A stretch of DNA of 64,000 nucleotides from Octopus vulgaris (Eukaryota), in NCBI GenBank assembly GCA_951406725.2, contig OX597814.1, positions 68,076,001 to 68,140,000 of the forward strand, given 5' to 3'. Every line of letters begins with the position of its first letter. Positions within the stretch are counted from its first letter, which is position 1. A program made the translations under genes and the position numbers. This document shows positions 1 to 64,000 of the stretch, piece after piece. The notes under the pieces are model-generated. The model was not told where the DNA came from. It ran no database searches and was given only the letters and a program-made list of their open reading frames with translations.

Positions 1-273
1 GGTCAAGATCAAGTCTTTGACTAATGGTTGAAAAAGCTTTTGGTTAATATCGAAGCTGAATTGGATTTGAAAAGATCTGAGAAAAATGACTTTCAGAACA
101 CAATAGTAAATGCTAGCACCTAGGGAAAAAGTGAAGGTGATTTTCAAGAACAGATTGAAATTGGTGAAGGTTAGCTTAGCTTGCAATTCCTCACTGAAGA
201 AGGAATTGCAGATAAGTAGGGTAATCAAAGGTATTGAGATAGCGGAAGTTACAGAAGCACGGCCAGCACTTGT
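1..273 (-). other. Possible host exon (open frame running off the window edge)
   Basis: Minus strand has an acceptor-like 'gcttccatttttcag|' at 274-288, then 91 stop-free codons (TSAGRASVTSAISIPLITLLICNSFF...LKITFTFSLGASIYYCVLKVIF...) with hydrophobic stretches. No recognisable homology. Confidence 0.2.
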
Positions 274-662
274 CTGAAAAATGGAAGCTTAAGAACATTG
301 TCATCCATTATATAAGAATATATTCAGGCCTTGACATTTTCTCTCACTGTGAATATTTTCGATAATTCCGATCAACCACAATAAAGTCAAAGCACCAGAG
401 TAGCAAACAACTGAACTAAGCCGCTTTCTTTTCGCTAAAATGATTCTCTTTTATTTCGCTTTCACCAGCTTACAAACAGACGATATCACCATTTACGCAC
501 ATTTCAGAAAATATGTTAAGGTGGCAGATCCCGATTCACCTCTACGTTCAGATACTGAATAAAAACTACTACAATGCTAATGTTTACGGCAAAATAACTT
601 TCCATGTTATTAAGAAAAGGATATACAAGCGTTTAATATATTTTTACACTAGATGTTGTATA

Positions 663-792
663 AGCGCAGCAGTGGCTGTGTGGTGGGTGGCTTGCTTGCC
701 AACCACATGTTTTCAGGTTCAGTGCCACTGCGTCTTGTGGGTGGATTTGGTAGACAGAAACTGAAAGAAGCCCGCCGTATATATATATATAA

Positions 793-835
<43 letters not shown>

Positions 836-1040
836 TGTCTGTGTTTGTCCCCCCAACATCGCTTGATAACCGATGCTGGGTGTGTTTACGTCCCCGTAAC
901 TTAACGGTTCAGCAAAAGAGACCAATAGAATAATTACTAGGCTTACAAAGAATAAGTCCTGGAGTCGATTTGCTCGACTAAAGGCGGTGTTGAAGCATGG
1001 CCGCAGTCAAATGGCTGAAACAACTAAAAGAATAAAAGAC
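663..1040 (+). mobile_element. tRNA-derived SINE, family A
   Basis: A-box-like TGGCTGTGTGG, B-box-like GGTTCAGTGCC, internal (TA)n(TG)n, 3' tail ggcggtg..agcatggccgcagtcaaatggctgaaac plus taaaag repeats. Several copies in the window. Confidence 0.85.
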
Positions 1041-1470
1041 TAGAGTTTATTGTAATGGAGCTTGTTTTACACTTAGAACAATGGAAAATAACACCGTGAT
1101 TGTTATCCATACAACAGAATTTCAGCATTAATAGAAACATCCCCTTATTTATTCATTTACGTTTACTTTAACAGAGTGACCTCCTCCCTGCAACACCGTC
1201 GTTAAATGAAGACTATTTGTGTGTGCATTTTGCGTGTGTGAGTGTGTGCGCGCGCATATATGGGTGTGTATATCTATATATATGTACAAGATGATATTGT
1301 TGAATAACTTGGAAAAACAACAAAAACATTTAGTAACGTTAGTATTCCATTCAATTAGTAGAGGAAAATTTATAGATTCTTTTCAGTTGATTGGTGGAAC
1401 AAGCAGTTGAGACAAAACTTGAAGTCTCAGTCAACTCAAAGTTTTATACACTCATATATATATATGTATA

Positions 1471-2050
1471 TATACCAATTAAGGACTGCACATGAAAAGT
1501 TGACAGTCAACATGCTAGATATAGACGTCAAATCGCCATTCTCCACAAAAAGTTTATGTTCTCAGATCAAACTCATCAAAACCAAAGCAATAAACAAGTG
1601 AAAAATATACGAAATAAATATTTACCCATGTACTAAATTTAGTTTCAGCTGTTATTTTCCGCAAGGAAAAGTGCAGCATCATCAGCATGGTCCCATATAA
1701 AATGTAATTTGCTGGACTAAATGCCAACACGACACCAAAATATCGCGTGCATGGAGTCCGGCCTCTTACATTTGAAATATATATTTCAAATGCCTTTACT
1801 TTGGCGCGATGAGACCCGAGAAAACTAGCCTGCAGCTAATAGTTAGCAGCAGTTAATTTATCGGTTAGAGAACAAATATTTATAAAATTAAATTTAGGGT
1901 AAAAATTGATATTTATCAATTAGAACCAGTGGTCTAGCATATTAAAGAAAGAATCCGAAGATTAAAATATTTATATATACCAATTAAGGACTGCACTCGA
2001 AAAGTGGACAGTCAACATGCTAGATATAGACGTCAAATCGCCATTCTCCA
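1471..2050 (-). repeat. ~505-bp retrozyme/PLE-pLTR-like unit with ~75-bp terminal direct repeat
   Basis: tataccaattaaggactgca...aatcgccattctcca at 1471-1545 and 1976-2050. Contains the hammerhead at 1626-1690. Confidence 0.6.
1626..1690 (-). ncRNA. Type I hammerhead ribozyme
   Basis: Minus strand reads CCATG-CTGATGA-t[GCTG..TTTTCC ttgc GGAAAA..CAGC]t-GAAA-CTAAATTTAG-TA-CATGG: complete core, stems I-III, palindromic stem III, GUA cleavage triplet. Confidence 0.8.
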
Positions 2051-2305
2051 TTGTCGAGGGACAACAATCCCGAAACTACTTCGAGCGTATCACTCAGGCT
2101 TGCGAGGAAGGGATGGCCTCCCTTTGCAAATACTCCAAGGACACTGATATTGTGTCTAAAGCCAGCTTGAGACGAAGATCTCTTGGGGCTATAAAGCTAC
2201 AGTAACACCCCAGCCCCAATGTGGTTAGCCATGATAAGATGGCTTCTATAGTTTACATTATCGAGCGATTACTGTTTCAATCTCATTCTGAGATTTAATT
2301 ATGCC
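2051..2305 (+). repeat. Partial copy of the 357-bp hammerhead repeat family (see 44274)
   Basis: gggacaacaatcccgaaacta..cgagcgtatcactcaggcttgcgag...tctcattctgagatttaat aligns with about 44356-44600. Hammerhead core is degenerate here. Confidence 0.75.
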
Positions 2306-3227
2306 TATATATATATATATATATATTAGAAGAAATGAGGTACTCAGAAAATCGGATGGTTTATATTTACAGATATTTATTTATTTGTATATTACATTTT
2401 TATACATCATATAACTTAGATCCTGTATTACCGCTTTCTCCCATTCTTGTGGGGTTTTCAAATCAAACTAAGTTCCTGTGTGAAAAGTTTTGACCATTTT
2501 ATAGTGGTATTCAGTTTGTAGTGGTGGGGAGGAATATAAGACAGTACAAGAGGGTGATGGATGAGGAGAAAGTGAGAGAGAGAGAGAGCATGTGAGTATG
2601 TGTGTGTGTGTGTGTGTGTGTGCATGCGTGTGTGTTTGTGTTTGTATTTGGAATGAGTGCTAAAGAAAACGAGGGGAAGGGAGAGGGAAGAAGAAAATAA
2701 TTTTTTTGTTCTGCTGGACAGGATGCTTATTCCAAGGGGGATCTAAGATCTTGGGGGAAAAGAATTTCAGTTTTGACCATTTCATAGTGTTATTGAGTGT
2801 GTGGTGGCGGGGAGGTAGACCATAAATTATATTTCTTTTTATCATTGAGTGTGTGTGTTTAATGAGGGATGGTCAAATGGTTTTTTGGGTTTAGAGAAGA
2901 AGAATTCTTTTTATGATTGTTTTGTGGAGGTGTGTGTGTGTCTGTGTGTGCGTGTGTGTGTGTGTGTGTGAGTGTCTGTGAGTTTGGAGAAGGGAAGAGA
3001 GGAAAAAAGGAGGAAGGAGAAATAATTGTGTTGATATTTATACCACTATATATGTATATACATATATATACATAAAATATTAGAAAAAAACACATTTTAT
3101 CAATTCAAAATGAACAATTAATTTACATCATCTAGAAAATTGCATATCATAGAAAATTCAAAATTAAGATGACAATTAAACAGTAAAGATTAAGTAAATT
3201 GCAAAAATAATATAATGTATATAATAG

Positions 3228-3273
<46 letters not shown>

Positions 3274-3274
3274 C

Positions 3275-3690
3275 AAGCGAAGGAGTGGCTGTGTGGTAAG
3301 TAGCTTGCTAACAAACCACATGGTTCCGGGTTCAGTCCCACTGCGTGGCATCTTGGGCAAGTGTCTTCTGCTATAGCCCCGGGCCGACCAATGCCTTGTG
3401 AGTGGATTTGGTAGACGGAAACTGAAAGAAGCCTGTCGTATATATGTATATATATGTATGTGTGTATGTGAGTGTGCCTGTGTTTGTCCCCCTAGCATTG
3501 CTTGACAACCGATGCTGGTGTGTTTACGTCCCCGTCACTTAGCGGTTCGGCAAAAGAGACCGATAGAATAAGTACTGGGCTTACAAAGAATAAGTCCCGG
3601 GGTCGATTTGCTCGACTAAAGGCGGTGCTCCAGCATGGCCGCAGTCGAATGACTGAAACAAGTAAAAGAGTAAAAGAGTAAAAGAGTATA
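3275..3690 (+). mobile_element. tRNA-derived SINE, family A (near complete)
   Basis: gcgaaggagtggctgtgtggtaag..ggttcagtccc head; tail ggcggtgctccagcatggccgcagtcgaatgactgaaacaag(taaaagag)n. Confidence 0.9.
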
Positions 3691-3992
3691 CACTAAATGC
3701 TCCACTATATTAAATTATACATTGAAAGATTTGTCCTTCAATTTATGATGAGTAAAATTTCATAAAGTCCATGAAAAAGAGACTCCTCTGTTACAAATGA
3801 CAGAATACAAACCGACAACTACTGAGTCTGATCTTCAACTGATTTAGTCTAATATCTCACTGATTAAATAAATATTAAGTTTTATCACACAGGAGCAACT
3901 GGTTCCACAAATCAAAGTGAAATGGTTTCATTCAAATATTAGAATATCCTTTGTTCAATGTTGTATTTTCCAAAAATCAAAGCATGTGTAGA

Positions 3993-4061
<69 letters not shown>

Positions 4062-4126
4062 AATACAGTCCATACTTGAAAAAGAGACTTTCTTGTGTTG
4101 AATTTACCAATACATACATACATACA

Positions 4127-4191
<65 letters not shown>

Positions 4192-4342
4192 TTGGTTTGT
4201 GAAAGCACGTGGTTGAATATATAGAAAATAGTAAAAAGTGAAAAAACTACAGAAGGCTTAAAGGTTAAAAAAAATATATATTTGCGTCAATATGTCTGAA
4301 GAATATTAAAAAAAAATTTTTCCTTACAATGACACAGTTTAG

Positions 4343-4382
4343 AAGAAAGACCGGTTTCGCGTTTAGCTTTTCAAATTTCTTA
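4343..4382 (-). ncRNA. Minimal hammerhead in PLE pLTR (U3/A8 core variant)
   Basis: AAGAAA-t-TTGAAAA-GC taaac GC-GAAA-CCGG-TC-TTTCTT. Mutated paralogues at about 4654-4692 (+) and 8413-8451 (+). Confidence 0.6.
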
Positions 4383-4881
4383 CGACGTTATGTTTATGTT
4401 GAATAGAGTTATCGTTATGTTTATGTTTAAAAGAGTTCTAAATAAGGGGAGGTAATGAGTGATTTCTTCCGGTGTAAGGGAGATAATTGCTTAAAAATGT
4501 TTTCCTTTCCCTTGGTGTGAATTTCTCTGTATCAGTATGTTGGCATGGTTAAGTCTGGGCTTGTACTTTTCAATGAAGAATGTTTCCTTGTTTAGTCTAA
4601 TTTGTGTTGATGATCCGATAGCACATTGGTAAAATTCATAAACATAACGTCGTAAGAAATTTGAAAAGCTAAACGCGAAACCGATCTTTCTTCTAAACTA
4701 TGTCATTGTAAGGAAAAAAATTTTTTTTAATATTCTTCAGACATATTGACGCAAATATATATATATTTTTAACCTTTAAGCCTTCTGTAGTTTTTTCAAT
4801 TTTTACTATTTTCTATATATTCAACCACGTGCTTTCACAAACCAACTTTCTTATCTATATATTAAACACGTGAGACCGAAA

Positions 4882-7800
4882 ATGCCACAGAAGACCAACA
4901 CCTCGGATAAAACTACAAATGAGGACATACTCAAAGAACTGAAAAGTATCAATACATAGCTCATTACCCTGAACAACAAAATCGAGGAATCAAACCTACT
5001 CGCCCGGGAAAGTAAAAGCAGTGAAGATACAACTCGCTACACTGACCAGGTTAGTAAGGATCTGCAACTGTTATACACAACACTAAATTCAATTTTCATC
5101 AACAAATCCGAAAATAAAAGACACATACCAAATGAAACACAGCAGGACATCATACGCACCCAAATTAACCCAGCAAAAAGAAAAATAGGAAACATTTGGA
5201 ATACAAACCTGCACAATAGAAAACTCGCCTTCTGGAACATGATAAAACATTCCAACAAAGCAGATATATACGAGGGATGGATGAACTCAACACCAATTAT
5301 CCTCCCACGCAAATTCCAGATAAAATTAATTCCTAACGAGCCTGACGGACAGAGAACTATTAGGGAAAAGTCAGCTCTGTCCAATTTAAGATCAGAAATA
5401 GAGCTTTTAAGACTAAGGGCCTCCACAACTGAGGAAAAATTTAAAAGCATCGACGAAGAGATGCACAATATAATACAAAAACATACCGAGAGACAACCCC
5501 TCGAAAATACATTAGATCATTGGAAGGATACCTGTGAAAAAGAAGAGAGAAATTCTCTCCTGCGCTGGGAGAAAAACATCGATTTCTTCCAAAAATATAG
5601 TTCAACTTTCAAAAATGATTTGGGTGCAAATAATCCCTTCCTTAAGAAAATTACAAAAAATAAAAAAGAAAAACCAAACAACCCACGAACAACCCCCAAC
5701 TATCCTCCATACACTAAAAACAGAAATCACCCACAACCAACCTTTGCAAACCAAGCAAGACCTAACAGGGAACTAGCTGACAGACGACGCGTCTATGAAA
5801 TAAATTACACCAAAAACAGAACACACCAACAACATCCTAATACCAGACCCAACCACCATACAGCTCAAAATGACACTAGAATAAGAAATACACCACACAC
5901 AAGTCGCTACTACCCCATGAACCAAAATTACTGGTCCCCACTGAACACAAGATAAACGCAAAAAAACACTATGTCAAGCAACATCCCACATACAAGCAGT
6001 TCCAAACAAAAATATTTCACATACAGAAATTTTACACACACCACAAACAAAAACAACCATAGATTCCCCCCCACACACAACGATCGGGGTCAACAATACC
6101 ACCATTCCCCTGATCCAATATCACACAACCTCACAGACAACTCATACAAACAAAATTACACCCAACATTTTTTAGCCAGGGACCAGAGACACCAGGACAC
6201 AGGCTGGAACCTAGTAATAAGGAAAAACCGAAGATAATCAATCTTTCAACCAAACCTCTTTCTAACATAAAAATTGACATCCTCTCAAAAGGGCTCAAAT
6301 TTACACCAACTCCACGCAGAGCCAACCTAAATGAAATCAAGGATAATATAACAGAATTTTGCAGAAAATTAAGACTAGCAGAAACATCAACCAGTTTCAA
6401 TACTGAAGAGGAATCACTAGTCAAGAACAAAAGTGAACACATCCCACACAGAGGAAGAAATAAAGATCTTGATGAATTCTGTAACCACATTGAGAACTTT
6501 CCCTACCATACTAAACATAAACAGAAAGTTAACTCAAATTTTAACACTACACAATGGAAGGAACTGATAGAACTTCAAAATGATGAGGATATAACCATTA
6601 AGGAAGCAGACAAGGGAAATGCAGTTGTAATAATGGATACATCATACTATAGAAATCTTGTAATTTCCTTGCTTGATGACGACCTACATTATGAAAAAAT
6701 TACCAACTACACCCCACAAAAAATAATGAAAACTCTATCTTCACTAATTAAAACCCATGAAAAGGAACTAACAACCAAAGAGAGTGACTTTCTAACAAAC
6801 TTTAAATGCAAACCTAGCCTTTTCTATGGTCTACCAAAAATTCATAAAAGCCAAATTATAAATGAAACCATTAAAAAATCACCAAAGACATACATACACA
6901 CACCTAACCCAGGGGACCTAAAACTACGACCCATTGTAGCTGGCCCAACCTGTGAAACACACAGACTAAGTCTATTTATGGACATCCTCCTGAAACCCTT
7001 CCTTAAACATATCGATAGCCATATCAGAGATGACTTAGACATGTTAAACCACCTTCCAAAAAAAAAGCCAAGGAAGAAACAATCCTGGTTTCATTTGATG
7101 TAGTTAACTTATATACCAGTATACCTCATAATTATGGACTAGAGGCAATACAGTTCTGGCTGGACCAATTTCCGGAAGAAATACCAAAAAGGATCAGTAA
7201 AGAATTCATTACTAAATCAATTGAATTCATCCTACATAATAACCACTTCATGTTTGACAATACATTTTACCGTCAAAAATCCGGAATTGTTATGGGTACA
7301 AGGGCAGCACCAGTCATTGCGAACCTAATAATGGGCTACATGGAAATAATCATTTACCAGGAATCTTTATCAACCTTTGGAAACCCCTTTCTCAATACAT
7401 AAAAGAGAATTGGAAACGATTCTTAGACGATTGTTTTATACTCTGGAATGAAAACACAGATAAACTCCTAAAATTTAAAAACCTATTGAACAGCATAAAC
7501 CCAAATATACAGTTCACAATGGAATACAACCAAAAGGAGCTCCCGTTCTTGGATATACTAATTAAAAAAATTAACCTTAAAATAGAAACAGAAATCAACT
7601 TAGAAACTTTAAGAAAAATTCAACACAACAACACACCTTCCCCGAAAATACTACCTTACATATCTACATACAACCCCAGAAACAAAGAAGCCTTCACCAT
7701 CATCACCCAGAATTTACCAATACTTCATAAGGACCCCAAATTAAAGGAAATTCTAAACATACACCAAATCATTAAAAGCTACAAACAACCTAAATCACTT

Positions 7801-8367
7801 AAAAAGATTCTCACAAAGGCAAAATTGTTTTCTGAAATTACGGATGCAAAAGTTAAAAAATGTGGTAGATCGAACTGTGCAACATGTCCAAACCTGCTAG
7901 AAGGATCAGAATTCCTCTTTAAAGAGGGACAGAAATTCAAGATAAAATCTAACTTTACTTGTGCCTCTGAAAACATAATTTATGTCATAAAATGCTCGGG
8001 CTGCCACCAAGACTACGTGGGATCCACGGGACTATCACTCAGACGTAGATGCACACTGCATCGACAACAGATTGCATTCCCAGAATACAGAATGATACCT
8101 TTCAGTGAGCACATTGAGAAATGCGCAAAGCAACTACTACCACAATTTTTAATCTTTCCATTTTACCAATGTGCTATCGGATCATCAACACAAATTAGAC
8201 TAAACAAGGAAACATTCTTCATTGAAAAGTACAAGCCCAGACTTAACCATGCCAACATACTGATACAGAGAAATTCACACCAAGGGAAAGGAAAAAATTT
8301 TAAGCGATTATCTCCCTTACACCGGAAGAAATCACTCATTACCTCCCCTTATTTAGAACTCTTTTAA
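4882..8367 (+). pseudogene. Penelope-like RT/GIY-YIG polyprotein, frameshifted
   Basis: LFYGLPKIHK, LRPIVAG, LVSFDVVNLYTSIP, YRQKSGIVMGT, WKRFLDDCF, INPNIQFTME..LPFLDI, CGRSNCATC, IIYVIKCSGCHQDYVGST. Several stops and frameshifts, plus an apparent deletion after KINLKIETE. Confidence 0.9.
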
Positions 8368-8586
8368 ACATAAACATAACGATAACTCTATTCAACATAA
8401 ACATAACGTCGTAAGTAATTTGGAAAGCTAAACGCGAAACCGGTCTTTCTTCTAAACTATGTCATTGCAAGGAAAACAATTTTTTAATATTCTTCAGACA
8501 TATTGACGCAAATATATATATTTTTTAACCTTTAAGCCTTCTGTAGTTTTTTCACTTTTTACTATTTTCTATATATATATATATAT

Positions 8587-11418
8587 GGGGACCTCACACC
8601 CCAGGTCCTTTTGTCATACTCAAACTCGGTGTGTGACACACTAATTGTACACATAAGGCAACTTGATGTAGTTGTGTGTGCTACATATCGCCCTCCAGAT
8701 GCCCCAAGTCATATGGGCAAATTTGAGGACTGCCTTTTAAAAATAGAAGAAGTTCTAACCACATTAGAACAACACATAAGTGTACTTCTCATGGGAGACT
8801 TCAATCTACCGAATGTCAGATGGCCCGAGGGCCTTTCTCTCCCAGGAATGACAAGATGTGAACGAGGACAGGCGAGGTCCCTCCTGAACCTCACCAACAC
8901 CCTGTACATGGAGCAAGTAATACTCCAACCAACCAGAGCAGGTAACACACTGGATCTCTGCTTCACAAATAATATGGATCTCATCCATAATGTGAAAGTG
9001 ACACCGACACTACTCTCGGATCACAACATGGTAGAGCTGACCATGTACGGGCCAAAAGAGAGCACGGACATGCAGCCTACAAGAAACCCTCAGAATCTTT
9101 CCAGCTTGAACTTCAATAAGGCAAACTGGAAACAAATTGAGAAAGAGATCCTCAAACAAAACTGGCCTGAATGTCTCTCCTCGCCGGACATCGACATGAT
9201 ACTCCAACAATTCATGTCTGTAATGCAAGCCATATGCTACAAATGTGTCCCAGAGAGAAAGGCCACTGTACACAAGAACAAAATCCCCAGAGAGAGGAAA
9301 ATTTTAATGAGACGGCGTACAAAAATTTCAAATCGCCTAAACAAACAAATTGAAAGCAGTGAAAAGTCCCGCCTGAAAATAAAACTGTTGGAAATTGAAA
9401 ATTGTCTGCAACTCTCCCATGAGAAGGAAAGAGCAGACAAAGAAGCCTGGGCTATAGACAACATAAAAACTAACCCCAGAGCTTTCTACAGGTATGCCAA
9501 AGAAACAGCTACGGTGCACTGTAGGATAGGGCCACTCCTTGAAAAGGATGGCACACTCACAGGAAAACCAATGAGGGTAAGTGAAATACTGAATGAACAA
9601 TTCAAGAGTATTTTCACTCCACCCCTTGGGCATTTCCAAATCAGCAATCCAACTGACTTCTTTACCACTGCAGATATAGAATCAGAGGCGGCGACGATAA
9701 ATTACATCGATATAAAGGAAGACGATGTAATAAAGGCTATAGATGAAATGAAAACAGACTCAGCTATTGGCCCCGATGGATTCCCGGCAATCCTCCTAAA
9801 AGTATGTAAGAGAGTCTTAGCAAGACCACTGCAGTTCCTCTTTCAGAGCTTCCTTGCAGCTGGCAAACTTCCAAGAAAACTGAAGGAAGGTAAAATATGC
9901 CCTATTCATAAAGGAGGTAGCAGAGCGGAGGCCAAGAACTACAGACCTATCTCTCTGACCTCACACATCAGCAAGGTCATGGAACGAATAGTCAGAAGGA
10001 AACTAATCACCTTCCTTGAAGAAAATAACTTGCTGCCTGACACCCAACATGGTTTCCGACCAGGAAGAAGCTGCTTAACTCAGCTCCTGCAGCACTATGA
10101 CTGGGTGCTGAAACAACTGCTCAACCACTCAAATGTGGAAGTCATATATCTCGACTTCGCAAAGGCCTTCGATAAAGTCGATCATGGAATGATATGTCAC
10201 AAACTGCGTGACCTTGGCATAGTTGGAAAACTAGGAGAATGGCTTCACGACTTTCTGAAGAATAGAAGTCAGGTGGTAGTAGCCAATGGGGCCACTTCCA
10301 TTAGCACGCAAATAGTGAGCGGTGTTCCACAGGGCACTGTTTTGGGACCACTACTGTTCATAATGGCCCTCTCAGACATGCCCTCAGCCACGCGGAGAGC
10401 CACGATCACAAGTTATGCAGATGATACAAAAGTTTCACAGGCAATACAGAACCCTGAAGACACTAGGCACCTGCAATATGAGCTGGACGAAATATACAAG
10501 TGGGCTGAAAAGAATAGCATGCAGTTCAATGCTGAAAAGTTTCAAGCTTTATACTATCAGCATGCAAAACTGAATGCAATACCCAAGGAATACACTGGAC
10601 CCGGAGGGATTGCAATCCCAGAGGCACAATCAGTGCGTGACCTGGGTATTCACATGAGTGATGACGCGACCTTTCATGTACATGTTGCTAAACTGACAAT
10701 GAAATGCAGACGGCTGGCTGGATGGATTCTTAGAACCTTTAGAACAAGAGAACAAGAAACCATGATGGTCCTCTGGAAGACACTTGTCCTAAGCCACTTT
10801 GACTATTGCTCTCAGCTATGGTCACCATCCAGTGTCAAGTTGATCACAGAACTTGAGGCGATCCAACGAAGCTACACGAAGAAGATAGCCTCTATGCAGA
10901 ATGTAAGCTACTGGGAAAGACTCAAGAGATTAAAATTATATTCCCTGGAGCGTAGGCGGAAAAGATATGCCATAATATACATCTGGAAGATCCTGGACGG
11001 AAGTGTCCTGAACTTTGGCATCGAGAGTAACGCAAATGCCAGAACTGGGCGCCACTGCGTGGTGCCTAGGACTCCAAACTTGCCATCAAGATGTAGGACA
11101 AGATTCTGTGATAGCCTGGGCTTCCGAGGCCCACAGCTCTTCAATATCCTCCCGAAGAACCTGAGAGACCTGCATGGGGTGGATACAGATGTCTTTAAAA
11201 TGGAGCTGGATCTCTTCCTGTCAGATGTCCCAGATGAACCAACTTCACGGCAGGAGGGGCAGATGAGGGCAGCTGCATCGAACTCTCTCATACACCAAAT
11301 AGCAGTTGCTAGAAAGCCTCCATGAAGTGAAACCAAGTAGCAACACCAAATGGCGGTGCCCCAGCATGGCCACAGCTCATAAGCTGAAACTAGAATCAAT
11401 CAATCAATCAATCAATCA
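8587..11418 (+). mobile_element. 5'-truncated CR1-like LINE with (ATCA)n tail, inserted in (TA)n
   Basis: APE-RT ORF, short 3'UTR with stem-loop, tail atcaatcaatca, (TA)n on both sides. Confidence 0.9.
8611..11325 (+). CDS. CR1-like ORF2 (C-terminal APE endonuclease + reverse transcriptase), 904 aa uninterrupted
   Basis: TYRPP, MGDFN, LDLCF, LSDH; NYRPISLTS, QHGFRPGRSC, YLDFAKAFDKVDH, GVPQGTVLGP, YADD, RDLGI, DYCSQLWSP, YSLERRR. N-terminus missing. Confidence 0.9.
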   Translation: MSYSNSVCDTLIVHIRQLDVVVCATYRPPDAPSHMGKFEDCLLKIEEVLTTLEQHISVLLMGDFNLPNVRWPEGLSLPGMTRCERGQARSLLNLTNTLYMEQVILQPTRAGNTLDLCFTNNMDLIHNVKVTPTLLSDHNMVELTMYGPKESTDMQPTRNPQNLSSLNFNKANWKQIEKEILKQNWPECLSSPDIDMILQQFMSVMQAICYKCVPERKATVHKNKIPRERKILMRRRTKISNRLNKQIESSEKSRLKIKLLEIENCLQLSHEKERADKEAWAIDNIKTNPRAFYRYAKETATVHCRIGPLLEKDGTLTGKPMRVSEILNEQFKSIFTPPLGHFQISNPTDFFTTADIESEAATINYIDIKEDDVIKAIDEMKTDSAIGPDGFPAILLKVCKRVLARPLQFLFQSFLAAGKLPRKLKEGKICPIHKGGSRAEAKNYRPISLTSHISKVMERIVRRKLITFLEENNLLPDTQHGFRPGRSCLTQLLQHYDWVLKQLLNHSNVEVIYLDFAKAFDKVDHGMICHKLRDLGIVGKLGEWLHDFLKNRSQVVVANGATSISTQIVSGVPQGTVLGPLLFIMALSDMPSATRRATITSYADDTKVSQAIQNPEDTRHLQYELDEIYKWAEKNSMQFNAEKFQALYYQHAKLNAIPKEYTGPGGIAIPEAQSVRDLGIHMSDDATFHVHVAKLTMKCRRLAGWILRTFRTREQETMMVLWKTLVLSHFDYCSQLWSPSSVKLITELEAIQRSYTKKIASMQNVSYWERLKRLKLYSLERRRKRYAIIYIWKILDGSVLNFGIESNANARTGRHCVVPRTPNLPSRCRTRFCDSLGFRGPQLFNILPKNLRDLHGVDTDVFKMELDLFLSDVPDEPTSRQEGQMRAAASNSLIHQIAVARKPP

Positions 11419-11432
11419 TATATATATGTATG

Positions 11433-11496
<64 letters not shown>

Positions 11497-11659
11497 GATA
11501 TATGTATGTATGTATATATGTATATAGGTACACAACCGCACATATATGAAGAAGAAAGAGAGAAAGTGAGAGAGAGAGAGAGAGAGAGAGAGTGTGTGTG
11601 TGTGAATGGAAGAGACCGTGTACAAGATAGAAAAAAGGACTACAGAGGGACATAATTTG

Positions 11660-11948
11660 TGCCAAGTACTTAATACAGAAACGTATACCCTTAACGTAGT
11701 TATCGGAGCGATTTAGCGTGACACAGAGTGTGACAAGGCTGGTCCTTTGAAATACAGGTACAACAGAAACAGGAAGAAAAAGTGAGAGAAAGTAGTGGTG
11801 AAAGAGTACAGCAAGGTTCGCTCCCACCCACCTGCCGGAGCTTCATAGAGTTTTAGATATTTTCGCTCAATAAATACTGACAACGCCCGGTCTGGGAGTC
11901 CGCTGCCCTGTCCGCTGCCCTAACCACTGGGCCATTGCGCCCTCCACT
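11660..11948 (-). mobile_element. tRNA-derived SINE, family C
   Basis: Reverse complement begins gtggaggcgcaatggcccagtggttagggcagcggac (tRNA-like A box). Inverted partner at 13284-13440. Confidence 0.7.
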
Positions 11949-12026
<78 letters not shown>

Positions 12027-12030
<4 letters not shown>

Positions 12031-13233
12031 ACTAAGCCCTTTTATATAATGTAATAATTTGAATTCGCCTTAAATGGTCCCTTTGCATACTGAACACTTG
12101 GTGAAATTGATTAATAATTAATTAATTTTACCCTCAATTGTTGAAATTATAATTAATCTCCCTCTAATTAATGCTTCGGATTTTACCGAAATAAGCATAG
12201 CGTTTGATGATTTTAACCCACGCTGGTGGAAAGGGGAGAACAGAAATTCTTCGCTTGCTTATTTGGGTTTGTTGGCACTGTTAGTTACGAGCGGATCTTC
12301 GGAAGGGTATGTTCTTACTTTCAGTGTTTCCAAATCCAAACCAAGGAGTTTCTGAGCTGATGATAGAAATGTTGTTTTGACTAATCTTGAAACGTACGTT
12401 CTCAAATAACCTTAGCATTTGATTTTTTAATGTCCTTACCCCCAAACTTTTGTGAGTTGAATTAAGCAAACGCTATATATGAGAGAGATTTTCTTTAAGT
12501 ATTAGAAATAGCTTTAAAAAAGTTTTTTGGCTGCTATTTCTAATGGGTTCAGTATGCGGCAAAGTAATTTATTTTACTAAGCCCTTTTATATAATGTAAT
12601 AATTTGAATTCGCCTTAAATGGTCCCTTTGCATACTGAACACTTGGTGAAATTGATTAATAATTAATTAATTTTACCCTCAATTGTTGAAATTATAATTA
12701 ATCTCCCTCTAATTAATGCTTCGGATTTTACCGAAATAAGCATAGCGTTTGATGATTTTAACCCACGCTGGTGGAAAGGGGAGAACAGAAATTCTTCGCT
12801 TGCTTATTTGGGTTTGTTGGCACTGTTAGTTACGAGCGGATCTTCGGAAGGGTATGTTCTTACTTTCAGTGTTTCCAAATCCAAACCAAGGAGTTTCTGA
12901 GCTGATGATAGAAATGTTGTTTTGACTAATCTTGAAACGTACGTTCTCAAATAACCTTAGCATTTGATTTTTTAATGTCCTTACCCCCAAACTTTTGTGA
13001 GTTGAATTAAGCAAACGCTATATATGAGAGAGATTTTCTTTAAGTATTAGAAATAGCTTTAAAAAAGTTTTTTGGCTGCTATTTCTAATGGGTTCAGTAT
13101 GCGGCAAAGTAATTTATTTTACTAAGCCCTTTTATATAATGTAATAATTTGAATTCGCCTTAAATGGTCCCTTTGCATACTGAACACTTGGTGAAATTGA
13201 TTAATAATTAATTAATTTTACCCTCAATTGTTG

Positions 13234-13240
<7 letters not shown>
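12027..13240 (+). repeat. Tandem repeat, 545-bp unit x ~2.2, each full unit with a minimal hammerhead (retrozyme-like)
   Basis: 12027-12571 repeats at 12572-13116, with a partial third copy. (TA)n on both sides. Confidence 0.85.
12353..12404 (+). ncRNA. Minimal type I hammerhead ribozyme (copy 1; copy 2 at 12898-12949)
   Basis: TGAG-CTGATGA-[weak stem II]-GAAA-C-GTAC-G-TT-CTCA, with a palindromic GUAC loop in stem III. Confidence 0.6.
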
Positions 13241-13283
<43 letters not shown>

Positions 13284-13285
<2 letters not shown>

Positions 13286-13437
13286 TGGAGGGCGCAATGG
13301 CCCAGTGGTTTGGGCAGCGGACTCCCAGAGCGGGCGTTGTCAGTATTTATTGAGCGAAAACATCTAAAACTCTATGAAGCTCCGGCAGGTGGGTGGGGGC
13401 GAACCTTGCTGTACTCTTTCACCACTACTTTCTCTCA

Positions 13438-13440
<3 letters not shown>
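13284..13440 (+). mobile_element. tRNA-SINE family C, truncated inverted duplicate
   Basis: Matches the reverse complement of about 11780-11948, including the same B-box-lacking junction (ggactcccaga). Confidence 0.7.
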
Positions 13441-13492
<52 letters not shown>

Positions 13493-13508
13493 GTAAATAT
13501 AATGTGAC

Positions 13509-13547
<39 letters not shown>

Positions 13548-13740
13548 CTGTAAATATAATGTGACAATTATTTGGTTGCCGTGATAAAACTCCGAGTTCC
13601 GGATGTCGGGGCGGAAACTCGGAGTTGTATCATGGCTACCAAATAATTGTCACGTATTATATTCACGGATAAATTCCTCTATTTACATAATATCGAGGTC
13701 TCTTTCATTCTTTTGTTGTCTGACCATTTCTTTCAATAAT
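13548..13740. repeat. Foldback repeat (PLE-terminus-like)
   Basis: gtgacaattatttggttgccgtgataaaactccgagtt ... aactcggagttgtatcatggctaccaaataattgtcac inverted arms. Confidence 0.6.
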
Positions 13741-14038
13741 ATATATAAACAGAGTTAGCAGTTGTGGTAACGGATTAAGGGGTCAAATATCCGTATATTC
13801 TATCAGTATTCGTAAACCTGTATTATCCCAAGTCGAGTGCAGATAACAACAGGATAAACGAAGTGTTTATGAGGAACCAATGCAAGTAATTAGAAAATGG
13901 AGAAAACCATAGATTAACCCACACATCGATTGGACCACATTTACAGTTTATTTATTAATACAAATCATGACAAAACAAATCTGGAAGATTTGTTTTGTCA
14001 ATCTATGGTTTTCTCAATCTATGGTTTTCTCCATTTTC

Positions 14039-14088
<50 letters not shown>

Positions 14089-15171
14089 TGTACACAGCCA
14101 CACATATATGAAGAAGAAAAAGAGAAAGAGAGAGTAGAGTAGAGAGGGAGTGTGTGTGAATGGAAGAGACCGTGTACGAGATAGAAAAAAGGACTACTTT
14201 GCGCCAAGTACTTAATGCCGATTTCCCAATATTTTATTTATCACACCAACTGTAAACTGAGTTATTTTTAGTCACGCTCATAATTTCCGCCATACGTGAC
14301 GTAAAGAGTTTGTTTGCATTTATAAATATTTACATTGATTTTGTTCAATTTTACTGCGTCAATGTAGAGATAAAATGTAGTAATAGAGGAAAATAACAAA
14401 ACAAACTCATTAACTGTAAAATTTGTTGAAATATTGTTGGAGGTACTCATACCCCAGAAAGAAACTTTACTCAAATTTAGCCAATATATTTCTTCGGTAA
14501 AATCTTACAGCAACTAAGCATGTTTTTTATTCTCTTAAGAATAATAAAAGTCTAGCTGTAACATTTTGTTGATGAAATATGTTGTACATCTATCACAAAA
14601 GGACCATACATATGGGTGGGTTTGCATGTTTATAGAAGTTTCTATTTCCATGCTTTATGGTATACTGTAAAACTTATCTTCGTAATGTCCACATCCTAGC
14701 AAGCGGAATTAGTTATTTTATATCCAGAGTTAATAAAATGAATATAAGAAGCTGATATCGATTGACCTTACACCAGACAACATGATACAGGATGGCATTA
14801 AAAAGTAAACTAGAACTAGCAGAAGAGGGGAACAATATAGACCAATGATATATGTTCATTTGTTTGGCAAGTATGAGATCACCGTTGTGTATGTTTTTGT
14901 ATTATTATATCATCAGCAAGGTACATTCTTCACCACACTTACCCATATAGCCATGAGATACTCATTAGGTAAATGTAGATTCAGATCAATATGGTTCATT
15001 TATGTTATAGTATCTGATACCATGTTGGCAGTGGAGGATCTTGAGCAAAGTAAACAATGGCCAAACATTTTCAATATCATCTCTTGACCTCGGTCCAACA
15101 TATATTGGTTATTGATATATTCTTCTTAGGATAATATAAAGCAATTTAGGATGAAACACATCCAGTAATCA

Positions 15172-15372
15172 TTGGTTTGAAATTGTGGCACAACCGCAAA
15201 AATTTCAAGGGTGTGGGTAAGTCGATTTGATCGACCCCAGTGTTCAACTAGTAGCTATTTTACCGACCTTGAAATGATGAAAGGCAAAGTCAGTCTTAGC
15301 AGAATTTTGACACAGAACGTAGGAACGGACGAAATACCGCTCAAGATTTTGCCCGGCGCGGTAACAATTCAC
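15172..15372 (-). mobile_element. tRNA-derived SINE family B (decayed)
   Basis: Reverse complement resembles ...gcggtatttcgtccgttcctacgttctg..tcaaaattctgc..gactttgcctttcatc... Confidence 0.7.
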
Positions 15373-15586
15373 AGTCAAGCGAGACAACTCTCATCAAACA
15401 CATACACAAGGTATGTGTGTTGTTACACAAGTTATGTGTTTGTTTATATACCTCGAGCTGCTTCCAATTCATATTTGAATTTTTTCCGTGACATGAAACG
15501 TTGGGACATGCCATCAGATGGTGTTAAAAACATTTAGAATATAATCATAGTCGGTGATACGGCTTGCAGCGGGTCTTGTTCGGTAT

Positions 15587-15636
15587 GTGACATTGGTAAT
15601 AAACGAAAGCAATGACGAAACATCGATGTCTGTCGC
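15587..15636 (+). ncRNA. Degenerate type I hammerhead in a ~350-bp unit with partial direct repeat
   Basis: GTGACA-TTGGTAA-..-GAAA-CATCGATG-TC-TGTCGC. The flanking motif tttgtttatatacctc..aattcatat.tgaat recurs at about 15439 and 15788. Confidence 0.5.
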
Positions 15637-16499
15637 TCCGAGAAAGGACCTGATGTGAGTTCTCTCGCTTGACTATGACTTACTTTCAGGTGCTTTTAAC
15701 ACTAGGCGCATAGAGAATATATTCTCTTACGCGTAAAAGTCGCGACCGAAAGTAACAACACACATATCTTGTATACGTGTGTTCCATTTTGTTTATATAC
15801 CTCAAGTTACTTTTAATTCATATCTGAATAACGTGTTTTCTCTTCAAATACTGTTCAACAACAACAACAACCATCACAGCAACAACAACCACCACCACGG
15901 CAGTAGCCACAACCATCACGGCAACAACTGACTCAGCCTCAACCTCTAACACCGTTTAATTCAACCGCAATTGATGACCGACCTAATGAAACGGTCAACG
16001 TTTCAGATTCCAGCTGTTGACAGCCCATTCAACCAGAGTTTGTTACCCACTCACCAAGTCTTCAAGTACAGCAACAAGAATCACCCCCACAAGAACAATT
16101 ACATCTACAACAACTACCACAGAACATCAACAGACACAGCTTCAGCCTACTACTATCCCAATTTGTGATCAACCAACTGAATGCTTACTTGATGACTCCC
16201 TCACTGAATTTGCCAAACACTAATATACAGAAATTAAAATCTATCTTTCTCACATCCTACACGTGAAACACCCAAATATGCCGTTATTCACTATGCAAGA
16301 GGTTGTGCACTGATACTGATTCCCAATTCACTCATTTACCAGGGACTAGACGCTCAATTCTTAATCACAACAGCTACCACGAAAGTGCACATTCTAAAAC
16401 AACACAACTGCCATGACCACGACCACCACCATCTCCATCCTCTGCAAATACTAAGCCAAACTTTAAGAAAAACCCACTCATGTAACATGAAACCCTAAA

Positions 16500-17600
16500 A
16501 TCTGTCGCTATTCCCAGCGTGACCGATTATGTCTACAGCATGATTGTCCATTTAGGTTCCCGGCCACTGTCCTGAAGATGTGGCGACCCACTTTAGCTGA
16601 GCTCTGGAGGAACTCATTTGATGCAGACTGATCATTTTCTTTTCCAGTCTGTCGTTTTAGTTTTCAAAAAGGGAAACATATCTCTTCCAGTGAACTACCG
16701 TCCGATTTCACTCACCTCTCATATCATTAATGTATTTGAGAGGGTGGTAGGATAGCGATTAACTCACTTCCTCGAAGACAATAATCTGGTGAACCCCAAC
16801 CAGTGTGGCTGCCATGATGGCAAAGACTGTCTGTCGCAGCCTCTGCAGTATTTTGATGACATTTCAAAAACTTTGGGAGAAGGCTCCAATACTTATGTCA
16901 TATACCTTAATTTCAGCAAGGCATTTGACAGAGTGGACCACAAAATCCTGCTGAAGAAACTGTCGAACATTGGAGTCCGTGGAAAGCTGCTGCAGTGGAT
17001 AAAGTGTTTCCTGACGAACAGAACTCAACATGTTGTGGTTGAGGGAAGCCGATCAAGCTCAGCCCAAGTCAGTAGTGGTGTCCCACAAGGTACTATGTTG
17101 GGCTAACTCTTCTTCATTATCTACATCAATGATATAGTAGACGTCAGCAAATACCGTACATTTCCAGATGTTTCCAAGCTCCAGAAGACCATAAACGGTA
17201 TGGGAGACCCAACATGCCTTCAGTTGGATCTGTTTGCTATTGTCCAATGGGCGGAAAAGAACGATATGCTTCCAAATGAAGATAAGTTTAATTTGATCCA
17301 CTTTGGAAAAGAGGATACTCTGAAACAGCCATATGCCCTTCCCTCGGGTGACTCCCAAGTGTCATCCAACAAGACCAGAGATCTTGGAGTAATTGTTGAT
17401 AACAAACTAAGCTGGAGTTCCCACGTAAACAGCAAGGCTGACTTGGTCCGCCAGATGTGCTCTGGAATTCTGACAACTTTCATCATTATCTACTCTACTT
17501 TTGCCTGACCCCAACTTTAATACTGTTGCCCACTGTGGTCACCCGCAAAGCATTAAGAAATTAGAAGTACTCCAGATGTCAATAACAAGAAAAATAGACG
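16500..17600 (+). pseudogene. Decayed CR1-like LINE RT fragment
   Basis: NYRPISLTSHI, YLNFSKAFDRVDH, SGVPQGTMLG, RDLGVIVDNKLSW, YCCPLWSP with stops and frameshifts. Confidence 0.85.
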
Positions 17601-17641
17601 GTATTCTTTTATTTTATTATTATTTTTTATTATCATCATAA

Positions 17642-17693
<52 letters not shown>

Positions 17694-17694
17694 G

Positions 17695-18262
<568 letters not shown>

Positions 18263-19724
18263 ATAACGACAGACATTGACTACTGGGGTCGACTAAAACA
18301 CTCAATCGTTACTCTCTCCAACGCCGCTGTGAGCACGACACCATTTGTGTGATGTGGAAAATATTCCATCAATATTGTACAAATGGTGTTGGCATCAATT
18401 TTAAAATTTACCCAGAACTTGGCCCCCGTGCTATACGCCAACTACAAAAATTAAACTCAAGACACTTAACAACAGTACGACACAACTACTTTACCTCAAC
18501 CGGCCAGGATCCCTTTTTCATATTGTACCAAAATGCATCAAAACGGAAACAGATTCCATAAAATTCAAAAGTTCTCTGGACAAATTTCTTCACCCGGATA
18601 TGTCTCCAACAAAAATAAATCTTTGCTAGTGTGGGCAATAATGTCCCATACTGACTGAGGTGTGAATCACGATCTAAAAGGCTTCACTAGGTGGTGCTAG
18701 TAATCTAGACATGGCCTGGACCTATACTGACCAAATCTTGATGTGTTTCTCAAGATTTCAATTTGAAAGGAAAGGGTGACTAAAATCTTTGTGAATATCA
18801 GGAGTATCGAGATTGCAGTAATAAAGTCTCTTTATAGTTGGTGATCTTCAGTGTTGTCGGGAGCATTTATGCAAACTGACCTTTGTTACTACCACGCAAT
18901 TGTCTCAACTTCCAAGTGAGCAGAACGTCTTTCATATCTTCCCACTTGGCCATGATTTTGTCAATAAGAAGCCAGTGTATGATGTAGGAATGTTTCTTCG
19001 AGATTTTACATTTGTTGCTTTGTTGGAAGATGATGCTATATGGTGGTAAATCATGATAGATTTCATGATATTAGGATATTTTATTGAACAGATGATGTAT
19101 CTGTTGGTTGCAAACTGGTAGAGTCCTTCGAACGTCAGATAAAATGCATTGCGTCATTTATTCCGAAATCTTGCGCTCTGAGGTTAAATTTGCTTTTCAT
19201 CTTTTCGGAGTCGATAGAAAGGGAAGCAATCTATGGCGCTGAACTGGCGTAATTGTAAGAACATCATACCGAATGCCTAGTGATATTTGTTCGGATCGGA
19301 ATTCAAGTCCTCCAGTTTAAGGATATCTTCCACTCTTCTACCGATCTCGGTGACTCTTTGAATATCATTGGACTGCCTTCTTCTCTAACTAAAAGAGAAA
19401 GAATATTTCTAACTGAGGTTTGCATTTCACTATTACATAGTTGTTTTTCTCATGGTTTTCATTTTATTATATTGCAGTGCTGTTTTCAATCCAACTTTAT
19501 TTTGTGTCCTGCATTGTAATTAGATATAATACCTCGTTGTACTTTGTAATGCAATTGTAAAAGTCTCGAAACAGCAGAAGTCTTGAGAAAACATTTTTGT
19601 TCCAATACAAACATGCATGGATAATAAGGTAAAAAGAAGCATAATTAATAAACAACACAAAATTGGACGTTTTTAATATAGCGTGTTTTGAAAGAAAACC
19701 TGTTCACCATTTATGCACAAACTC

Positions 19725-20071
19725 ATACATATCTATGCATGTTTATATATGTATGTATGTACGTGTATGTATGTATATATATATATATATGTGTGTGTCT
19801 GTATACACACACACATATACTATATATACATATATTTATGCATGTACATGTATATGCAATGCATATGTGTGTGTATATATATTTATACATTCATATACAT
19901 GTACTTATTTCATATATATATATACATTTATATATATATATATACATACTAAGCGTGTGTGTTTATTTACATTTTTATTACGTATACAATTATGTAATTT
20001 ACATATGCATGCACTAATAGATATTTAAGTATATATATATATATATATAAATACATATATAAATACATATA

Positions 20072-20113
<42 letters not shown>

Positions 20114-20240
20114 TATATGTATGAGTATATTTATACATATTTGTGTGTATCTATACCTTTATATGTATATGTGTATATATATATAAATGCATATCTGTAT
20201 GCATACATGTGAGTCTGTGTGTGTGTATAAACGTATACAT
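19725..20240. repeat. Degenerate (TA)n/(TG)n/(TACA)n low-complexity field
   Basis: Seen directly. Also (CATA)n at 20405-20476, (CTA/TTA)n at 21443-21551, (CATA)n/(TA)n/(GA)n at 52463-52750 and (TAT)n at 62858-62932. Confidence 0.9.
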
Positions 20241-21443
20241 GCATGGTTGTAAGAATTTGTGTATTTATGCTTGTATCAAGCTGAAACGTCAAAAACGTCA
20301 CAGATTCTCAAGCGATTTGTGAAGTTTCTGCTGAAAATAAACATCATTGTTCTTACCGACTTCATTGTACTGAGAATTGTTGTTTTTCATTTTTTGCATT
20401 GAAGACATACATACATACATACATACATACATACATACATACATACATACATACATACATACATACATACATACATAAAAGAAACGAGTACTTATACTGA
20501 CAGACACACACATATGTACACGCACGCATGGATATGCTTGTGTTTATTAAGAATATATGAACCTTGACATTCAAATACAACGACGCGTGAATATATTACA
20601 TTTCCATATTATTCTTATAACACGAATCGTAAAGGTTATATTATTAATCATTTTCTTAATAACAATACATTTCTAAGGGGATTCCGCATAGTATGCCTCA
20701 ATTATCAATTTTAAATCAATTCCCACTGCTATTTTGCCAATATTATTTGTGTCACATTGTTTTCGAATTGGATTTCTCAACAGCCGCCCATTATTTAAAT
20801 ACAAGAATATTAATGTCCTATTTTATGGTTGTTAAAAAATATTCTATTAATGTTAACGCATTCTTGATGTTCATTCTGCATCCATACATTAGAAGGATAT
20901 TTCAGATGGAATCTTCTGACGATATATATCAAATATAAAAGAGCAGCGTGGTGAGAGAAATGACGAGGATCGGATTACATGCTTTGCAGCATAACCTGTT
21001 ACGAATACAAGAAATTCATACATACCAACTCTCTTCATCAGCTGTTTTAAGCGATTTCGACTTGACACCTCCCACTACTTAACTGATTCAATTTTCTCTG
21101 GCTCTTCTTGTAGCTTTTTCTGCATTAGCTTTTGATTAATTTGTGAATAGCATAATATTGCTTTCTGTCAGTCACGAGGCCTTAAATTTTCGGGGATGAG
21201 GGTAATCGGTTACGCCGACTCCAGTGCTCAACTAGTACTTATTTTATCGACCACCGAGTGGATGAAAGACAAAGTCAACTTCGGTGGAATTTGAACTCAG
21301 AAATGCCGTTGTTGTTGTTTCACTTTTGATCATCGGTGTACACCATACCTTTTTGTATATTGTATTTCGTCCTTTGATCTTGCCCTCAATACCTTGGACC
21401 CTTACCTCCCATTCCTTCAACTCCTCCTCCTCCTTCTCATCAT

Positions 21444-21527
<84 letters not shown>

Positions 21528-22599
21528 TATTATTATTATTATTATTATTATTTGATACAAACCAACAACTTATTTTGCTGAGTATGATGGAAAGTATCAG
21601 TTGTCCACAGCCAGCAGACTAAGGTGACACCTGTTTCTTGGTCACGCATCAAGAATCCAGCGAAGAATTCCTGCAGTCTCAAGCAATGCTTGTTGTTGTT
21701 GTTGTCGTCGTCATTACTATTTTTGTGTTCGGAAGTGAAAGATGTAAGTTGTTACTGAATTAGGTTGTTTTAATGAAAGTAATTGTGGCTTTCGTTTTAC
21801 CATTTTATTAAGCTAGCATGCATCTCTTTAGGTTAGTTGTCTTTGTGAAATTTTCGCCATTTCGGGTTGAGTTTTGAGGGCTTTTAACAGTAGAGCTACA
21901 TGTTAAAAAGAAAATCACAATACAGCTTCGCAAATCAGAAGGCAATTAATTGTTTCAACACCCAATATAATACAATTTCCTCATTACTATCTTCTAAAAT
22001 AAAGAGTATCAATAAAAATAAGAATGTCAGCAACATCAACAAGAACAACAGAAATGAAAAGACATTCGAATGCAATACTATCACTATTTCTCCTCCCATC
22101 ACCAGTACCAACCGAAACAGCAACAAGAGTTTGCATGAACATAGCGACAAGATCAATGAGCATAAAAAAACAGAAAGAAGAAAAACCAATTTCAACACTC
22201 TTAAAACTTCCACCACCGCCGCCGCTACCACCACTGCTGCTATTAAAAGCAACATATATAAATCAAGACACCACTGGGCTCTGTTCAGTTGGCTCACAGA
22301 TTTTTTTAATTAATTTTTTTAAACTAAACAGTTTGAAACTTCGTATACTGGTGGAATGCCTCACACAGAACACGGTTTACTTTGAACATCTTTGACAAAC
22401 ATTGGTATTTTAGAAGTTATTTCGTGTTAAAGTTGTTGTATTTGGGTAATTTCAGCAAATCAACGTGTATTTGGTTAAAGAAAGCTGCTGCTGTTTGCGA
22501 TACCCTCACCGTGCCGGTGGGAATGAGACAAGTGAATCTTTATAGGAATAAGGAAAGTAACGCTTTCTCACCTTTCTCCTTCTATCGAACATGACCTTA

Positions 22600-23945
22600 A
22601 TCAGAATATGTAGTGTAAATACACGTGGCTGGCGCACCTTAGAAGCAGGGTCATATGCTCAGCGACTTGTTACATTGTGGTGGCTAATCAGCGAGACTAG
22701 AATTTCCGATCCATAAGCCTTCATGCCCATTTTCGGTGGATTTAAGTTCTACTTATTACTAAGTTGATCGGTATAAGGAGGTGGAACTGTTGCGCTGATT
22801 CTGAAGGATCTGGATCTCACAATTCTTGGATTCAGAAGGTTGATGCTCCTGGATCGAAGAGTATTGAAGTGAGTGTCTTCAGGCTAATAGTTCTTTATGC
22901 TCAAACGTGCGCTGTGGCTACGGCTTTTCCAAGCGTATTCTTGACGGTGAGAGGTATGGTAGCCGCTTGTTAGGCTTGCAATTTTACAGCTCGTCTTCTG
23001 ACGCAGTGCAGCTGCGTCAGAAGACGAGCTGTCCAGGATCGAGCGTAGACTTACGCAAAAAGCTTTGCACCTAGACTACTGTCAGATGTTCACAGCCTTC
23101 TACCAGAAGGGCAGCGCGGTCGGTGAAAATTTCACTTTGGCATTCTACGGAGAGTTAGTGGTGGGAAAGACGCTCTCGGGGAGAATCTAGGCGACTACAA
23201 AAATTAAATGGCAGGCCAGTTTCTAAAGAAAATTTCAGGTCGGAGCTGATGGAAATCTCTGGTTTGTCAGCGCCACAGATACAAGCTAATTTTTACCGGC
23301 ATGAGGTTAACTACGCCTACCGGAGCGGCGAAACTCGTTCAATGCCCTGGTATTGTTGATTTGAGGAGTTATGATTAAGACCAGCTGTCAAGTGTAGGAC
23401 AGATTCAATTGTATGCTGAGTTCATTGCGAAGATCGTTCCGTTGCCTTCTTTTGATCGGGAAGGAGAGGTAATATTTATCTGGTTGGTGACATTAGCAAA
23501 AAAGATCTTATGAGGGACCAGATTGAAAGCGAAAGACCAGTCTTTTTGGTCAAGCCTTCATCAAATGTTTCTAGTTTCACTTGAAACGTAATTTCAGTGT
23601 AGAAAGGGAAGAACTGTATCCCAGCAAATTTATTGAAAGGTGGATAAGAATGGCACAGATTGTCCGAGTGGACGACCTTACTTTGAGTATGCGTGTCGAC
23701 TGAGGGAGGAAACTGTGGAGTGGATACTTTTTCTAGTGGATAGGACGACCATAGTTTTATGGGGTTTCCACGAGCATCCCCCGGAAGTCTCTTTCTCTCT
23801 CCCTCTCTCTGTTGGAGAATTTTCTTTATCTTAATTATTTGTTTCTTTGTTTATTATGATGTTGCCCCTTACTCTAACCCAACATCATATTATTTTGCAC
23901 TGTATCGTCCTGTACTCTCCTTGTCCTTCATGTAAGCCCTCTGTG
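22600..23945 (+). mobile_element. Highly decayed GC-richer retroelement relic, possibly Tx1-related
   Basis: Compositional island ending in a T-rich tail tgtcc...gtaagccctctgtg, reminiscent of the array/SINE-B tail. No intact motifs. Confidence 0.2.
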
Positions 23946-24374
23946 TTTTCCTACCACTAATCGATGTGATCGAAGAACGAAGCACAGACAGCATCATCGG
24001 CAGCAACAAGAACAACGACAACAACAACGACAAAAGCAGCAGTAACAAGCAAGGTTTATTAAAAAATGACGCAAGCTACCGTCCGCACCACCAGCACTAC
24101 AACTGCCGCCACCACCACAAGCAGTAATAAAATGACAACAGTCGCAGTTCTGTTTTCAAACAGAATGGGAACGGTTTCGCACAAGCCTGTCTCAAAATGG
24201 AAAAAGTTGAGTTGACACAAAAAGGACTGAACGACACTAAGTTGCACCTAACAAAAAAATGGCAGAACAGTCTTTCTTAACACAGCGGAAGAAGTGCAAG
24301 AAGACACTACGAAAACCCTATTATATGTAATATTTTGCAGTATTTCGTCCGTGTTTAGGTTCTGAGATTGACTG

Positions 24375-26855
24375 AAGCCGGCAAGCTGTCAGAATCATTT
24401 GCACGTCGAGCAAAATGCTTAGCAGCATTTCGTTCGTCTTTACGTTCTGATTTTAAATGCCACCGAAGTCGACTTTGCCTTTCATCCGTTCGGCCTCGAT
24501 AATTTAATTACCAAGTTGAGTACTGGCGTTGATGTAATTGACTTAACTCTTTCTTAAAACTCCTGGTTTGTGCCAAATTTTGAAGCTTTTATTATCTCCA
24601 TAGACCTTGCAGAGAAGACTCGATGCGATCGCTCGATTAGCTTGAAATGGCAGTCAGATCTCTTTATAATCAAACTTTCCTATTTTAAATGTTATGAACA
24701 AATGCTATGTTGCAATTTTATTCTCCTATATTAAACACTAGCCCCCAAAAGTAAATAGCACGAAAAAATAAAACCAAAAACTGGAAATCTCCGCTGTTTA
24801 AAACATAATTCCGTAAAGAATTTTTAAAAATTAATTTTATGGCTAGAGATGCTTGTCCCGAAAATCTCTTAAATCAATAGACAAAAATAATTCATCTTTA
24901 AAATTCATGGTGGCTTTTACGGAATTGAAGTGAGTAGACGGGAAGTCCTGTTTCGATTTGTAGAACCGGGAAAAGAACCCCGTTATAAAGTCTTCAGAAT
25001 GGACAATGAAATTTTATTTTTCATCAACGTATATTCTACGGTACTTATTCTTAGTCTGAATATGACGATTCTGGATTTTCGGTTAAAGAGACACTTATGT
25101 TTCTCGTTCTCTTGCTTCATTTGAATTAGATATTTTTTCGTTAGACCACCAGGACAATATGTCTAATAGTGCCAATATCTAATACTGTTTATTACAGCCC
25201 TTACCATCTGAGTTCAAATCACACTGAAGTCAACACTGCTTTTCACCCCTCCGGGGACGATAGAATTTAGTATTGGTCAAATACTACGACGATTTAATCA
25301 ATTAACACTCCCCAAATCCCAGGTTTTGTGCCTATATTAGAAACAAAAATTATTAGTAGTTGTAGCATAATTAATGGATTGTTAACGGTTGGGGATTGGT
25401 TGAATTAATTGAGGATCAAAATTATTGCATTACTTTATTTCTTTCTATCCCTTTATATTCTGAGTTTAGTCCCACTAGAGTTAATTTTTCTTTCATCGCT
25501 CCTGAGTGAATACATAAAGGTATCTTTCAAGTTCTAGTGTCAATTTTATGGACTGTCTCATCTCTCGTTAATTGTATCTGTTTTAGGAACGATTATTTTG
25601 TCGAGGGATTCAGTACTTTCTTCTATTATTCCACAGTTATACGTTCTTTTCAAACGTTTATTATTTGATATGTAAGTTAATTGTTTGGTTAGAACCAGAT
25701 GCATTCTGGAATATGTAACTTCTCAGATGTTTTCACGGTTCATATCAATTGCTGTCATCAATCTGTATCTTTTAAAAGCATTCCAAAATTATCACTGCTG
25801 GGAAATGGAGAGATCCCAACAGTAAACTGATAATATTTCTCTCCTGATAGTTGGTGTATTGTTTCTTATTTCAATATTTGTTTAAATAATATTTGTTTAA
25901 ATGATAATCTTTGAATTTAATCTCGTTTTCTAACTCCAAGTGCCAATTCACTTCAGTTTATTTCGATCGTGTTACTGGAAAATTCAAGTTAAAGATATTT
26001 GTAACATATTTGAGAGTTAATTTCTACTTAATCATATTCATTTTAATTTATTTTGGATAGATTCAAGAAAAAGAAGTGCACAATCATATTTTTTTAAACT
26101 CTTTTGTTTCAGTTACTTGGGGAAATTTCTAAGTAATGCTGGTTTTAAATTTTGGCACAAGGCCACCAAGTTCAGTGGGGAAGGGTAAGTCGACTGGTAC
26201 TTAACGCTGCGAAAGGATGAAAGGTAAGGTTGACTTCGGCGGAATTTGAACTCAGAATGTAAAAACGGACGAAATGCCGCTAAGCATTTTTTCCATGCGT
26301 GCTAACGGTTCAGCCAGCTCACCGCCTTGTTGTACTAATGATATTATAAGACAGATTAAGGCGACGAACTGGCAGAATCGTTAACATACTGAGCAAAATG
26401 CTCAATGACATTTGGTGCGTTTTTACGTTCTGAGCTCTAATTCTGTATAAGTCGACTTTCCCTTTCATCCTTTTATGGCTAGAGATGCTTGTCCTGAAAA
26501 TCTCTTAAATCAATAGAAAAAAATAATTCATCTTTAAAATTCATGGTGATTTTTACGAAATGGAAGTGAGTAGACGGGAATACTGGTGTCGATGTAATTG
26601 ACTTATCTCTCCTTCGAAATTGTTGGCCTTGTACTAATTTTTCTAAAAAAAAATTGTTATTAATTAGATTAAGGCTGTAGAATCCTTGGTACCCCGCAAA
26701 AATACTTAGCAGCATTTCGTCCATCTTTACGCTCTGAGTTCAAATTCCGCCGAAGTCGACTTTGCCTCTCATCCTTTCCGGATCGATAAAATAAGTACCA
26801 GTTGAAGTCTGAGTCCCTGAAATTGCTGGCCTTCTTCCAAAATTTGAAACCAATG
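24375..26855. mobile_element. Cluster of SINE family B copies (24375-24590 +, 25190-25345 +, 26140-26330 -, 26357-26650 +, 26680-26855 +)
   Basis: Repeated ...gttctgagttcaaattccgccgaagtcgactttgcctttcatcc... core. Another partial copy at about 21170-21305 (-). Confidence 0.75.
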
Positions 26856-29067
26856 TTATTAGTCAGATTAATATGAGTGACAAATGAGTGAAAGTGGCAA
26901 AATAGTTATGTTAAAAAGTTACCGAGCCCAATTTTGTCCAACATAAAGTACCAGTCAAGAACAGCAGTCGAAATACTGACTGTGTTCTCTCTTCCAAATT
27001 TACGGTCATGTGGTAACGTAAGAAATGAATATTAGTCACATTAATAAAGCGACAGCCGAAACAGAAAGGAAAAAAAAAAGATAGGGGATTATATGACAAA
27101 TGAAAGAAGTCTGCAAGCAATAGAAACTCACACGGATTGTTTACTCTAAGATATGTATTTAAATATAAATTAAAGAAACGAAAATTCGAAGATAAATAAT
27201 ATATTGAATCACCCTCTATCGAGACATTACAAACATTTTACAGTTGATTTGTTCAATAGCTAGACTAGGAAATAAATGTTTCTATGAGGGGACATACATG
27301 TGCGTGAGCATGTATGTCCATGTTTATATAAGAAAATGATAGAAAGAAAAGCTAACTGCACATTAACAAGTAATTAGGATTTCCACCCCAACATTGTGAA
27401 GCTAGAACATTGTAAACTGGAATCAAAAGCATCGAAATGGAGAGAGACACGAACGGAACTGTACTGAATGATTTCATTAACAATAAGTGGAATGCAATTT
27501 TTAGTTATAATATAAATCAGTTTTATTCAGTGCATTGGCACATGATTGTACTTTCTAACTCTAATGAGAACGGCTTAATATTAAAGGAAGGAATGGAAAT
27601 ACATTATGTATGTCCAAATTAAATGGTTCAGAGAAGAACAGTATTCAAAGAAACTGGTCAAAACTTTCATTCTCATACATAGATGAAGTGCTATTCAACT
27701 GACTAACAACGTTAACCAAAACCAAATATCTGACTGGATTATTGAAAATAAGATTAGTTAATAATAAATAAGAAAATTGTTGACAAAGTATGATATGTTT
27801 GTAGCATTCACAGCAATCGTTACAATTACAATACATAAATTCCTGAAAAATTAAACTTCAGAAATGAATCATGGAACGAAGTTAAGGAACAAATAACTAT
27901 TTACAAATAATTATAAGCTGTTAACAAATAATCAATGAATCTACTTCACAATATTACTTGCAAATTTCTGCATGATGTAGAACGCTTTAAAAATGTTATG
28001 GTTCCACGCTTTTTTAGCATATATTCCTTCAATATGCTTGGCATTATTGAAAGTTTGTTCCAACAGATACAACTCCAAGGGAAGAGTCGATTTCTATACA
28101 AATAACATATATCCTGTATCTTTAGCAGATAATGGAGATATAACTTAGATAGATCCTCCTCACTCAGTTTCATTTCGTCTACATTAATTGAAGCTGCGTT
28201 ATAAGCTCTGGCAGAATAGTGAAACTGAGGCAGTTGATGTTTAGCATTCACTACAGCAAGTTGTGTATTGGCAGGTAATATGTTGCAAATATTTCACGAT
28301 AAAAGACAGGGAAAAATCTTTTGTGCCAGGTTTTGGTGTGAAATCTCTCTATATATAAAACTGATCATGTGTGTGTGTCTGTCTGTCTGTCTGTCTGTGT
28401 GTTACCCTAAAACTTGAGAACTGCACAACCAATTTAATTCAAATTTTACACATGCCTTACTTAGGGTCCATGTAGTTTCATGGGCAAAAAAATGTTCAAC
28501 TTCTTGCCTAGAGCGAGCCCATAGCAATATCATATCTTCACTATTTCAGTTTTACGTGTTAAAAGTGAAACAAAAACATTTCTCTATTTTATGTCAGATG
28601 CTTTCACTTTAACAATAAAAATAATAATAACAATTGAATTATATGTAGTAAGTAATAATTAAAATCAAACTAAAGTATAATATAATCGTAACATAACAAA
28701 AGTAAAAATAGCAATTGGTATAAAATTGCATCAATGACTTGAACTCGAATAAGTGGTTTCACATGAATGGGAATAAATTAAAAATAAAATTGGTGTGCAG
28801 AAATGGAATAGTCCAGATGGATAATAAAAAATTAAATTAAAGAAAAGACTATTGTCTATAAAGTATACAATGTAGAGAAAGGTCGCGTTTTTTCGGCTCC
28901 GTGTTTTTTTTTTTTCGGCTCCTGAAAATTCGGTAAAAAAGAACAAAAAGCGTTGTTGTTGTTGTGGAAATTCTGAACGGCGTTGACGCGGTTTCGCGTT
29001 TCGCTCGTTCAGCGCGTTACACTTTTTCTGTTTTGGCGGCCGTTTTCGGTCTGTCAGACAGAAGGAA

Positions 29068-30431
29068 ATGGACAACCCCTACCTGATGGGAGATACGGCT
29101 GCAGTTTTTGAGTCTTTAACAGACTTGTCTACGTCTGAGGAGGAGCTAGAAATAGCAGTGAGGAAAATGGATCAGAAGCTGGGTTATACCTATGCCGGTG
29201 TAACCAAGAAGGCGGAAGAGAAAGGGGTCGACATGGCCAAGTTGCCAAGTTACCAGAAATACATGAAAAAGGAAAGCGGTGAGGTGGAACTATCACCGAC
29301 ACCCAGGAGAAAAGAATGGTATGATAAGAGGACCATTGTTTACAGGGTGTGCGCAAACGAAAGGAAGAGGGTAGAAGTTGTATCCATGGAATGGATAGAG
29401 GAAGCCCTGCGAAGAACTGAGGAGGAAATAAATTTTCTGACTCGAGGATCCAAGTACGGGACCGTAGTTGTGCACTTTAAAAGTGAATCTGCAGCGAGGA
29501 AGATGGCAGCGAAGGCGGTGAAGTCGGAAAAGGTAACACTGTTACCTACGTATTTAAACAGGAGGATTACACGAATAAGGGTGGAGGGAGTGCCACCAAA
29601 CGTGGAGGCAGAATGGATTGTGGCGGCTGTGATCAGCGGCCACGAGGACGAAGTGGATATTCTCCATGCCTCGGTTAAGTCCGAGGGCTGGAGAGGCGTA
29701 ACAGTGGAGCTGAACGTACAGGCAGAGACCGAGGTACTGGTGGACCTGACGGAAAGCATCAGACTGGGAGAAGTGATCATGAGAGTGTGGGTGGAGGGCA
29801 GGGCTCCACGTTGTTACAAGTGTGGCCTGAGGGGTCACATAAGAGCCTTCTGCCCTCCCCCAGGGAAAGAAATGGATCCCGAACCAGAGAGAGAGAAGCA
29901 GAAACCAGAGGAGAAGGAAACAGAGGAAGAGAATACACAGAAATGGAAGGAAGCTGGAAGTAAGAGGAAGAGAAGAATATGTGGAAAAAAAGAAAATAAT
30001 ATGGAACTCCAATCTACCCCAAAACCTCCCACACCCTCTGAGTCCCACCCTATCCATGCAGACATTGAACCCACCCGCTCCCCCCCAACAAGAAAACAAA
30101 AGAAAAAAAGAATGCACACACACAAGAGATTGAAATCGAACCCAGGCCGTACATTTGTACTATGACTGAACAGAAAGAAGTTAAAAGTCTAATGGAAGAG
30201 TATAAATGGTATGATGTTGGAGAGACTAGGTATGCTGTGATTGAAAAGAAGAACATAGGTGAGTTTATGGGGAGGTGTGAAAGGGAGAATTGGGAGGTGA
30301 AAGATATAAGAATGAGCGATGAATTCGTGGAAAATATGGATGAGTGTTTCGGAGTAAGAATGGATATGGAATTTATTCGTATTGACAAAGAACATTCAAG
30401 TGACTATGAAAAACAAAGGACAGGTAAGTGA
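29068..30431 (+). pseudogene. ORF1-like protein, unit 1 (frameshift in C/A homopolymer tract near 30100)
   Basis: 365-aa + 89-aa ORFs join to match the 472-aa unit 2 protein; zinc knuckle CYKCGLRGHIRAFC. Confidence 0.8.
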
Positions 30432-30769
30432 TGCTGACGGACGGGGCCGTTGGTATCGCTTTCATTTTATCATTTTTTTCGTTTAACACTTCATGTTCAT
30501 ATAGTTTAATTATAATGTTCTATGTCCCCATGTTTTGTGATGTCCGGCACTCTTCGTAGCCCCTTAGTGGGTAATAAAGAAATACGTGGTTTTTTCGGCT
30601 CCGTGTTTTTTTTTTCTCGGCTCCTGAAAATTCGGTAAAAAAGAACAAAAAGCGTTGTTGTTGTTGTGGAAATTCTGAACGGCGTTGACGCGGTTTCGCG
30701 TTTCGCTCGTTCAGCGCGTTACACTTTTTCTGTTTTGGCGGCCGTTTTCGGTCTGTCAGACAGAAGGAA

Positions 30770-32188
30770 ATGGACTATGAGTCTCTAACAGACTTGTCCA
30801 CGACGGATGAGGAACTGGAACAGGCAATTGCAGTGAAGCTGATGGAGGAAAAGGCTGGAGTTTTCGAGTCTTTATCAGACTTGCCTACGTCTGAGAAGGA
30901 GCTAGAAATGGCAGCAAGGAAATTGGAAGACAAGCTGAGTTATACCTATGCCGGTGTAACCAAGAAGGCGGAAGAGAAAGGGGTCGACATGGCCAAGTTG
31001 CCAAGTTACCAGAAATACATGAAAAAGGAAAGCGGTGAGGTGGAACTATCACCGACACCCAGGAGAAAAGAATGGTATGATAAGAGGACCATTGTTTACA
31101 GGGTGTGCGCAAACGAAAGGAAGAGGGTAGAAGTTGTATCCATGGAATGGATAGAGGAAGCCCTGCGAAGAACTGAGGAGGAAATAAATTTTCTGACTCG
31201 AGGATCCAAGTACGGTACCGTAGTTGTGCATTTCAAAACTGAGTCTGCAGCGAGGAAGATGGCGGCGAAGCCGGTGAAGTCAGAAAAGGTAACCCTATTA
31301 CCTACGTATTTAAACAGGAAGATTACACGAATAAGGGTGGAGGGAGTGCCACCAAACGTGGAGGCAGAATGGATTGTGGCGGCTGTGATCAGCGGCCACG
31401 AGGACGAAGTGGATATTCTCCATGCCTCGGTTAAGTCCGAGGGCTGGAGAGGCGTAACAGTGGAGCTGAACGTACAGGCAGAGACCGAGGTACTGGTGGA
31501 CCTGACGGAAAGCATCAGACTGGGAGACGTGGTCATGAGAGTGTGGGTGGAGGGCAGGGCTCCACGTTGTTACAAGTGTGGCCTGAGGGGTCACATAAGA
31601 GCCTTCTGCCCTCCCCCAGGGAAAGAAATGGATTCCGAACCAGAGAGAGAGAAGCAGAAACCAGAGGAGAAGGAAACAAAGGAAGAGAATACACAGAAAT
31701 GGAAGGAAGCTGGAAGTAAGAGGAAGAGAAGAATATGTGGAAAAAAAGAAAATAATATGGAACTCCAATCTACCCCAAAATCTCCCACACCCTCTGAGTC
31801 CCACCCTATCCATGCAGACATTGAACCCACCCGCTCCCCCCCAACAAGAAAACAAAAGGAAAAAAAGAATACACACACACAAGAGATTGAAATCGAACCC
31901 AGGCCGTACATTTGTACTATGACTGAACAGAAGGAAGTTAAAAGTCTAATGGAAGAGTATAAATGGTATGATGTTGGAGAGACTAGGTATGCTGTGATTG
32001 AAAAGAAGAACATAGGTGAGTTTATGGGGAGGTGTGAAAGGGAGAATTGGGAGGTGAAAGATATAAGAATGAGCGATGAATTCGTGGAAAATATGGATGA
32101 GTATTTCGGAGTAAGAATGGATATGGAATTTATTCGTATTGACAAAGAACATTCAAGTGACTATGAAAAACAAAGGACAGGTAAGTGA
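30770..32188 (+). CDS. Intact 472-aa ORF1/gag-like nucleic-acid-binding protein (RRM-like region + CCHC zinc knuckle), unit 2
   Basis: FLTRGSKYGTVVVHF, LLPTYLNRK, RVWVEGRAPRCYKCGLRGHIRAFC align with Tx1 ORF1 at 44910 (YVGRGARSATVEAHF, LLPTYMGKR, RVSVEGRRPRCFKCGEKGHVRSNC). Confidence 0.85.
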   Translation: MDYESLTDLSTTDEELEQAIAVKLMEEKAGVFESLSDLPTSEKELEMAARKLEDKLSYTYAGVTKKAEEKGVDMAKLPSYQKYMKKESGEVELSPTPRRKEWYDKRTIVYRVCANERKRVEVVSMEWIEEALRRTEEEINFLTRGSKYGTVVVHFKTESAARKMAAKPVKSEKVTLLPTYLNRKITRIRVEGVPPNVEAEWIVAAVISGHEDEVDILHASVKSEGWRGVTVELNVQAETEVLVDLTESIRLGDVVMRVWVEGRAPRCYKCGLRGHIRAFCPPPGKEMDSEPEREKQKPEEKETKEENTQKWKEAGSKRKRRICGKKENNMELQSTPKSPTPSESHPIHADIEPTRSPPTRKQKEKKNTHTQEIEIEPRPYICTMTEQKEVKSLMEEYKWYDVGETRYAVIEKKNIGEFMGRCERENWEVKDIRMSDEFVENMDEYFGVRMDMEFIRIDKEHSSDYEKQRTGK

Positions 32189-32524
32189 TGCTGACGGACG
32201 GGGCCGTTGGTATCGCTTTCATTTTATCATTTTTTCGTTTAACAATTCATTTTCATAAAGTTTAATTATAATGTTCTATGTCCCCATGTTTTGTTATGTC
32301 CGCCATTCTTCGTAGCCCCTTAGTGGGTAATAAAGAAATACGTGTTTTTTCGGCTCCGTGTTTTTTTTTTCTCGGCTCCTGAAAATTCGGTAAAAAAGAA
32401 CAAAAAGCGTTGTTGTTGTTGTGGAAATTCTGAACGGCGTTGACGCGGTTTCGCGTTTCGCTCGTTCAGCGCGTTACACTTTTTCTGTTTTGGCGGCCGT
32501 TTTCGGTCTGTCAGACAGAAGGAA

Positions 32525-33941
32525 ATGGACTATGAGTCTCTAACAGACTTGTCCACGACGGATGAGGAACTGGAACAGGCAATTGCAGTGAAGCTGATGG
32601 AGGAAAAGGCTGGAGTTTTCGAGTCTTTATCAGACTTGCCTACGTCTGAGAAGGAGCTAGAAATGGCAGCAAGGAAATTGGAAGACAAGCTGAGTTATAC
32701 CTATGCCGGTGTAACCAAGAAGGCGGAAGAGAAAGGGGTCGACATGGCCAAGTTGCCAAGTTACCAGAAATACATGAAAAAGGAAAGCGGTGAGGTGGAA
32801 CTATCACCGACACCCAGGAGAAAAGAATGGTATGATAAGAGGACCATTGTTTACAGGGTGTGCGCAAACGAAAGGAAGAGGGTAGAAGTTGTATCCATGG
32901 AATGGATAGAGGAAGCCCTGCGAAGAACTGAGGAGGAAATAAATTTTCTGACTCGAGGATCCAAGTACGGGACCGTAGTTGTGCACTTTAAAAGTGAATC
33001 TGCAGCGAGGAAGATGGCAGCGAAGGCGGTGAAGTCGGAAAAGGTAACACTGTTACCTACGTATTTAAACAGGAGGATTACACGAATAAGGGTGGAGGGA
33101 GTGCCACCAAACGTGGAGGCAGAATGGATTGTGGCGGCTGTGATCAGCGGCCACGAGGACGAAGTGGATATTCTCCATGCCTCGGTTAAGTCCGAGGGCT
33201 GGAGAGGCGTAACAGTGGAGCTGAACGTACAGGCAGAGACCGAGGTACTGGTGGACCTGACGGAAAGCATCAGACTGGGAGAAGTGATCATGAGAGTGTG
33301 GGTGGAGGGCAGGGCTCCACGTTGTTACAAGTGTGGCCTGAGGGGTCACATAAGAGCCTTCTGCCCTCCCCCAGGGAAAGAAATGGATCCCGAACCAGAG
33401 AGAGAGAAGCAGAAACCAGAGGAGAAGGAAACAGAGGAAGAGAATACACAGAAATGGAAGGAAGCTGGAAGTAAGAGGAAGAGAAGAATATGTGGAAAAA
33501 AAGAAAATAATATGGAACTCCAATCTACCCCAAAACCTCCCACACCCTCTGAGTCCCACCCTATCCATGCAGACATTGAACCCACCCGCTCCCCCCAACA
33601 AGAAAACAAAAGAAAAAAAAGAATACACACACACAAGAGATTGAAATCGAACCCAGGCCGTACATTTGTACTATGACTGAACAGAGGGAAGTTAAAAGTC
33701 TAATGGAAGAGTATAAACGGTATGATGTTGGAGAGACTAGGTATGCTGTGATTGAAAAAAGAACATAGGTGAGTTTATGGGGAGGTGTGAAAGGGAGAAT
33801 TGGGAGGTGAAAGATATAAGAATGAGCGATGAATTCGTGGAAAATATGAATGAGTATTTCGGAGTAAGAATGGATATGGAATTTATTCGTATTGGCAAAG
33901 AACATTCAAGTGACTATGAAAAACAAAGGACAGGTAAGTGA
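32525..33941 (+). pseudogene. ORF1-like protein, unit 3 (frameshifts in homopolymers)
   Basis: 383-aa ORF plus disrupted C-terminal domain. Confidence 0.8.
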
Positions 33942-34256
33942 TGCTGACGGACGGGGCCGTTGGTATCGCTTTCATTTTATCATTTTTTCGTTTAACACTT
34001 CATGTTCATATAGTTTAATTATAATGTTCTATGTCCCCATGTTTTGTTATGTCCGGCCACTCTTCGTAGCCCCTTAGTGGGTAATAAAGAAATACGTGTT
34101 TTTTTCGACTCCTGAAATTCGGTAAAAAAGAACAAAAAGCGTTGTTGTTGTTGTGGAAATTCTGAACGGCGTTGACGCGGTTTCGCGTTTCGCTCGTTCA
34201 GCGCGTTACACTTTTTCTGTTTTGGCGGCCGTTTTCGGTCTGTCAGACAGAAGGAA

Positions 34257-35674
34257 ATGGACTATGAGTCTCTAACAGACTTGTCCACGACGGATGAGGA
34301 ACTGGAACAGGCAAGTGCAGTGAAGCTGATGGAGGAAAAGGCTGGAGTTTTCGAGTCTTTATCAGACTTGCCTACGTCTGAGAAGGAGCTAGAAATGGCA
34401 GCAAGGAAATTGGAAGACAAGCCGAGTTATACCTATGCCGGTGTAACCAAGAAGGCGGAAGAGAAAGGGGTCGACATGGCCAAGTTGCCAAGTTACCAGA
34501 AATACATGAAAAAGGAAAGCGGTGAGGTGGAACTATCACCGACACCCAGGAGAAAAGAATGGTATGATAAGAGGACCATTGTTTACAGGGTGTGCGCAAA
34601 CGAAAGGAAGAGGGTAGAAGTTGTATCCATGGAATGGATAGAGGAAGCCCTGCGAAGAACTGAGGAGGAAATAAATTTTCTGACTCGAGGATCCAAGTAC
34701 GGGACCGTAGTTGTGCACTTTAAAAGTGAATCTGCAGCGAGGAAGATGGCAGCGAAGGCGGTGAAGTCGGAAAAGGTAACACTGTTACCTACGTATTTAA
34801 ACAGGAGGATTACACGAATAAGGGTGGAGGGAGTGCCACCAAACGTGGAGGCAGAATGGATTGTGGCGGCTGTGATCAGCGGCCACGAGGACGAAGTGGA
34901 TATTCTCCATGCCTCGGTTAAGTCCGAGGGCTGGAGAGGCGTAACAGTGGAGCTGAACGTACAGGCAGAGACCGAGGTACTGGTGGACCTGACGGAAAGC
35001 ATCAGACTGGGAGAAGTGATCATGAGAGTGTGGGTGGAGGGCAGGGCTCCACGTTGTTACAAGTGTGGCCTGAGGGGTCACATAAGAGCCATCTGCCCTC
35101 CCCCAGGGAAAGAAATGGATCCCGAACCAGAGAGAGAGAAGCAGAAACCAGAGGAGAAGGAAACAGAGGAAGAGAATACACAGAAATGGAAGGAAGCTGG
35201 AAGTAAGAGGAAGAGAAGAATATGTGGAAAAAAAGAAAATAATATGGAACTCCAATCTACCCCAAAACCTCCCACACCCTCTGAGTCCCACCCTATCCAT
35301 GCAGACATTGAACCCACCCGCTCCCCCCAACAAGAAAACAAAAGAAAAAAAAGAATACACACACACAAGAGATTGAAATCGAACCCAGGCCGTACATTTG
35401 TACTATGACTGAACAGAGGGAAGTTAAAAGTCTAATGGAAGAGTATAAACGGTATGATGTTGGAGAGACTAGGTATGCTGTGATTGAAAAAAAGAACATA
35501 GGTGAGTTTATGGGGAGGTGTGAAAGGGAGAATTGGGAGGTGAAAGATATAAGAATGAGCGATGAATTCGTGGAAAATATGAATGAGTATTTCGGAGTAA
35601 GAATGGATATGGAATTTATTCGTATTGGCAAAGAACATTCAAGTGACTATGAAAAACAAAGGACAGGTAAGTGA
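34257..35674 (+). pseudogene. ORF1-like protein, unit 4 (frameshift in homopolymer tract)
   Basis: 383-aa + 89-aa ORFs. Confidence 0.8.
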
Positions 35675-35990
35675 TGCTGACGGACGGGGCCGTTGGTATC
35701 GCTTTCATTTTATCATTTTTTTCGTTTAACACTTCATGTTCATATAGTTTAATTATAATGTTCTATGTCCCCATGTTTTGTTATGTCCGCCATTCTTCGT
35801 AGCCCCTTAGTGGGTAATAAAGAAATACACGTTTTTTTGCGCTCTGTAAAATTCGGTAAAAAAGAACAAAAAGCGTTGTTGTTGTTGTGGAAATTCTAAA
35901 CGGCGTTGACGCGGTTTCGCGTTTCGCTCGTTCAGCGCGTTACACTTTTTCTGTTTTGGCGGCCGTTTTCGGTCTGTCAGACAGAAGGAG

Positions 35991-37353
35991 ATGGACAACC
36001 CCTACATGATGGGAGATACGGCTGCAGTTTTTGAGTCTTTAACAGACTTGTCTACGTCTGAGGAGGAGCTAGAAATAGCAGTGAGGAAAATGGATCAGAA
36101 GCTGGGTTATACCTATGCCGGTGTAACCAAGAAGGCGGAAGAGAAAGGGGTCGACATGGCCAAGTTGCCAAGTTACCAGAAATACATGAAAAAGGAAAGC
36201 GGTGAGGTGGAACTATCACCGACACCCAGGAGAAAGGAATGGTATGATAAGAGGACCATTATTTACAGGGTGTTCGCAAACGAAAGGAAGAGGGTAGAAG
36301 TTGTAACCATGGAATGGATAGAGGAAGCCCTGCGAAGAACTGAGGAGGAAATAAATTTTCTGACTCGAGGATCCAAGTACGGTACCGTAGTTGTGCATTT
36401 CAAAACTGAGTCTGCAGCGAGGAAGATGGCGGCGAAGGCGGTGAAGTCAGAAAAGGTAACCCTATTACCTACGTATTTAAACAGGAGGATTACACGAATA
36501 AGGGTGGAGGGAGTGCCACCAAACGTGGAGGCAGAATGGATTGTGGCGGCTGTGATCAGCGGCCACGAGGACGAAGTGGATATTCTCCATGCCTCGGTTA
36601 AGTCCGAGGGCTGGAGAGGCGTAACAGTGGAGCTGAACGTACAGGCAGAGACCGAGGTACTGGTGGACCTGACGGAAAGCATCAGACTGGGAGACGTGGT
36701 CATGAGAGTGTGGGTGGAGGGCAGGGCTCCACGTTGTTACAAGTGTGGCCTGAGGGGTCACATAAGAGCCTTCTGCCCTCCCCCAGGGAAAGAAATGGAT
36801 TCCGAACCAGAGAGAGAGAAGCAGAAACCAGAGGAGAAGGAAACAGAGGAAGAGAATACACAGAAATGGAAGGAAGCTGGAAGTAAGAGGAAGAGAAGAA
36901 TATGTGGAAAAAAAGAAAATAATATGGAACTCCAATCTACCCCAAAACCTCCCACACCCTCTGAGTCCCACCCTATCCATGCAGACATTGAACCCACCCG
37001 CTCCCCCCAACAAGAAAACAAAAGAAAAAAAGAATACACACACACAAGAGATTGAAATCGAACCCAGGCCGTACATTTGTACTATGACTGAACAGAAAGA
37101 AGTTAAAAGTCTAATGGAAGAGTATAAATGGTATGATGTTGGAGAGACTAGGTATGCTGTGATTGAAAAGAAGAACATAGGTGAGTTTATGGGGAGGTGT
37201 GAAAGGGAGAATTGGGAGGTGAAAGATATAAGAATGAGCGATGAATTCGTGGAAAATATGGATGAGTATTTCGGAGTAAGAATGGATATGGAATTTATTC
37301 GTATTGACAAAGAACATTCAAGTGACTATGAAAAACAAAGGACAGGTAAGTGA
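35991..37353 (+). pseudogene. ORF1-like protein, unit 5 (frameshift in homopolymer tract)
   Basis: 354-aa + 149-aa overlapping ORFs. Confidence 0.8.
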
Positions 37354-37670
37354 TGCTGACGGACGGGGCCGTTGGTATCGCTTTCATTTTATCATTTTTT
37401 TCGTTTAACAATTCATGTTCATAAAGTTTAATTATAATGTTCTATGTCCCCATGTTTTGTTATGTCCGCCATTCTTCGTAGCCCCTTAGTGGGTAATAAA
37501 GAAATACGCGTTTTTTTGCGCTCTGTAAAATTCGGTTAAAAAAGAAAAAACAACAAAAAGTGAATTGTGGTTGCGGAATTGGAACGTCGGTTGGTGCGGT
37601 TTCGCGTCGCACTGGTTCTGTGCGTCGCACGTTTTCTGTTCGGGAGGCCGTTTTTCGGTCTGAGGCGACT

Positions 37671-39033
37671 ATGAGCCGCCTCTACCAAACGGATGAGATG
37701 GAAGGGAGAAATTTCTCTGAAAATTCGTCGACATCTGAGGAGGAGTTGGCGGTGAAAAAAATGGAAAGCACCTATGCAGGTATAACGAAGAAGTCAACAG
37801 AAAAAGAGATAGACCTGGCTTAGTTGACGGACTTCCAGGAGTTCATGAAGGAGGAGGAGAACGGAGAGGTTGAGCTGTTGCCTCTAGCAGGGCGCGGAGA
37901 CTGGTTCTATCGTAGAACAATTAAATATAAAGTATTTATGAATGGAGGTAGAAAAATGGAAGTGATTAACATGGAAGCAATTGAAGAGGCTTTCAAACGG
38001 ACAGGAGAAGAAATTGTGTACATGACAAAAGGATTAGAATATGGAACCATAACGGTACAATTTAAAAGTGAGAAAGCAGCCAGGAATATAGCAGCCAAGG
38101 TGGTGAGTACAGAAAAGTTTTACTTGTTCCCCTCGTATTTGAATAGAAGGACCACCAGAATTAGGGTGGAAGGAATACCTCCACACCTAGAGGGCGAATT
38201 AATAACGGCTGCGGTTATCAAAGGAAATGAAGATAAAGTGGACATCCTCCACGCCATTATGAAATATGAAGGCGTGAGAGGTGCCACACTAGTAATGAAC
38301 ATACAGACGGAGGCGGAAGTTATAGAAAAGCTTACGGACAGTATAAAAACTGGAAATATTATTATGAGAGTGTGGGTGGAGGGTAGGGCGCCCAGGTGCT
38401 ACAAGTGTGGCATGAGGGGTCACATAAGAGCCTACTGCCCTCCACCACTAAAGGAAAAAGAAAAGGAAATCGTCGCGGAAGCCCCAAAAGAGGAAGAAAC
38501 CAAAGAGAACCAAAGGGAAAAAGAAACGACAGAAGAAGAGGAGATGCAACAAGAGTGGGAAGAAGGAAGAAAAAAGAAAAAGAAGGAAAAAGAAAAACTG
38601 TGCGAAGCCCCAACCCACCCCAACACCACCCGCACCCTCTGAATCCCACCCTTCCCCTGCAGACAGTGAACCCACCCGCTCCCCTCCAACAAGAAAACAA
38701 AAGAAAAATAACAATACAGACAGACAAGAGTTTGAAAACGAACCCAGGCCGAACATTTATATTGTGACTGAACAGAAAGAGGTTGAAAGGGTAATGGAGG
38801 AGTATGAATGGTATGAAATGGATGGGACCAGATATGCAGTGCTGGAAAAGAAGAATATAGATGAGTTTGTGTTGAGGTGTGAAAGGGAGAATTGGGAGGT
38901 GAAAGATACAAGAATGAGCGATGAATTCGTGGAATATATGGAGGACAGTTTCGGAGTAAGAATGGATATGGATGGTCTTCGTATTGGGAATGAACATTCA
39001 GGTGTCAGTGAAAACAAAAGGACAGGTAAGTGA
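37671..39033 (+). pseudogene. Divergent ORF1-like protein, unit 6 (stop at 37821, frameshifts)
   Basis: YMTKGLEYGTITVQF, RVWVEGRAPRCYKCGMRGHIRAYC, C-terminal ..RCERENWEVKD..RTGK conserved. Confidence 0.8.
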
Positions 39034-40554
39034 TGCTGGCGGAGGGGGCCGTTAGCATCGCTTTCATATTATCATTTTTTCATTTTCATTTGCTCATAAA
39101 TTTAATCATATTGTTCTATGTCCCCCATGTTTTGTTATGTCCGCCATTCTTCGTAGCCCCTGGTGGGTAATAAAGAAATAACATGGAGGAAAGCACATTC
39201 AAAAAGTGTCTTGGTGCGACTGTGAAAGATATCTAACCAGAGGCGGTAAATTCGCCACAATAGAAGCAAGGTTCGAGTCAACGGAGCGTGCAAGGGAGTA
39301 CTCGACTCGAAGTTGCAAAGTGGAAATATTTTATTTTTACCTTTATATTTGGGACGTAGGACGTCCCGGATAAAAATTTTAAATGCCCCCCCCCCATAAG
39401 TAGAGGTAGGCTGGATTGTAGATACAATTGATCGAAATTACAAGAGACGGGCTAACAATTCCAGTCTGTTATATATTTTGAGTATTGTTATCACTAGCGA
39501 TATCAAGATATAACTTTGTATTTTGTATTTTATGTGTAGATGTATATATATAGATGTACATGTAACATGTACACATATATATACACATATATATACACAT
39601 ATATACATGCACTAGCACTATGACCCGGCAACGACGGGTCATAATGCTAGTAATAAATAATAGAGAGGTGGATATATCATGTGGGGTGATGAAAATTGTA
39701 AAATTTGTTATTTAAGAGAGCATGATCTATGTGTGTATCAGATGTTGAGGATAAATGAGAAACAGAGTATGTGAACTAGTGGTGGTTGTACGGTAGAAAC
39801 TAACATGGATTGCAGTCCGAAATATTCATTTAAAACTGTATTGTTCTTCTTGTATAGACAGTACTGTAATACAGTGTACATTTCTTCTTTGTGGGCCATA
39901 AAAACCTGTTAATACTAAAATTGTCTTAAACCCTGAATAGAAGTCTTCCTTATAAATTCCATAATTTGTCACTATGAAAAAGGTCAAACTTTGCAAGGCC
40001 GAACTTAGCAATTACCGAAACTTTGGACGTTTCAGTGAAAGAACCTTATGTGTAATTTGACGTCGATTTGAGTAGTAATCATATTTTGATGTCATTGATA
40101 AAGACAGCATTATTATTTCTTTATTGGAGTTGGTTGTTAAAATTTTGTTCATGGACGTGTGTAGATTACTTATAGATGACATTTGTGTTCTAAAATGTGT
40201 CTACATATGAATGTTAATTTGATTTACTTAAGGATGTAAATGATATAATAGAAATCTGTAGTACAACAAAATGAATTATTCTGGGTTGGAGAGATCGTCG
40301 TCTGTCTGGAAAACTTCCAAGATAACAGATGAGAGATATGTACTGCGCATAAGCCAGCAACTTTTTCTGGTTCTTCCTGCAAAGAATATTACAACCGAAT
40401 AAAGAAAATTTAGACCTCAGAACTCTCTGCATTCAATAAAACAGTGACCCACAGCGTGTTTGCAGTGTCAGTACTCATAACAATATTTGGGCTGCTTGAT
40501 TGGACGCTTGATGAGATCCGAGCCAAACACGAAAAATGCTAACACGCACACATA

Positions 40555-41580
40555 ATGTCCACATAAACAGTGATGTAGACCGCTTCTACCTAAAACGAAA
40601 ACAAGGTGGCAGAGGCTTAACATAGATCCAAATGCCTTTGAATGTCTTATCATATCCCTTCGGCAACATCTTTTAACCACCAAGTGTCGAAGTCCATTCC
40701 TTGACCAAGTTTACATGCATGAGGCTGATCATAAGACTTGGAAGGTACCTCCTTGAGCAACACTCTTTGTCTAACAACCTAGAATACATGCCCAACGAAG
40801 TCGTGCGACTCTACTGCAATTTATCATCAGATGAAAGAATGAGTCTATATGAGCAGAAGACTATGCATGGATATGTTAGTAGAAAGCTCCATAATGATAG
40901 TACCCTCGATCATCAAAGCAGTTTATCATGGACGAATAGCTGAATTACTCCCTCCCACTTTGAAGGGTATGCGTTTGTAATCCAGGAACAGGAAATATCA
41001 ACCAATACCTGATACACAAAAGGGACAGAGATGCAGGAAAAGCAGCAAAATGTTACAACCGATACAGGATTTGTTGAGTTCAAATTGAAGATATCACCCA
41101 TATCATAAGCATTTGTCATCATGGTATTATCTATCGATGAGAAGTGACGTTGTAGCTAGGACTCTCTATAATGAAATTCGCCGGAAGGATAATCCCGAGG
41201 ACAAAGAAATAAGAACCCACAATAGGGTAGAAGCCATAGCCACTCATAATAAAAAGAAATATTGGTAGAATGTCCACATGAAGAAAATGTAAGCATAAGA
41301 GACCTGATATAATAATTTTTGATAGAGAAGAGAGACTGTGCACAGTTGTGGAAATTAGCTGCCCAGTAGATGTTAACATAAAGCTGAAGATCAGTGAAAA
41401 GGAGAACACCTATGCTGAACTAATGAGAAATCTGCAGTTACTCCGTCCAGACTACAAGTTCAGGTTTATACCTATAATAATTGGGGCCCTGGTATATGTA
41501 ACACACTGCCTAAATACCAATCTTGAGGCATTAGGCTACTCAAAACCAGAAAGGAGAAAGCTAATTCGAAGACTACAGAT
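40555..41580 (+). pseudogene. R4/Dong-like non-LTR retrotransposon 3' fragment (restriction-like endonuclease)
   Basis: DVDRFYLKRKQGGRGL, EGYAFVIQEQEI, KCKHKRPDIIIFDREERLCTVVEISCP, KISEKENTYAEL, IPIIIGAL. Confidence 0.8.
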
Positions 41581-42509
41581 CTGCCATCTCCCTGACAAAT
41601 TTATAGAATTCTCTCATTCATTGTAATATCAATAAAATCTACGATTTTCTTGCTCTGATTGCAACAAAGTATATTCGAATATCAATTATTCTATTCCGAG
41701 CTGAACAAAGCATATAATTCCACTTCTAAAAGTAAACTTGTCTTCTATAACATATCAGATTTCTAAATCCTGAGAAATGTGACAGTCAGTCCGTCTTTGC
41801 GACTGATTGTCTTACAGCTTCACAGACGCACAATTCAGACGCTAGTTAGCCCTTGCGTTTTGCTACCCAACATAAAACTTTATGCAAACTTCCGTTAAAC
41901 CAGAAGCATTTTACATACAATGCCACTCGACTTGCAGGTTATCATTTACAGATTATTTACATATATAGAATAGGGTGGGTATATATTCATGTTGCGACAA
42001 AGTAAAAGAGCTAGAGACTTCAGATGTAGCGAAAATATTCTCAGTGCAAGCTATCATTAGTGAAAATTACACACATAGTGCAAAGATTTCATTAGATTCT
42101 CTTCTTCCTCTGACTAATATCACCCACCAAAGTACCTATAGCCCGTTGAACACGAAAGTAAGACTCCGGATTTCACACTTACTATTTTGAACAGTATATA
42201 CATGCTGTTATTTTATTATCGATAGAGAAATAAAATAAACGCGTAAATTTCAAACTTCTTTCCCACTCATGTTCATACAAGCTTTAATGAAAGAGTACTT
42301 AACTCATAATATCAGGATTAATTAAGTACAACATTTCTAAAGTGACATTTCCAGATCTCCATTAATATTGATGTTTTAATTTTAGTATCCTGTTTGCATT
42401 GCATATTATTACACATGAATTTTCTTAATATAGCAAAAATATTTTTGCTATGAAAAAATCAGTAGTCAGACATACGTACAAAATAGAAGATCCATCTAGA
42501 AGAAAAATA

Positions 42510-42730
42510 ATAATCCTTTCTACTAAAGGCACAAGACCTGAAATTTGGGGGAGGGGAATAGTCGATTACATCGACGCCAGTGTTTCACTGGTACTTAATT
42601 TATCGACCCCAAAAGGATGAAAGGTAAAGTCGGCTTCGGCGGAATTTGAACTCAGAACGTAACGACTGGCAAAATACCGCTAAGCATTTAGTCCAGTGCG
42701 CTAACGTTTTTGCCAGCTCACCGCCTTAGT
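42510..42730 (-). mobile_element. tRNA-SINE family B
   Basis: Reverse complement: taaggcggtgagctggcaaaaacgttagc...gttctgagttcaaattccgccgaag... Confidence 0.85.
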
Positions 42731-43189
42731 AGTAGTAGTAGTAGTAGCAGTAGTAGCAGTGGCGGCGGCGGCGGCTGTGACTACACATAAAACAATGTCA
42801 GTGATGGTGGTGAAGGTGATAACAATAACTGACAGATCCCTTTTTTTTTTCTTTTCTTTCTCCGTATTTTATTCTCATTATTTTGAACTAATACAGGCAG
42901 AGTGAGCCTTTTATAGGTTTAAAAGAGAAAGGGGAAGAAGGAGATAGAGAGAAAGAGAGAGGAAAAAAAGAGAAGGGGGAAAATAAAATGTTCGGTGATA
43001 AAACTATCAACAAAAAATATACAGACGAATACAGATCTACTAGCCTTAAGAAGCTGCGCTACGAGCAATGCTTACGTGTAGAGAACCCTAAACTGACAGA
43101 TCCATCTCCTAATATAAGAATGGAAGCTCGTCATGCTTCAATGTCAACAAATCAAACAATAAACCGCATTGGTCGTCGCGCGCATTACA

Positions 43190-44273
43190 AAATAATAATA
43201 ATAATAATAATAGACCACGTACCCGAAAATTGAACCAAATTCTGATTGAAAAATCAGCTACTGGATCAAATCTTCCCAACACACAGGAGCTGGACGTACC
43301 CCACAACCGGAATATTCCAACGATGGCCATCCATGCTCGTCACCAAATAATCAAACGAAAAAGAAGGAAAAATGGTCTAGGGAAGATAATAATGAAGTTC
43401 TTGAGGCCTTCTACCATGCCATATATTTCCCCACAGGTAAATCTAACACTGTACAAACATACTTAAACTGGAGACAGAAACACCCTGAAGTAAGACCCTA
43501 CATAGACAGTAACAAACTTGCCAACGTCAGAAGAAACATTATAAAAAAAAATTACTGACTGAAGTAGAGATTGATCAAGTTAGACAAGCAATATCGGATA
43601 AAATGAACGAAGCTGCAGCTAGAGAAGATAATACAGAGGAAATAATTATAGACCAGCCCAGGGCTGATAAAAGCGAAGTAAGGATTGAAAGAGCTAGTAT
43701 AAGTGATAGGCAAAGTGAAATACTCCCTGAACCAATCATAAACACTAAGACAGATGAACATCAAATAGATAAGGAAAGTCACACAAATATTGACCCAAGA
43801 GAACTACATGAGCTAAAAAATTAAATCATGATTGAATGGCTGAAAATTAAAGAAACCAGCATGGATGAACGTGATACACTCCCAAAAATCTGCAACTCTA
43901 ACCAAATCAGGAAAATAATTGGTAAAATCCGGCTTGCACTTAAGGATATAATTTCAGCTAATGATGTTGATATCACACATCTCAACCGCATCCGCGAAAA
44001 TCTCAACGATCCTATGTGGTGTAAAGATTAGAAAACGGCAACATTCCCACAAAAAGCCTTCTTGGCAAGAGCGTCTGCAACAACAAATTAAACTATTTGG
44101 ATCTGACATTGAATATTTGAAAAACCTTAAGGTTCACAAGACTACCAAACATACAAAAACTCAAAAATTGCTGAAAAAATACAATATGAAAACTATACTT
44201 GATATTGATGCCACCATAGAAACCATCAAACAAAAGGTATCTGCCAGGGCTGCCCGCATAGCGAGGTATGAAA
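43190..44273 (+). pseudogene. R4/Dong-like element 5' fragment next to (ATA)n
   Basis: KWSREDNNEVLEAFY, WRQKHPEVRPYIDSNKLANVRRNI, KPSWQERLQQQI, IKQKVSARAARIARYEK. Confidence 0.7.
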
Positions 44274-44697
44274 AGACGTCACTAGAAAAACTCTTATATA
44301 TTTGCAAAGCAGCCTTGTCTTTCATCGCGACCTGGTGGTTAGCGCCCGTTGATAAGGGACAATAATCCCGAAACTAGTCCGAGCGTATCACTCAGGCTTG
44401 CGAGAAAGGGATGGCCTCCCTTTGCAAATACTTCAAGGGCACTAAAATGGTGTCTAAAGCCAGCTGGAGACGACGATCTCCTGGGGCTATAGAGCTACAG
44501 TAACACCCCCTCCCCTATGTGGTTAGCCATATTAAGATGGCTTCTATACTTTACATTATCGAGCGATTACTATTTACATCTCATTCTGAGATTTAATAAT
44601 GCTTACAGTCAGTTTTTCGAAATCAGTGGCAGACGTCACTAGAAAAACTCTTATATATTTGCAAAGCAGCCTTGTCTTTCATCGCGACTTGGTGGTT
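44274..44697 (+). repeat. 357-bp tandem unit with hammerhead (second unit split by Tx1, resumes 49974-50205)
   Basis: agacgtcactagaaaaactc at 44274 and 44631; continuation after the Tx1 insertion. Confidence 0.85.
44343..44385 (+). ncRNA. Minimal type I hammerhead (U3/A8 variant); identical copy at 49993-50035
   Basis: CGCCCG-TTGATAA-GGGA caataa TCCC-GAAA-CTAG-TC-CGAGCG. GUC triplet, ACTAGT palindrome. Confidence 0.75.
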
Positions 44698-44909
44698 TGT
44701 CACTCGTCTAGGGACCCCTCTTTCATCTGCGTATTGAGAAGTTAGCTGCCTATTTTGTCCGTCGTTAATTTGTGTTTGCTCGTGAATTTGAACAGTTGTC
44801 CGTTGTGTGACAGTAATTTTCGCCCTACGGGGCTGAAAATTCTGTGTATAAACATTGTTATTACCTTCGGGGTAATTTTTTTGAAAAATTGGTTCTCATA
44901 ATTTGAGAA

Positions 44910-46319
44910 ATGGAGTACGACTTGGCGTCGAGGAGCGACTTTCCCGTGATGGGAAAAGGCGAACAGAAGGATATCGAGGTTAGAAAACAGTCTTTTTCGG
45001 CCGCAGTGGGCGGAACCGTAACGGAAGTGGAATTCAAAATAGAACAGTTGTTCGAATACCGGAACTTGGTCAAAAAGGAAGGCAACGAAATAAAACTGGT
45101 ACCGCCGCAAGCGATATTACAGGAAATAAAGGCCAAGACAGTCGTGTACAAGGTTTACAGTAACAAAGAGAAAAAAATAATGGACGTGAAGAACGAAATA
45201 GTAGAGAAGTGCTTGTCCCCGGTGCGGAGCAAAATTCGCTACGTCGGTCGAGGTGCTCGCAGCGCTACCGTTGAAGCACATTTCGACTCGGCTGATGTGG
45301 CAAGAGAGATTTCATCAATGACCTTAAAAAATGAGGACATTATATTACTACCTACCTATATGGGCAAAAGAAATGCGAAACTATATGTGGAAGACATACC
45401 AAGAGGATATGATATAATGTGGGTAGCAGCGGTGGTTCTGCACGACGTAGAGCAGAAAGTTTCAATTCTGCAGATGAAAAGGAAAGAGGAGGTAAACTGG
45501 AAGGGACAAGCGCTCGAACTCCTCGTTCAAGCAGAAAATAATGTGCTAGAAAACTTACCCGATAGGGTATTTATTGAGGAGGGAATTTCAATGAGAGTTT
45601 CAGTGGAGGGGCGCAGACCTAGGTGTTTCAAATGTGGTGAAAAGGGTCACGTCCGCTCGAACTGCATAAAAAAAAGTGCTTCAAACACAGAAAAAGAAAA
45701 GGCGGAAAAAGACCCCAAGACTGCGACAAGGAAGGGAATCGAAACGGAAGATAGAAATGAACAAATGAAATTTACACAGGTGACACACAAAAGAAAAAAA
45801 GAAAATACCCTGGACTCTCCTCCCCAAACAAAGAAAAAATCAGCAAACACCGCAGAGATACATACAAAACAAATTCCCCAGCCCTACCCCCACGGCACTG
45901 TATTCATTGGAACACAGTTCGCCAAGCCCCACCCCATAAAACAAGATTGGAAAAAATTGATAAAAAAAAATGAAAAGATTGTAGCATTCGACGAGAGGAA
46001 CGATAGAGTGTTTAAGTATTTTAAATTTTCAAAACTGAAATTATTCAGTAAGTCTGCAGACACTAAGTCAACCACTCGTTTTGCAAAAATAAAGGAAGAC
46101 GAGTGGAAGGAAAAAACACTCCAAGAACATTTTAAAAATAACATTATCAGAGACGTAACTAACGAAATACTGGAGGGCAAACTTACTATAACCCCGGCAA
46201 CCACACCTATCCAGAGCCCGATGGCAACGCCGGTTAAGAGCCCTGCAGCTACGACCACAAGGGAGGAAGAAGGGGAAGCATGCAGATTTAAACTGTCATG
46301 CTCCCTGTCCCAACCGTAA
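44910..46319 (+). CDS. Tx1 ORF1 (RRM-like + CCHC knuckle), 469 aa intact
   Basis: VEGRRPRCFKCGEKGHVRSNC; lies directly upstream of the APE-RT ORF. Confidence 0.85.
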   Translation: MEYDLASRSDFPVMGKGEQKDIEVRKQSFSAAVGGTVTEVEFKIEQLFEYRNLVKKEGNEIKLVPPQAILQEIKAKTVVYKVYSNKEKKIMDVKNEIVEKCLSPVRSKIRYVGRGARSATVEAHFDSADVAREISSMTLKNEDIILLPTYMGKRNAKLYVEDIPRGYDIMWVAAVVLHDVEQKVSILQMKRKEEVNWKGQALELLVQAENNVLENLPDRVFIEEGISMRVSVEGRRPRCFKCGEKGHVRSNCIKKSASNTEKEKAEKDPKTATRKGIETEDRNEQMKFTQVTHKRKKENTLDSPPQTKKKSANTAEIHTKQIPQPYPHGTVFIGTQFAKPHPIKQDWKKLIKKNEKIVAFDERNDRVFKYFKFSKLKLFSKSADTKSTTRFAKIKEDEWKEKTLQEHFKNNIIRDVTNEILEGKLTITPATTPIQSPMATPVKSPAATTTREEEGEACRFKLSCSLSQP

Positions 46320-46346
46320 GTTTTTTTTTTTTTCCTCTCTCCGACA

Positions 46347-49300
46347 ATGGCAAAGCTGGGTTGTGTGAATGTGCGTGGAATGGGGTCGAAATGGAAACAA
46401 ATTTGTCTCCAGAACGACCTCACGACACACGGAGTGGACGTAGCTATTGTAACCGAGTCCAAGATGAACGGGGCCCAAGCGTTCTCGCCTCTTCTAAATG
46501 GTTTCGAGAAATTTATTTCTCCTAGCCGAGGAGGAGTCCTTATCAGGAAGAGCTTGGACTTGCAGGTAAGTACTGTCTTTCTGGACCCAGAAGGCAGGCT
46601 GGTCGTTCTGGATGTGACCCACGTAAGTAAACAGTCCTTCAGGTTGGTAGCTGTCTACGCTCCGAATGAGTGTAGGCAGTCGGGTTTTTTTCGGAATCTG
46701 GAGCTCTTTTTAGTGACGTCGAAAACGGTAGTCTTAGTAGGGGACTTTAACACTGTCCTCGAAGCGCGGGTCGACGGTGTTGGCTCAACCAATAGGAAGG
46801 GGAACACTAGCCTCAAGGGTCTACTAGAGAGCTTTAATCTAGTAGACCGTTATCGACTGGATGAGCCGAACGTTCCACAGTGGCCGTGGAGTAACAACGA
46901 CGGCTCACGCAGATCGTATATAGATAGGATATTCGTTAGGAAAAGAGATAAGGATACGTTTAGTTGTCCACAGTTCCACATTGTGCCTTACACGGATCAC
47001 AAATTTGTGACTTGTAGGGTGCAATTAGATATGTGCCATAGACAGGGACCCGGTACTGGAAAATGAACAAGTCTATTTTGAATTGTGAAGACTTCCGTAC
47101 CCGGATTAAGGTGTTAGTACAGAGGGCATTATGTGGCACCATCATTAACAACAGATGGTGGCACTCCCTCAAAAGAGCCATTCGTTCAGAGTCCATTAGA
47201 TTTAGCAAACAGCTAAGGTTAGATAGGTCTAGGATAGAGGACGATTTAGTTAAGAATCTAAACGAGGCAATGGAATCTGGTTCTGCATCCGGAGTGATGG
47301 CGGCAAGGACGGTATTGTACCGTCACCTTAACTCTAAACACGAAGGTTGCAGAGTTAGAGCTAAGCTACGCGCAGGGAAACGAGAAGGTATTAACGTTGC
47401 CGGATGGGCCCGTCGAGTGGAGAGTCAGAGAGGTAACAAAGCTTCAATCAAGTCTTTAACTGACGAACAGGGACACAAGATCTATGGACAGGAGGAGATG
47501 CAAAAGTTTCTTCACCAGCATTTCGCCCGCTCGTTCGGGAGATGGTGGTTCGCTGGAGCGGGGGAGGGCCTTAAAGGACTTCCTAGCCGGCGGACCGCGG
47601 CTCTCGGGGCGTGAGGTGGAGTGCTGTGAAGGAGCGATCACTCCCGCGGAGATAGAGGGGGTACTGGCCGGATGCGCCGGGGAGAAGTCGCCGGGGGTGG
47701 ATGCTCTGCCCTACGAGTTTTATCAAAGTATGCCGGACTTGTTCGGGGGAATACTGGCAGGCGTCTACGCGAACTGGCAGTAGAACGGGAGAATTCCCAG
47801 TTCTGTAAGCCGGGGAGTGGTGACGCTAATCCAGAAAGACCCGAGCAAGGAGGATAACATTAGTAGTTACAGGCCCATAACTCTACTTAATGTAGAGTTA
47901 AAGATTTTGGCCAAGGTGTTGGCAAAAAGGTTGACGACTGTCGTAGAGAAACTTGTAGGGAAAGCACAGACATGTGCAATTCCAGGCAGGTCGATCCAGG
48001 ACAATCTTCACCTTATACGCTACACCTTAGATAGGGTGGGTAAATTAACCGGCAAGGGCGGGGTAATGGTCCATTTAGACCAAAGTAAAGCGTTCGATAG
48101 GGTAGACCATAAGTACCTGGCGACGGTCCTCGAAGCGGCTGGACTGGGCCCTGAATTTCGCGGGTGGATCTCCGCTATGTATAGCGGCATCAAGTCCACC
48201 GTTCAGATAAACGGTCACCTAACGGAACCGTTTTCGATCGAATGTTCAGTTCGTCAAGGGTGCCCCTTGTCACCACTTTTGTACGTGTTGGCTCTCGAGC
48301 CACTGCTGCAAAAGTTGGAGAGGCTGAGAAGTAACCCGGGTGAGATCGGAGGCGGGAGGACGGTTTCTGCTTATGCGGATGACGTCACCCTCATCGTGTC
48401 CAATGAGGCTCAGCTACCTTGTGTAGAAGATGCTATCAGAGGATAAGAGGCGGTGGCAGGAGCAAAAGTTAACAAGGACAAGTCGATTGGCTTACGCCTC
48501 GGCACCTGGAGGAGCAAGTCGATATCGTCCAGTGCCGTGGGACACTGGACAGATGGTCCTGTTAAGTTGCTAGGAGTTTGGTTTGGGCCAGACTCCCAAA
48601 CGGAGAGGAATTGGAGTGAGGTGACGGACAAGGTGGAGGCCATAGTACGGACCTGGTCTGGAAGGTTTCTGTCCTTGAAAGGAAGGGCGGAGGTGGTACA
48701 GCTGTTCATTGCATCTGTAATCACTTACCGCCTGACCGTTGTCCCTTGCCCCGATTCATGGCATAGCAAGTTGGAGCGAATCCTTTTCCGCTTTTTTGTG
48801 GAAAGGAGGAAAGCCACTTGTGAGGCGCTCCGTTTGCTGCCAGGAACCGTTAAAGGGTGGGTTAGGAATGCCTTGGTTGATGATGTGCAGACATGCGTTG
48901 AGGCTGAAGCATCTCTGGCACCACCTGGAGGGTGATACGGTGTGGAGTCCGCTGGCAGGGGAATTTTTCCCGAGATCGGCTTCCTTAGTGAATTTTAAAC
49001 CCGGTTGCATCAAAAGACGGAATCTGACATTATGGCAAAAGGAGTGCCGACAGGCACTCACGCTGATCCACAAGGCGAGTAAGGCCGGCTGCGGAAATAC
49101 CACCTCGGTATTTTATAGCAGGTTGGTAGAGGCAAAGAACGATGACGTCCTAGGAGGGGCTCTGGGGTTCGACGAAGACCAGCTTACCAACCTGTTTAAA
49201 AAGACTTTCAGGACGGGGTATTTGGATAATTTCCAAAGATCCCTGGCCTGGCAGCGTTATAGGAATGCTTTACCTGTTCGCGAGAAGTTATCGTGGCACG

Positions 49301-49722
49301 GAATTTCAGTGCATCCGACATGTCCAAGATGCGGGTTGGACGATGAAACCGTCCAGCACGCTTTTGTACACTGTCGGCAGTTGTCAGACTTGATAAGTTA
49401 CGCAGAACACGTGTTATCGCATCTTGGACGAGTACAGCTGTCGGCTGAGTCTATGATTAAGATGATATCACCAACTGGACTCTCGAAGGAAGGTGAGGCA
49501 TGTTTTCACTGCACGGTTGCAGTAGTAAAATGATGTATGTGGCGGACAAGAATGGAAGGAGTCGCAATAGGATCCTTTGTCTCAGGCCTCGGCTTGCTCA
49601 CTTACTTCAGATATCATCTGAAGAGCAAAATGGGGCTGGAAAAGAAGACCTTACCACGAGGTGTGTATGAAAAAAGATGGAAGGAAGTGGCGAAAAAGGT
49701 GGGTGTCAGAAACTCAGTTTAA
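46347..49722 (+). pseudogene. Tx1 ORF2 (APE endonuclease-RT-zinc finger), multiple stops/frameshifts
   Basis: GCVNVRG, VAVYAPN, GDFN, SYIDRIFV, TDH; YRPITLLNVELKILAKVL, HLDQSKAFDRVDH, VRQGCPLSP, AYADD; CPRCGLDDETVQHAFVHC. Confidence 0.9.
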
Positions 49723-50201
49723 CTATGGATGGAGAAGAGGAAAGGAAAGCTGCAGGGCCTTATAGGTTGCCGGGGTTTAAAATATATCGGTAAGATTTCA
49801 ATCTAATGTAATGTTATATTAGTCAATGCAAAGGACAATTTAAATACAGTTTTTTGTATAATGAATAATCCATATATTTTGGAAATTTTTAAACGAACCA
49901 CTTAACTGTTTTTTGTATGTATTTTCTGTATTGTTCTTCTATGTACTGATTTTATAATCGTAATAAAGAATTAATCGCGACCTGGTGGTTAGCGCCCGTT
50001 GATAAGGGACAATAATCCCGAAACTAGTCCGAGCGTATCACTCAGGCTTGCGAGAAAGGGATGGCCTCCCTTTGCAAATACTTCAAGGGCACTGAAATGG
50101 TGCCTAAAGCCAGCTGGAGACGACGATCTCCTGGGGCTATAGAGCTACAGCAACACCCCTCCCCTATGTGGTTAGCCATATTAAGATGGCTTCTATACTT
50201 T

Positions 50202-50238
<37 letters not shown>

Positions 50239-50244
50239 AAAGAG

Positions 50245-50316
<72 letters not shown>

Positions 50317-50488
50317 AAAGAGACATACACAAATGTATATCCTAAGAGATTCATAAGATTCTTTAAACCAAGTTTAAAGATTAAAACATATTTTTCACTT
50401 GCAAGCGTTTATGAATCAAACTGTGTGTAAATGAATCTGACTTTCTGAGCATATCTGCATACATACATACATGCATACACATCACACA

Positions 50489-50545
<57 letters not shown>

Positions 50546-50599
50546 TAACGCACACATATTTACAAACTCCGAACTATAAATATGTATATGTTAGCGTTT

Positions 50600-52400
50600 G
50601 TGCTTTGTTCAGTTATAATAAAAGCAATATTACATTACTCTATACTTTTGTAGAGAAAAAATTTATTATTCTTAAACAAGAATATTATTCTCAGGGACTT
50701 CGAAGTTTCGGCCAGTTAAGCCATTTTCGAACTGTGGTTAATCTTGGCTCTCTGAGCAAAAACCTTCGTTGGGTGTATGGGTTTTAGTAGAGTGATAATT
50801 AGTTTTAGAGTCTGTTTTTATGGAGAGATATTTTGGAGAAATTTTTATTGATTAAATTTGGGTCTATGTTGTTGTTTTGAATCTATTATTGCATGTAGAA
50901 CTTTGTGTGCATATGTGTGTCCCTGTTGTTAGATAGACACAAGAGAAGGTCAGTAGTTTTTGTTATTTTCGTTTTTTGTCTTGTGATTTAATCCTTTGCT
51001 TTGACAATGTAAAGGTCAAAGGTACAAAGGCTAGTATTAAAACCTTAATAATTTGGTGTGTCAAGATTTTTGTAATAGAGTTTTTTAGAGGTTCACAAAA
51101 TAATGCAAGTAGGTAGTATGTTTTAGTTGGTCAGTTTCTTTAGATGTTGGTGTTGTTATTTAGTGTATTTCCCCATTTTCTTTGGTAGGTGGGGGTTATT
51201 ACTGAGGCATGTAATGGTGTTATTTTTGAAAATTGTTTCTCTGGTTCTTTGGTCTTCACAAAAAGATTTGGGCACGTGTAAAGGTTGTTCATCTGTATGT
51301 TTTTCTCTAGGTGTTCATTGTTCCCACAGGCCATTTGATTAGTATATATGGGTTTTAACCCTCATGGTTTATGGAGACAGTTTGTGAGCTGCGTGTTTAT
51401 TAATATTTTTTCAATTGTTTCAAATGTGGGTATCTTATAATATATTATTTTAGGCCTCTGAATATATGTGAAGGTGGGGCATTATAAAAGGTGTATATAT
51501 ATATACATGTATAAGGATGGAAATAAAAAGAAAATTAAAAAATCGGATTTGAAAATTTAAACTTTTTTAATTTAGAATTTAGAAAAAGAAACTAAAATAT
51601 TTTAAAGGATTAAAGAAAGAAAAAGATCTTGCTTGCATACAAATACATTTTGTTATGGGTGTATTTAGATTTGTGTGTTTATATTAAAAATATCTTTCGT
51701 AGGGATTTTGGTTGGAGATTTTCAAATAATTTCTAGAGTACTTGTTTAGTGTGAAGCTGTAAAAGGGTTTTATACATATATATTAGAGATAATTGATGGT
51801 CTAAATGGAGGGAGGGGTGTTGATGAGATGCTAATATGTTAGCAACTATAAAAATATTAGTTTGAAATGTTTTAATGACTTTATGATTCTGAGCCTGCAT
51901 GAAGAGACTAGTTCAGTTTCGGTTCAGAAATTCGTGCATAAATGCCAGACTGTATGTAGTAGGTTTCATTCATACAAAGTATTTAGGGCTGGTTGTTATA
52001 TTATGGCCCTGCATGTCTGAGTATTTTCTAATTGATGCTAAGCAGAGAATTTTTATTTTAATTACTATGCATGTTTGGATAGTGACGTATCATTTATCCT
52101 GTTTGGTTTGCGAAAAGTGTGTGTGTGTGTTAGTGTTGACAGTATCGTGACTTGAATTGGTTTGCTGTAGATCCTATATGTGTAGATATAGTTGTTCATG
52201 TTGGGTTTGTGATTACCGTTACGTTATGTTCGATATTTCTGGAGAGACAATTTCGTAACAGATAGCCTGAAGCTTTTCTACTATTGCAATTGTTATTAAG
52301 TGTTACTATTCTCTGTAAGGGACAATTTTCTCCATGCTAACTGCAGTGAATTTGTCCTTAGAAGTTGAAATATGTTACAAACATATTTTAACTAATCTAA
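50600..52400 (-). mobile_element. Highly decayed Penelope-like relic with degenerate hammerhead (50692-50734)
   Basis: Minus strand is A/C-rich like the 4.9-8.4 kb PLE; CAGT-TCGAAAA-tGGC..GCC-GAAA-CTTCGAAG-TC-CCTG near its 3' end. Confidence 0.4.
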
Positions 52401-52673
52401 TGGTCCTTCCTTAAACACTGCTCGGTGCTTATACTGCTGCTGAATACATATATATATTCAAAAATACATACATACATACATACATACATACATACATACA
52501 TACATACATACATACATACATACATACATACATACATACATACATACATACATACATACATACATACATACATACATACATACATACATACATACATACA
52601 TTCATACATGCATACATACATACACACATACATACATATATATATATATATATAGATAGATAGATAGATATAG

Positions 52674-52726
<53 letters not shown>

Positions 52727-52884
52727 AGAGAGAGAGAGAGAGAGAGAGAGATCAATAAATGGTGGGGTTGTGTTGACCGCACGTGGAGAAATGATAAGCA
52801 AGGAAAATTGTAAAAATGCAGAATGCTAAATTGAAAGAACATTTTAATGAAATGAGAAATTGAAAAAATATATAAATATATATT

Positions 52885-52926
52885 TATTCAAACCGGTTTT
52901 CGTCATAGTGTGACTTATCAAGAATA
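52885..52926 (-). ncRNA. Minimal type I hammerhead (U3/A8 variant) in PLE-like terminus
   Basis: TATTC-TTGATAA-GTCA cacta TGAC-GAAA-ACCGGT-TT-GAATA; perfect stems. Confidence 0.7.
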
Positions 52927-53578
52927 GTTAGGTAAAAAAAGTTTTTTTTTAAATGAGAAAGGGGAAAAAAGAAAGTTGCATTGTTTTTTGCAAAAGAATA
53001 ATAATAAATATGTACAAAAATTAAAAAATAAGTACTCCGATACATTGTGAGTTCGTTGTGTATCTTGAGTTTAATGATTGTTCACGAAAAAATTACCTTG
53101 AGGTATTAGGATCCAATGGGATTAAGACCATGTGTTGTTTGGTTTAATTAAGGATCTTGGCAAAAACAGGAAGTAGTAGTAATTGTGGTTCTTCAGTTCC
53201 TGTGTTGTGAATAAGGGGAGACAACTCTTTTGAGTTCTTCAATTTTTGTTTTTCAAACTCCTGCAATAAAGGCTGCTAATAAACCCCAAATTATAAAATT
53301 ATCATTTTAGCTTCATTTGCATTATCTTTTTTATATAAGTGTTTGTTAACTTAACTTTCAGATTTTAACACTTTATTTATATTATTTTCTAATTATATAA
53401 ATTTGCATAGACCAATTTATAATTATATTTCAGATTGTTATATCATATATAATAAAAATGATAGTAATAACAACAATAGTAAAAATGATATTTAAAGAAT
53501 ATAAGTTTTAGCTTGAAGTGATGAATGTATGGTATCCTTAAATATTTGTGCTAGTCCATCCATGAAGAATGAGGTAGA

Positions 53579-53621
<43 letters not shown>

Positions 53622-53630
<9 letters not shown>

Positions 53631-53976
53631 AATAGGGGTTTTGCAACAAGTCGCAACAAGTTGCAACCACATACCGAAACTTTTAGAAATAGCAGCCAAA
53701 AGACTACTATTTCCTTTTACTACAAAAATAAGTCTCCACAGACAACAATATTTGTAACTCACATATGGCAAAAAGAGAAGAAAAAGAATGAAATCACAAC
53801 CGAAGACTGTGATTTCATTACTTTTCTTCTTTTTTTTGCCATATGTGAGTTACAAATATTGTTGTCTGTGGAGACTTATTTTTGTAGTAAAAGGAAATAG
53901 TAGTCTTTTGGCTGCTATTTCTAAAATTTTCGGTATGTGGTTAAGCAACTTGTTGCAAAACCCCTATTATTATAAT
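53622..53976. repeat. ~350-bp near-perfect foldback (inverted repeat)
   Basis: Arms 53622-53798 and 53807-53976 are reverse complements (e.g. agaaatagcagccaaaagactac / gtagtcttttggctgctatttct). The +/- ORFs 53538 and 53788 translate nearly identically. Confidence 0.9.
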
Positions 53977-54081
53977 TATATAAATTTTTATCGAATATGG
54001 TCCTTTTCCATACCGAAATACTACTAGGTGAAATTTGTTGATTTTATTAAATTAATTATATTTCACCCTATACCTGTAATG

Positions 54082-54138
<57 letters not shown>

Positions 54139-54314
54139 TAAATATAATAGGCCACACGCGGTACCAGCATTGTTGTGAAAATCAGAGTCGCAAAATCCTC
54201 CAAGGAAACCACCAATCACTGGAAAAATAACAAGCACAAGAGAAATCGGGCTATGAGCAAAGAGATTAACTTACCATCACGGCAGAAAGCCATAGAATGA
54301 GGAGATAGATATTT

Positions 54315-54370
54315 CTGGATGAACTGATTTCAAATTTTGAGAGTCTAACTCCCTTTATTCTCATCAGCAG
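54315..54370 (-). ncRNA. Candidate type I hammerhead in a ~340-bp (TA)n-flanked unit
   Basis: CTG-CTGATGA-gaat..gagt tag actc..attt-GAAA-T cagttc A-TC-CAG. Confidence 0.45.
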
Positions 54371-54468
54371 CTTTCACTATATACCTAGGGTTAAAAACGT
54401 TGCTCGATTCATTGTGCTTTGTAACCGCTGAAGAGCTATATAAATATTTTCGAATATTTATTCATTTA

Positions 54469-54507
<39 letters not shown>

Positions 54508-54714
54508 AAAAGCTATTTTCCAACATAATGTGACTCTCCTGGAAGGGACGATAGCTACTGTTGTTTGGCCCCAGGAAACATCGTTTACAGCTGGCTATAC
54601 GACACAATATCTGTGCTCTTATGTTTTTGAACAGGGACTCCAGCACTCCCATCCAGCACAAAACAACATCTGTGGACCGGTTCCTGGGTTATTGCTCTTT
54701 ATCAGCACAAAGAA

Positions 54715-56282
54715 GCTTCTTTGCTCCAGTCAATGGATAATGGTATGATAGCTAACTTCACTCTTTGTATGAGAACTTTCTAACAATTTATGAAAGCAAC
54801 TGACAAGGAGGATAAACCTACAGTTAGAGATTTCTGGGAGAAATTCAACACAGTGGATGCTATGGACAATACAGCTGAGTCATGGGATGAAGTAAAACCT
54901 TAAACCATGAAATAGTGCTTGGGAAAATATATGGCCAGACTGTATTCGTGTCCTTTTGCAAAGGATGTAGGACTTGAAGAAATCATTGAGGATGATGTGA
55001 TTGAGTTGATGTTATTTGAAAACGAACAAATTGAGAATACAGATGAGACAATGGAAGTTCCATCTAGGCGGCGAGCAGGCAGAAGCGTTAGCACGCTGGG
55101 CGCAATGCTTAGCGGTATTTTGTCTGCCGCTACGTTCTGAGTTCAAATTCCGCCGAGGTTGACTTTGCCTTTCATCCTTTCGAGGTCGATTAAATAAGTA
55201 CCAGTTACGCACTAGGGTCGATATAATCGACTTAATCCGTTTGTCTGTCCTTGTTTTTCCTCTCTGTGTTTATCCCCTTGTGGGTAGTAAAGAAATATGT
55301 ATTTCGTCTGTGTTTACGTTCTGAGTTCAAATTCTGCCGAGGTCGACTTTGCCTTTCATCCTTTCAGGGTCGATAAATTAAGTACCAGTTGCACACTGGG
55401 ATCGATCTAATCGATTGGCCCCTCCCCACAAATTTTGGGCCTTGTGACTAGAGTTAGAAAGAATGAATGTTCCATCTATACTATTTAAATTGCCAACAAA
55501 AATTATTGCTTAAGAGTTGTCACTCATAGCGGAACGTAACATAAAAATTACAAGAAGAGTTTACAATGTCTTCAGTTCCTGAGCTGTATAAAGAGATGAT
55601 GTGTCATAAACAACGAACAACTTTGGATAAGATTTTCAGCCCTCATGCTAATGATCTACTATATTAATACTCTTGTGTCTTTGTCCGTCACAACATATGA
55701 ATGAGAAAGGAAGGGGTGATGGCAAAACGTGAATGTTTGTATGTGTGTAAAGAAAAATCAAACGATGTTTCAACTCTGTGTGAGTATATGTGTGTATGTG
55801 TGTGCGTGTACAGGGGAAGTATGTGAATGTCTGTATGTGTGATTATTATGTACCTTATATTTGTATATAAAATACTACAATTGGCTGTCGTTTTTGACGA
55901 CACCAGCTAGTAGTAAATATTGTCCCTCGCTCTCCTAGTAACGCTCATTCTACCACCACTCCTCGTCTGTTAAGGTAAGAACGTACTCTTACGATATTAC
56001 GATTCCTCTTGAAATGGTTTTGTAGCTATATTGTACTGGGTGTTTAGAAATACTTTTATGTATAAATTGATCGCGCTGCTTGTTTTCAGTTGTTTTCTTG
56101 TGATTCTTGTTTTTTTGTTTTGCTTTTTGTTTTGCATTTTTTAAAAATGTCCGTAGGAACGCAGTCTCACTTGATAATGCAAAAATCAACGGAAAAATTA
56201 ATTTTGTATCCTGGAATTTCGCGTTACGGACAGATTTTCAGGAACGCATTACTTCCGTAAAGCGAAGGATCTTTACTCCAGT
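54715..56282 (+). mobile_element. Tigger/pogo-like DNA transposon relic (interrupted by SINE)
   Basis: LQSMDNGMIANF..MKATDKEDKPTVRDFWEKFNTVDAMDNTAESWDEVKP; ELYKEMM..TTLDKIF; 3' end ggaacgcattacttccgtaaagcgaagg resembles Tigger termini. Confidence 0.6.
55065..55465 (+). mobile_element. SINE family B dimer (Tx1-type-tail copy joined to the internal head site of a second copy)
   Basis: ...tttatccccttgtgggtagtaaagaaata|tgtatttcgtctg... Confidence 0.8.
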
Positions 56283-57930
56283 TCTGTGTATCAAAAAATT
56301 TTTTAAAAACCCATAGCAATTTTTCTCTACTTAGATTTTTGCGGGTATTGGAAAGTATAATTTTCTAACACTTTCATTCCAAGCATGAAGGATATAAATA
56401 TACGTTTTAAACGACGAAGATAAATTCTAATGGATTCAGAGCTACTTGTTAGTCACTTTTGTTTGCTACTTGTATGATAAAATATCGATTACTAGAGTAG
56501 GCCCTCAATTAGAAGTTCGTAAAGAATGTAAATCAACTTATTTTACCTTCCTACCTATCAATTAGCTTTGACATCGGAGCTGAATGGAAGTCCTGAACTC
56601 AATTGTTTCGAATATTATATTTTTCAGTATGGTGTTCGTAACTTGGTTTACAAAATTATATACTTATAATACATCTGGTTGAAACTATCTCCAACATTTG
56701 GGTGACTACATGAATAGAATGTTTTTCACATAATCTATAGAACAAGATGTGTTTGGGGTAGTTAGAAACAGCTATAAAGAAAGCCAAACAGTTGCATATA
56801 TATTTCAGTCAGTTAACTATAAGATGCCTGTACCCGCGACTGGCTTCTAAATATTTTACAGGAATCATACCATACATTCTCCTCTGAACAAACGAGTATG
56901 CCATAAAGTTCAGTTCAATAAGTTTCAAAATAAGCATGGTAGTTCATCATACTTTATTCGAATAAAAAAGTGTTTAAAAATTAATTACATGGTTAGCATA
57001 AAGCATTTCAGATCATGAGATACATGCATGTTCAATGTCGTATATAGAAGAAAACTGAACCCAAGAAATATATTTACTTCCGATGTCTATTACCTGAAGA
57101 AGAATATAAATTGTATTGTCTAACTTGATACAGATTACTTCCAGATTTACAGGCTTATTTTGTTGTCCAATTTATATAGATACCCTTCTAATAAATAACA
57201 GATGAACATGCTGTTGTACGACAACGAAATATCTTGAAAAATCTGGAAATGTAACGGTAAAGAAAAGATTAATTCTCCAAAAAAATAGTATGCTTATGAG
57301 AGGAGAAAGTTTGCATGCGAATTGGCAAATACGACTTGTAATTCGTTGCGCTTGTTTTACTTGCAGAGTCTTGAAGAATAAACAGTGTCCTTTATTGTAG
57401 GTCCACCGAAACCAGTGAACTTAATGCCGTTAATGTTCGTTCAAAATATCGGAGTTTAACAACTAGTTTTATAAAGTCCGATGATTGACGCCAGTAGTAA
57501 TTGTAATGAACCTCTTTTACGATAAAGCATCCGAGGTAGACCAAGCCACTTTCTTATGAACAAATTTCATTTTTGCTCAATGATCTGAAGCCGTGAAAGC
57601 GCCACCACGTATGTTAAAAGGGACTGCGAAAGGCGCAGGTATAAGCCGAACTGTAGACACCGTATTTTATACTTCCCTGGTAGCTTTGAATCATCAATTG
57701 TTGTTAGTCCGTCTTCGGCTTGCTTGATAATCTGCATCTCACGACTCCAGTCTTACAATGTTCCAACGTATACACATCCCAGGCTCTTAACTGTTTCTTC
57801 CTTGACTGTTGGAATGTTTTGTCCTCCTATTTTAAATTTTACTTCTTTCTGCACTCCCTTAATGAATGTCAGACTACGCTCTGAATCACATCCTAGATCC
57901 TTTTATCAGCTCATCTAGCCTTGAAATATA

Positions 57931-58295
57931 TAGGCGCAGGTGTGGGTGTGTGGTAAGGATCTTCCCAACCGCATAGTTCCGTGTTCAGTCCCACTGCATG
58001 ACACCTTGGGCAAATATCTTCTAGTATGGCCTCGGGCCGACCAAAGCCTTGAGTTGATTTCGTAGACGGAAACTGAAAGAAGCCCGTCGTATATATATAT
58101 ATATATATATCTGTGTTTGTGCCCCCCATGACTTGAAAACCGATGTTGGTGTGTTTACGTCCCTATAACTTCGGCAAAAAAGACCGATAGAATAAGTACT
58201 ACGCTTAGAAACAATAAGTCATAGGGTCGATTTGTTCGACTAAAGGCGGGGCTCCAGCATGGCTGCAGTCAAATGGCTGAAACAAGTAAAAGAAA
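57931..58295 (+). mobile_element. tRNA-SINE family A
   Basis: Same head, core and tail as 3275-3690. Confidence 0.85.
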
Positions 58296-59029
58296 AAATA
58301 TAACATTCTTAAAAAAACTAGTTTGATATTCAACTTTTGGTGACGTCAGAGGATAACGAAAGAATAAAGAATAAACATTTGATTCTACATTAAGACAACT
58401 AGAAACAAAGAGCAAAACAGAGTGCGTGAGATAAAAAAGACAGGTAGATAGACAAAACGGAGATTCATATCTTCCTTCTGCCAATGAGGTAATATGTATC
58501 TTCATTTAAAGGAACTTATTTATAATGTGGTAGGTTAATAATTTAACTAAACGTCTCTAAGCGATCCTGTTGAGAAATGTGTTTCTGTACACACGTACAC
58601 ACATACAACCAGACAGGTAATATTGTTGTTATACTCCTATTTATGTACCTGTGTCTACGAGTGGATCATTACACATATAGACAGAGAGAGAAAGATTATA
58701 CGGTTTGCATGGATTAACACCACCACCTGGCACGTTGGGTGCCTTTCCTGCATTCCACTCTTTTGTAATCATTCTAGTGAGCGTTAACATTTGAAAATAC
58801 CTCATTCTTCAATCCCACTAGTTGCCGAGGCCCTGCATGTGTCATAGTCATTGCCTTCTCTCCAGACTCTGCTCTGGAGCACCGCCTTTAGTCGAGCAAA
58901 TCGACTCCAGGACTTATTCTTTGTAAGCTTAGTACTATCGGTCTCTTCTGCCAAACCGCTAAGTTACGGGGACGTAAACACACCAGCATCGGTCGTCAAG
59001 CGATGTTGGTAGGGACAAACACAAACACA

Positions 59030-59078
<49 letters not shown>

Positions 59079-59232
59079 ACATACATATATACGACGGGCT
59101 TCTTTCAGTTTCCGTCTACCAAATCCATTCACAAGGGCTTGGTCGGCCCGAGGCTATAGAAGAAGACACTTGTCTAAGGTGCCAAGTAGTGGGACTAAAC
59201 CCGGAACTATGTGGTTGGAAAGCAAGCTACTT

Positions 59233-61293
59233 TATTTCATAAAATTTGTCATCATAGACAGCTTTGCGGGCTGGACAAACACATTAATGGATGAAAATGA
59301 AATAGAATGAATAAATGAGAGACGAAACCCAACACCCGCCGATTGGATTTTTCTCGAAAACATATTTTCTTTTTTTAAAAAATCAATATGAGGTTTCAAA
59401 CCTCTTACAAGAAGGAGGCACTAAAACCTCTTACTTAACATGTTCTTTTTTTTAAACACACGATTGAGGTTATAAACCACTACAAATAATACAATAAGAT
59501 GAGGTTTCAAACCCTATAACGGGGGTCTTTCACCTCCTACTCTTCGATATATCCATCGATATATTAATTATTATCTTCAATGCCGCTTGAGTTCCTGTAT
59601 CCCGCCATTTCCCATGCCTCACTCATGTAGGATATGTAAGTCGTGTAAGGGCCACCCGGCCATATGCGACACTCCTTCCCAAATCCTTTAAGCCTTTCCC
59701 ACAAGGGAAACCTTATGACCTCCACAGCTATCTGCGGAGGCCATTCGGGATCCCGTGTGAAGGGCATATCTATTGTCTCTTTATGTTCTTCTACTATTTT
59801 TCCACCTCCCCGCCCTTATAGAAAAAGATAATTAATTGATCATCTTTAAGGGTGGGGTGGTTTCTTCCACCGTGGGTGGCACAACTTCGGGACATGCAGA
59901 CGGCACATCATCTCACCGCTGAGATGAACCATTCTTCTTCCTTCTTTTTTTCTTTTCTTCCTGACTTCGGGAGAGTGGAGCTCTTCCGCTTTGTCCGGAG
60001 ACTCTCCCCCGCCTCCCGACGCCTTAGGTTCTTTCGGCGGGCAACTATTGTTGCCCGCCTTCTTCCGTTTTAATCCTTTTTGAGTTGAGGAGGCTGAAGC
60101 CTCCTCGACCACATCCACCTCTCCCTTTGACCGGGTAGAGGAGGTGGCATATAGTGACTGTTCCAGGACCTTACCATGGTCCTGTGGGCAGTTCCTTTTA
60201 ATGTGGCCTGGCTGCAGGCACGAGTGACACTTGGGGGGACGTCCCTCAAGTATCACCGGATTCCTGCAGCCAGCCATTTTCAAGAAATCTGGAAAAACCA
60301 GATCTGTTGCGGCTGATGGGGTCCGCAGGGTCAAAATCGCTTTTGACCCTTCCCAATCGACCGCCGGCAATACCCTTCCATTTAAGAGCCTGGGCCCGCC
60401 ATCCCCCAGTCCCCGTCGGATGGTATCTTCAATCCAATCCGCTTCGGTGCCTGGGAGTAACCCACATACCCAGGCTCGTATTAATTTTCTCCCGCAATAT
60501 GACGGAAGGAACAGAATTTCCTTGCCTTCTAAAGGCTGACTCGCAAACTGGCGAGCCTTTTCCCCGTTGTCAAACAGCAACCATACGGTTGCATGTTTGG
60601 CACCACGGGATGTGTATTTTACCGAGGACAAATAGTCTTTAAGTTCATATTTTATAACTTGTTTTGGTAAGACGGTGATGGAATAAAGAACTTTAAAATA
60701 GGTTCTAAGCACCATCGTCTTCTCCTCCATATCTTTTAACCACTACTTAGGCGGGTTAATTTCCCACTCTAAGTCAGAGTTTTTCTTTTTAAGTTCCTTC
60801 TCTGCCATGTCAAAAAACAGTTCAAAAGTAGTTCAAAAGACAGTCTGCCAAAAAATTAAACCGAATAAAAAATAAAACAAAATAAAAGAGGAGGGGATGA
60901 AACTGAAATTAAAGTAATGAAAAGAATAAACCAAAATTTAGAAAGAAAGAAAAAATAGAAGAAGGGAAAATAAAAGAAAAACCTCACAAATAGCACAGAC
61001 AGGGAACCCTTTGTATAATAGTCCAAAAAGGTAATCCAAATGGTTTATTCCAGTTCAGAAAAATTGTACTTTTCGGGCGAGATACGCCCACTAGAATTTG
61101 CAAAACGAGTTTTCAAGCAAAAATTCTCAATTCACCGTTACGGTGATGAGAACCCAGTATTTTGCTCGCTATAGCGAGCCATAATTGACAATTTTTCTTT
61201 TTGTTCTTTTTTCTATTCACGGAGCCCAAAAAACTGACATCTTGTCATTGTAACAGTCCAGACCAACTAGTGTTGCATTCTAGGTAACCGGAA
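59233..61293 (-). mobile_element. Solo ~2.06-kb ORF1-only Tx1-related retroelement with 15-bp TSD
   Basis: TSD g(a/t)aagcaagctactt at 59218-59232 and 61294-61308; 5' motif cagttttttgggctccgtgaatagaaaaaagaacaaaaa; ends AATAAA. No RT or endonuclease. Confidence 0.8.
59564..60808 (-). pseudogene. ORF1-like protein (RRM-like + CCHC), one early stop and a C-terminal frameshift
   Basis: KYTSRGAKHATVWLLF, LFLPSYCGRK, VILEGRPPKCHSCLQPGHIKRNC; 294-aa main ORF 59846-60730. Confidence 0.8.
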
Positions 61294-61328
61294 GTAAGCA
61301 AGCTACTTACCACACAGCCACCTCTACG

Positions 61329-61389
<61 letters not shown>

Positions 61390-61543
61390 TTACACACACA
61401 CTTACACACAGAAAGAGAACGTGCGCGTGAAAGAGAGAGGAAGGCTGGCAAAAATATGATTCATACTTTTATTCGAGTCTTGTTAATTTTCTAAAAGAAG
61501 AAAGTTCTTATTTTCAAAAGTGGAAGCTGAACATTTTTAACGA

Positions 61544-62315
61544 TAAGGCAGCGAGCTGGCAGAAACGTTAACACGTCGGTCGAAATGCTTAGCGATTTTC
61601 GTCTGCCGCTACGTTCTGAGTTGAAATTCCGACGAAGTTGACTTTGCCTTTCAATCTTTCGGGGTCAATAAATTAAGTGCCAGTTGAGTACTGGAGTAGA
61701 TTTAATCAATTGGCCTCCACCCAAAAAATGTCGGGCCTTGTGCCTAGAGTAGAAAAGACTATTATAAAGATTGTTAAGGCGGCGAGCTGGCAGAATCGTT
61801 AGCACGCCGGGTGAAATGCTTAGAGGTATTTTGTCTGCCGTTACGTTCTGAGTTCAGATTCCGCCGAGGTCGACTTTGTCTTTCATCCTTTCGGGGTCGA
61901 TGAATTAAGTACCAGATGCCCCCTTCCCCCAAAACTTTCCAAGACCTTGCGCCTAGATTAATCCGTTTGTCTGTCCTTGTTTGTCCTCTCTGTGTTTAGC
62001 CCCTTGTGGATAATAAAGAAATAGGCATTTCGTCAGCCACTACGTTCTGAGTTCGGGGTCGATGAAATAAGTACCAGCTGCCCCCTTCCCCAAATTTTTT
62101 CAAGACCTTGCGCCTAGATTAGAAATAATTATTATAATGATTGTTGATGCTAATTATTATTGTTAAGGCAGCGAGCTGACAGAAACGTTAGCACGCCGGG
62201 CAATATGCTTAGCCTTTCATGCTTTCGGCGTCGATTAATTAAGTACCAGCTGCGTACTGAGGGTCGATATAATCGACTTGTCCTCTCCCCCCAAATTTCA
62301 AACCTTGTGCCACTA
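61544..62315 (+). mobile_element. Cluster of SINE family B copies
   Basis: Three taaggc(a/g)gcgagctg.cagaa heads. Tx1-type tail tttagccccttgtggataataaagaaata at about 61995-62023, followed by ggcatttcgtc. Confidence 0.85.
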
Positions 62316-62857
62316 GTAGCATCTTAGATCCTCTCATTATTTTTCTTGTTTTCCTGTCTATTTTGGTTAGTTCATTTTGTGTCCAGTTAAGGATATTGTA
62401 GCTGTAACTTATAACTGGGACGGCTAAAGTGTTAATACCTATTATCTTGATTTTAGCATTAAGCTCTGTTTTTAATATTGATCTAACTCGTCTATAGTAT
62501 TCTTTCTTTATTTTCTCTTTCATTTGTGTGTGTTGTATCATATCTAGTTCATAGATTCCTAAATATTTGTATGTCTGGCTTTGGTCTCATTCTCTTAATC
62601 CAAATTTCATATCTATATCTTTGGTAAATCCATGTACTCTCTGTAGTAGTATTTCCAGCTGTTTATCATTTGTAGCGTATAGTTTTATGTCATCCATATA
62701 TAAAAGGTGGCTGATTGTTTTGCCGTAACATTTGTGTCCGCATCCAATTCTATTTAGCATGTCAGATAGAGGTGTCAGTGCCAAGCAGAAAAGGAGTGGA
62801 GAGAGCCTGTCTCCCTGGAATATTCCTCTTCTAATGAGGATGGCTTTTGTTTGGAGC
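62316..62857 (-). pseudogene. R4/Dong-like RT fragment adjacent to (TAA)n
   Basis: IFQGDRLSPLLFCLALTPLS, ISHLLYMDDIKLYA, TYKYLG, KEYYRRVRSILKTELNA. Confidence 0.85.
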
Positions 62858-62920
<63 letters not shown>

Positions 62921-63491
62921 CATTATTATTATCGCGATTGGGGCTATCGTGCAGTATGTCATAATATTACAATTAACGTTTTTAAAGTTAACTCTGTAAT
63001 AACATACACTAAAAATCTGCAGAGGTGCAACCATCAAACCCAATTGTTCCTCTGTCCCCTGTACCGATACGAATTTTTCCATACCATCCCAGTGGTCGGT
63101 ACCGTCCACTTTGAGATGCACTGCTTTTGTGAGTCAATATAGTTTTGGTGTACGGTGTGTGAATGATGAATATCTCATTCAGTTTGATATTTTTTTCAGA
63201 TCTACTAATTTACCTCCTTGGATTATTACTCTTTTTTATCGACCTTGAAAGGATGAAAAGCGAGTGTGATCTTGGAGCGATTTTAATTCAGAGGAAAGAG
63301 AGTCGGAACGAATACCACGAGGAATCTGTTGGAGATCAAATGATTCCACCAATTCACCCCCTACGGGACTTTGGATACAGTCCAACTGCGCAGAAATTGA
63401 TCAAGTATCTTCTGTTATAGGCACGGGTTGATCAGTGCTTTTTGAGTGAATATAGTATAAGGTAAACGGAAACGGTGCAGAAGCCCATCAA

Positions 63492-63554
<63 letters not shown>

Positions 63555-63561
<7 letters not shown>

Positions 63562-63785
63562 CACAAGAACTCAGCTTTGTCACACAACATGAACATTAAC
63601 ATACTGATAGCAGACCTAGTTAGAATAATGAACAAGGTGTCCCCACTATGCGAACACTGTGAAATGAAGAAACATATACAGAACTTCGTACACCGCATGC
63701 AGTTCTCTGGATTTGATCAGAAAGATAGGGTTCGTGTATTCAGGGGGGCTAGAAAGAAATTAGATAACATTATACGTAATGATAC
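63555..63785 (+). pseudogene. PLE-like RT thumb fragment
   Basis: SALSHNMNINILIADLVRIMNKVSP..FVHRMQFSGF resembles post-RT regions of Penelope-like elements. Confidence 0.4.
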
Positions 63786-64000
63786 CAGTTCATGGATTCC
63801 TAAATATTTGTATGTCTGACTTTGGTCTCATTCTCTTAATCCAAATTTAGTATAAGGTATAGATATAGAAACAAAGAATGGAATAGAATACAAAGAGCTT
63901 GTGACAAAGCAAACAGGGCGAACACGTGGTATAAAACCGACAAATATCAAGGAGTGATGTTTGTAGAGGCCATAGCCCATGGGGAACTAGCCTGTAGATT

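Follow-up and report, generated by a model that had tools for sequence, protein, structure and literature searches.

Zepp of Chlorella, an autonomous and telomere-associated element, inserts into earlier Zepp copies. Among the systems closest to the one reported here are Tx1-type ones: in Kojima (2015, PMC4494074), Tx1-Mar and SINEU-3 target Mariner-N4_AMi and Tx1 sits in Tx1D, tandem copies that sandwich a 16-bp duplication were read as sequential insertions, host-derived 5′ extensions were described, and the position preference, which varies by family, was ascribed to different partners. Like SINEU-3/Tx1-Mar, the octopus arrays combine a probable Tx1-type partner and its passengers on a non-autonomous DNA transposon with a ~16-bp duplication, putative host-derived 5′ extensions and family-specific positions; what sets them apart is an ORF1 in the passengers, a host of Helitron-like type and a second target, at the passengers' own 5′ end. 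They represent a new form in which Tx1-type elements target transposons, with SINEU-3/Tx1-Mar as a near parallel. No publication on this octopus system was found in a literature search, with subscription journals, Repbase entries and supplements lying outside its scope.

Further likenesses concern ORF1-only LINEs, telomeric arrays and R2. HAL1, HeT-A and Ag-Sponge also encode one ORF1-like protein without ORF2 and share their 3′ tail with an autonomous LINE (PMC5786205), whereas six families are stacked at shared sites in octopus. HeT-A/TART/TAHRE likewise form head-to-tail mixes of ORF1-only and autonomous elements, in which upstream sequence can join the downstream RNA (PMC5537684, PMC13534243); unlike these, the octopus arrays are L1-like rather than Jockey and lie interstitially at dozens of loci on many contigs, with target duplications, so that they are not of the telomeric HeT-A type. 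In R2, annealing to the target of a cDNA that includes sequence from upstream of the insertion site yields 5′ junctions that are precise or tandemly duplicated, with variants that can propagate, as is proposed for the octopus arrays; a restriction-like endonuclease and a ribozyme are R2's own features (PMC3774820).

ORF1-only units, their partner and their host repeat

In the window, i.e. the whole 64,000-nucleotide stretch of Octopus vulgaris DNA that was analysed, six ~1.7-kb ORF1-only units stand head to tail at 28884..39180 of the plus strand, nested in a ~1-kb Helitron-like repeat (Table 1); the array thereby runs past 37525, where the initial annotation had ended it. The final ~40 bases of the host left arm read as a decayed ORF1-like frame that resumes past the array.

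Table 1. Features of the array in the window
Feature	Position	Strand	Remarks
Host left arm	28344..28883	+	non-autonomous Helitron-like; starts A|TC; matching flank at other arrays
Putative TATA-like word	28856..28863	+	27 bases 5′ of unit 1
Unit 1 doubled 5′ motif	28884..28921	+	16 + 22 bp
Unit 1, family A short type	28884..30584	+	frameshifted ORF 29068-30165, 365 aa
Unit 2, family A	30585..32340	+	doubled motif, first copy 17 bp
Unit 3, family A	32341..34094	+	doubled motif, first copy 16 bp; 0.2% from unit 4
Unit 4, family A	34095..35827	+	single motif; hexamer cgactc
Unit 5, family A short type	35828..37506	+	single B-type motif, one change vs unit 6 motif
Unit 6, family B	37507..39180	+	single motif; 3′ end at host site
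Host right arm	39181..39650	+	landing site acatggagg; decayed ORF1-like piece; hairpin 39620-39642; CTAG|T end 39647-39650

The units carry a single ORF1-like frame and no ORF2. In unit 2 this frame is intact and fills the unit (30770-32188, 472 aa, with a CCHC knuckle); its protein had no Pfam match and was 34% identical to the ORF1 of the autonomous partner over 235 aa (E 1.5e-44). Its atlas neighbours were CCHC/RNA-binding clusters (0.90-0.92), which is a lead only. Six families were distinguished, with ORF1 proteins 32-59% identical except for the B/B′ pair. The partner, 5.26 kb long, has an intact ORF2 of 1131 aa with endonuclease, RT and zinc domains (PF03372, PF00078 and PF13966), and its APE, RT and C-terminal zinc without RNase H are those of the L1 group. 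Its best solved relative was LINE-1 ORF2p (E 7e-65 versus 5e-26 for R2), a TX1 label is attached to one 25% homologue, and a sequence-specific target within a repeat is a trait shared with Tx1. The last ~40-60 bases are common to partner and units, with 85-96% identity over 41-49 bases for the 3′ tails of B′, D and F; for the tails of A and B, the shared motif was recognised by eye, and they gave no direct blast match to the partner. The units are likely non-autonomous L1/Tx1-type retroelements using the partner's ORF2, which, judging from the shared tail and shared sites, would mobilise them in trans. A second autonomous family was considered as a dedicated motif-targeting partner and rejected, with one of its 10 closest copies ending at the motif.

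The host repeat is present in at least 490 copies of ~1 kb, and its 5′ TC, 3′ hairpin, CTRR and insertion between A and T are those of a non-autonomous Helitron: CTAG was followed by T at 63 of 70 3′ ends, and A|TC was visible by eye, without a tally, in most of 45 5′ ends examined. Host sequence surrounds 45 of 52 arrays by script, or 46 counting one array (L147) by eye. Among the first 30 host copies, 7 held a partner 3′ end, at one and the same base, and the target core was intact in 12/12 filled versus 29/51 empty hosts (p 0.005). Families B, D and F and the autonomous partner prime at this host site. The first landing site is a fixed site in the host, instead of the element's own 5′ end proposed initially, and unit 6, whose closest copy elsewhere is 0.4% divergent, would be the founder of the window array. 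Founders at the host site had lost ~9-12 host bases rather than duplicated them. Junction groups had no common variants in the last 150 host bases, which speaks against long host-derived leaders, so any host leader would be ~10-15 bases. An extra G was seen at the junction in 13/33 filled and 0/24 empty hosts.

Junction motifs and probable insertion at resident 5′ ends

As initially annotated, the 5′ motif is doubled on units 1-3 and single on units 4-6, and the variant T7-gcgctc-tgtaaaa is common to units 5 and 6 though they belong to families A and B. The general form given for the motif, cg(c/t)g-T(n)-cggctc, also held, except that units 2-3 have ctcggctc before ctgaaaa and unit 4 has cgactc; the first motif copy of unit 3 is one T and one base apart from the motif of unit 4. 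The doubled piece of ~16 bp is comparable to the duplications of two other insertions in the window, namely 17 bp with one mismatch (44681-44697 / 49974-49990) and, for a minus-strand element near 59.2-61.3 kb, 13 bp exact or 15 bp with one mismatch. The doubled 20-mer had 35 matches in 2.8 Gb versus 0 for the reversed control, and therefore the doubling is not due to chance. All 35 matches lay within such arrays, and no more than 4 out of 98 probe-positive 3′ ends were in unrelated DNA; both results run counter to the refuting outcome named initially, namely solo copies with a doubled motif and 3′ flanks unenriched for the element's 5′ end. The 16-mer suggested as a 3′-end probe proved not element-specific, with 24,527 matches of which 30/30 sampled were SINE.

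The genome-wide comparison comprised 52 arrays and 230 3′ ends, from which six unclassified ends had already been removed and two annotated loci (L282, L283) left out; the arrays were picked via one A-type probe, so that arrays of only D, F or partner are under-sampled. Among these 3′ ends, 113 adjoined a resident's 5′ motif, 60 were at the fixed host site and 9 in unrelated DNA; others lay in host DNA 10-70 bases upstream (16), inside resident 5′ UTRs (15) or in bodies (8). Left and right motifs were then compared for 72 informative units that unequal crossover cannot explain (70 after later removal of two misparsed 5′-shortened ones). The left prefix equalled that of the right neighbour in 50/72 units versus 20.7 expected, and prefix, T-run and hexamer all agreed in 23/72 versus 5.7 expected (0 of 5000 shuffles), with 22 prefixes and 49 whole motifs disagreeing; in host-adjacent units the prefix agreed in 21/26, 8.5 being expected. 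The local neighbour predicted the prefix in 28 cases and the nearest relative in 7, and private variants flanked single units on both sides in L111, L134, L137, L141, L144 and L152. The prefix agreement speaks for successive insertions that each duplicate ~16 bp, and together with the private variants it backs the initial proposal that copies insert at a resident 5′ terminus. Among 10 related autonomous copies that were inspected, 6 lay between exact duplications of 16-18 bp; the flanking duplication was 15-16 bp at a truncated copy of the partner (L212) and 18 bp, exact, around an A pair (L176). An apparent 18-bp duplication at L129 was discarded, since two different SINE copies were joined there.

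The doubled motif had been taken for a local target duplication, which holds for its front part; the doubling itself often arrives with the RNA: doubled units before a gcgctc-type neighbour carried that neighbour's hexamer in only 1/13 cases. The contrast in doubling, 34/76 versus 1/22, is confounded, 14 host-site units being one lineage.

Routes of array growth

The arrays probably grew mostly by single insertions. The founder would take the fixed site of the Helitron-like host, and later copies likely land on the 5′ motif of whichever unit is already in place, where a staggered cut of 16-18 bases is predicted to duplicate the motif. The 5.26-kb partner, or its relative, may copy the RNA by target-primed reverse transcription, and the cDNA end could then anneal to the overhang, in register to leave a single motif and out of register a doubled one. 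A doubled end, once transcribed, would be inherited with only the first ~10 bases taken from the new site. Speaking against this account are the disagreeing prefixes and motifs, the rare full agreement where A directly precedes B, the hexamers of doubled units, two direct joins to a foreign leader and the host-base loss at founders, for which a leader might account.

Concatemers formed in one event, with RT leaving one RNA at its 5′ end and resuming on the next at its 3′ end so that the motif is simply the RNA 5′ end, are unlikely and disfavoured as the main route. They would suit L166 unit 3 and the second unit of L280-281, whose 3′ ends join a foreign leader directly without a left duplication, as well as the full motif agreement of only 3/17 where A directly precedes B, the host without an outer duplication and the missing age gradient. 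However, concatemers predict independent left and right motifs, contrary to the agreement observed in informative and in host-adjacent units, and the 3′ ends in upstream host DNA, resident 5′ UTRs and bodies also count against them. We give slightly less credence still to strict polar growth, in which each new copy is 5′-most and age falls from 3′ to 5′, as initially proposed. The family order is steady along arrays (C, B′, A, B, D/F, partner), the all-family age trend was rho 0.14 (p 0.06), A was younger than the adjacent B in 10/14, and private changes per kb were 0.47 in C, 0.67 in A and 1.93 in B, the last inflated by a smaller sample. Within A, however, the 5′-most unit was older in 20 arrays and the 3′-most in 15 by nearest relative, and private changes gave 14 versus 11 arrays and 25 versus 23 adjacent pairs without a trend, both tests being weak with a median of 0 private changes per A unit. 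The family order instead tracks target class, B, D, F and the partner gathering 3′ because of host-site priming. The 3′-most unit 6 is indeed the most divergent, aligning with family A at 76%, as a family difference (B versus A) and not as a sign of greatest age. With a founder at the host site, motif-class units would come after it and lie 5′ of it, with no age trend among themselves.

Less probable than either is one old insertion spread by Helitron transposition and enlarged by unequal crossover. Host sequence around 45/52 arrays, a stereotyped left junction, and near-identical runs within arrays L109, L135 and L166 and between window units 3 and 4 would conform to it. Nevertheless, host flanks were 5.2-5.8% apart among array loci and 4.7-4.9% for empty hosts, while units differed by only 0.3-1.1% from a copy elsewhere, i.e. 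filled hosts resembled one another no more than they resembled empty ones, and their divergence was several times that of the units, which are younger than their hosts. In addition, junctions vary and families are interleaved, the closest relative lay within the own array for 30 and outside it for 109 of 139 units, and 3/133 adjacent pairs had moved together. The host divergence refutes this as the main route, local duplication being a minor contributor.

Landing sites of sister lineages

Unexpectedly, sister lineages of A, ~2% apart and none with ORF2, differ in target: one cluster had 28/29 units at resident 5′ motifs and did not use the host site, another had 14/18 at the host site and did not use the motif. 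Overall, the nearest relative at another locus fell in the same target class for 81/132 units, versus 48 expected and a maximum of 70 in 5000 shuffles. It is conceivable, though we lean somewhat against it, that the landing site is chosen by the RNA and not by the endonuclease alone. Pairing with the nicked strand might involve the last few bases of a unit or a short read-through into the donor flank; landing on a 5′ end would then be passed on from a copy to its progeny, and old duplications would become heritable 5′ leaders. Alternatively, the lineages may each rely on an autonomous partner of their own, and the arrays would then resemble the crocodilian Tx1-Mar/SINEU case in a richer form.

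The arrays offer a countable case of a retroelement making its own target, with about fifty young arrays in which both junctions can be compared for each unit, and probably show a target duplication turning into a heritable 5′ end. If lineage targeting rests on the RNA 3′ bases, the template could steer an L1-type enzyme, which would bear on the origin of target specificity and on tools for site-specific gene insertion. Movement of a 5′ leader between contigs was seen twice.

Tandem units in a Helitron-like host

The window array consists of six head-to-tail LINE-like units, each with one ORF1-like frame carrying a CCHC knuckle and none with ORF2; units 1-5 belong to family A and unit 6 to family B (76% to A). 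Only unit 2 has an intact frame in the window (472 aa), and intact frames were found in 33/132 of the sampled full-length A units. The 5′ motifs (prefix, T-run and hexamer), doubled or single, were borne out on re-inspection at the positions given by the initial annotation. The AATAAA of each unit lies 7 bases before the GT/T-rich motif of the next, together resembling a polyadenylation signal with a downstream element, yet a poly(A) tail is absent from most copies.

Features in the window
Position	Strand	Feature
5239-8367		decayed element with putative GIY-YIG-like end, between long inverted repeats
8713-11325		870-aa putative RT-like frame
28843-28880 and 39181-39390		decayed ORF1-like fragment from the units' own retroelement group, with the target inside it
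28856-28863		TATA-like word, 27 bases 5′ of unit 1
28884 to about 39180		units 1-6, each about 1.7 kb
44698-49973		L1/Tx1-type element, full-length but decayed, 68% to the partner, 17-bp duplication, within another repeat
59230-61300	minus	further ORF1-only element inserted in a SINE; 3′ tail different; 5′ region similar to the units' motif (T6-gggctc-cgtg)
62011		SINE sharing the units' last bases

The genome searched comprised 2.8 Gb in 227 contigs. The probe proposed earlier for element 3′ ends has 24,527 hits and also matches a SINE, to which all 30 sampled hits belonged. This SINE (about 24,500 exact matches, L001-L030 among them) has the last ~27 bases in common with the units and often occurs in tandem runs of 174-184 bp. 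An A-specific 32-mer yielded 100 matches, 5 in the window and 95 across 53 other loci, 51 of which enter the array counts, the remaining two having been examined later. The 52 arrays, window included, contain families A, B, B′, C, D and F together with a partner of 5.26 kb that has ORF1 and ORF2; the latter is intact at 1131 aa, and its closest relative of solved structure is LINE-1 ORF2p.

The left and right flanks of the window array are those of other arrays, and empty versions of this host were found as well. The host is a ~1-kb repeat starting at A/TC and ending in a hairpin and CTAG/T (CTAG/T in 63/70 3′ ends), ends that by their sequence mark a putative non-autonomous Helitron. The insertion point is spanned by a decayed ORF1-like gene piece within the host (52% over 33 aa, E 2e-5); this fragment was captured and multiplied by the Helitron-like repeat. 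An exact 24-mer detected 490 host copies in the genome, and 12/63 sampled by host sequence were filled; three more loci from the list, examined earlier, are not counted. The core acatgg was present in 12/12 filled versus 29/51 empty hosts (p 0.005). The landing core was changed in 22/51 empty hosts (L179-L248), nine with the identical change acctgg, and in 0/12 filled ones, possibly representing a host variant that escapes insertion.

Landing positions and motif agreement

Among 230 classified 3′ ends in the 52 arrays, 113 adjoin the 5′ motif of a resident unit and 55 the fixed host site, with 5 more in the host some 10 bases upstream of it; 16 lie 10-70 bases upstream of the array in host DNA, 15 in a resident 5′ UTR, 8 in a resident body, 9 at a short spacer preceding a motif and 9 in other DNA. 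The host site received 20/24 B and 7/9 partner ends, and the motif 79/152 A, 19/26 B′ and 11/13 C ends. Because families differ in target class, the usual order along arrays is C, B′, A, B, D/F, partner, and B stands last in the window since its ends mostly sit at the host site.

The initial annotation had read the first motif of a doubled pair as a duplication of the neighbour's 5′ end. The left side was known for 190 full-length units, of which 112 had the motif on both sides, and in 72 of these unequal crossover was ruled out by the neighbours. The letters before the T-run were equal left and right in 50/72 (20.7 expected within sets of units that share the downstream family), and prefix, T-run and hexamer all in 23/72 (5.7 expected); neither count was reached in any of 5000 shuffles. 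Host-adjacent units agreed in prefix in 21/26 (8.5 expected) and in full motif in 12/26 (1.7 expected), and the prefix was predicted better by the neighbour than by the unit's nearest relative (28 vs 7). Single units flanked on both sides by rare motif variants were observed at L111, L134, L137, L141, L144 and L152. Exact 16-18-bp duplications surround 6/10 examined related autonomous copies in other DNA, fitting the 16-17-bp piece of the doubled motif. The prefix thus sustains the duplication reading, but the hexamer 3′ of the T-run agreed in 46/72 only (38.7 expected), and the earlier interpretation as a whole is upheld in part. In the window, a near-match to the right neighbour's motif of the kind that points to fresh duplication is confined to units 3 and 5; the motifs of units 1 and 4 differ from it.

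Next to a gcgctc-type neighbour, the same hexamer type occurred in 10/14 single-motif units versus 1/13 doubled ones, suggesting that many doubled ends are old duplications brought in with the RNA and annealed via the T-run. The L176 duplication is now a leader, i.e. extra 5′ sequence from a former insertion site, reappearing in the L109 and L166 arrays, and that of L163 reappears likewise in L129. Doubling was found in 34/76 A units preceding a motif versus 1/22 preceding the host site, although 14 of the 22 belong to one lineage.

Lineage-bound targets and a candidate mechanism

A lineages, none of which has its own endonuclease, pass on their target class, and among units with an identical 6-base tail the four letters that follow equal the nearest relative's in 35/72 (23.2 expected). 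The explanation would be either that priming is directed by the end of the RNA or that the partner differs between lineages. Another autonomous family, with 79% identity to the partner, does exist, but among its 10 closest copies just 1 ends at the motif. Several of its copies (L249-L278) end just before other elements' 5′ ends, and some five terminate within a single additional repeat, also the source of the L176 duplication.

Insertion would most likely proceed by target-primed reverse transcription in trans, with a 16-18-base stagger at the target and 5′ joining through annealing, by analogy with the model for R2 5′ junctions (PMC3774820); a minority of junctions probably arose from template jumps. 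Founder junctions, those of the first unit at a host site, lost 9-12 bases of host DNA, for which a short purine-rich leader annealing upstream would be the best explanation, with any such leader limited to about 10-15 bases.

Among described systems, the closest is SINEU-3 with Tx1-Mar in Mariner-N4_AMi, where a DNA transposon is targeted, tandem sequential copies lie around a 16-bp duplication and 5′ extensions derive from the host (PMC4494074). ORF1-only passengers are already known as HAL1, HeT-A and Ag-Sponge (PMC5786205). Within the accessible literature collection, no publication on these octopus arrays was found.

Array age and sequence oddities

Host flanks of array loci differ by 5.2-5.8%, similar to empty hosts, and the distance between units and a copy at a different locus is 0.3-1.1%; flanks being far more diverged than units, the units entered already dispersed hosts. 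The closest relative lay within the same array for 30/139 units only, and 3/133 adjacent pairs had moved together. The proposed age polarity did not appear, with no gradient among A units (20 vs 15 arrays; second test 14 vs 11) and a weak trend across all families (p 0.06) confounded by sample size, in a test that is not strong as most units are too young. One polarity holds by logic, as the motif target is absent until the host site has received a founder.

The RT-like and GIY-YIG-like names in the table come from reading the sequence by eye and are presumptive. Four units, in the L099, L119, L144 and L161 arrays, carry 5-16 private A-to-G changes each; among private changes A-to-G is the most frequent (61, versus 21 for T-to-C), as RNA editing would produce. 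Within the second A unit of the L104 array lies a 945-bp segment from the unit's 3′ half in inverted orientation.

Follow-up and report, generated by a model that had tools for sequence, protein, structure and literature searches.

An ORF1-only retrotransposon of Octopus vulgaris at a single base of a tRNA-derived SINE head, a target common to an autonomous Tx1-like LINE

A 2.06-kb insert on the minus strand of a 64-kb stretch of the Octopus vulgaris genome (the window) is a dead copy of a dispersed, ORF1-only family of retrotransposons, and the position in the head of a SINE at which it resides is a sequence-specific target common to an autonomous LINE; this target, which excludes a chance landing, had been overlooked in the original prediction made from the letters of the window. 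We consider it likely, with a probability of about 0.85, that this dead ORF1-only copy at one base of the SINE head was produced by the endonuclease and reverse transcriptase (RT) of an autonomous Tx1-like LINE. The target, the tail and the terminal hairpin that the element and the LINE have in common point to mobilization in trans by the ORF2 protein of such a LINE.

Read along the minus strand, the locus runs from the SINE head through one copy of a target duplication, the insert and the second copy of the duplication to the remaining SINE (Table 1), as had been described, with the duplication identical at 14 of 15 positions and the SINE split between its A and B boxes. The host SINE combines A- and B-box-like motifs in its head with a high copy number, which places it among tRNA-derived SINEs; the box calls follow the usual consensus, and the SINE may resemble the CORE-SINE OR2. 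ARAGORN found no true tRNA in the window, and an Rfam scan of a neighbouring stretch (L069), with the element outside the scanned part, returned microsatellite noise only. The insert does encode only a single long RRM-like/CCHC ORF1 (zf-CCHC, Pfam E = 3e-4), with no remnant of ORF2. Compared with the family frame, this ORF is broken by a stop at codon 22 (60743-60745) and by five more breaks after codon 285, and the copy is therefore dead. The repeated hairpins foreseen in the 3' UTR were located as three cores. The expected terminal AATAAA is present, but it is not wholly element sequence: the element terminates in GAAATA, and the final two A of AATAAA (59231-59236) are the first two bases of the duplication.

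Table 1. Features of the insert and its host SINE in the window
Feature	Positions	Strand	Remarks
ORF1-only non-LTR retrotransposon, full-length dead copy, 2,061 bp	59233-61293	-	96% identity to family majority
Target duplication, 5' copy, 15 bp	61294-61308	-	
Target duplication, 3' copy	59218-59232	-	14/15 identical to 5' copy, one mismatch
5' part of host tRNA-derived SINE head	61309-61330	-	A-box-like 11-mer at 61310-61320
Rest of host SINE	58874-59217	-	B-box-like 11-mer at 59191-59201, body, CA microsatellite, 3' part
5' UTR of window copy, 485 bp	60809-61293	-	long pyrimidine-rich tract ahead of ATG
5' motif (T-run, GGCTCC, A-rich block)	61197-61234	-	common to array units and family F101
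ORF1 pseudogene, family frame 424 aa	59537-60808	-	two predicted RRM folds, basic low-complexity tail
CCHC knuckle within ORF1 pseudogene	60188-60229	-	
3' UTR hairpin motif, three copies	59390-59513	-	cores 59390-59404, 59468-59478 and 59503-59513
Predicted 6-bp GC stem, 59334-59339 with 59266-59271	59266-59339	-	closes pyrimidine-rich loop
Terminal tail common to autonomous LINE	59233-59260	-	4-bp hairpin 59247-59260, then GAAATA, no poly(A)

The genome (2.8 Gb in 227 contigs) was searched with the insert alone, and 40 of 2,361 candidates were scored, giving 30 loci of the window family (F001). Full-length copies were present at 24 of these 30 listed loci; they measure 2,001-2,075 bp (about 2.05 kb) and are 95-98% identical to the family majority. 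None of the 24 has an intact 424-aa ORF and none contains ORF2, the best tblastn match with the ORF2 of the autonomous partner described below having E = 5.5. The alternative that other family members contain ORF2 and that the insert is a one-off internal deletion thus finds no counterpart in these copies, and the proposal that ORF1-only elements move as units is borne out. When the same-length copies were compared for independent duplications, as had been suggested, private variants common to both copies of the duplication were found at 6 of the 24 loci, and amplification of the unit by retrotransposition is supported by duplications, 5' truncation and dispersed loci. The description of the window copy as solo holds locally but not elsewhere, where relatives are stacked in tandem (L011, L014, L027, L082, L091 and L103). 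Within F001, pN/pS relative to the majority is 0.49, which suggests that selection after insertion is weak or absent.

The 3' end of F001 joins the same SINE base at 29 of 30 loci, including the window copy, with the thirtieth lacking a 3' end; the SINE head of the window copy also precedes the element at other loci. A 188-bp query limited to the 3' end found this base at 27 of 30 loci (several of which overlap the first set); two of the three exceptions start within the target and differ in their 3' flank, and the third (L241) inserted cleanly outside the target, into a target-like sequence. With element-only queries for other families, the same SINE base was found at 25/25 loci for the autonomous LINE and 20/20 for F101, as well as at 17/17 and 17/18 located 3' ends for F080 and F096, respectively (20 loci examined in each, the 3' end not being found at three and two of them). 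More than 20% of flanks belonging to one repeat type has been used as the criterion of sequence specificity (PMC4494074), and here the share is 90-100% of located 3' ends in five families. The exact 30-mer junction occurs 265 times genome-wide, its reversed control 0 times, and exact empty sites number 28,609 for the first SINE variant and 28,847 for the second (57,456 in all), which corresponds to an occupancy of about 1% for the first variant (265 versus 28,609). Tandem stacks of different families also occur at the rebuilt target.

A constant junction could also arise without any targeting if one old SINE insertion had been amplified as a SINE-plus-ORF1 unit, and both the full SINE head and body that flank nearly every F001 copy and the abundance of the host SINE, with its many empty sites in two variants, are in keeping with such hitch-hiking. 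Distances between elements and distances between their flanking SINEs are, however, uncorrelated in three families (Mantel r = -0.08, p = 0.77, n = 23 for F001; r = -0.05, p = 0.76 for F101; r = 0.00, p = 0.48 for the autonomous family), the SINE side of the test comprising only 7-8 informative columns; a positive control that compared the 5' half with the last 130 element columns gave r = 0.63 and 0.53 (p = 0.0002), with no defined value for the autonomous set. This lack of correlation between the genealogies of element and host SINE shows that the insertions were independent. Private duplication variants on both sides, 5'-truncated inserts of 20-1,100 bp at the same base, the presence there of unrelated elements (a 5.44-kb LINE and the L104 type, see below) and the tandem stacks also speak against hitch-hiking, which is largely refuted by the uncorrelated distances, the private variants and the truncated inserts and which we regard as having hardly any chance of being correct.

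A T at duplication position 11 is present in the 3' copy at 4 loci, all of which are among the 9 loci that have it in the 5' copy (hypergeometric probability 0.012, calculated by hand), and private variants at positions 7-10 are common to both sides; truncated inserts of 20 and 25 bp keep the full duplication. Of the 24 5' junctions of the autonomous family, 23 have the A13 variant at their end; A13 is found on the 5' side at 7 of 8 loci with a non-A13 3' target, these 7 having one extra base; in F101, the 5' side is A13 at 7 of 9 non-A13 targets. In young families, the last 5-6 bases of the 5' duplication copy are supplied by the element. The excess of A13 at 5' junctions and the private variants at positions 7-10 suggest a true stagger of no less than 9-10 bp, the rest being mimicked by the first bases of the element. 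Older families lie mostly in T13 SINEs and carry T13, and young families lie mostly in A13 SINEs (16/24 and 11/20) and carry A13.

To characterize the occupants of the target, the upstream 6.5 kb were read at 60 junctions out of 265, namely 20 chosen among the first 30 in the list and the 40 that followed. The tail type of the window element was present at 41 of these, with ORF2 similarity at none of the 41; a second tail type was present at 8, with ORF2 similarity at 6, and the remaining 11 were left unclassified, with ORF2 similarity at 2. The second tail type belongs to a 5.44-kb LINE whose copies differ by about 1% from their majority. One copy (L137) has both ORFs intact, with an ORF1 of 467 aa that includes a CCHC knuckle and an L1-like ORF2 of 1,133 aa that includes an endonuclease, an RT and a C-terminal zf-RVT, an architecture of the Tx1 type; another copy (L131) has ORFs of 466 and 1,133 aa. 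The best solved relative of the partner ORF2 is human L1 ORF2 (E = 1e-66), and the architecture makes the partner a probable Tx1 element. A 414-aa ORF1 is retained by 7 of 20 F101 copies, and these copies together with the intact ORFs of L137 suggest that the SINE-targeting system is probably still active, a statement that does not extend to F001. At about 1% from its majority, against 2-5% for the window family, the intact partner family is the younger of the two, which suggests that the actual donor was an older relative. The same SINE base is also occupied at L104 (G000:C3:71264463-71271292) by an ORF1-only element of 1.47 kb whose ORF1 belongs to another lineage and which represents a second, independent ORF1-only origin.

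Several other elements of the window were noted. A tandem array of 1.7-kb ORF1-only units at 28884-39180 (+) belongs to a young dispersed family (97-99% identical) with arrays on many contigs; several of these have their left flank in common, the right flank of the window array recurs at one, and the array thus seems to have its own fixed context, distinct from the host SINE. A decayed autonomous Tx1-like LINE at 44700-49975 (+), hereafter the 45-kb LINE, is flanked by a repeat of about 17 bp and lies inside another dispersed repeat, copies of which are found at 2057-2307 and 44321-44605; it is possibly a second sequence-specific family. Another common SINE has a 3' tail (55242-55300 and 61968-62026, +) that matches the array tail as well as the final ~60 nt of the autonomous Tx1-like LINE and that ends in GAAATA, a similarity suggesting that this SINE is probably mobilized by a Tx1-like LINE. 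At 4186-11325 (+), a putative Penelope-like element, with RT and GIY-YIG-like ORF pieces recognized by eye and repeats at 4186-4851 and 8160-8576, is followed by a 929-aa ORF that presumably encodes the endonuclease/RT of another LINE. Also observed were a tandem duplication (12022-13241), near-perfect and with a period of 545 bp, and a 385-bp inverted-repeat element (53607-53991).

The ORF1 of the window family aligns to autonomous ORF1s at 23-28% identity with 16 invariant columns, and identity between the partner ORF1 and the ORF1-only clade is approximately 25-30%. The predicted fold of an intact relative (mean pLDDT 81) consists of two alpha/beta domains and a knuckle; its best structural matches are tandem-RRM proteins (E = 5e-5 upward), with low TM-scores due to domain orientation, and ZCCHC3-like RBD clusters are found among the atlas matches. 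A sequence search of solved structures with ORF1 returned nothing (best E = 0.22), and the closest named protein, from Octopus sinensis, is 64% identical to an intact relative. In an 18-row ORF1 tree with a midpoint root, the eleven sampled ORF1-only lineages and the O. sinensis protein form one clade (100/100), which lies far from the partner and from the array units and 45-kb LINE of the window, with L104 on the other side. The comparison of ORF1 phylogeny with autonomous Tx1 elements that had been proposed thus sets the ORF1-only clade apart from the sampled autonomous ORF1s, and the count of at least three ORF1-only lineages in 64 kb stands, as the three window lineages are distinct in the tree. 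In all six pairs of four family majorities (about 200 codons), dN/dS is 0.08-0.23, with dS against the window family near saturation (2.0-3.0) and those ratios correspondingly rough; by these values, ORF1 is under purifying selection between ORF1-only families.

Low dN/dS values would also be expected if every ORF1-only family had arisen by deletion from an autonomous parent of its own and were short-lived, the values dating from the parents' autonomous time. HAL1 arose several times in mammals (PMC5753468), L104 is a second, independent ORF1-only origin at the same site, and the pN/pS of F001 fits such short-lived families. The eleven lineages nevertheless form one clade with a long stem, far from all sampled autonomous ORF1s; 14 aligned 3' UTRs of the clade have one common layout, which autonomous elements lack, and ORF2 was found at 0 of 41 loci with the clade tail. 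Recurrent deletion thus appears very unlikely.

Sequence common to the window element and the partner LINE is confined to the last ~40 nt. The 4-bp hairpin in this tail has 94% of cells paired across 22 sequences, with two-sided changes at three of the four pairs; none of 500 shuffles, a control that ignores relatedness, scored as high, and slid controls were 15-52% paired. The last copy of the 3' UTR hairpin is kept across ORF1-only families (91.5% of cells paired, two-sided change at one of five pairs), and the 6-bp GC stem, with one-sided changes only, is typical of the ORF1-only clade and absent from the autonomous tail; covariation is weak for both structures, though both are conserved in the clade. 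In alignment A3 the window row is misaligned at the hairpin, with the stem present by eye. A three-helix model was modestly above shuffles (21/500), and folding was no better than for shuffles in the terminal 128 nt (z = +0.46), with z = -2.56 for the hairpin region.

Insertion might also be directed by RNA, through a brief segment antisense to the target within the 3' UTR. Within their last 100 nt, 7 of the 17 tails from the same target, the autonomous one included, have antisense matches of 9-11 nt, each above 200/200 shuffles, and the tails of the array and the 45-kb LINE match over only 4 nt. However, the match spans only 3-7 nt in each of the 24 copies of the window family (5 nt for the window copy itself) and 4 nt in L104, yet both are equally site-specific, and the longer matches may merely pair with read-through target RNA or be relics of captured target. 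An antisense motif in the tail was thus rejected as a requirement, and we consider RNA-guided targeting unlikely.

At the 5' end, the motif described as common to the window element and the array units was indeed recovered, above 300/300 shuffles. Against ten other 5' ends from the same target, nine comparisons, including both autonomous elements, were at shuffle level; significance was reached with the array units and F101 and not with the 45-kb LINE. The suggestion that it serves as a target signal was rejected, as array units carry it outside the host SINE and 5' ends at the same target mostly lack it; the promoter role that had also been proposed stays putative. Among listed holders of words of a young ORF1-only copy, none is recorded as RNA; one run presumed to be RNA has a 2,083-nt contig across a young relative and was not counted as evidence of expression. 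Between 33 and 44% of the words of such a copy are present in runs that bear the labels of three other organisms, and one of these runs covers all 30 bins, which suggests that the family extends to related species. Of 13 sequences scanned, 8 (F101, F080, F096, L083, L087, L090, L093 and L099) have a splice-donor-like AG/GTRAG at 80-115 nt from their 5' end, with a pyrimidine tract ahead of the ATG; the AG/GTRAG is absent from the window family. These signals may mark a 5' UTR intron, and no splice joint across the 5' UTR was found among the joints listed for the presumed-RNA run. Replacement of the 5' UTR between near-identical ORF1-only subfamilies was also observed, with 13 matches starting at query base 356 and in L099 versus L101.

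Copying by the enzymes of the partner LINE, the reading that we prefer, could proceed as follows. The ORF1-only element would be transcribed from an internal Pol II promoter, its own ORF1p would coat its own RNA in cis, and partner ORF2p would bind the terminal hairpin. Directly 3' of the A box, the SINE would be nicked by the partner endonuclease, and reverse transcription, primed by the target, would start at GAAATA; pairing of read-through RNA with the target possibly aids priming, given that the element copies no poly(A) and that its AATAAA depends on target bases for completion. The duplication would result from a second nick, 9-15 bp downstream of the first, with target-like bases at the 5' end of the element aiding the join, and the insertion would separate the A and B boxes and rebuild the target, on which later elements could stack in tandem. 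A partner ORF2 that carries out target-primed reverse transcription and has a sequence-specific endonuclease would explain the common base, the common tail, the truncations and the stacking. The Tx1L endonuclease is sequence-specific and of the APE type (PMC1950540), the ORF1-only element TRE5-A.2 is mobilized in trans (PMC3159450), and R2Ol is aided by read-through target RNA (PMC6530143). We also slightly favour a wider reading, with three tiers of parasites, in which the SINE head would be a landing pad that renews itself, the Tx1-like LINE would be dedicated to it, and an old ORF1-only clade, with saturated synonymous sites and an ORF1 under purifying selection, would live on the ORF2 of the LINE.

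Transposon-targeting Tx1 LINEs and ORF1-only half-LINEs (HAL1, HeT-A, TRE5-A.2) are known separately and are combined here. ORF1-only non-autonomous LINEs of the HAL1/HeT-A type were reportedly covered by Bao and Jurka in 2010. Known targets include Tx1D for Tx1L in Xenopus, Mariner-N4_AMi for Tx1-Mar with SINEU-3, Harbinger for Tx1-9_AMi and U2 genes for Keno (PMC4494074, PMC1950540). As in target-specific Tx1 LINEs, an APE-type LINE and its non-autonomous passengers insert into another transposon in octopus, with duplication and with tandem stacking at the regenerated site; by contrast, the target in octopus lies between the A and B boxes of a SINE head, the passengers come with an ORF1 of their own, whereas known passengers are non-coding, and specificity is to a single base in 90-100% of copies examined. 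Tx1 targets listed in the available text of Kojima 2015 are piggyBac, Mariner, Harbinger, LTR elements, snRNA genes and microsatellites, with no SINE (PMC4494074).

ORF1-only elements have been described from the L1 clade (HAL1), Jockey (HeT-A) and CR1 (Ag-Sponge) (PMC5786205, PMC5753468), and the accessible portion of Kojima 2018 names Jockey, L1 and CR1 only as their sources (PMC5786205). Like these, the octopus elements keep ORF1 alone and a LINE-like 3' tail and would depend on ORF2 in trans; no Tx1-derived case is named there, whereas the octopus lineage has at least 11 sampled branches, shares ~40 nt with its partner and inserts at one base. TRE5-A.2 of Dictyostelium is also ORF1-only and site-specific and is mobilized by full-length TRE5-A.1, with a structured 3' end essential, a trans step that we infer for octopus; however, it is a close deletion derivative, whereas the octopus ORF1 is only 25-30% identical to that of its partner, and it inserts ~50 bp upstream of tRNA genes via ORF1-TFIIIB contact, whereas the octopus elements lie at a fixed base inside tRNA-derived sequence (PMC3159450). 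The host SINE is abundant and of the tRNA type, like the octopus tRNA-derived SINEs OK, OR1 and OR2 (Ohshima and Okada 1994, cited in PMC4758252). An octopus repeat annotation counts L1-Tx1 families, and the words ORF1 and nested are absent from its available text (PMC13282606). A literature search over titles, abstract openings and openly available passages found neither a SINE-head target nor a Tx1-derived ORF1-only clade; Repbase or Dfam may contain an octopus Tx1 entry with a remark on its target.

The window locus is one dead copy, and the interest lies in the whole system. The target class, the Pol III promoter of a SINE, was not met in the paper searches, and the partner endonuclease is a candidate new sequence-specific nickase. 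Each insertion should disable the promoter of the host SINE, which would link LINE and SINE dynamics. In annotation, such inserts will be wrongly divided between SINE fragments and CCHC genes labelled "uncharacterized", as one named relative suggests. If the three-tier reading is true, LINE RNA would need a self-encoded ORF1p that is not necessarily cognate to ORF2p, and the ends of the elements would track the change in SINE subfamily (T13 to A13). Intact young ORF1-only copies and an intact partner, with a one-base read-out, offer a natural test of why half-LINEs keep ORF1.
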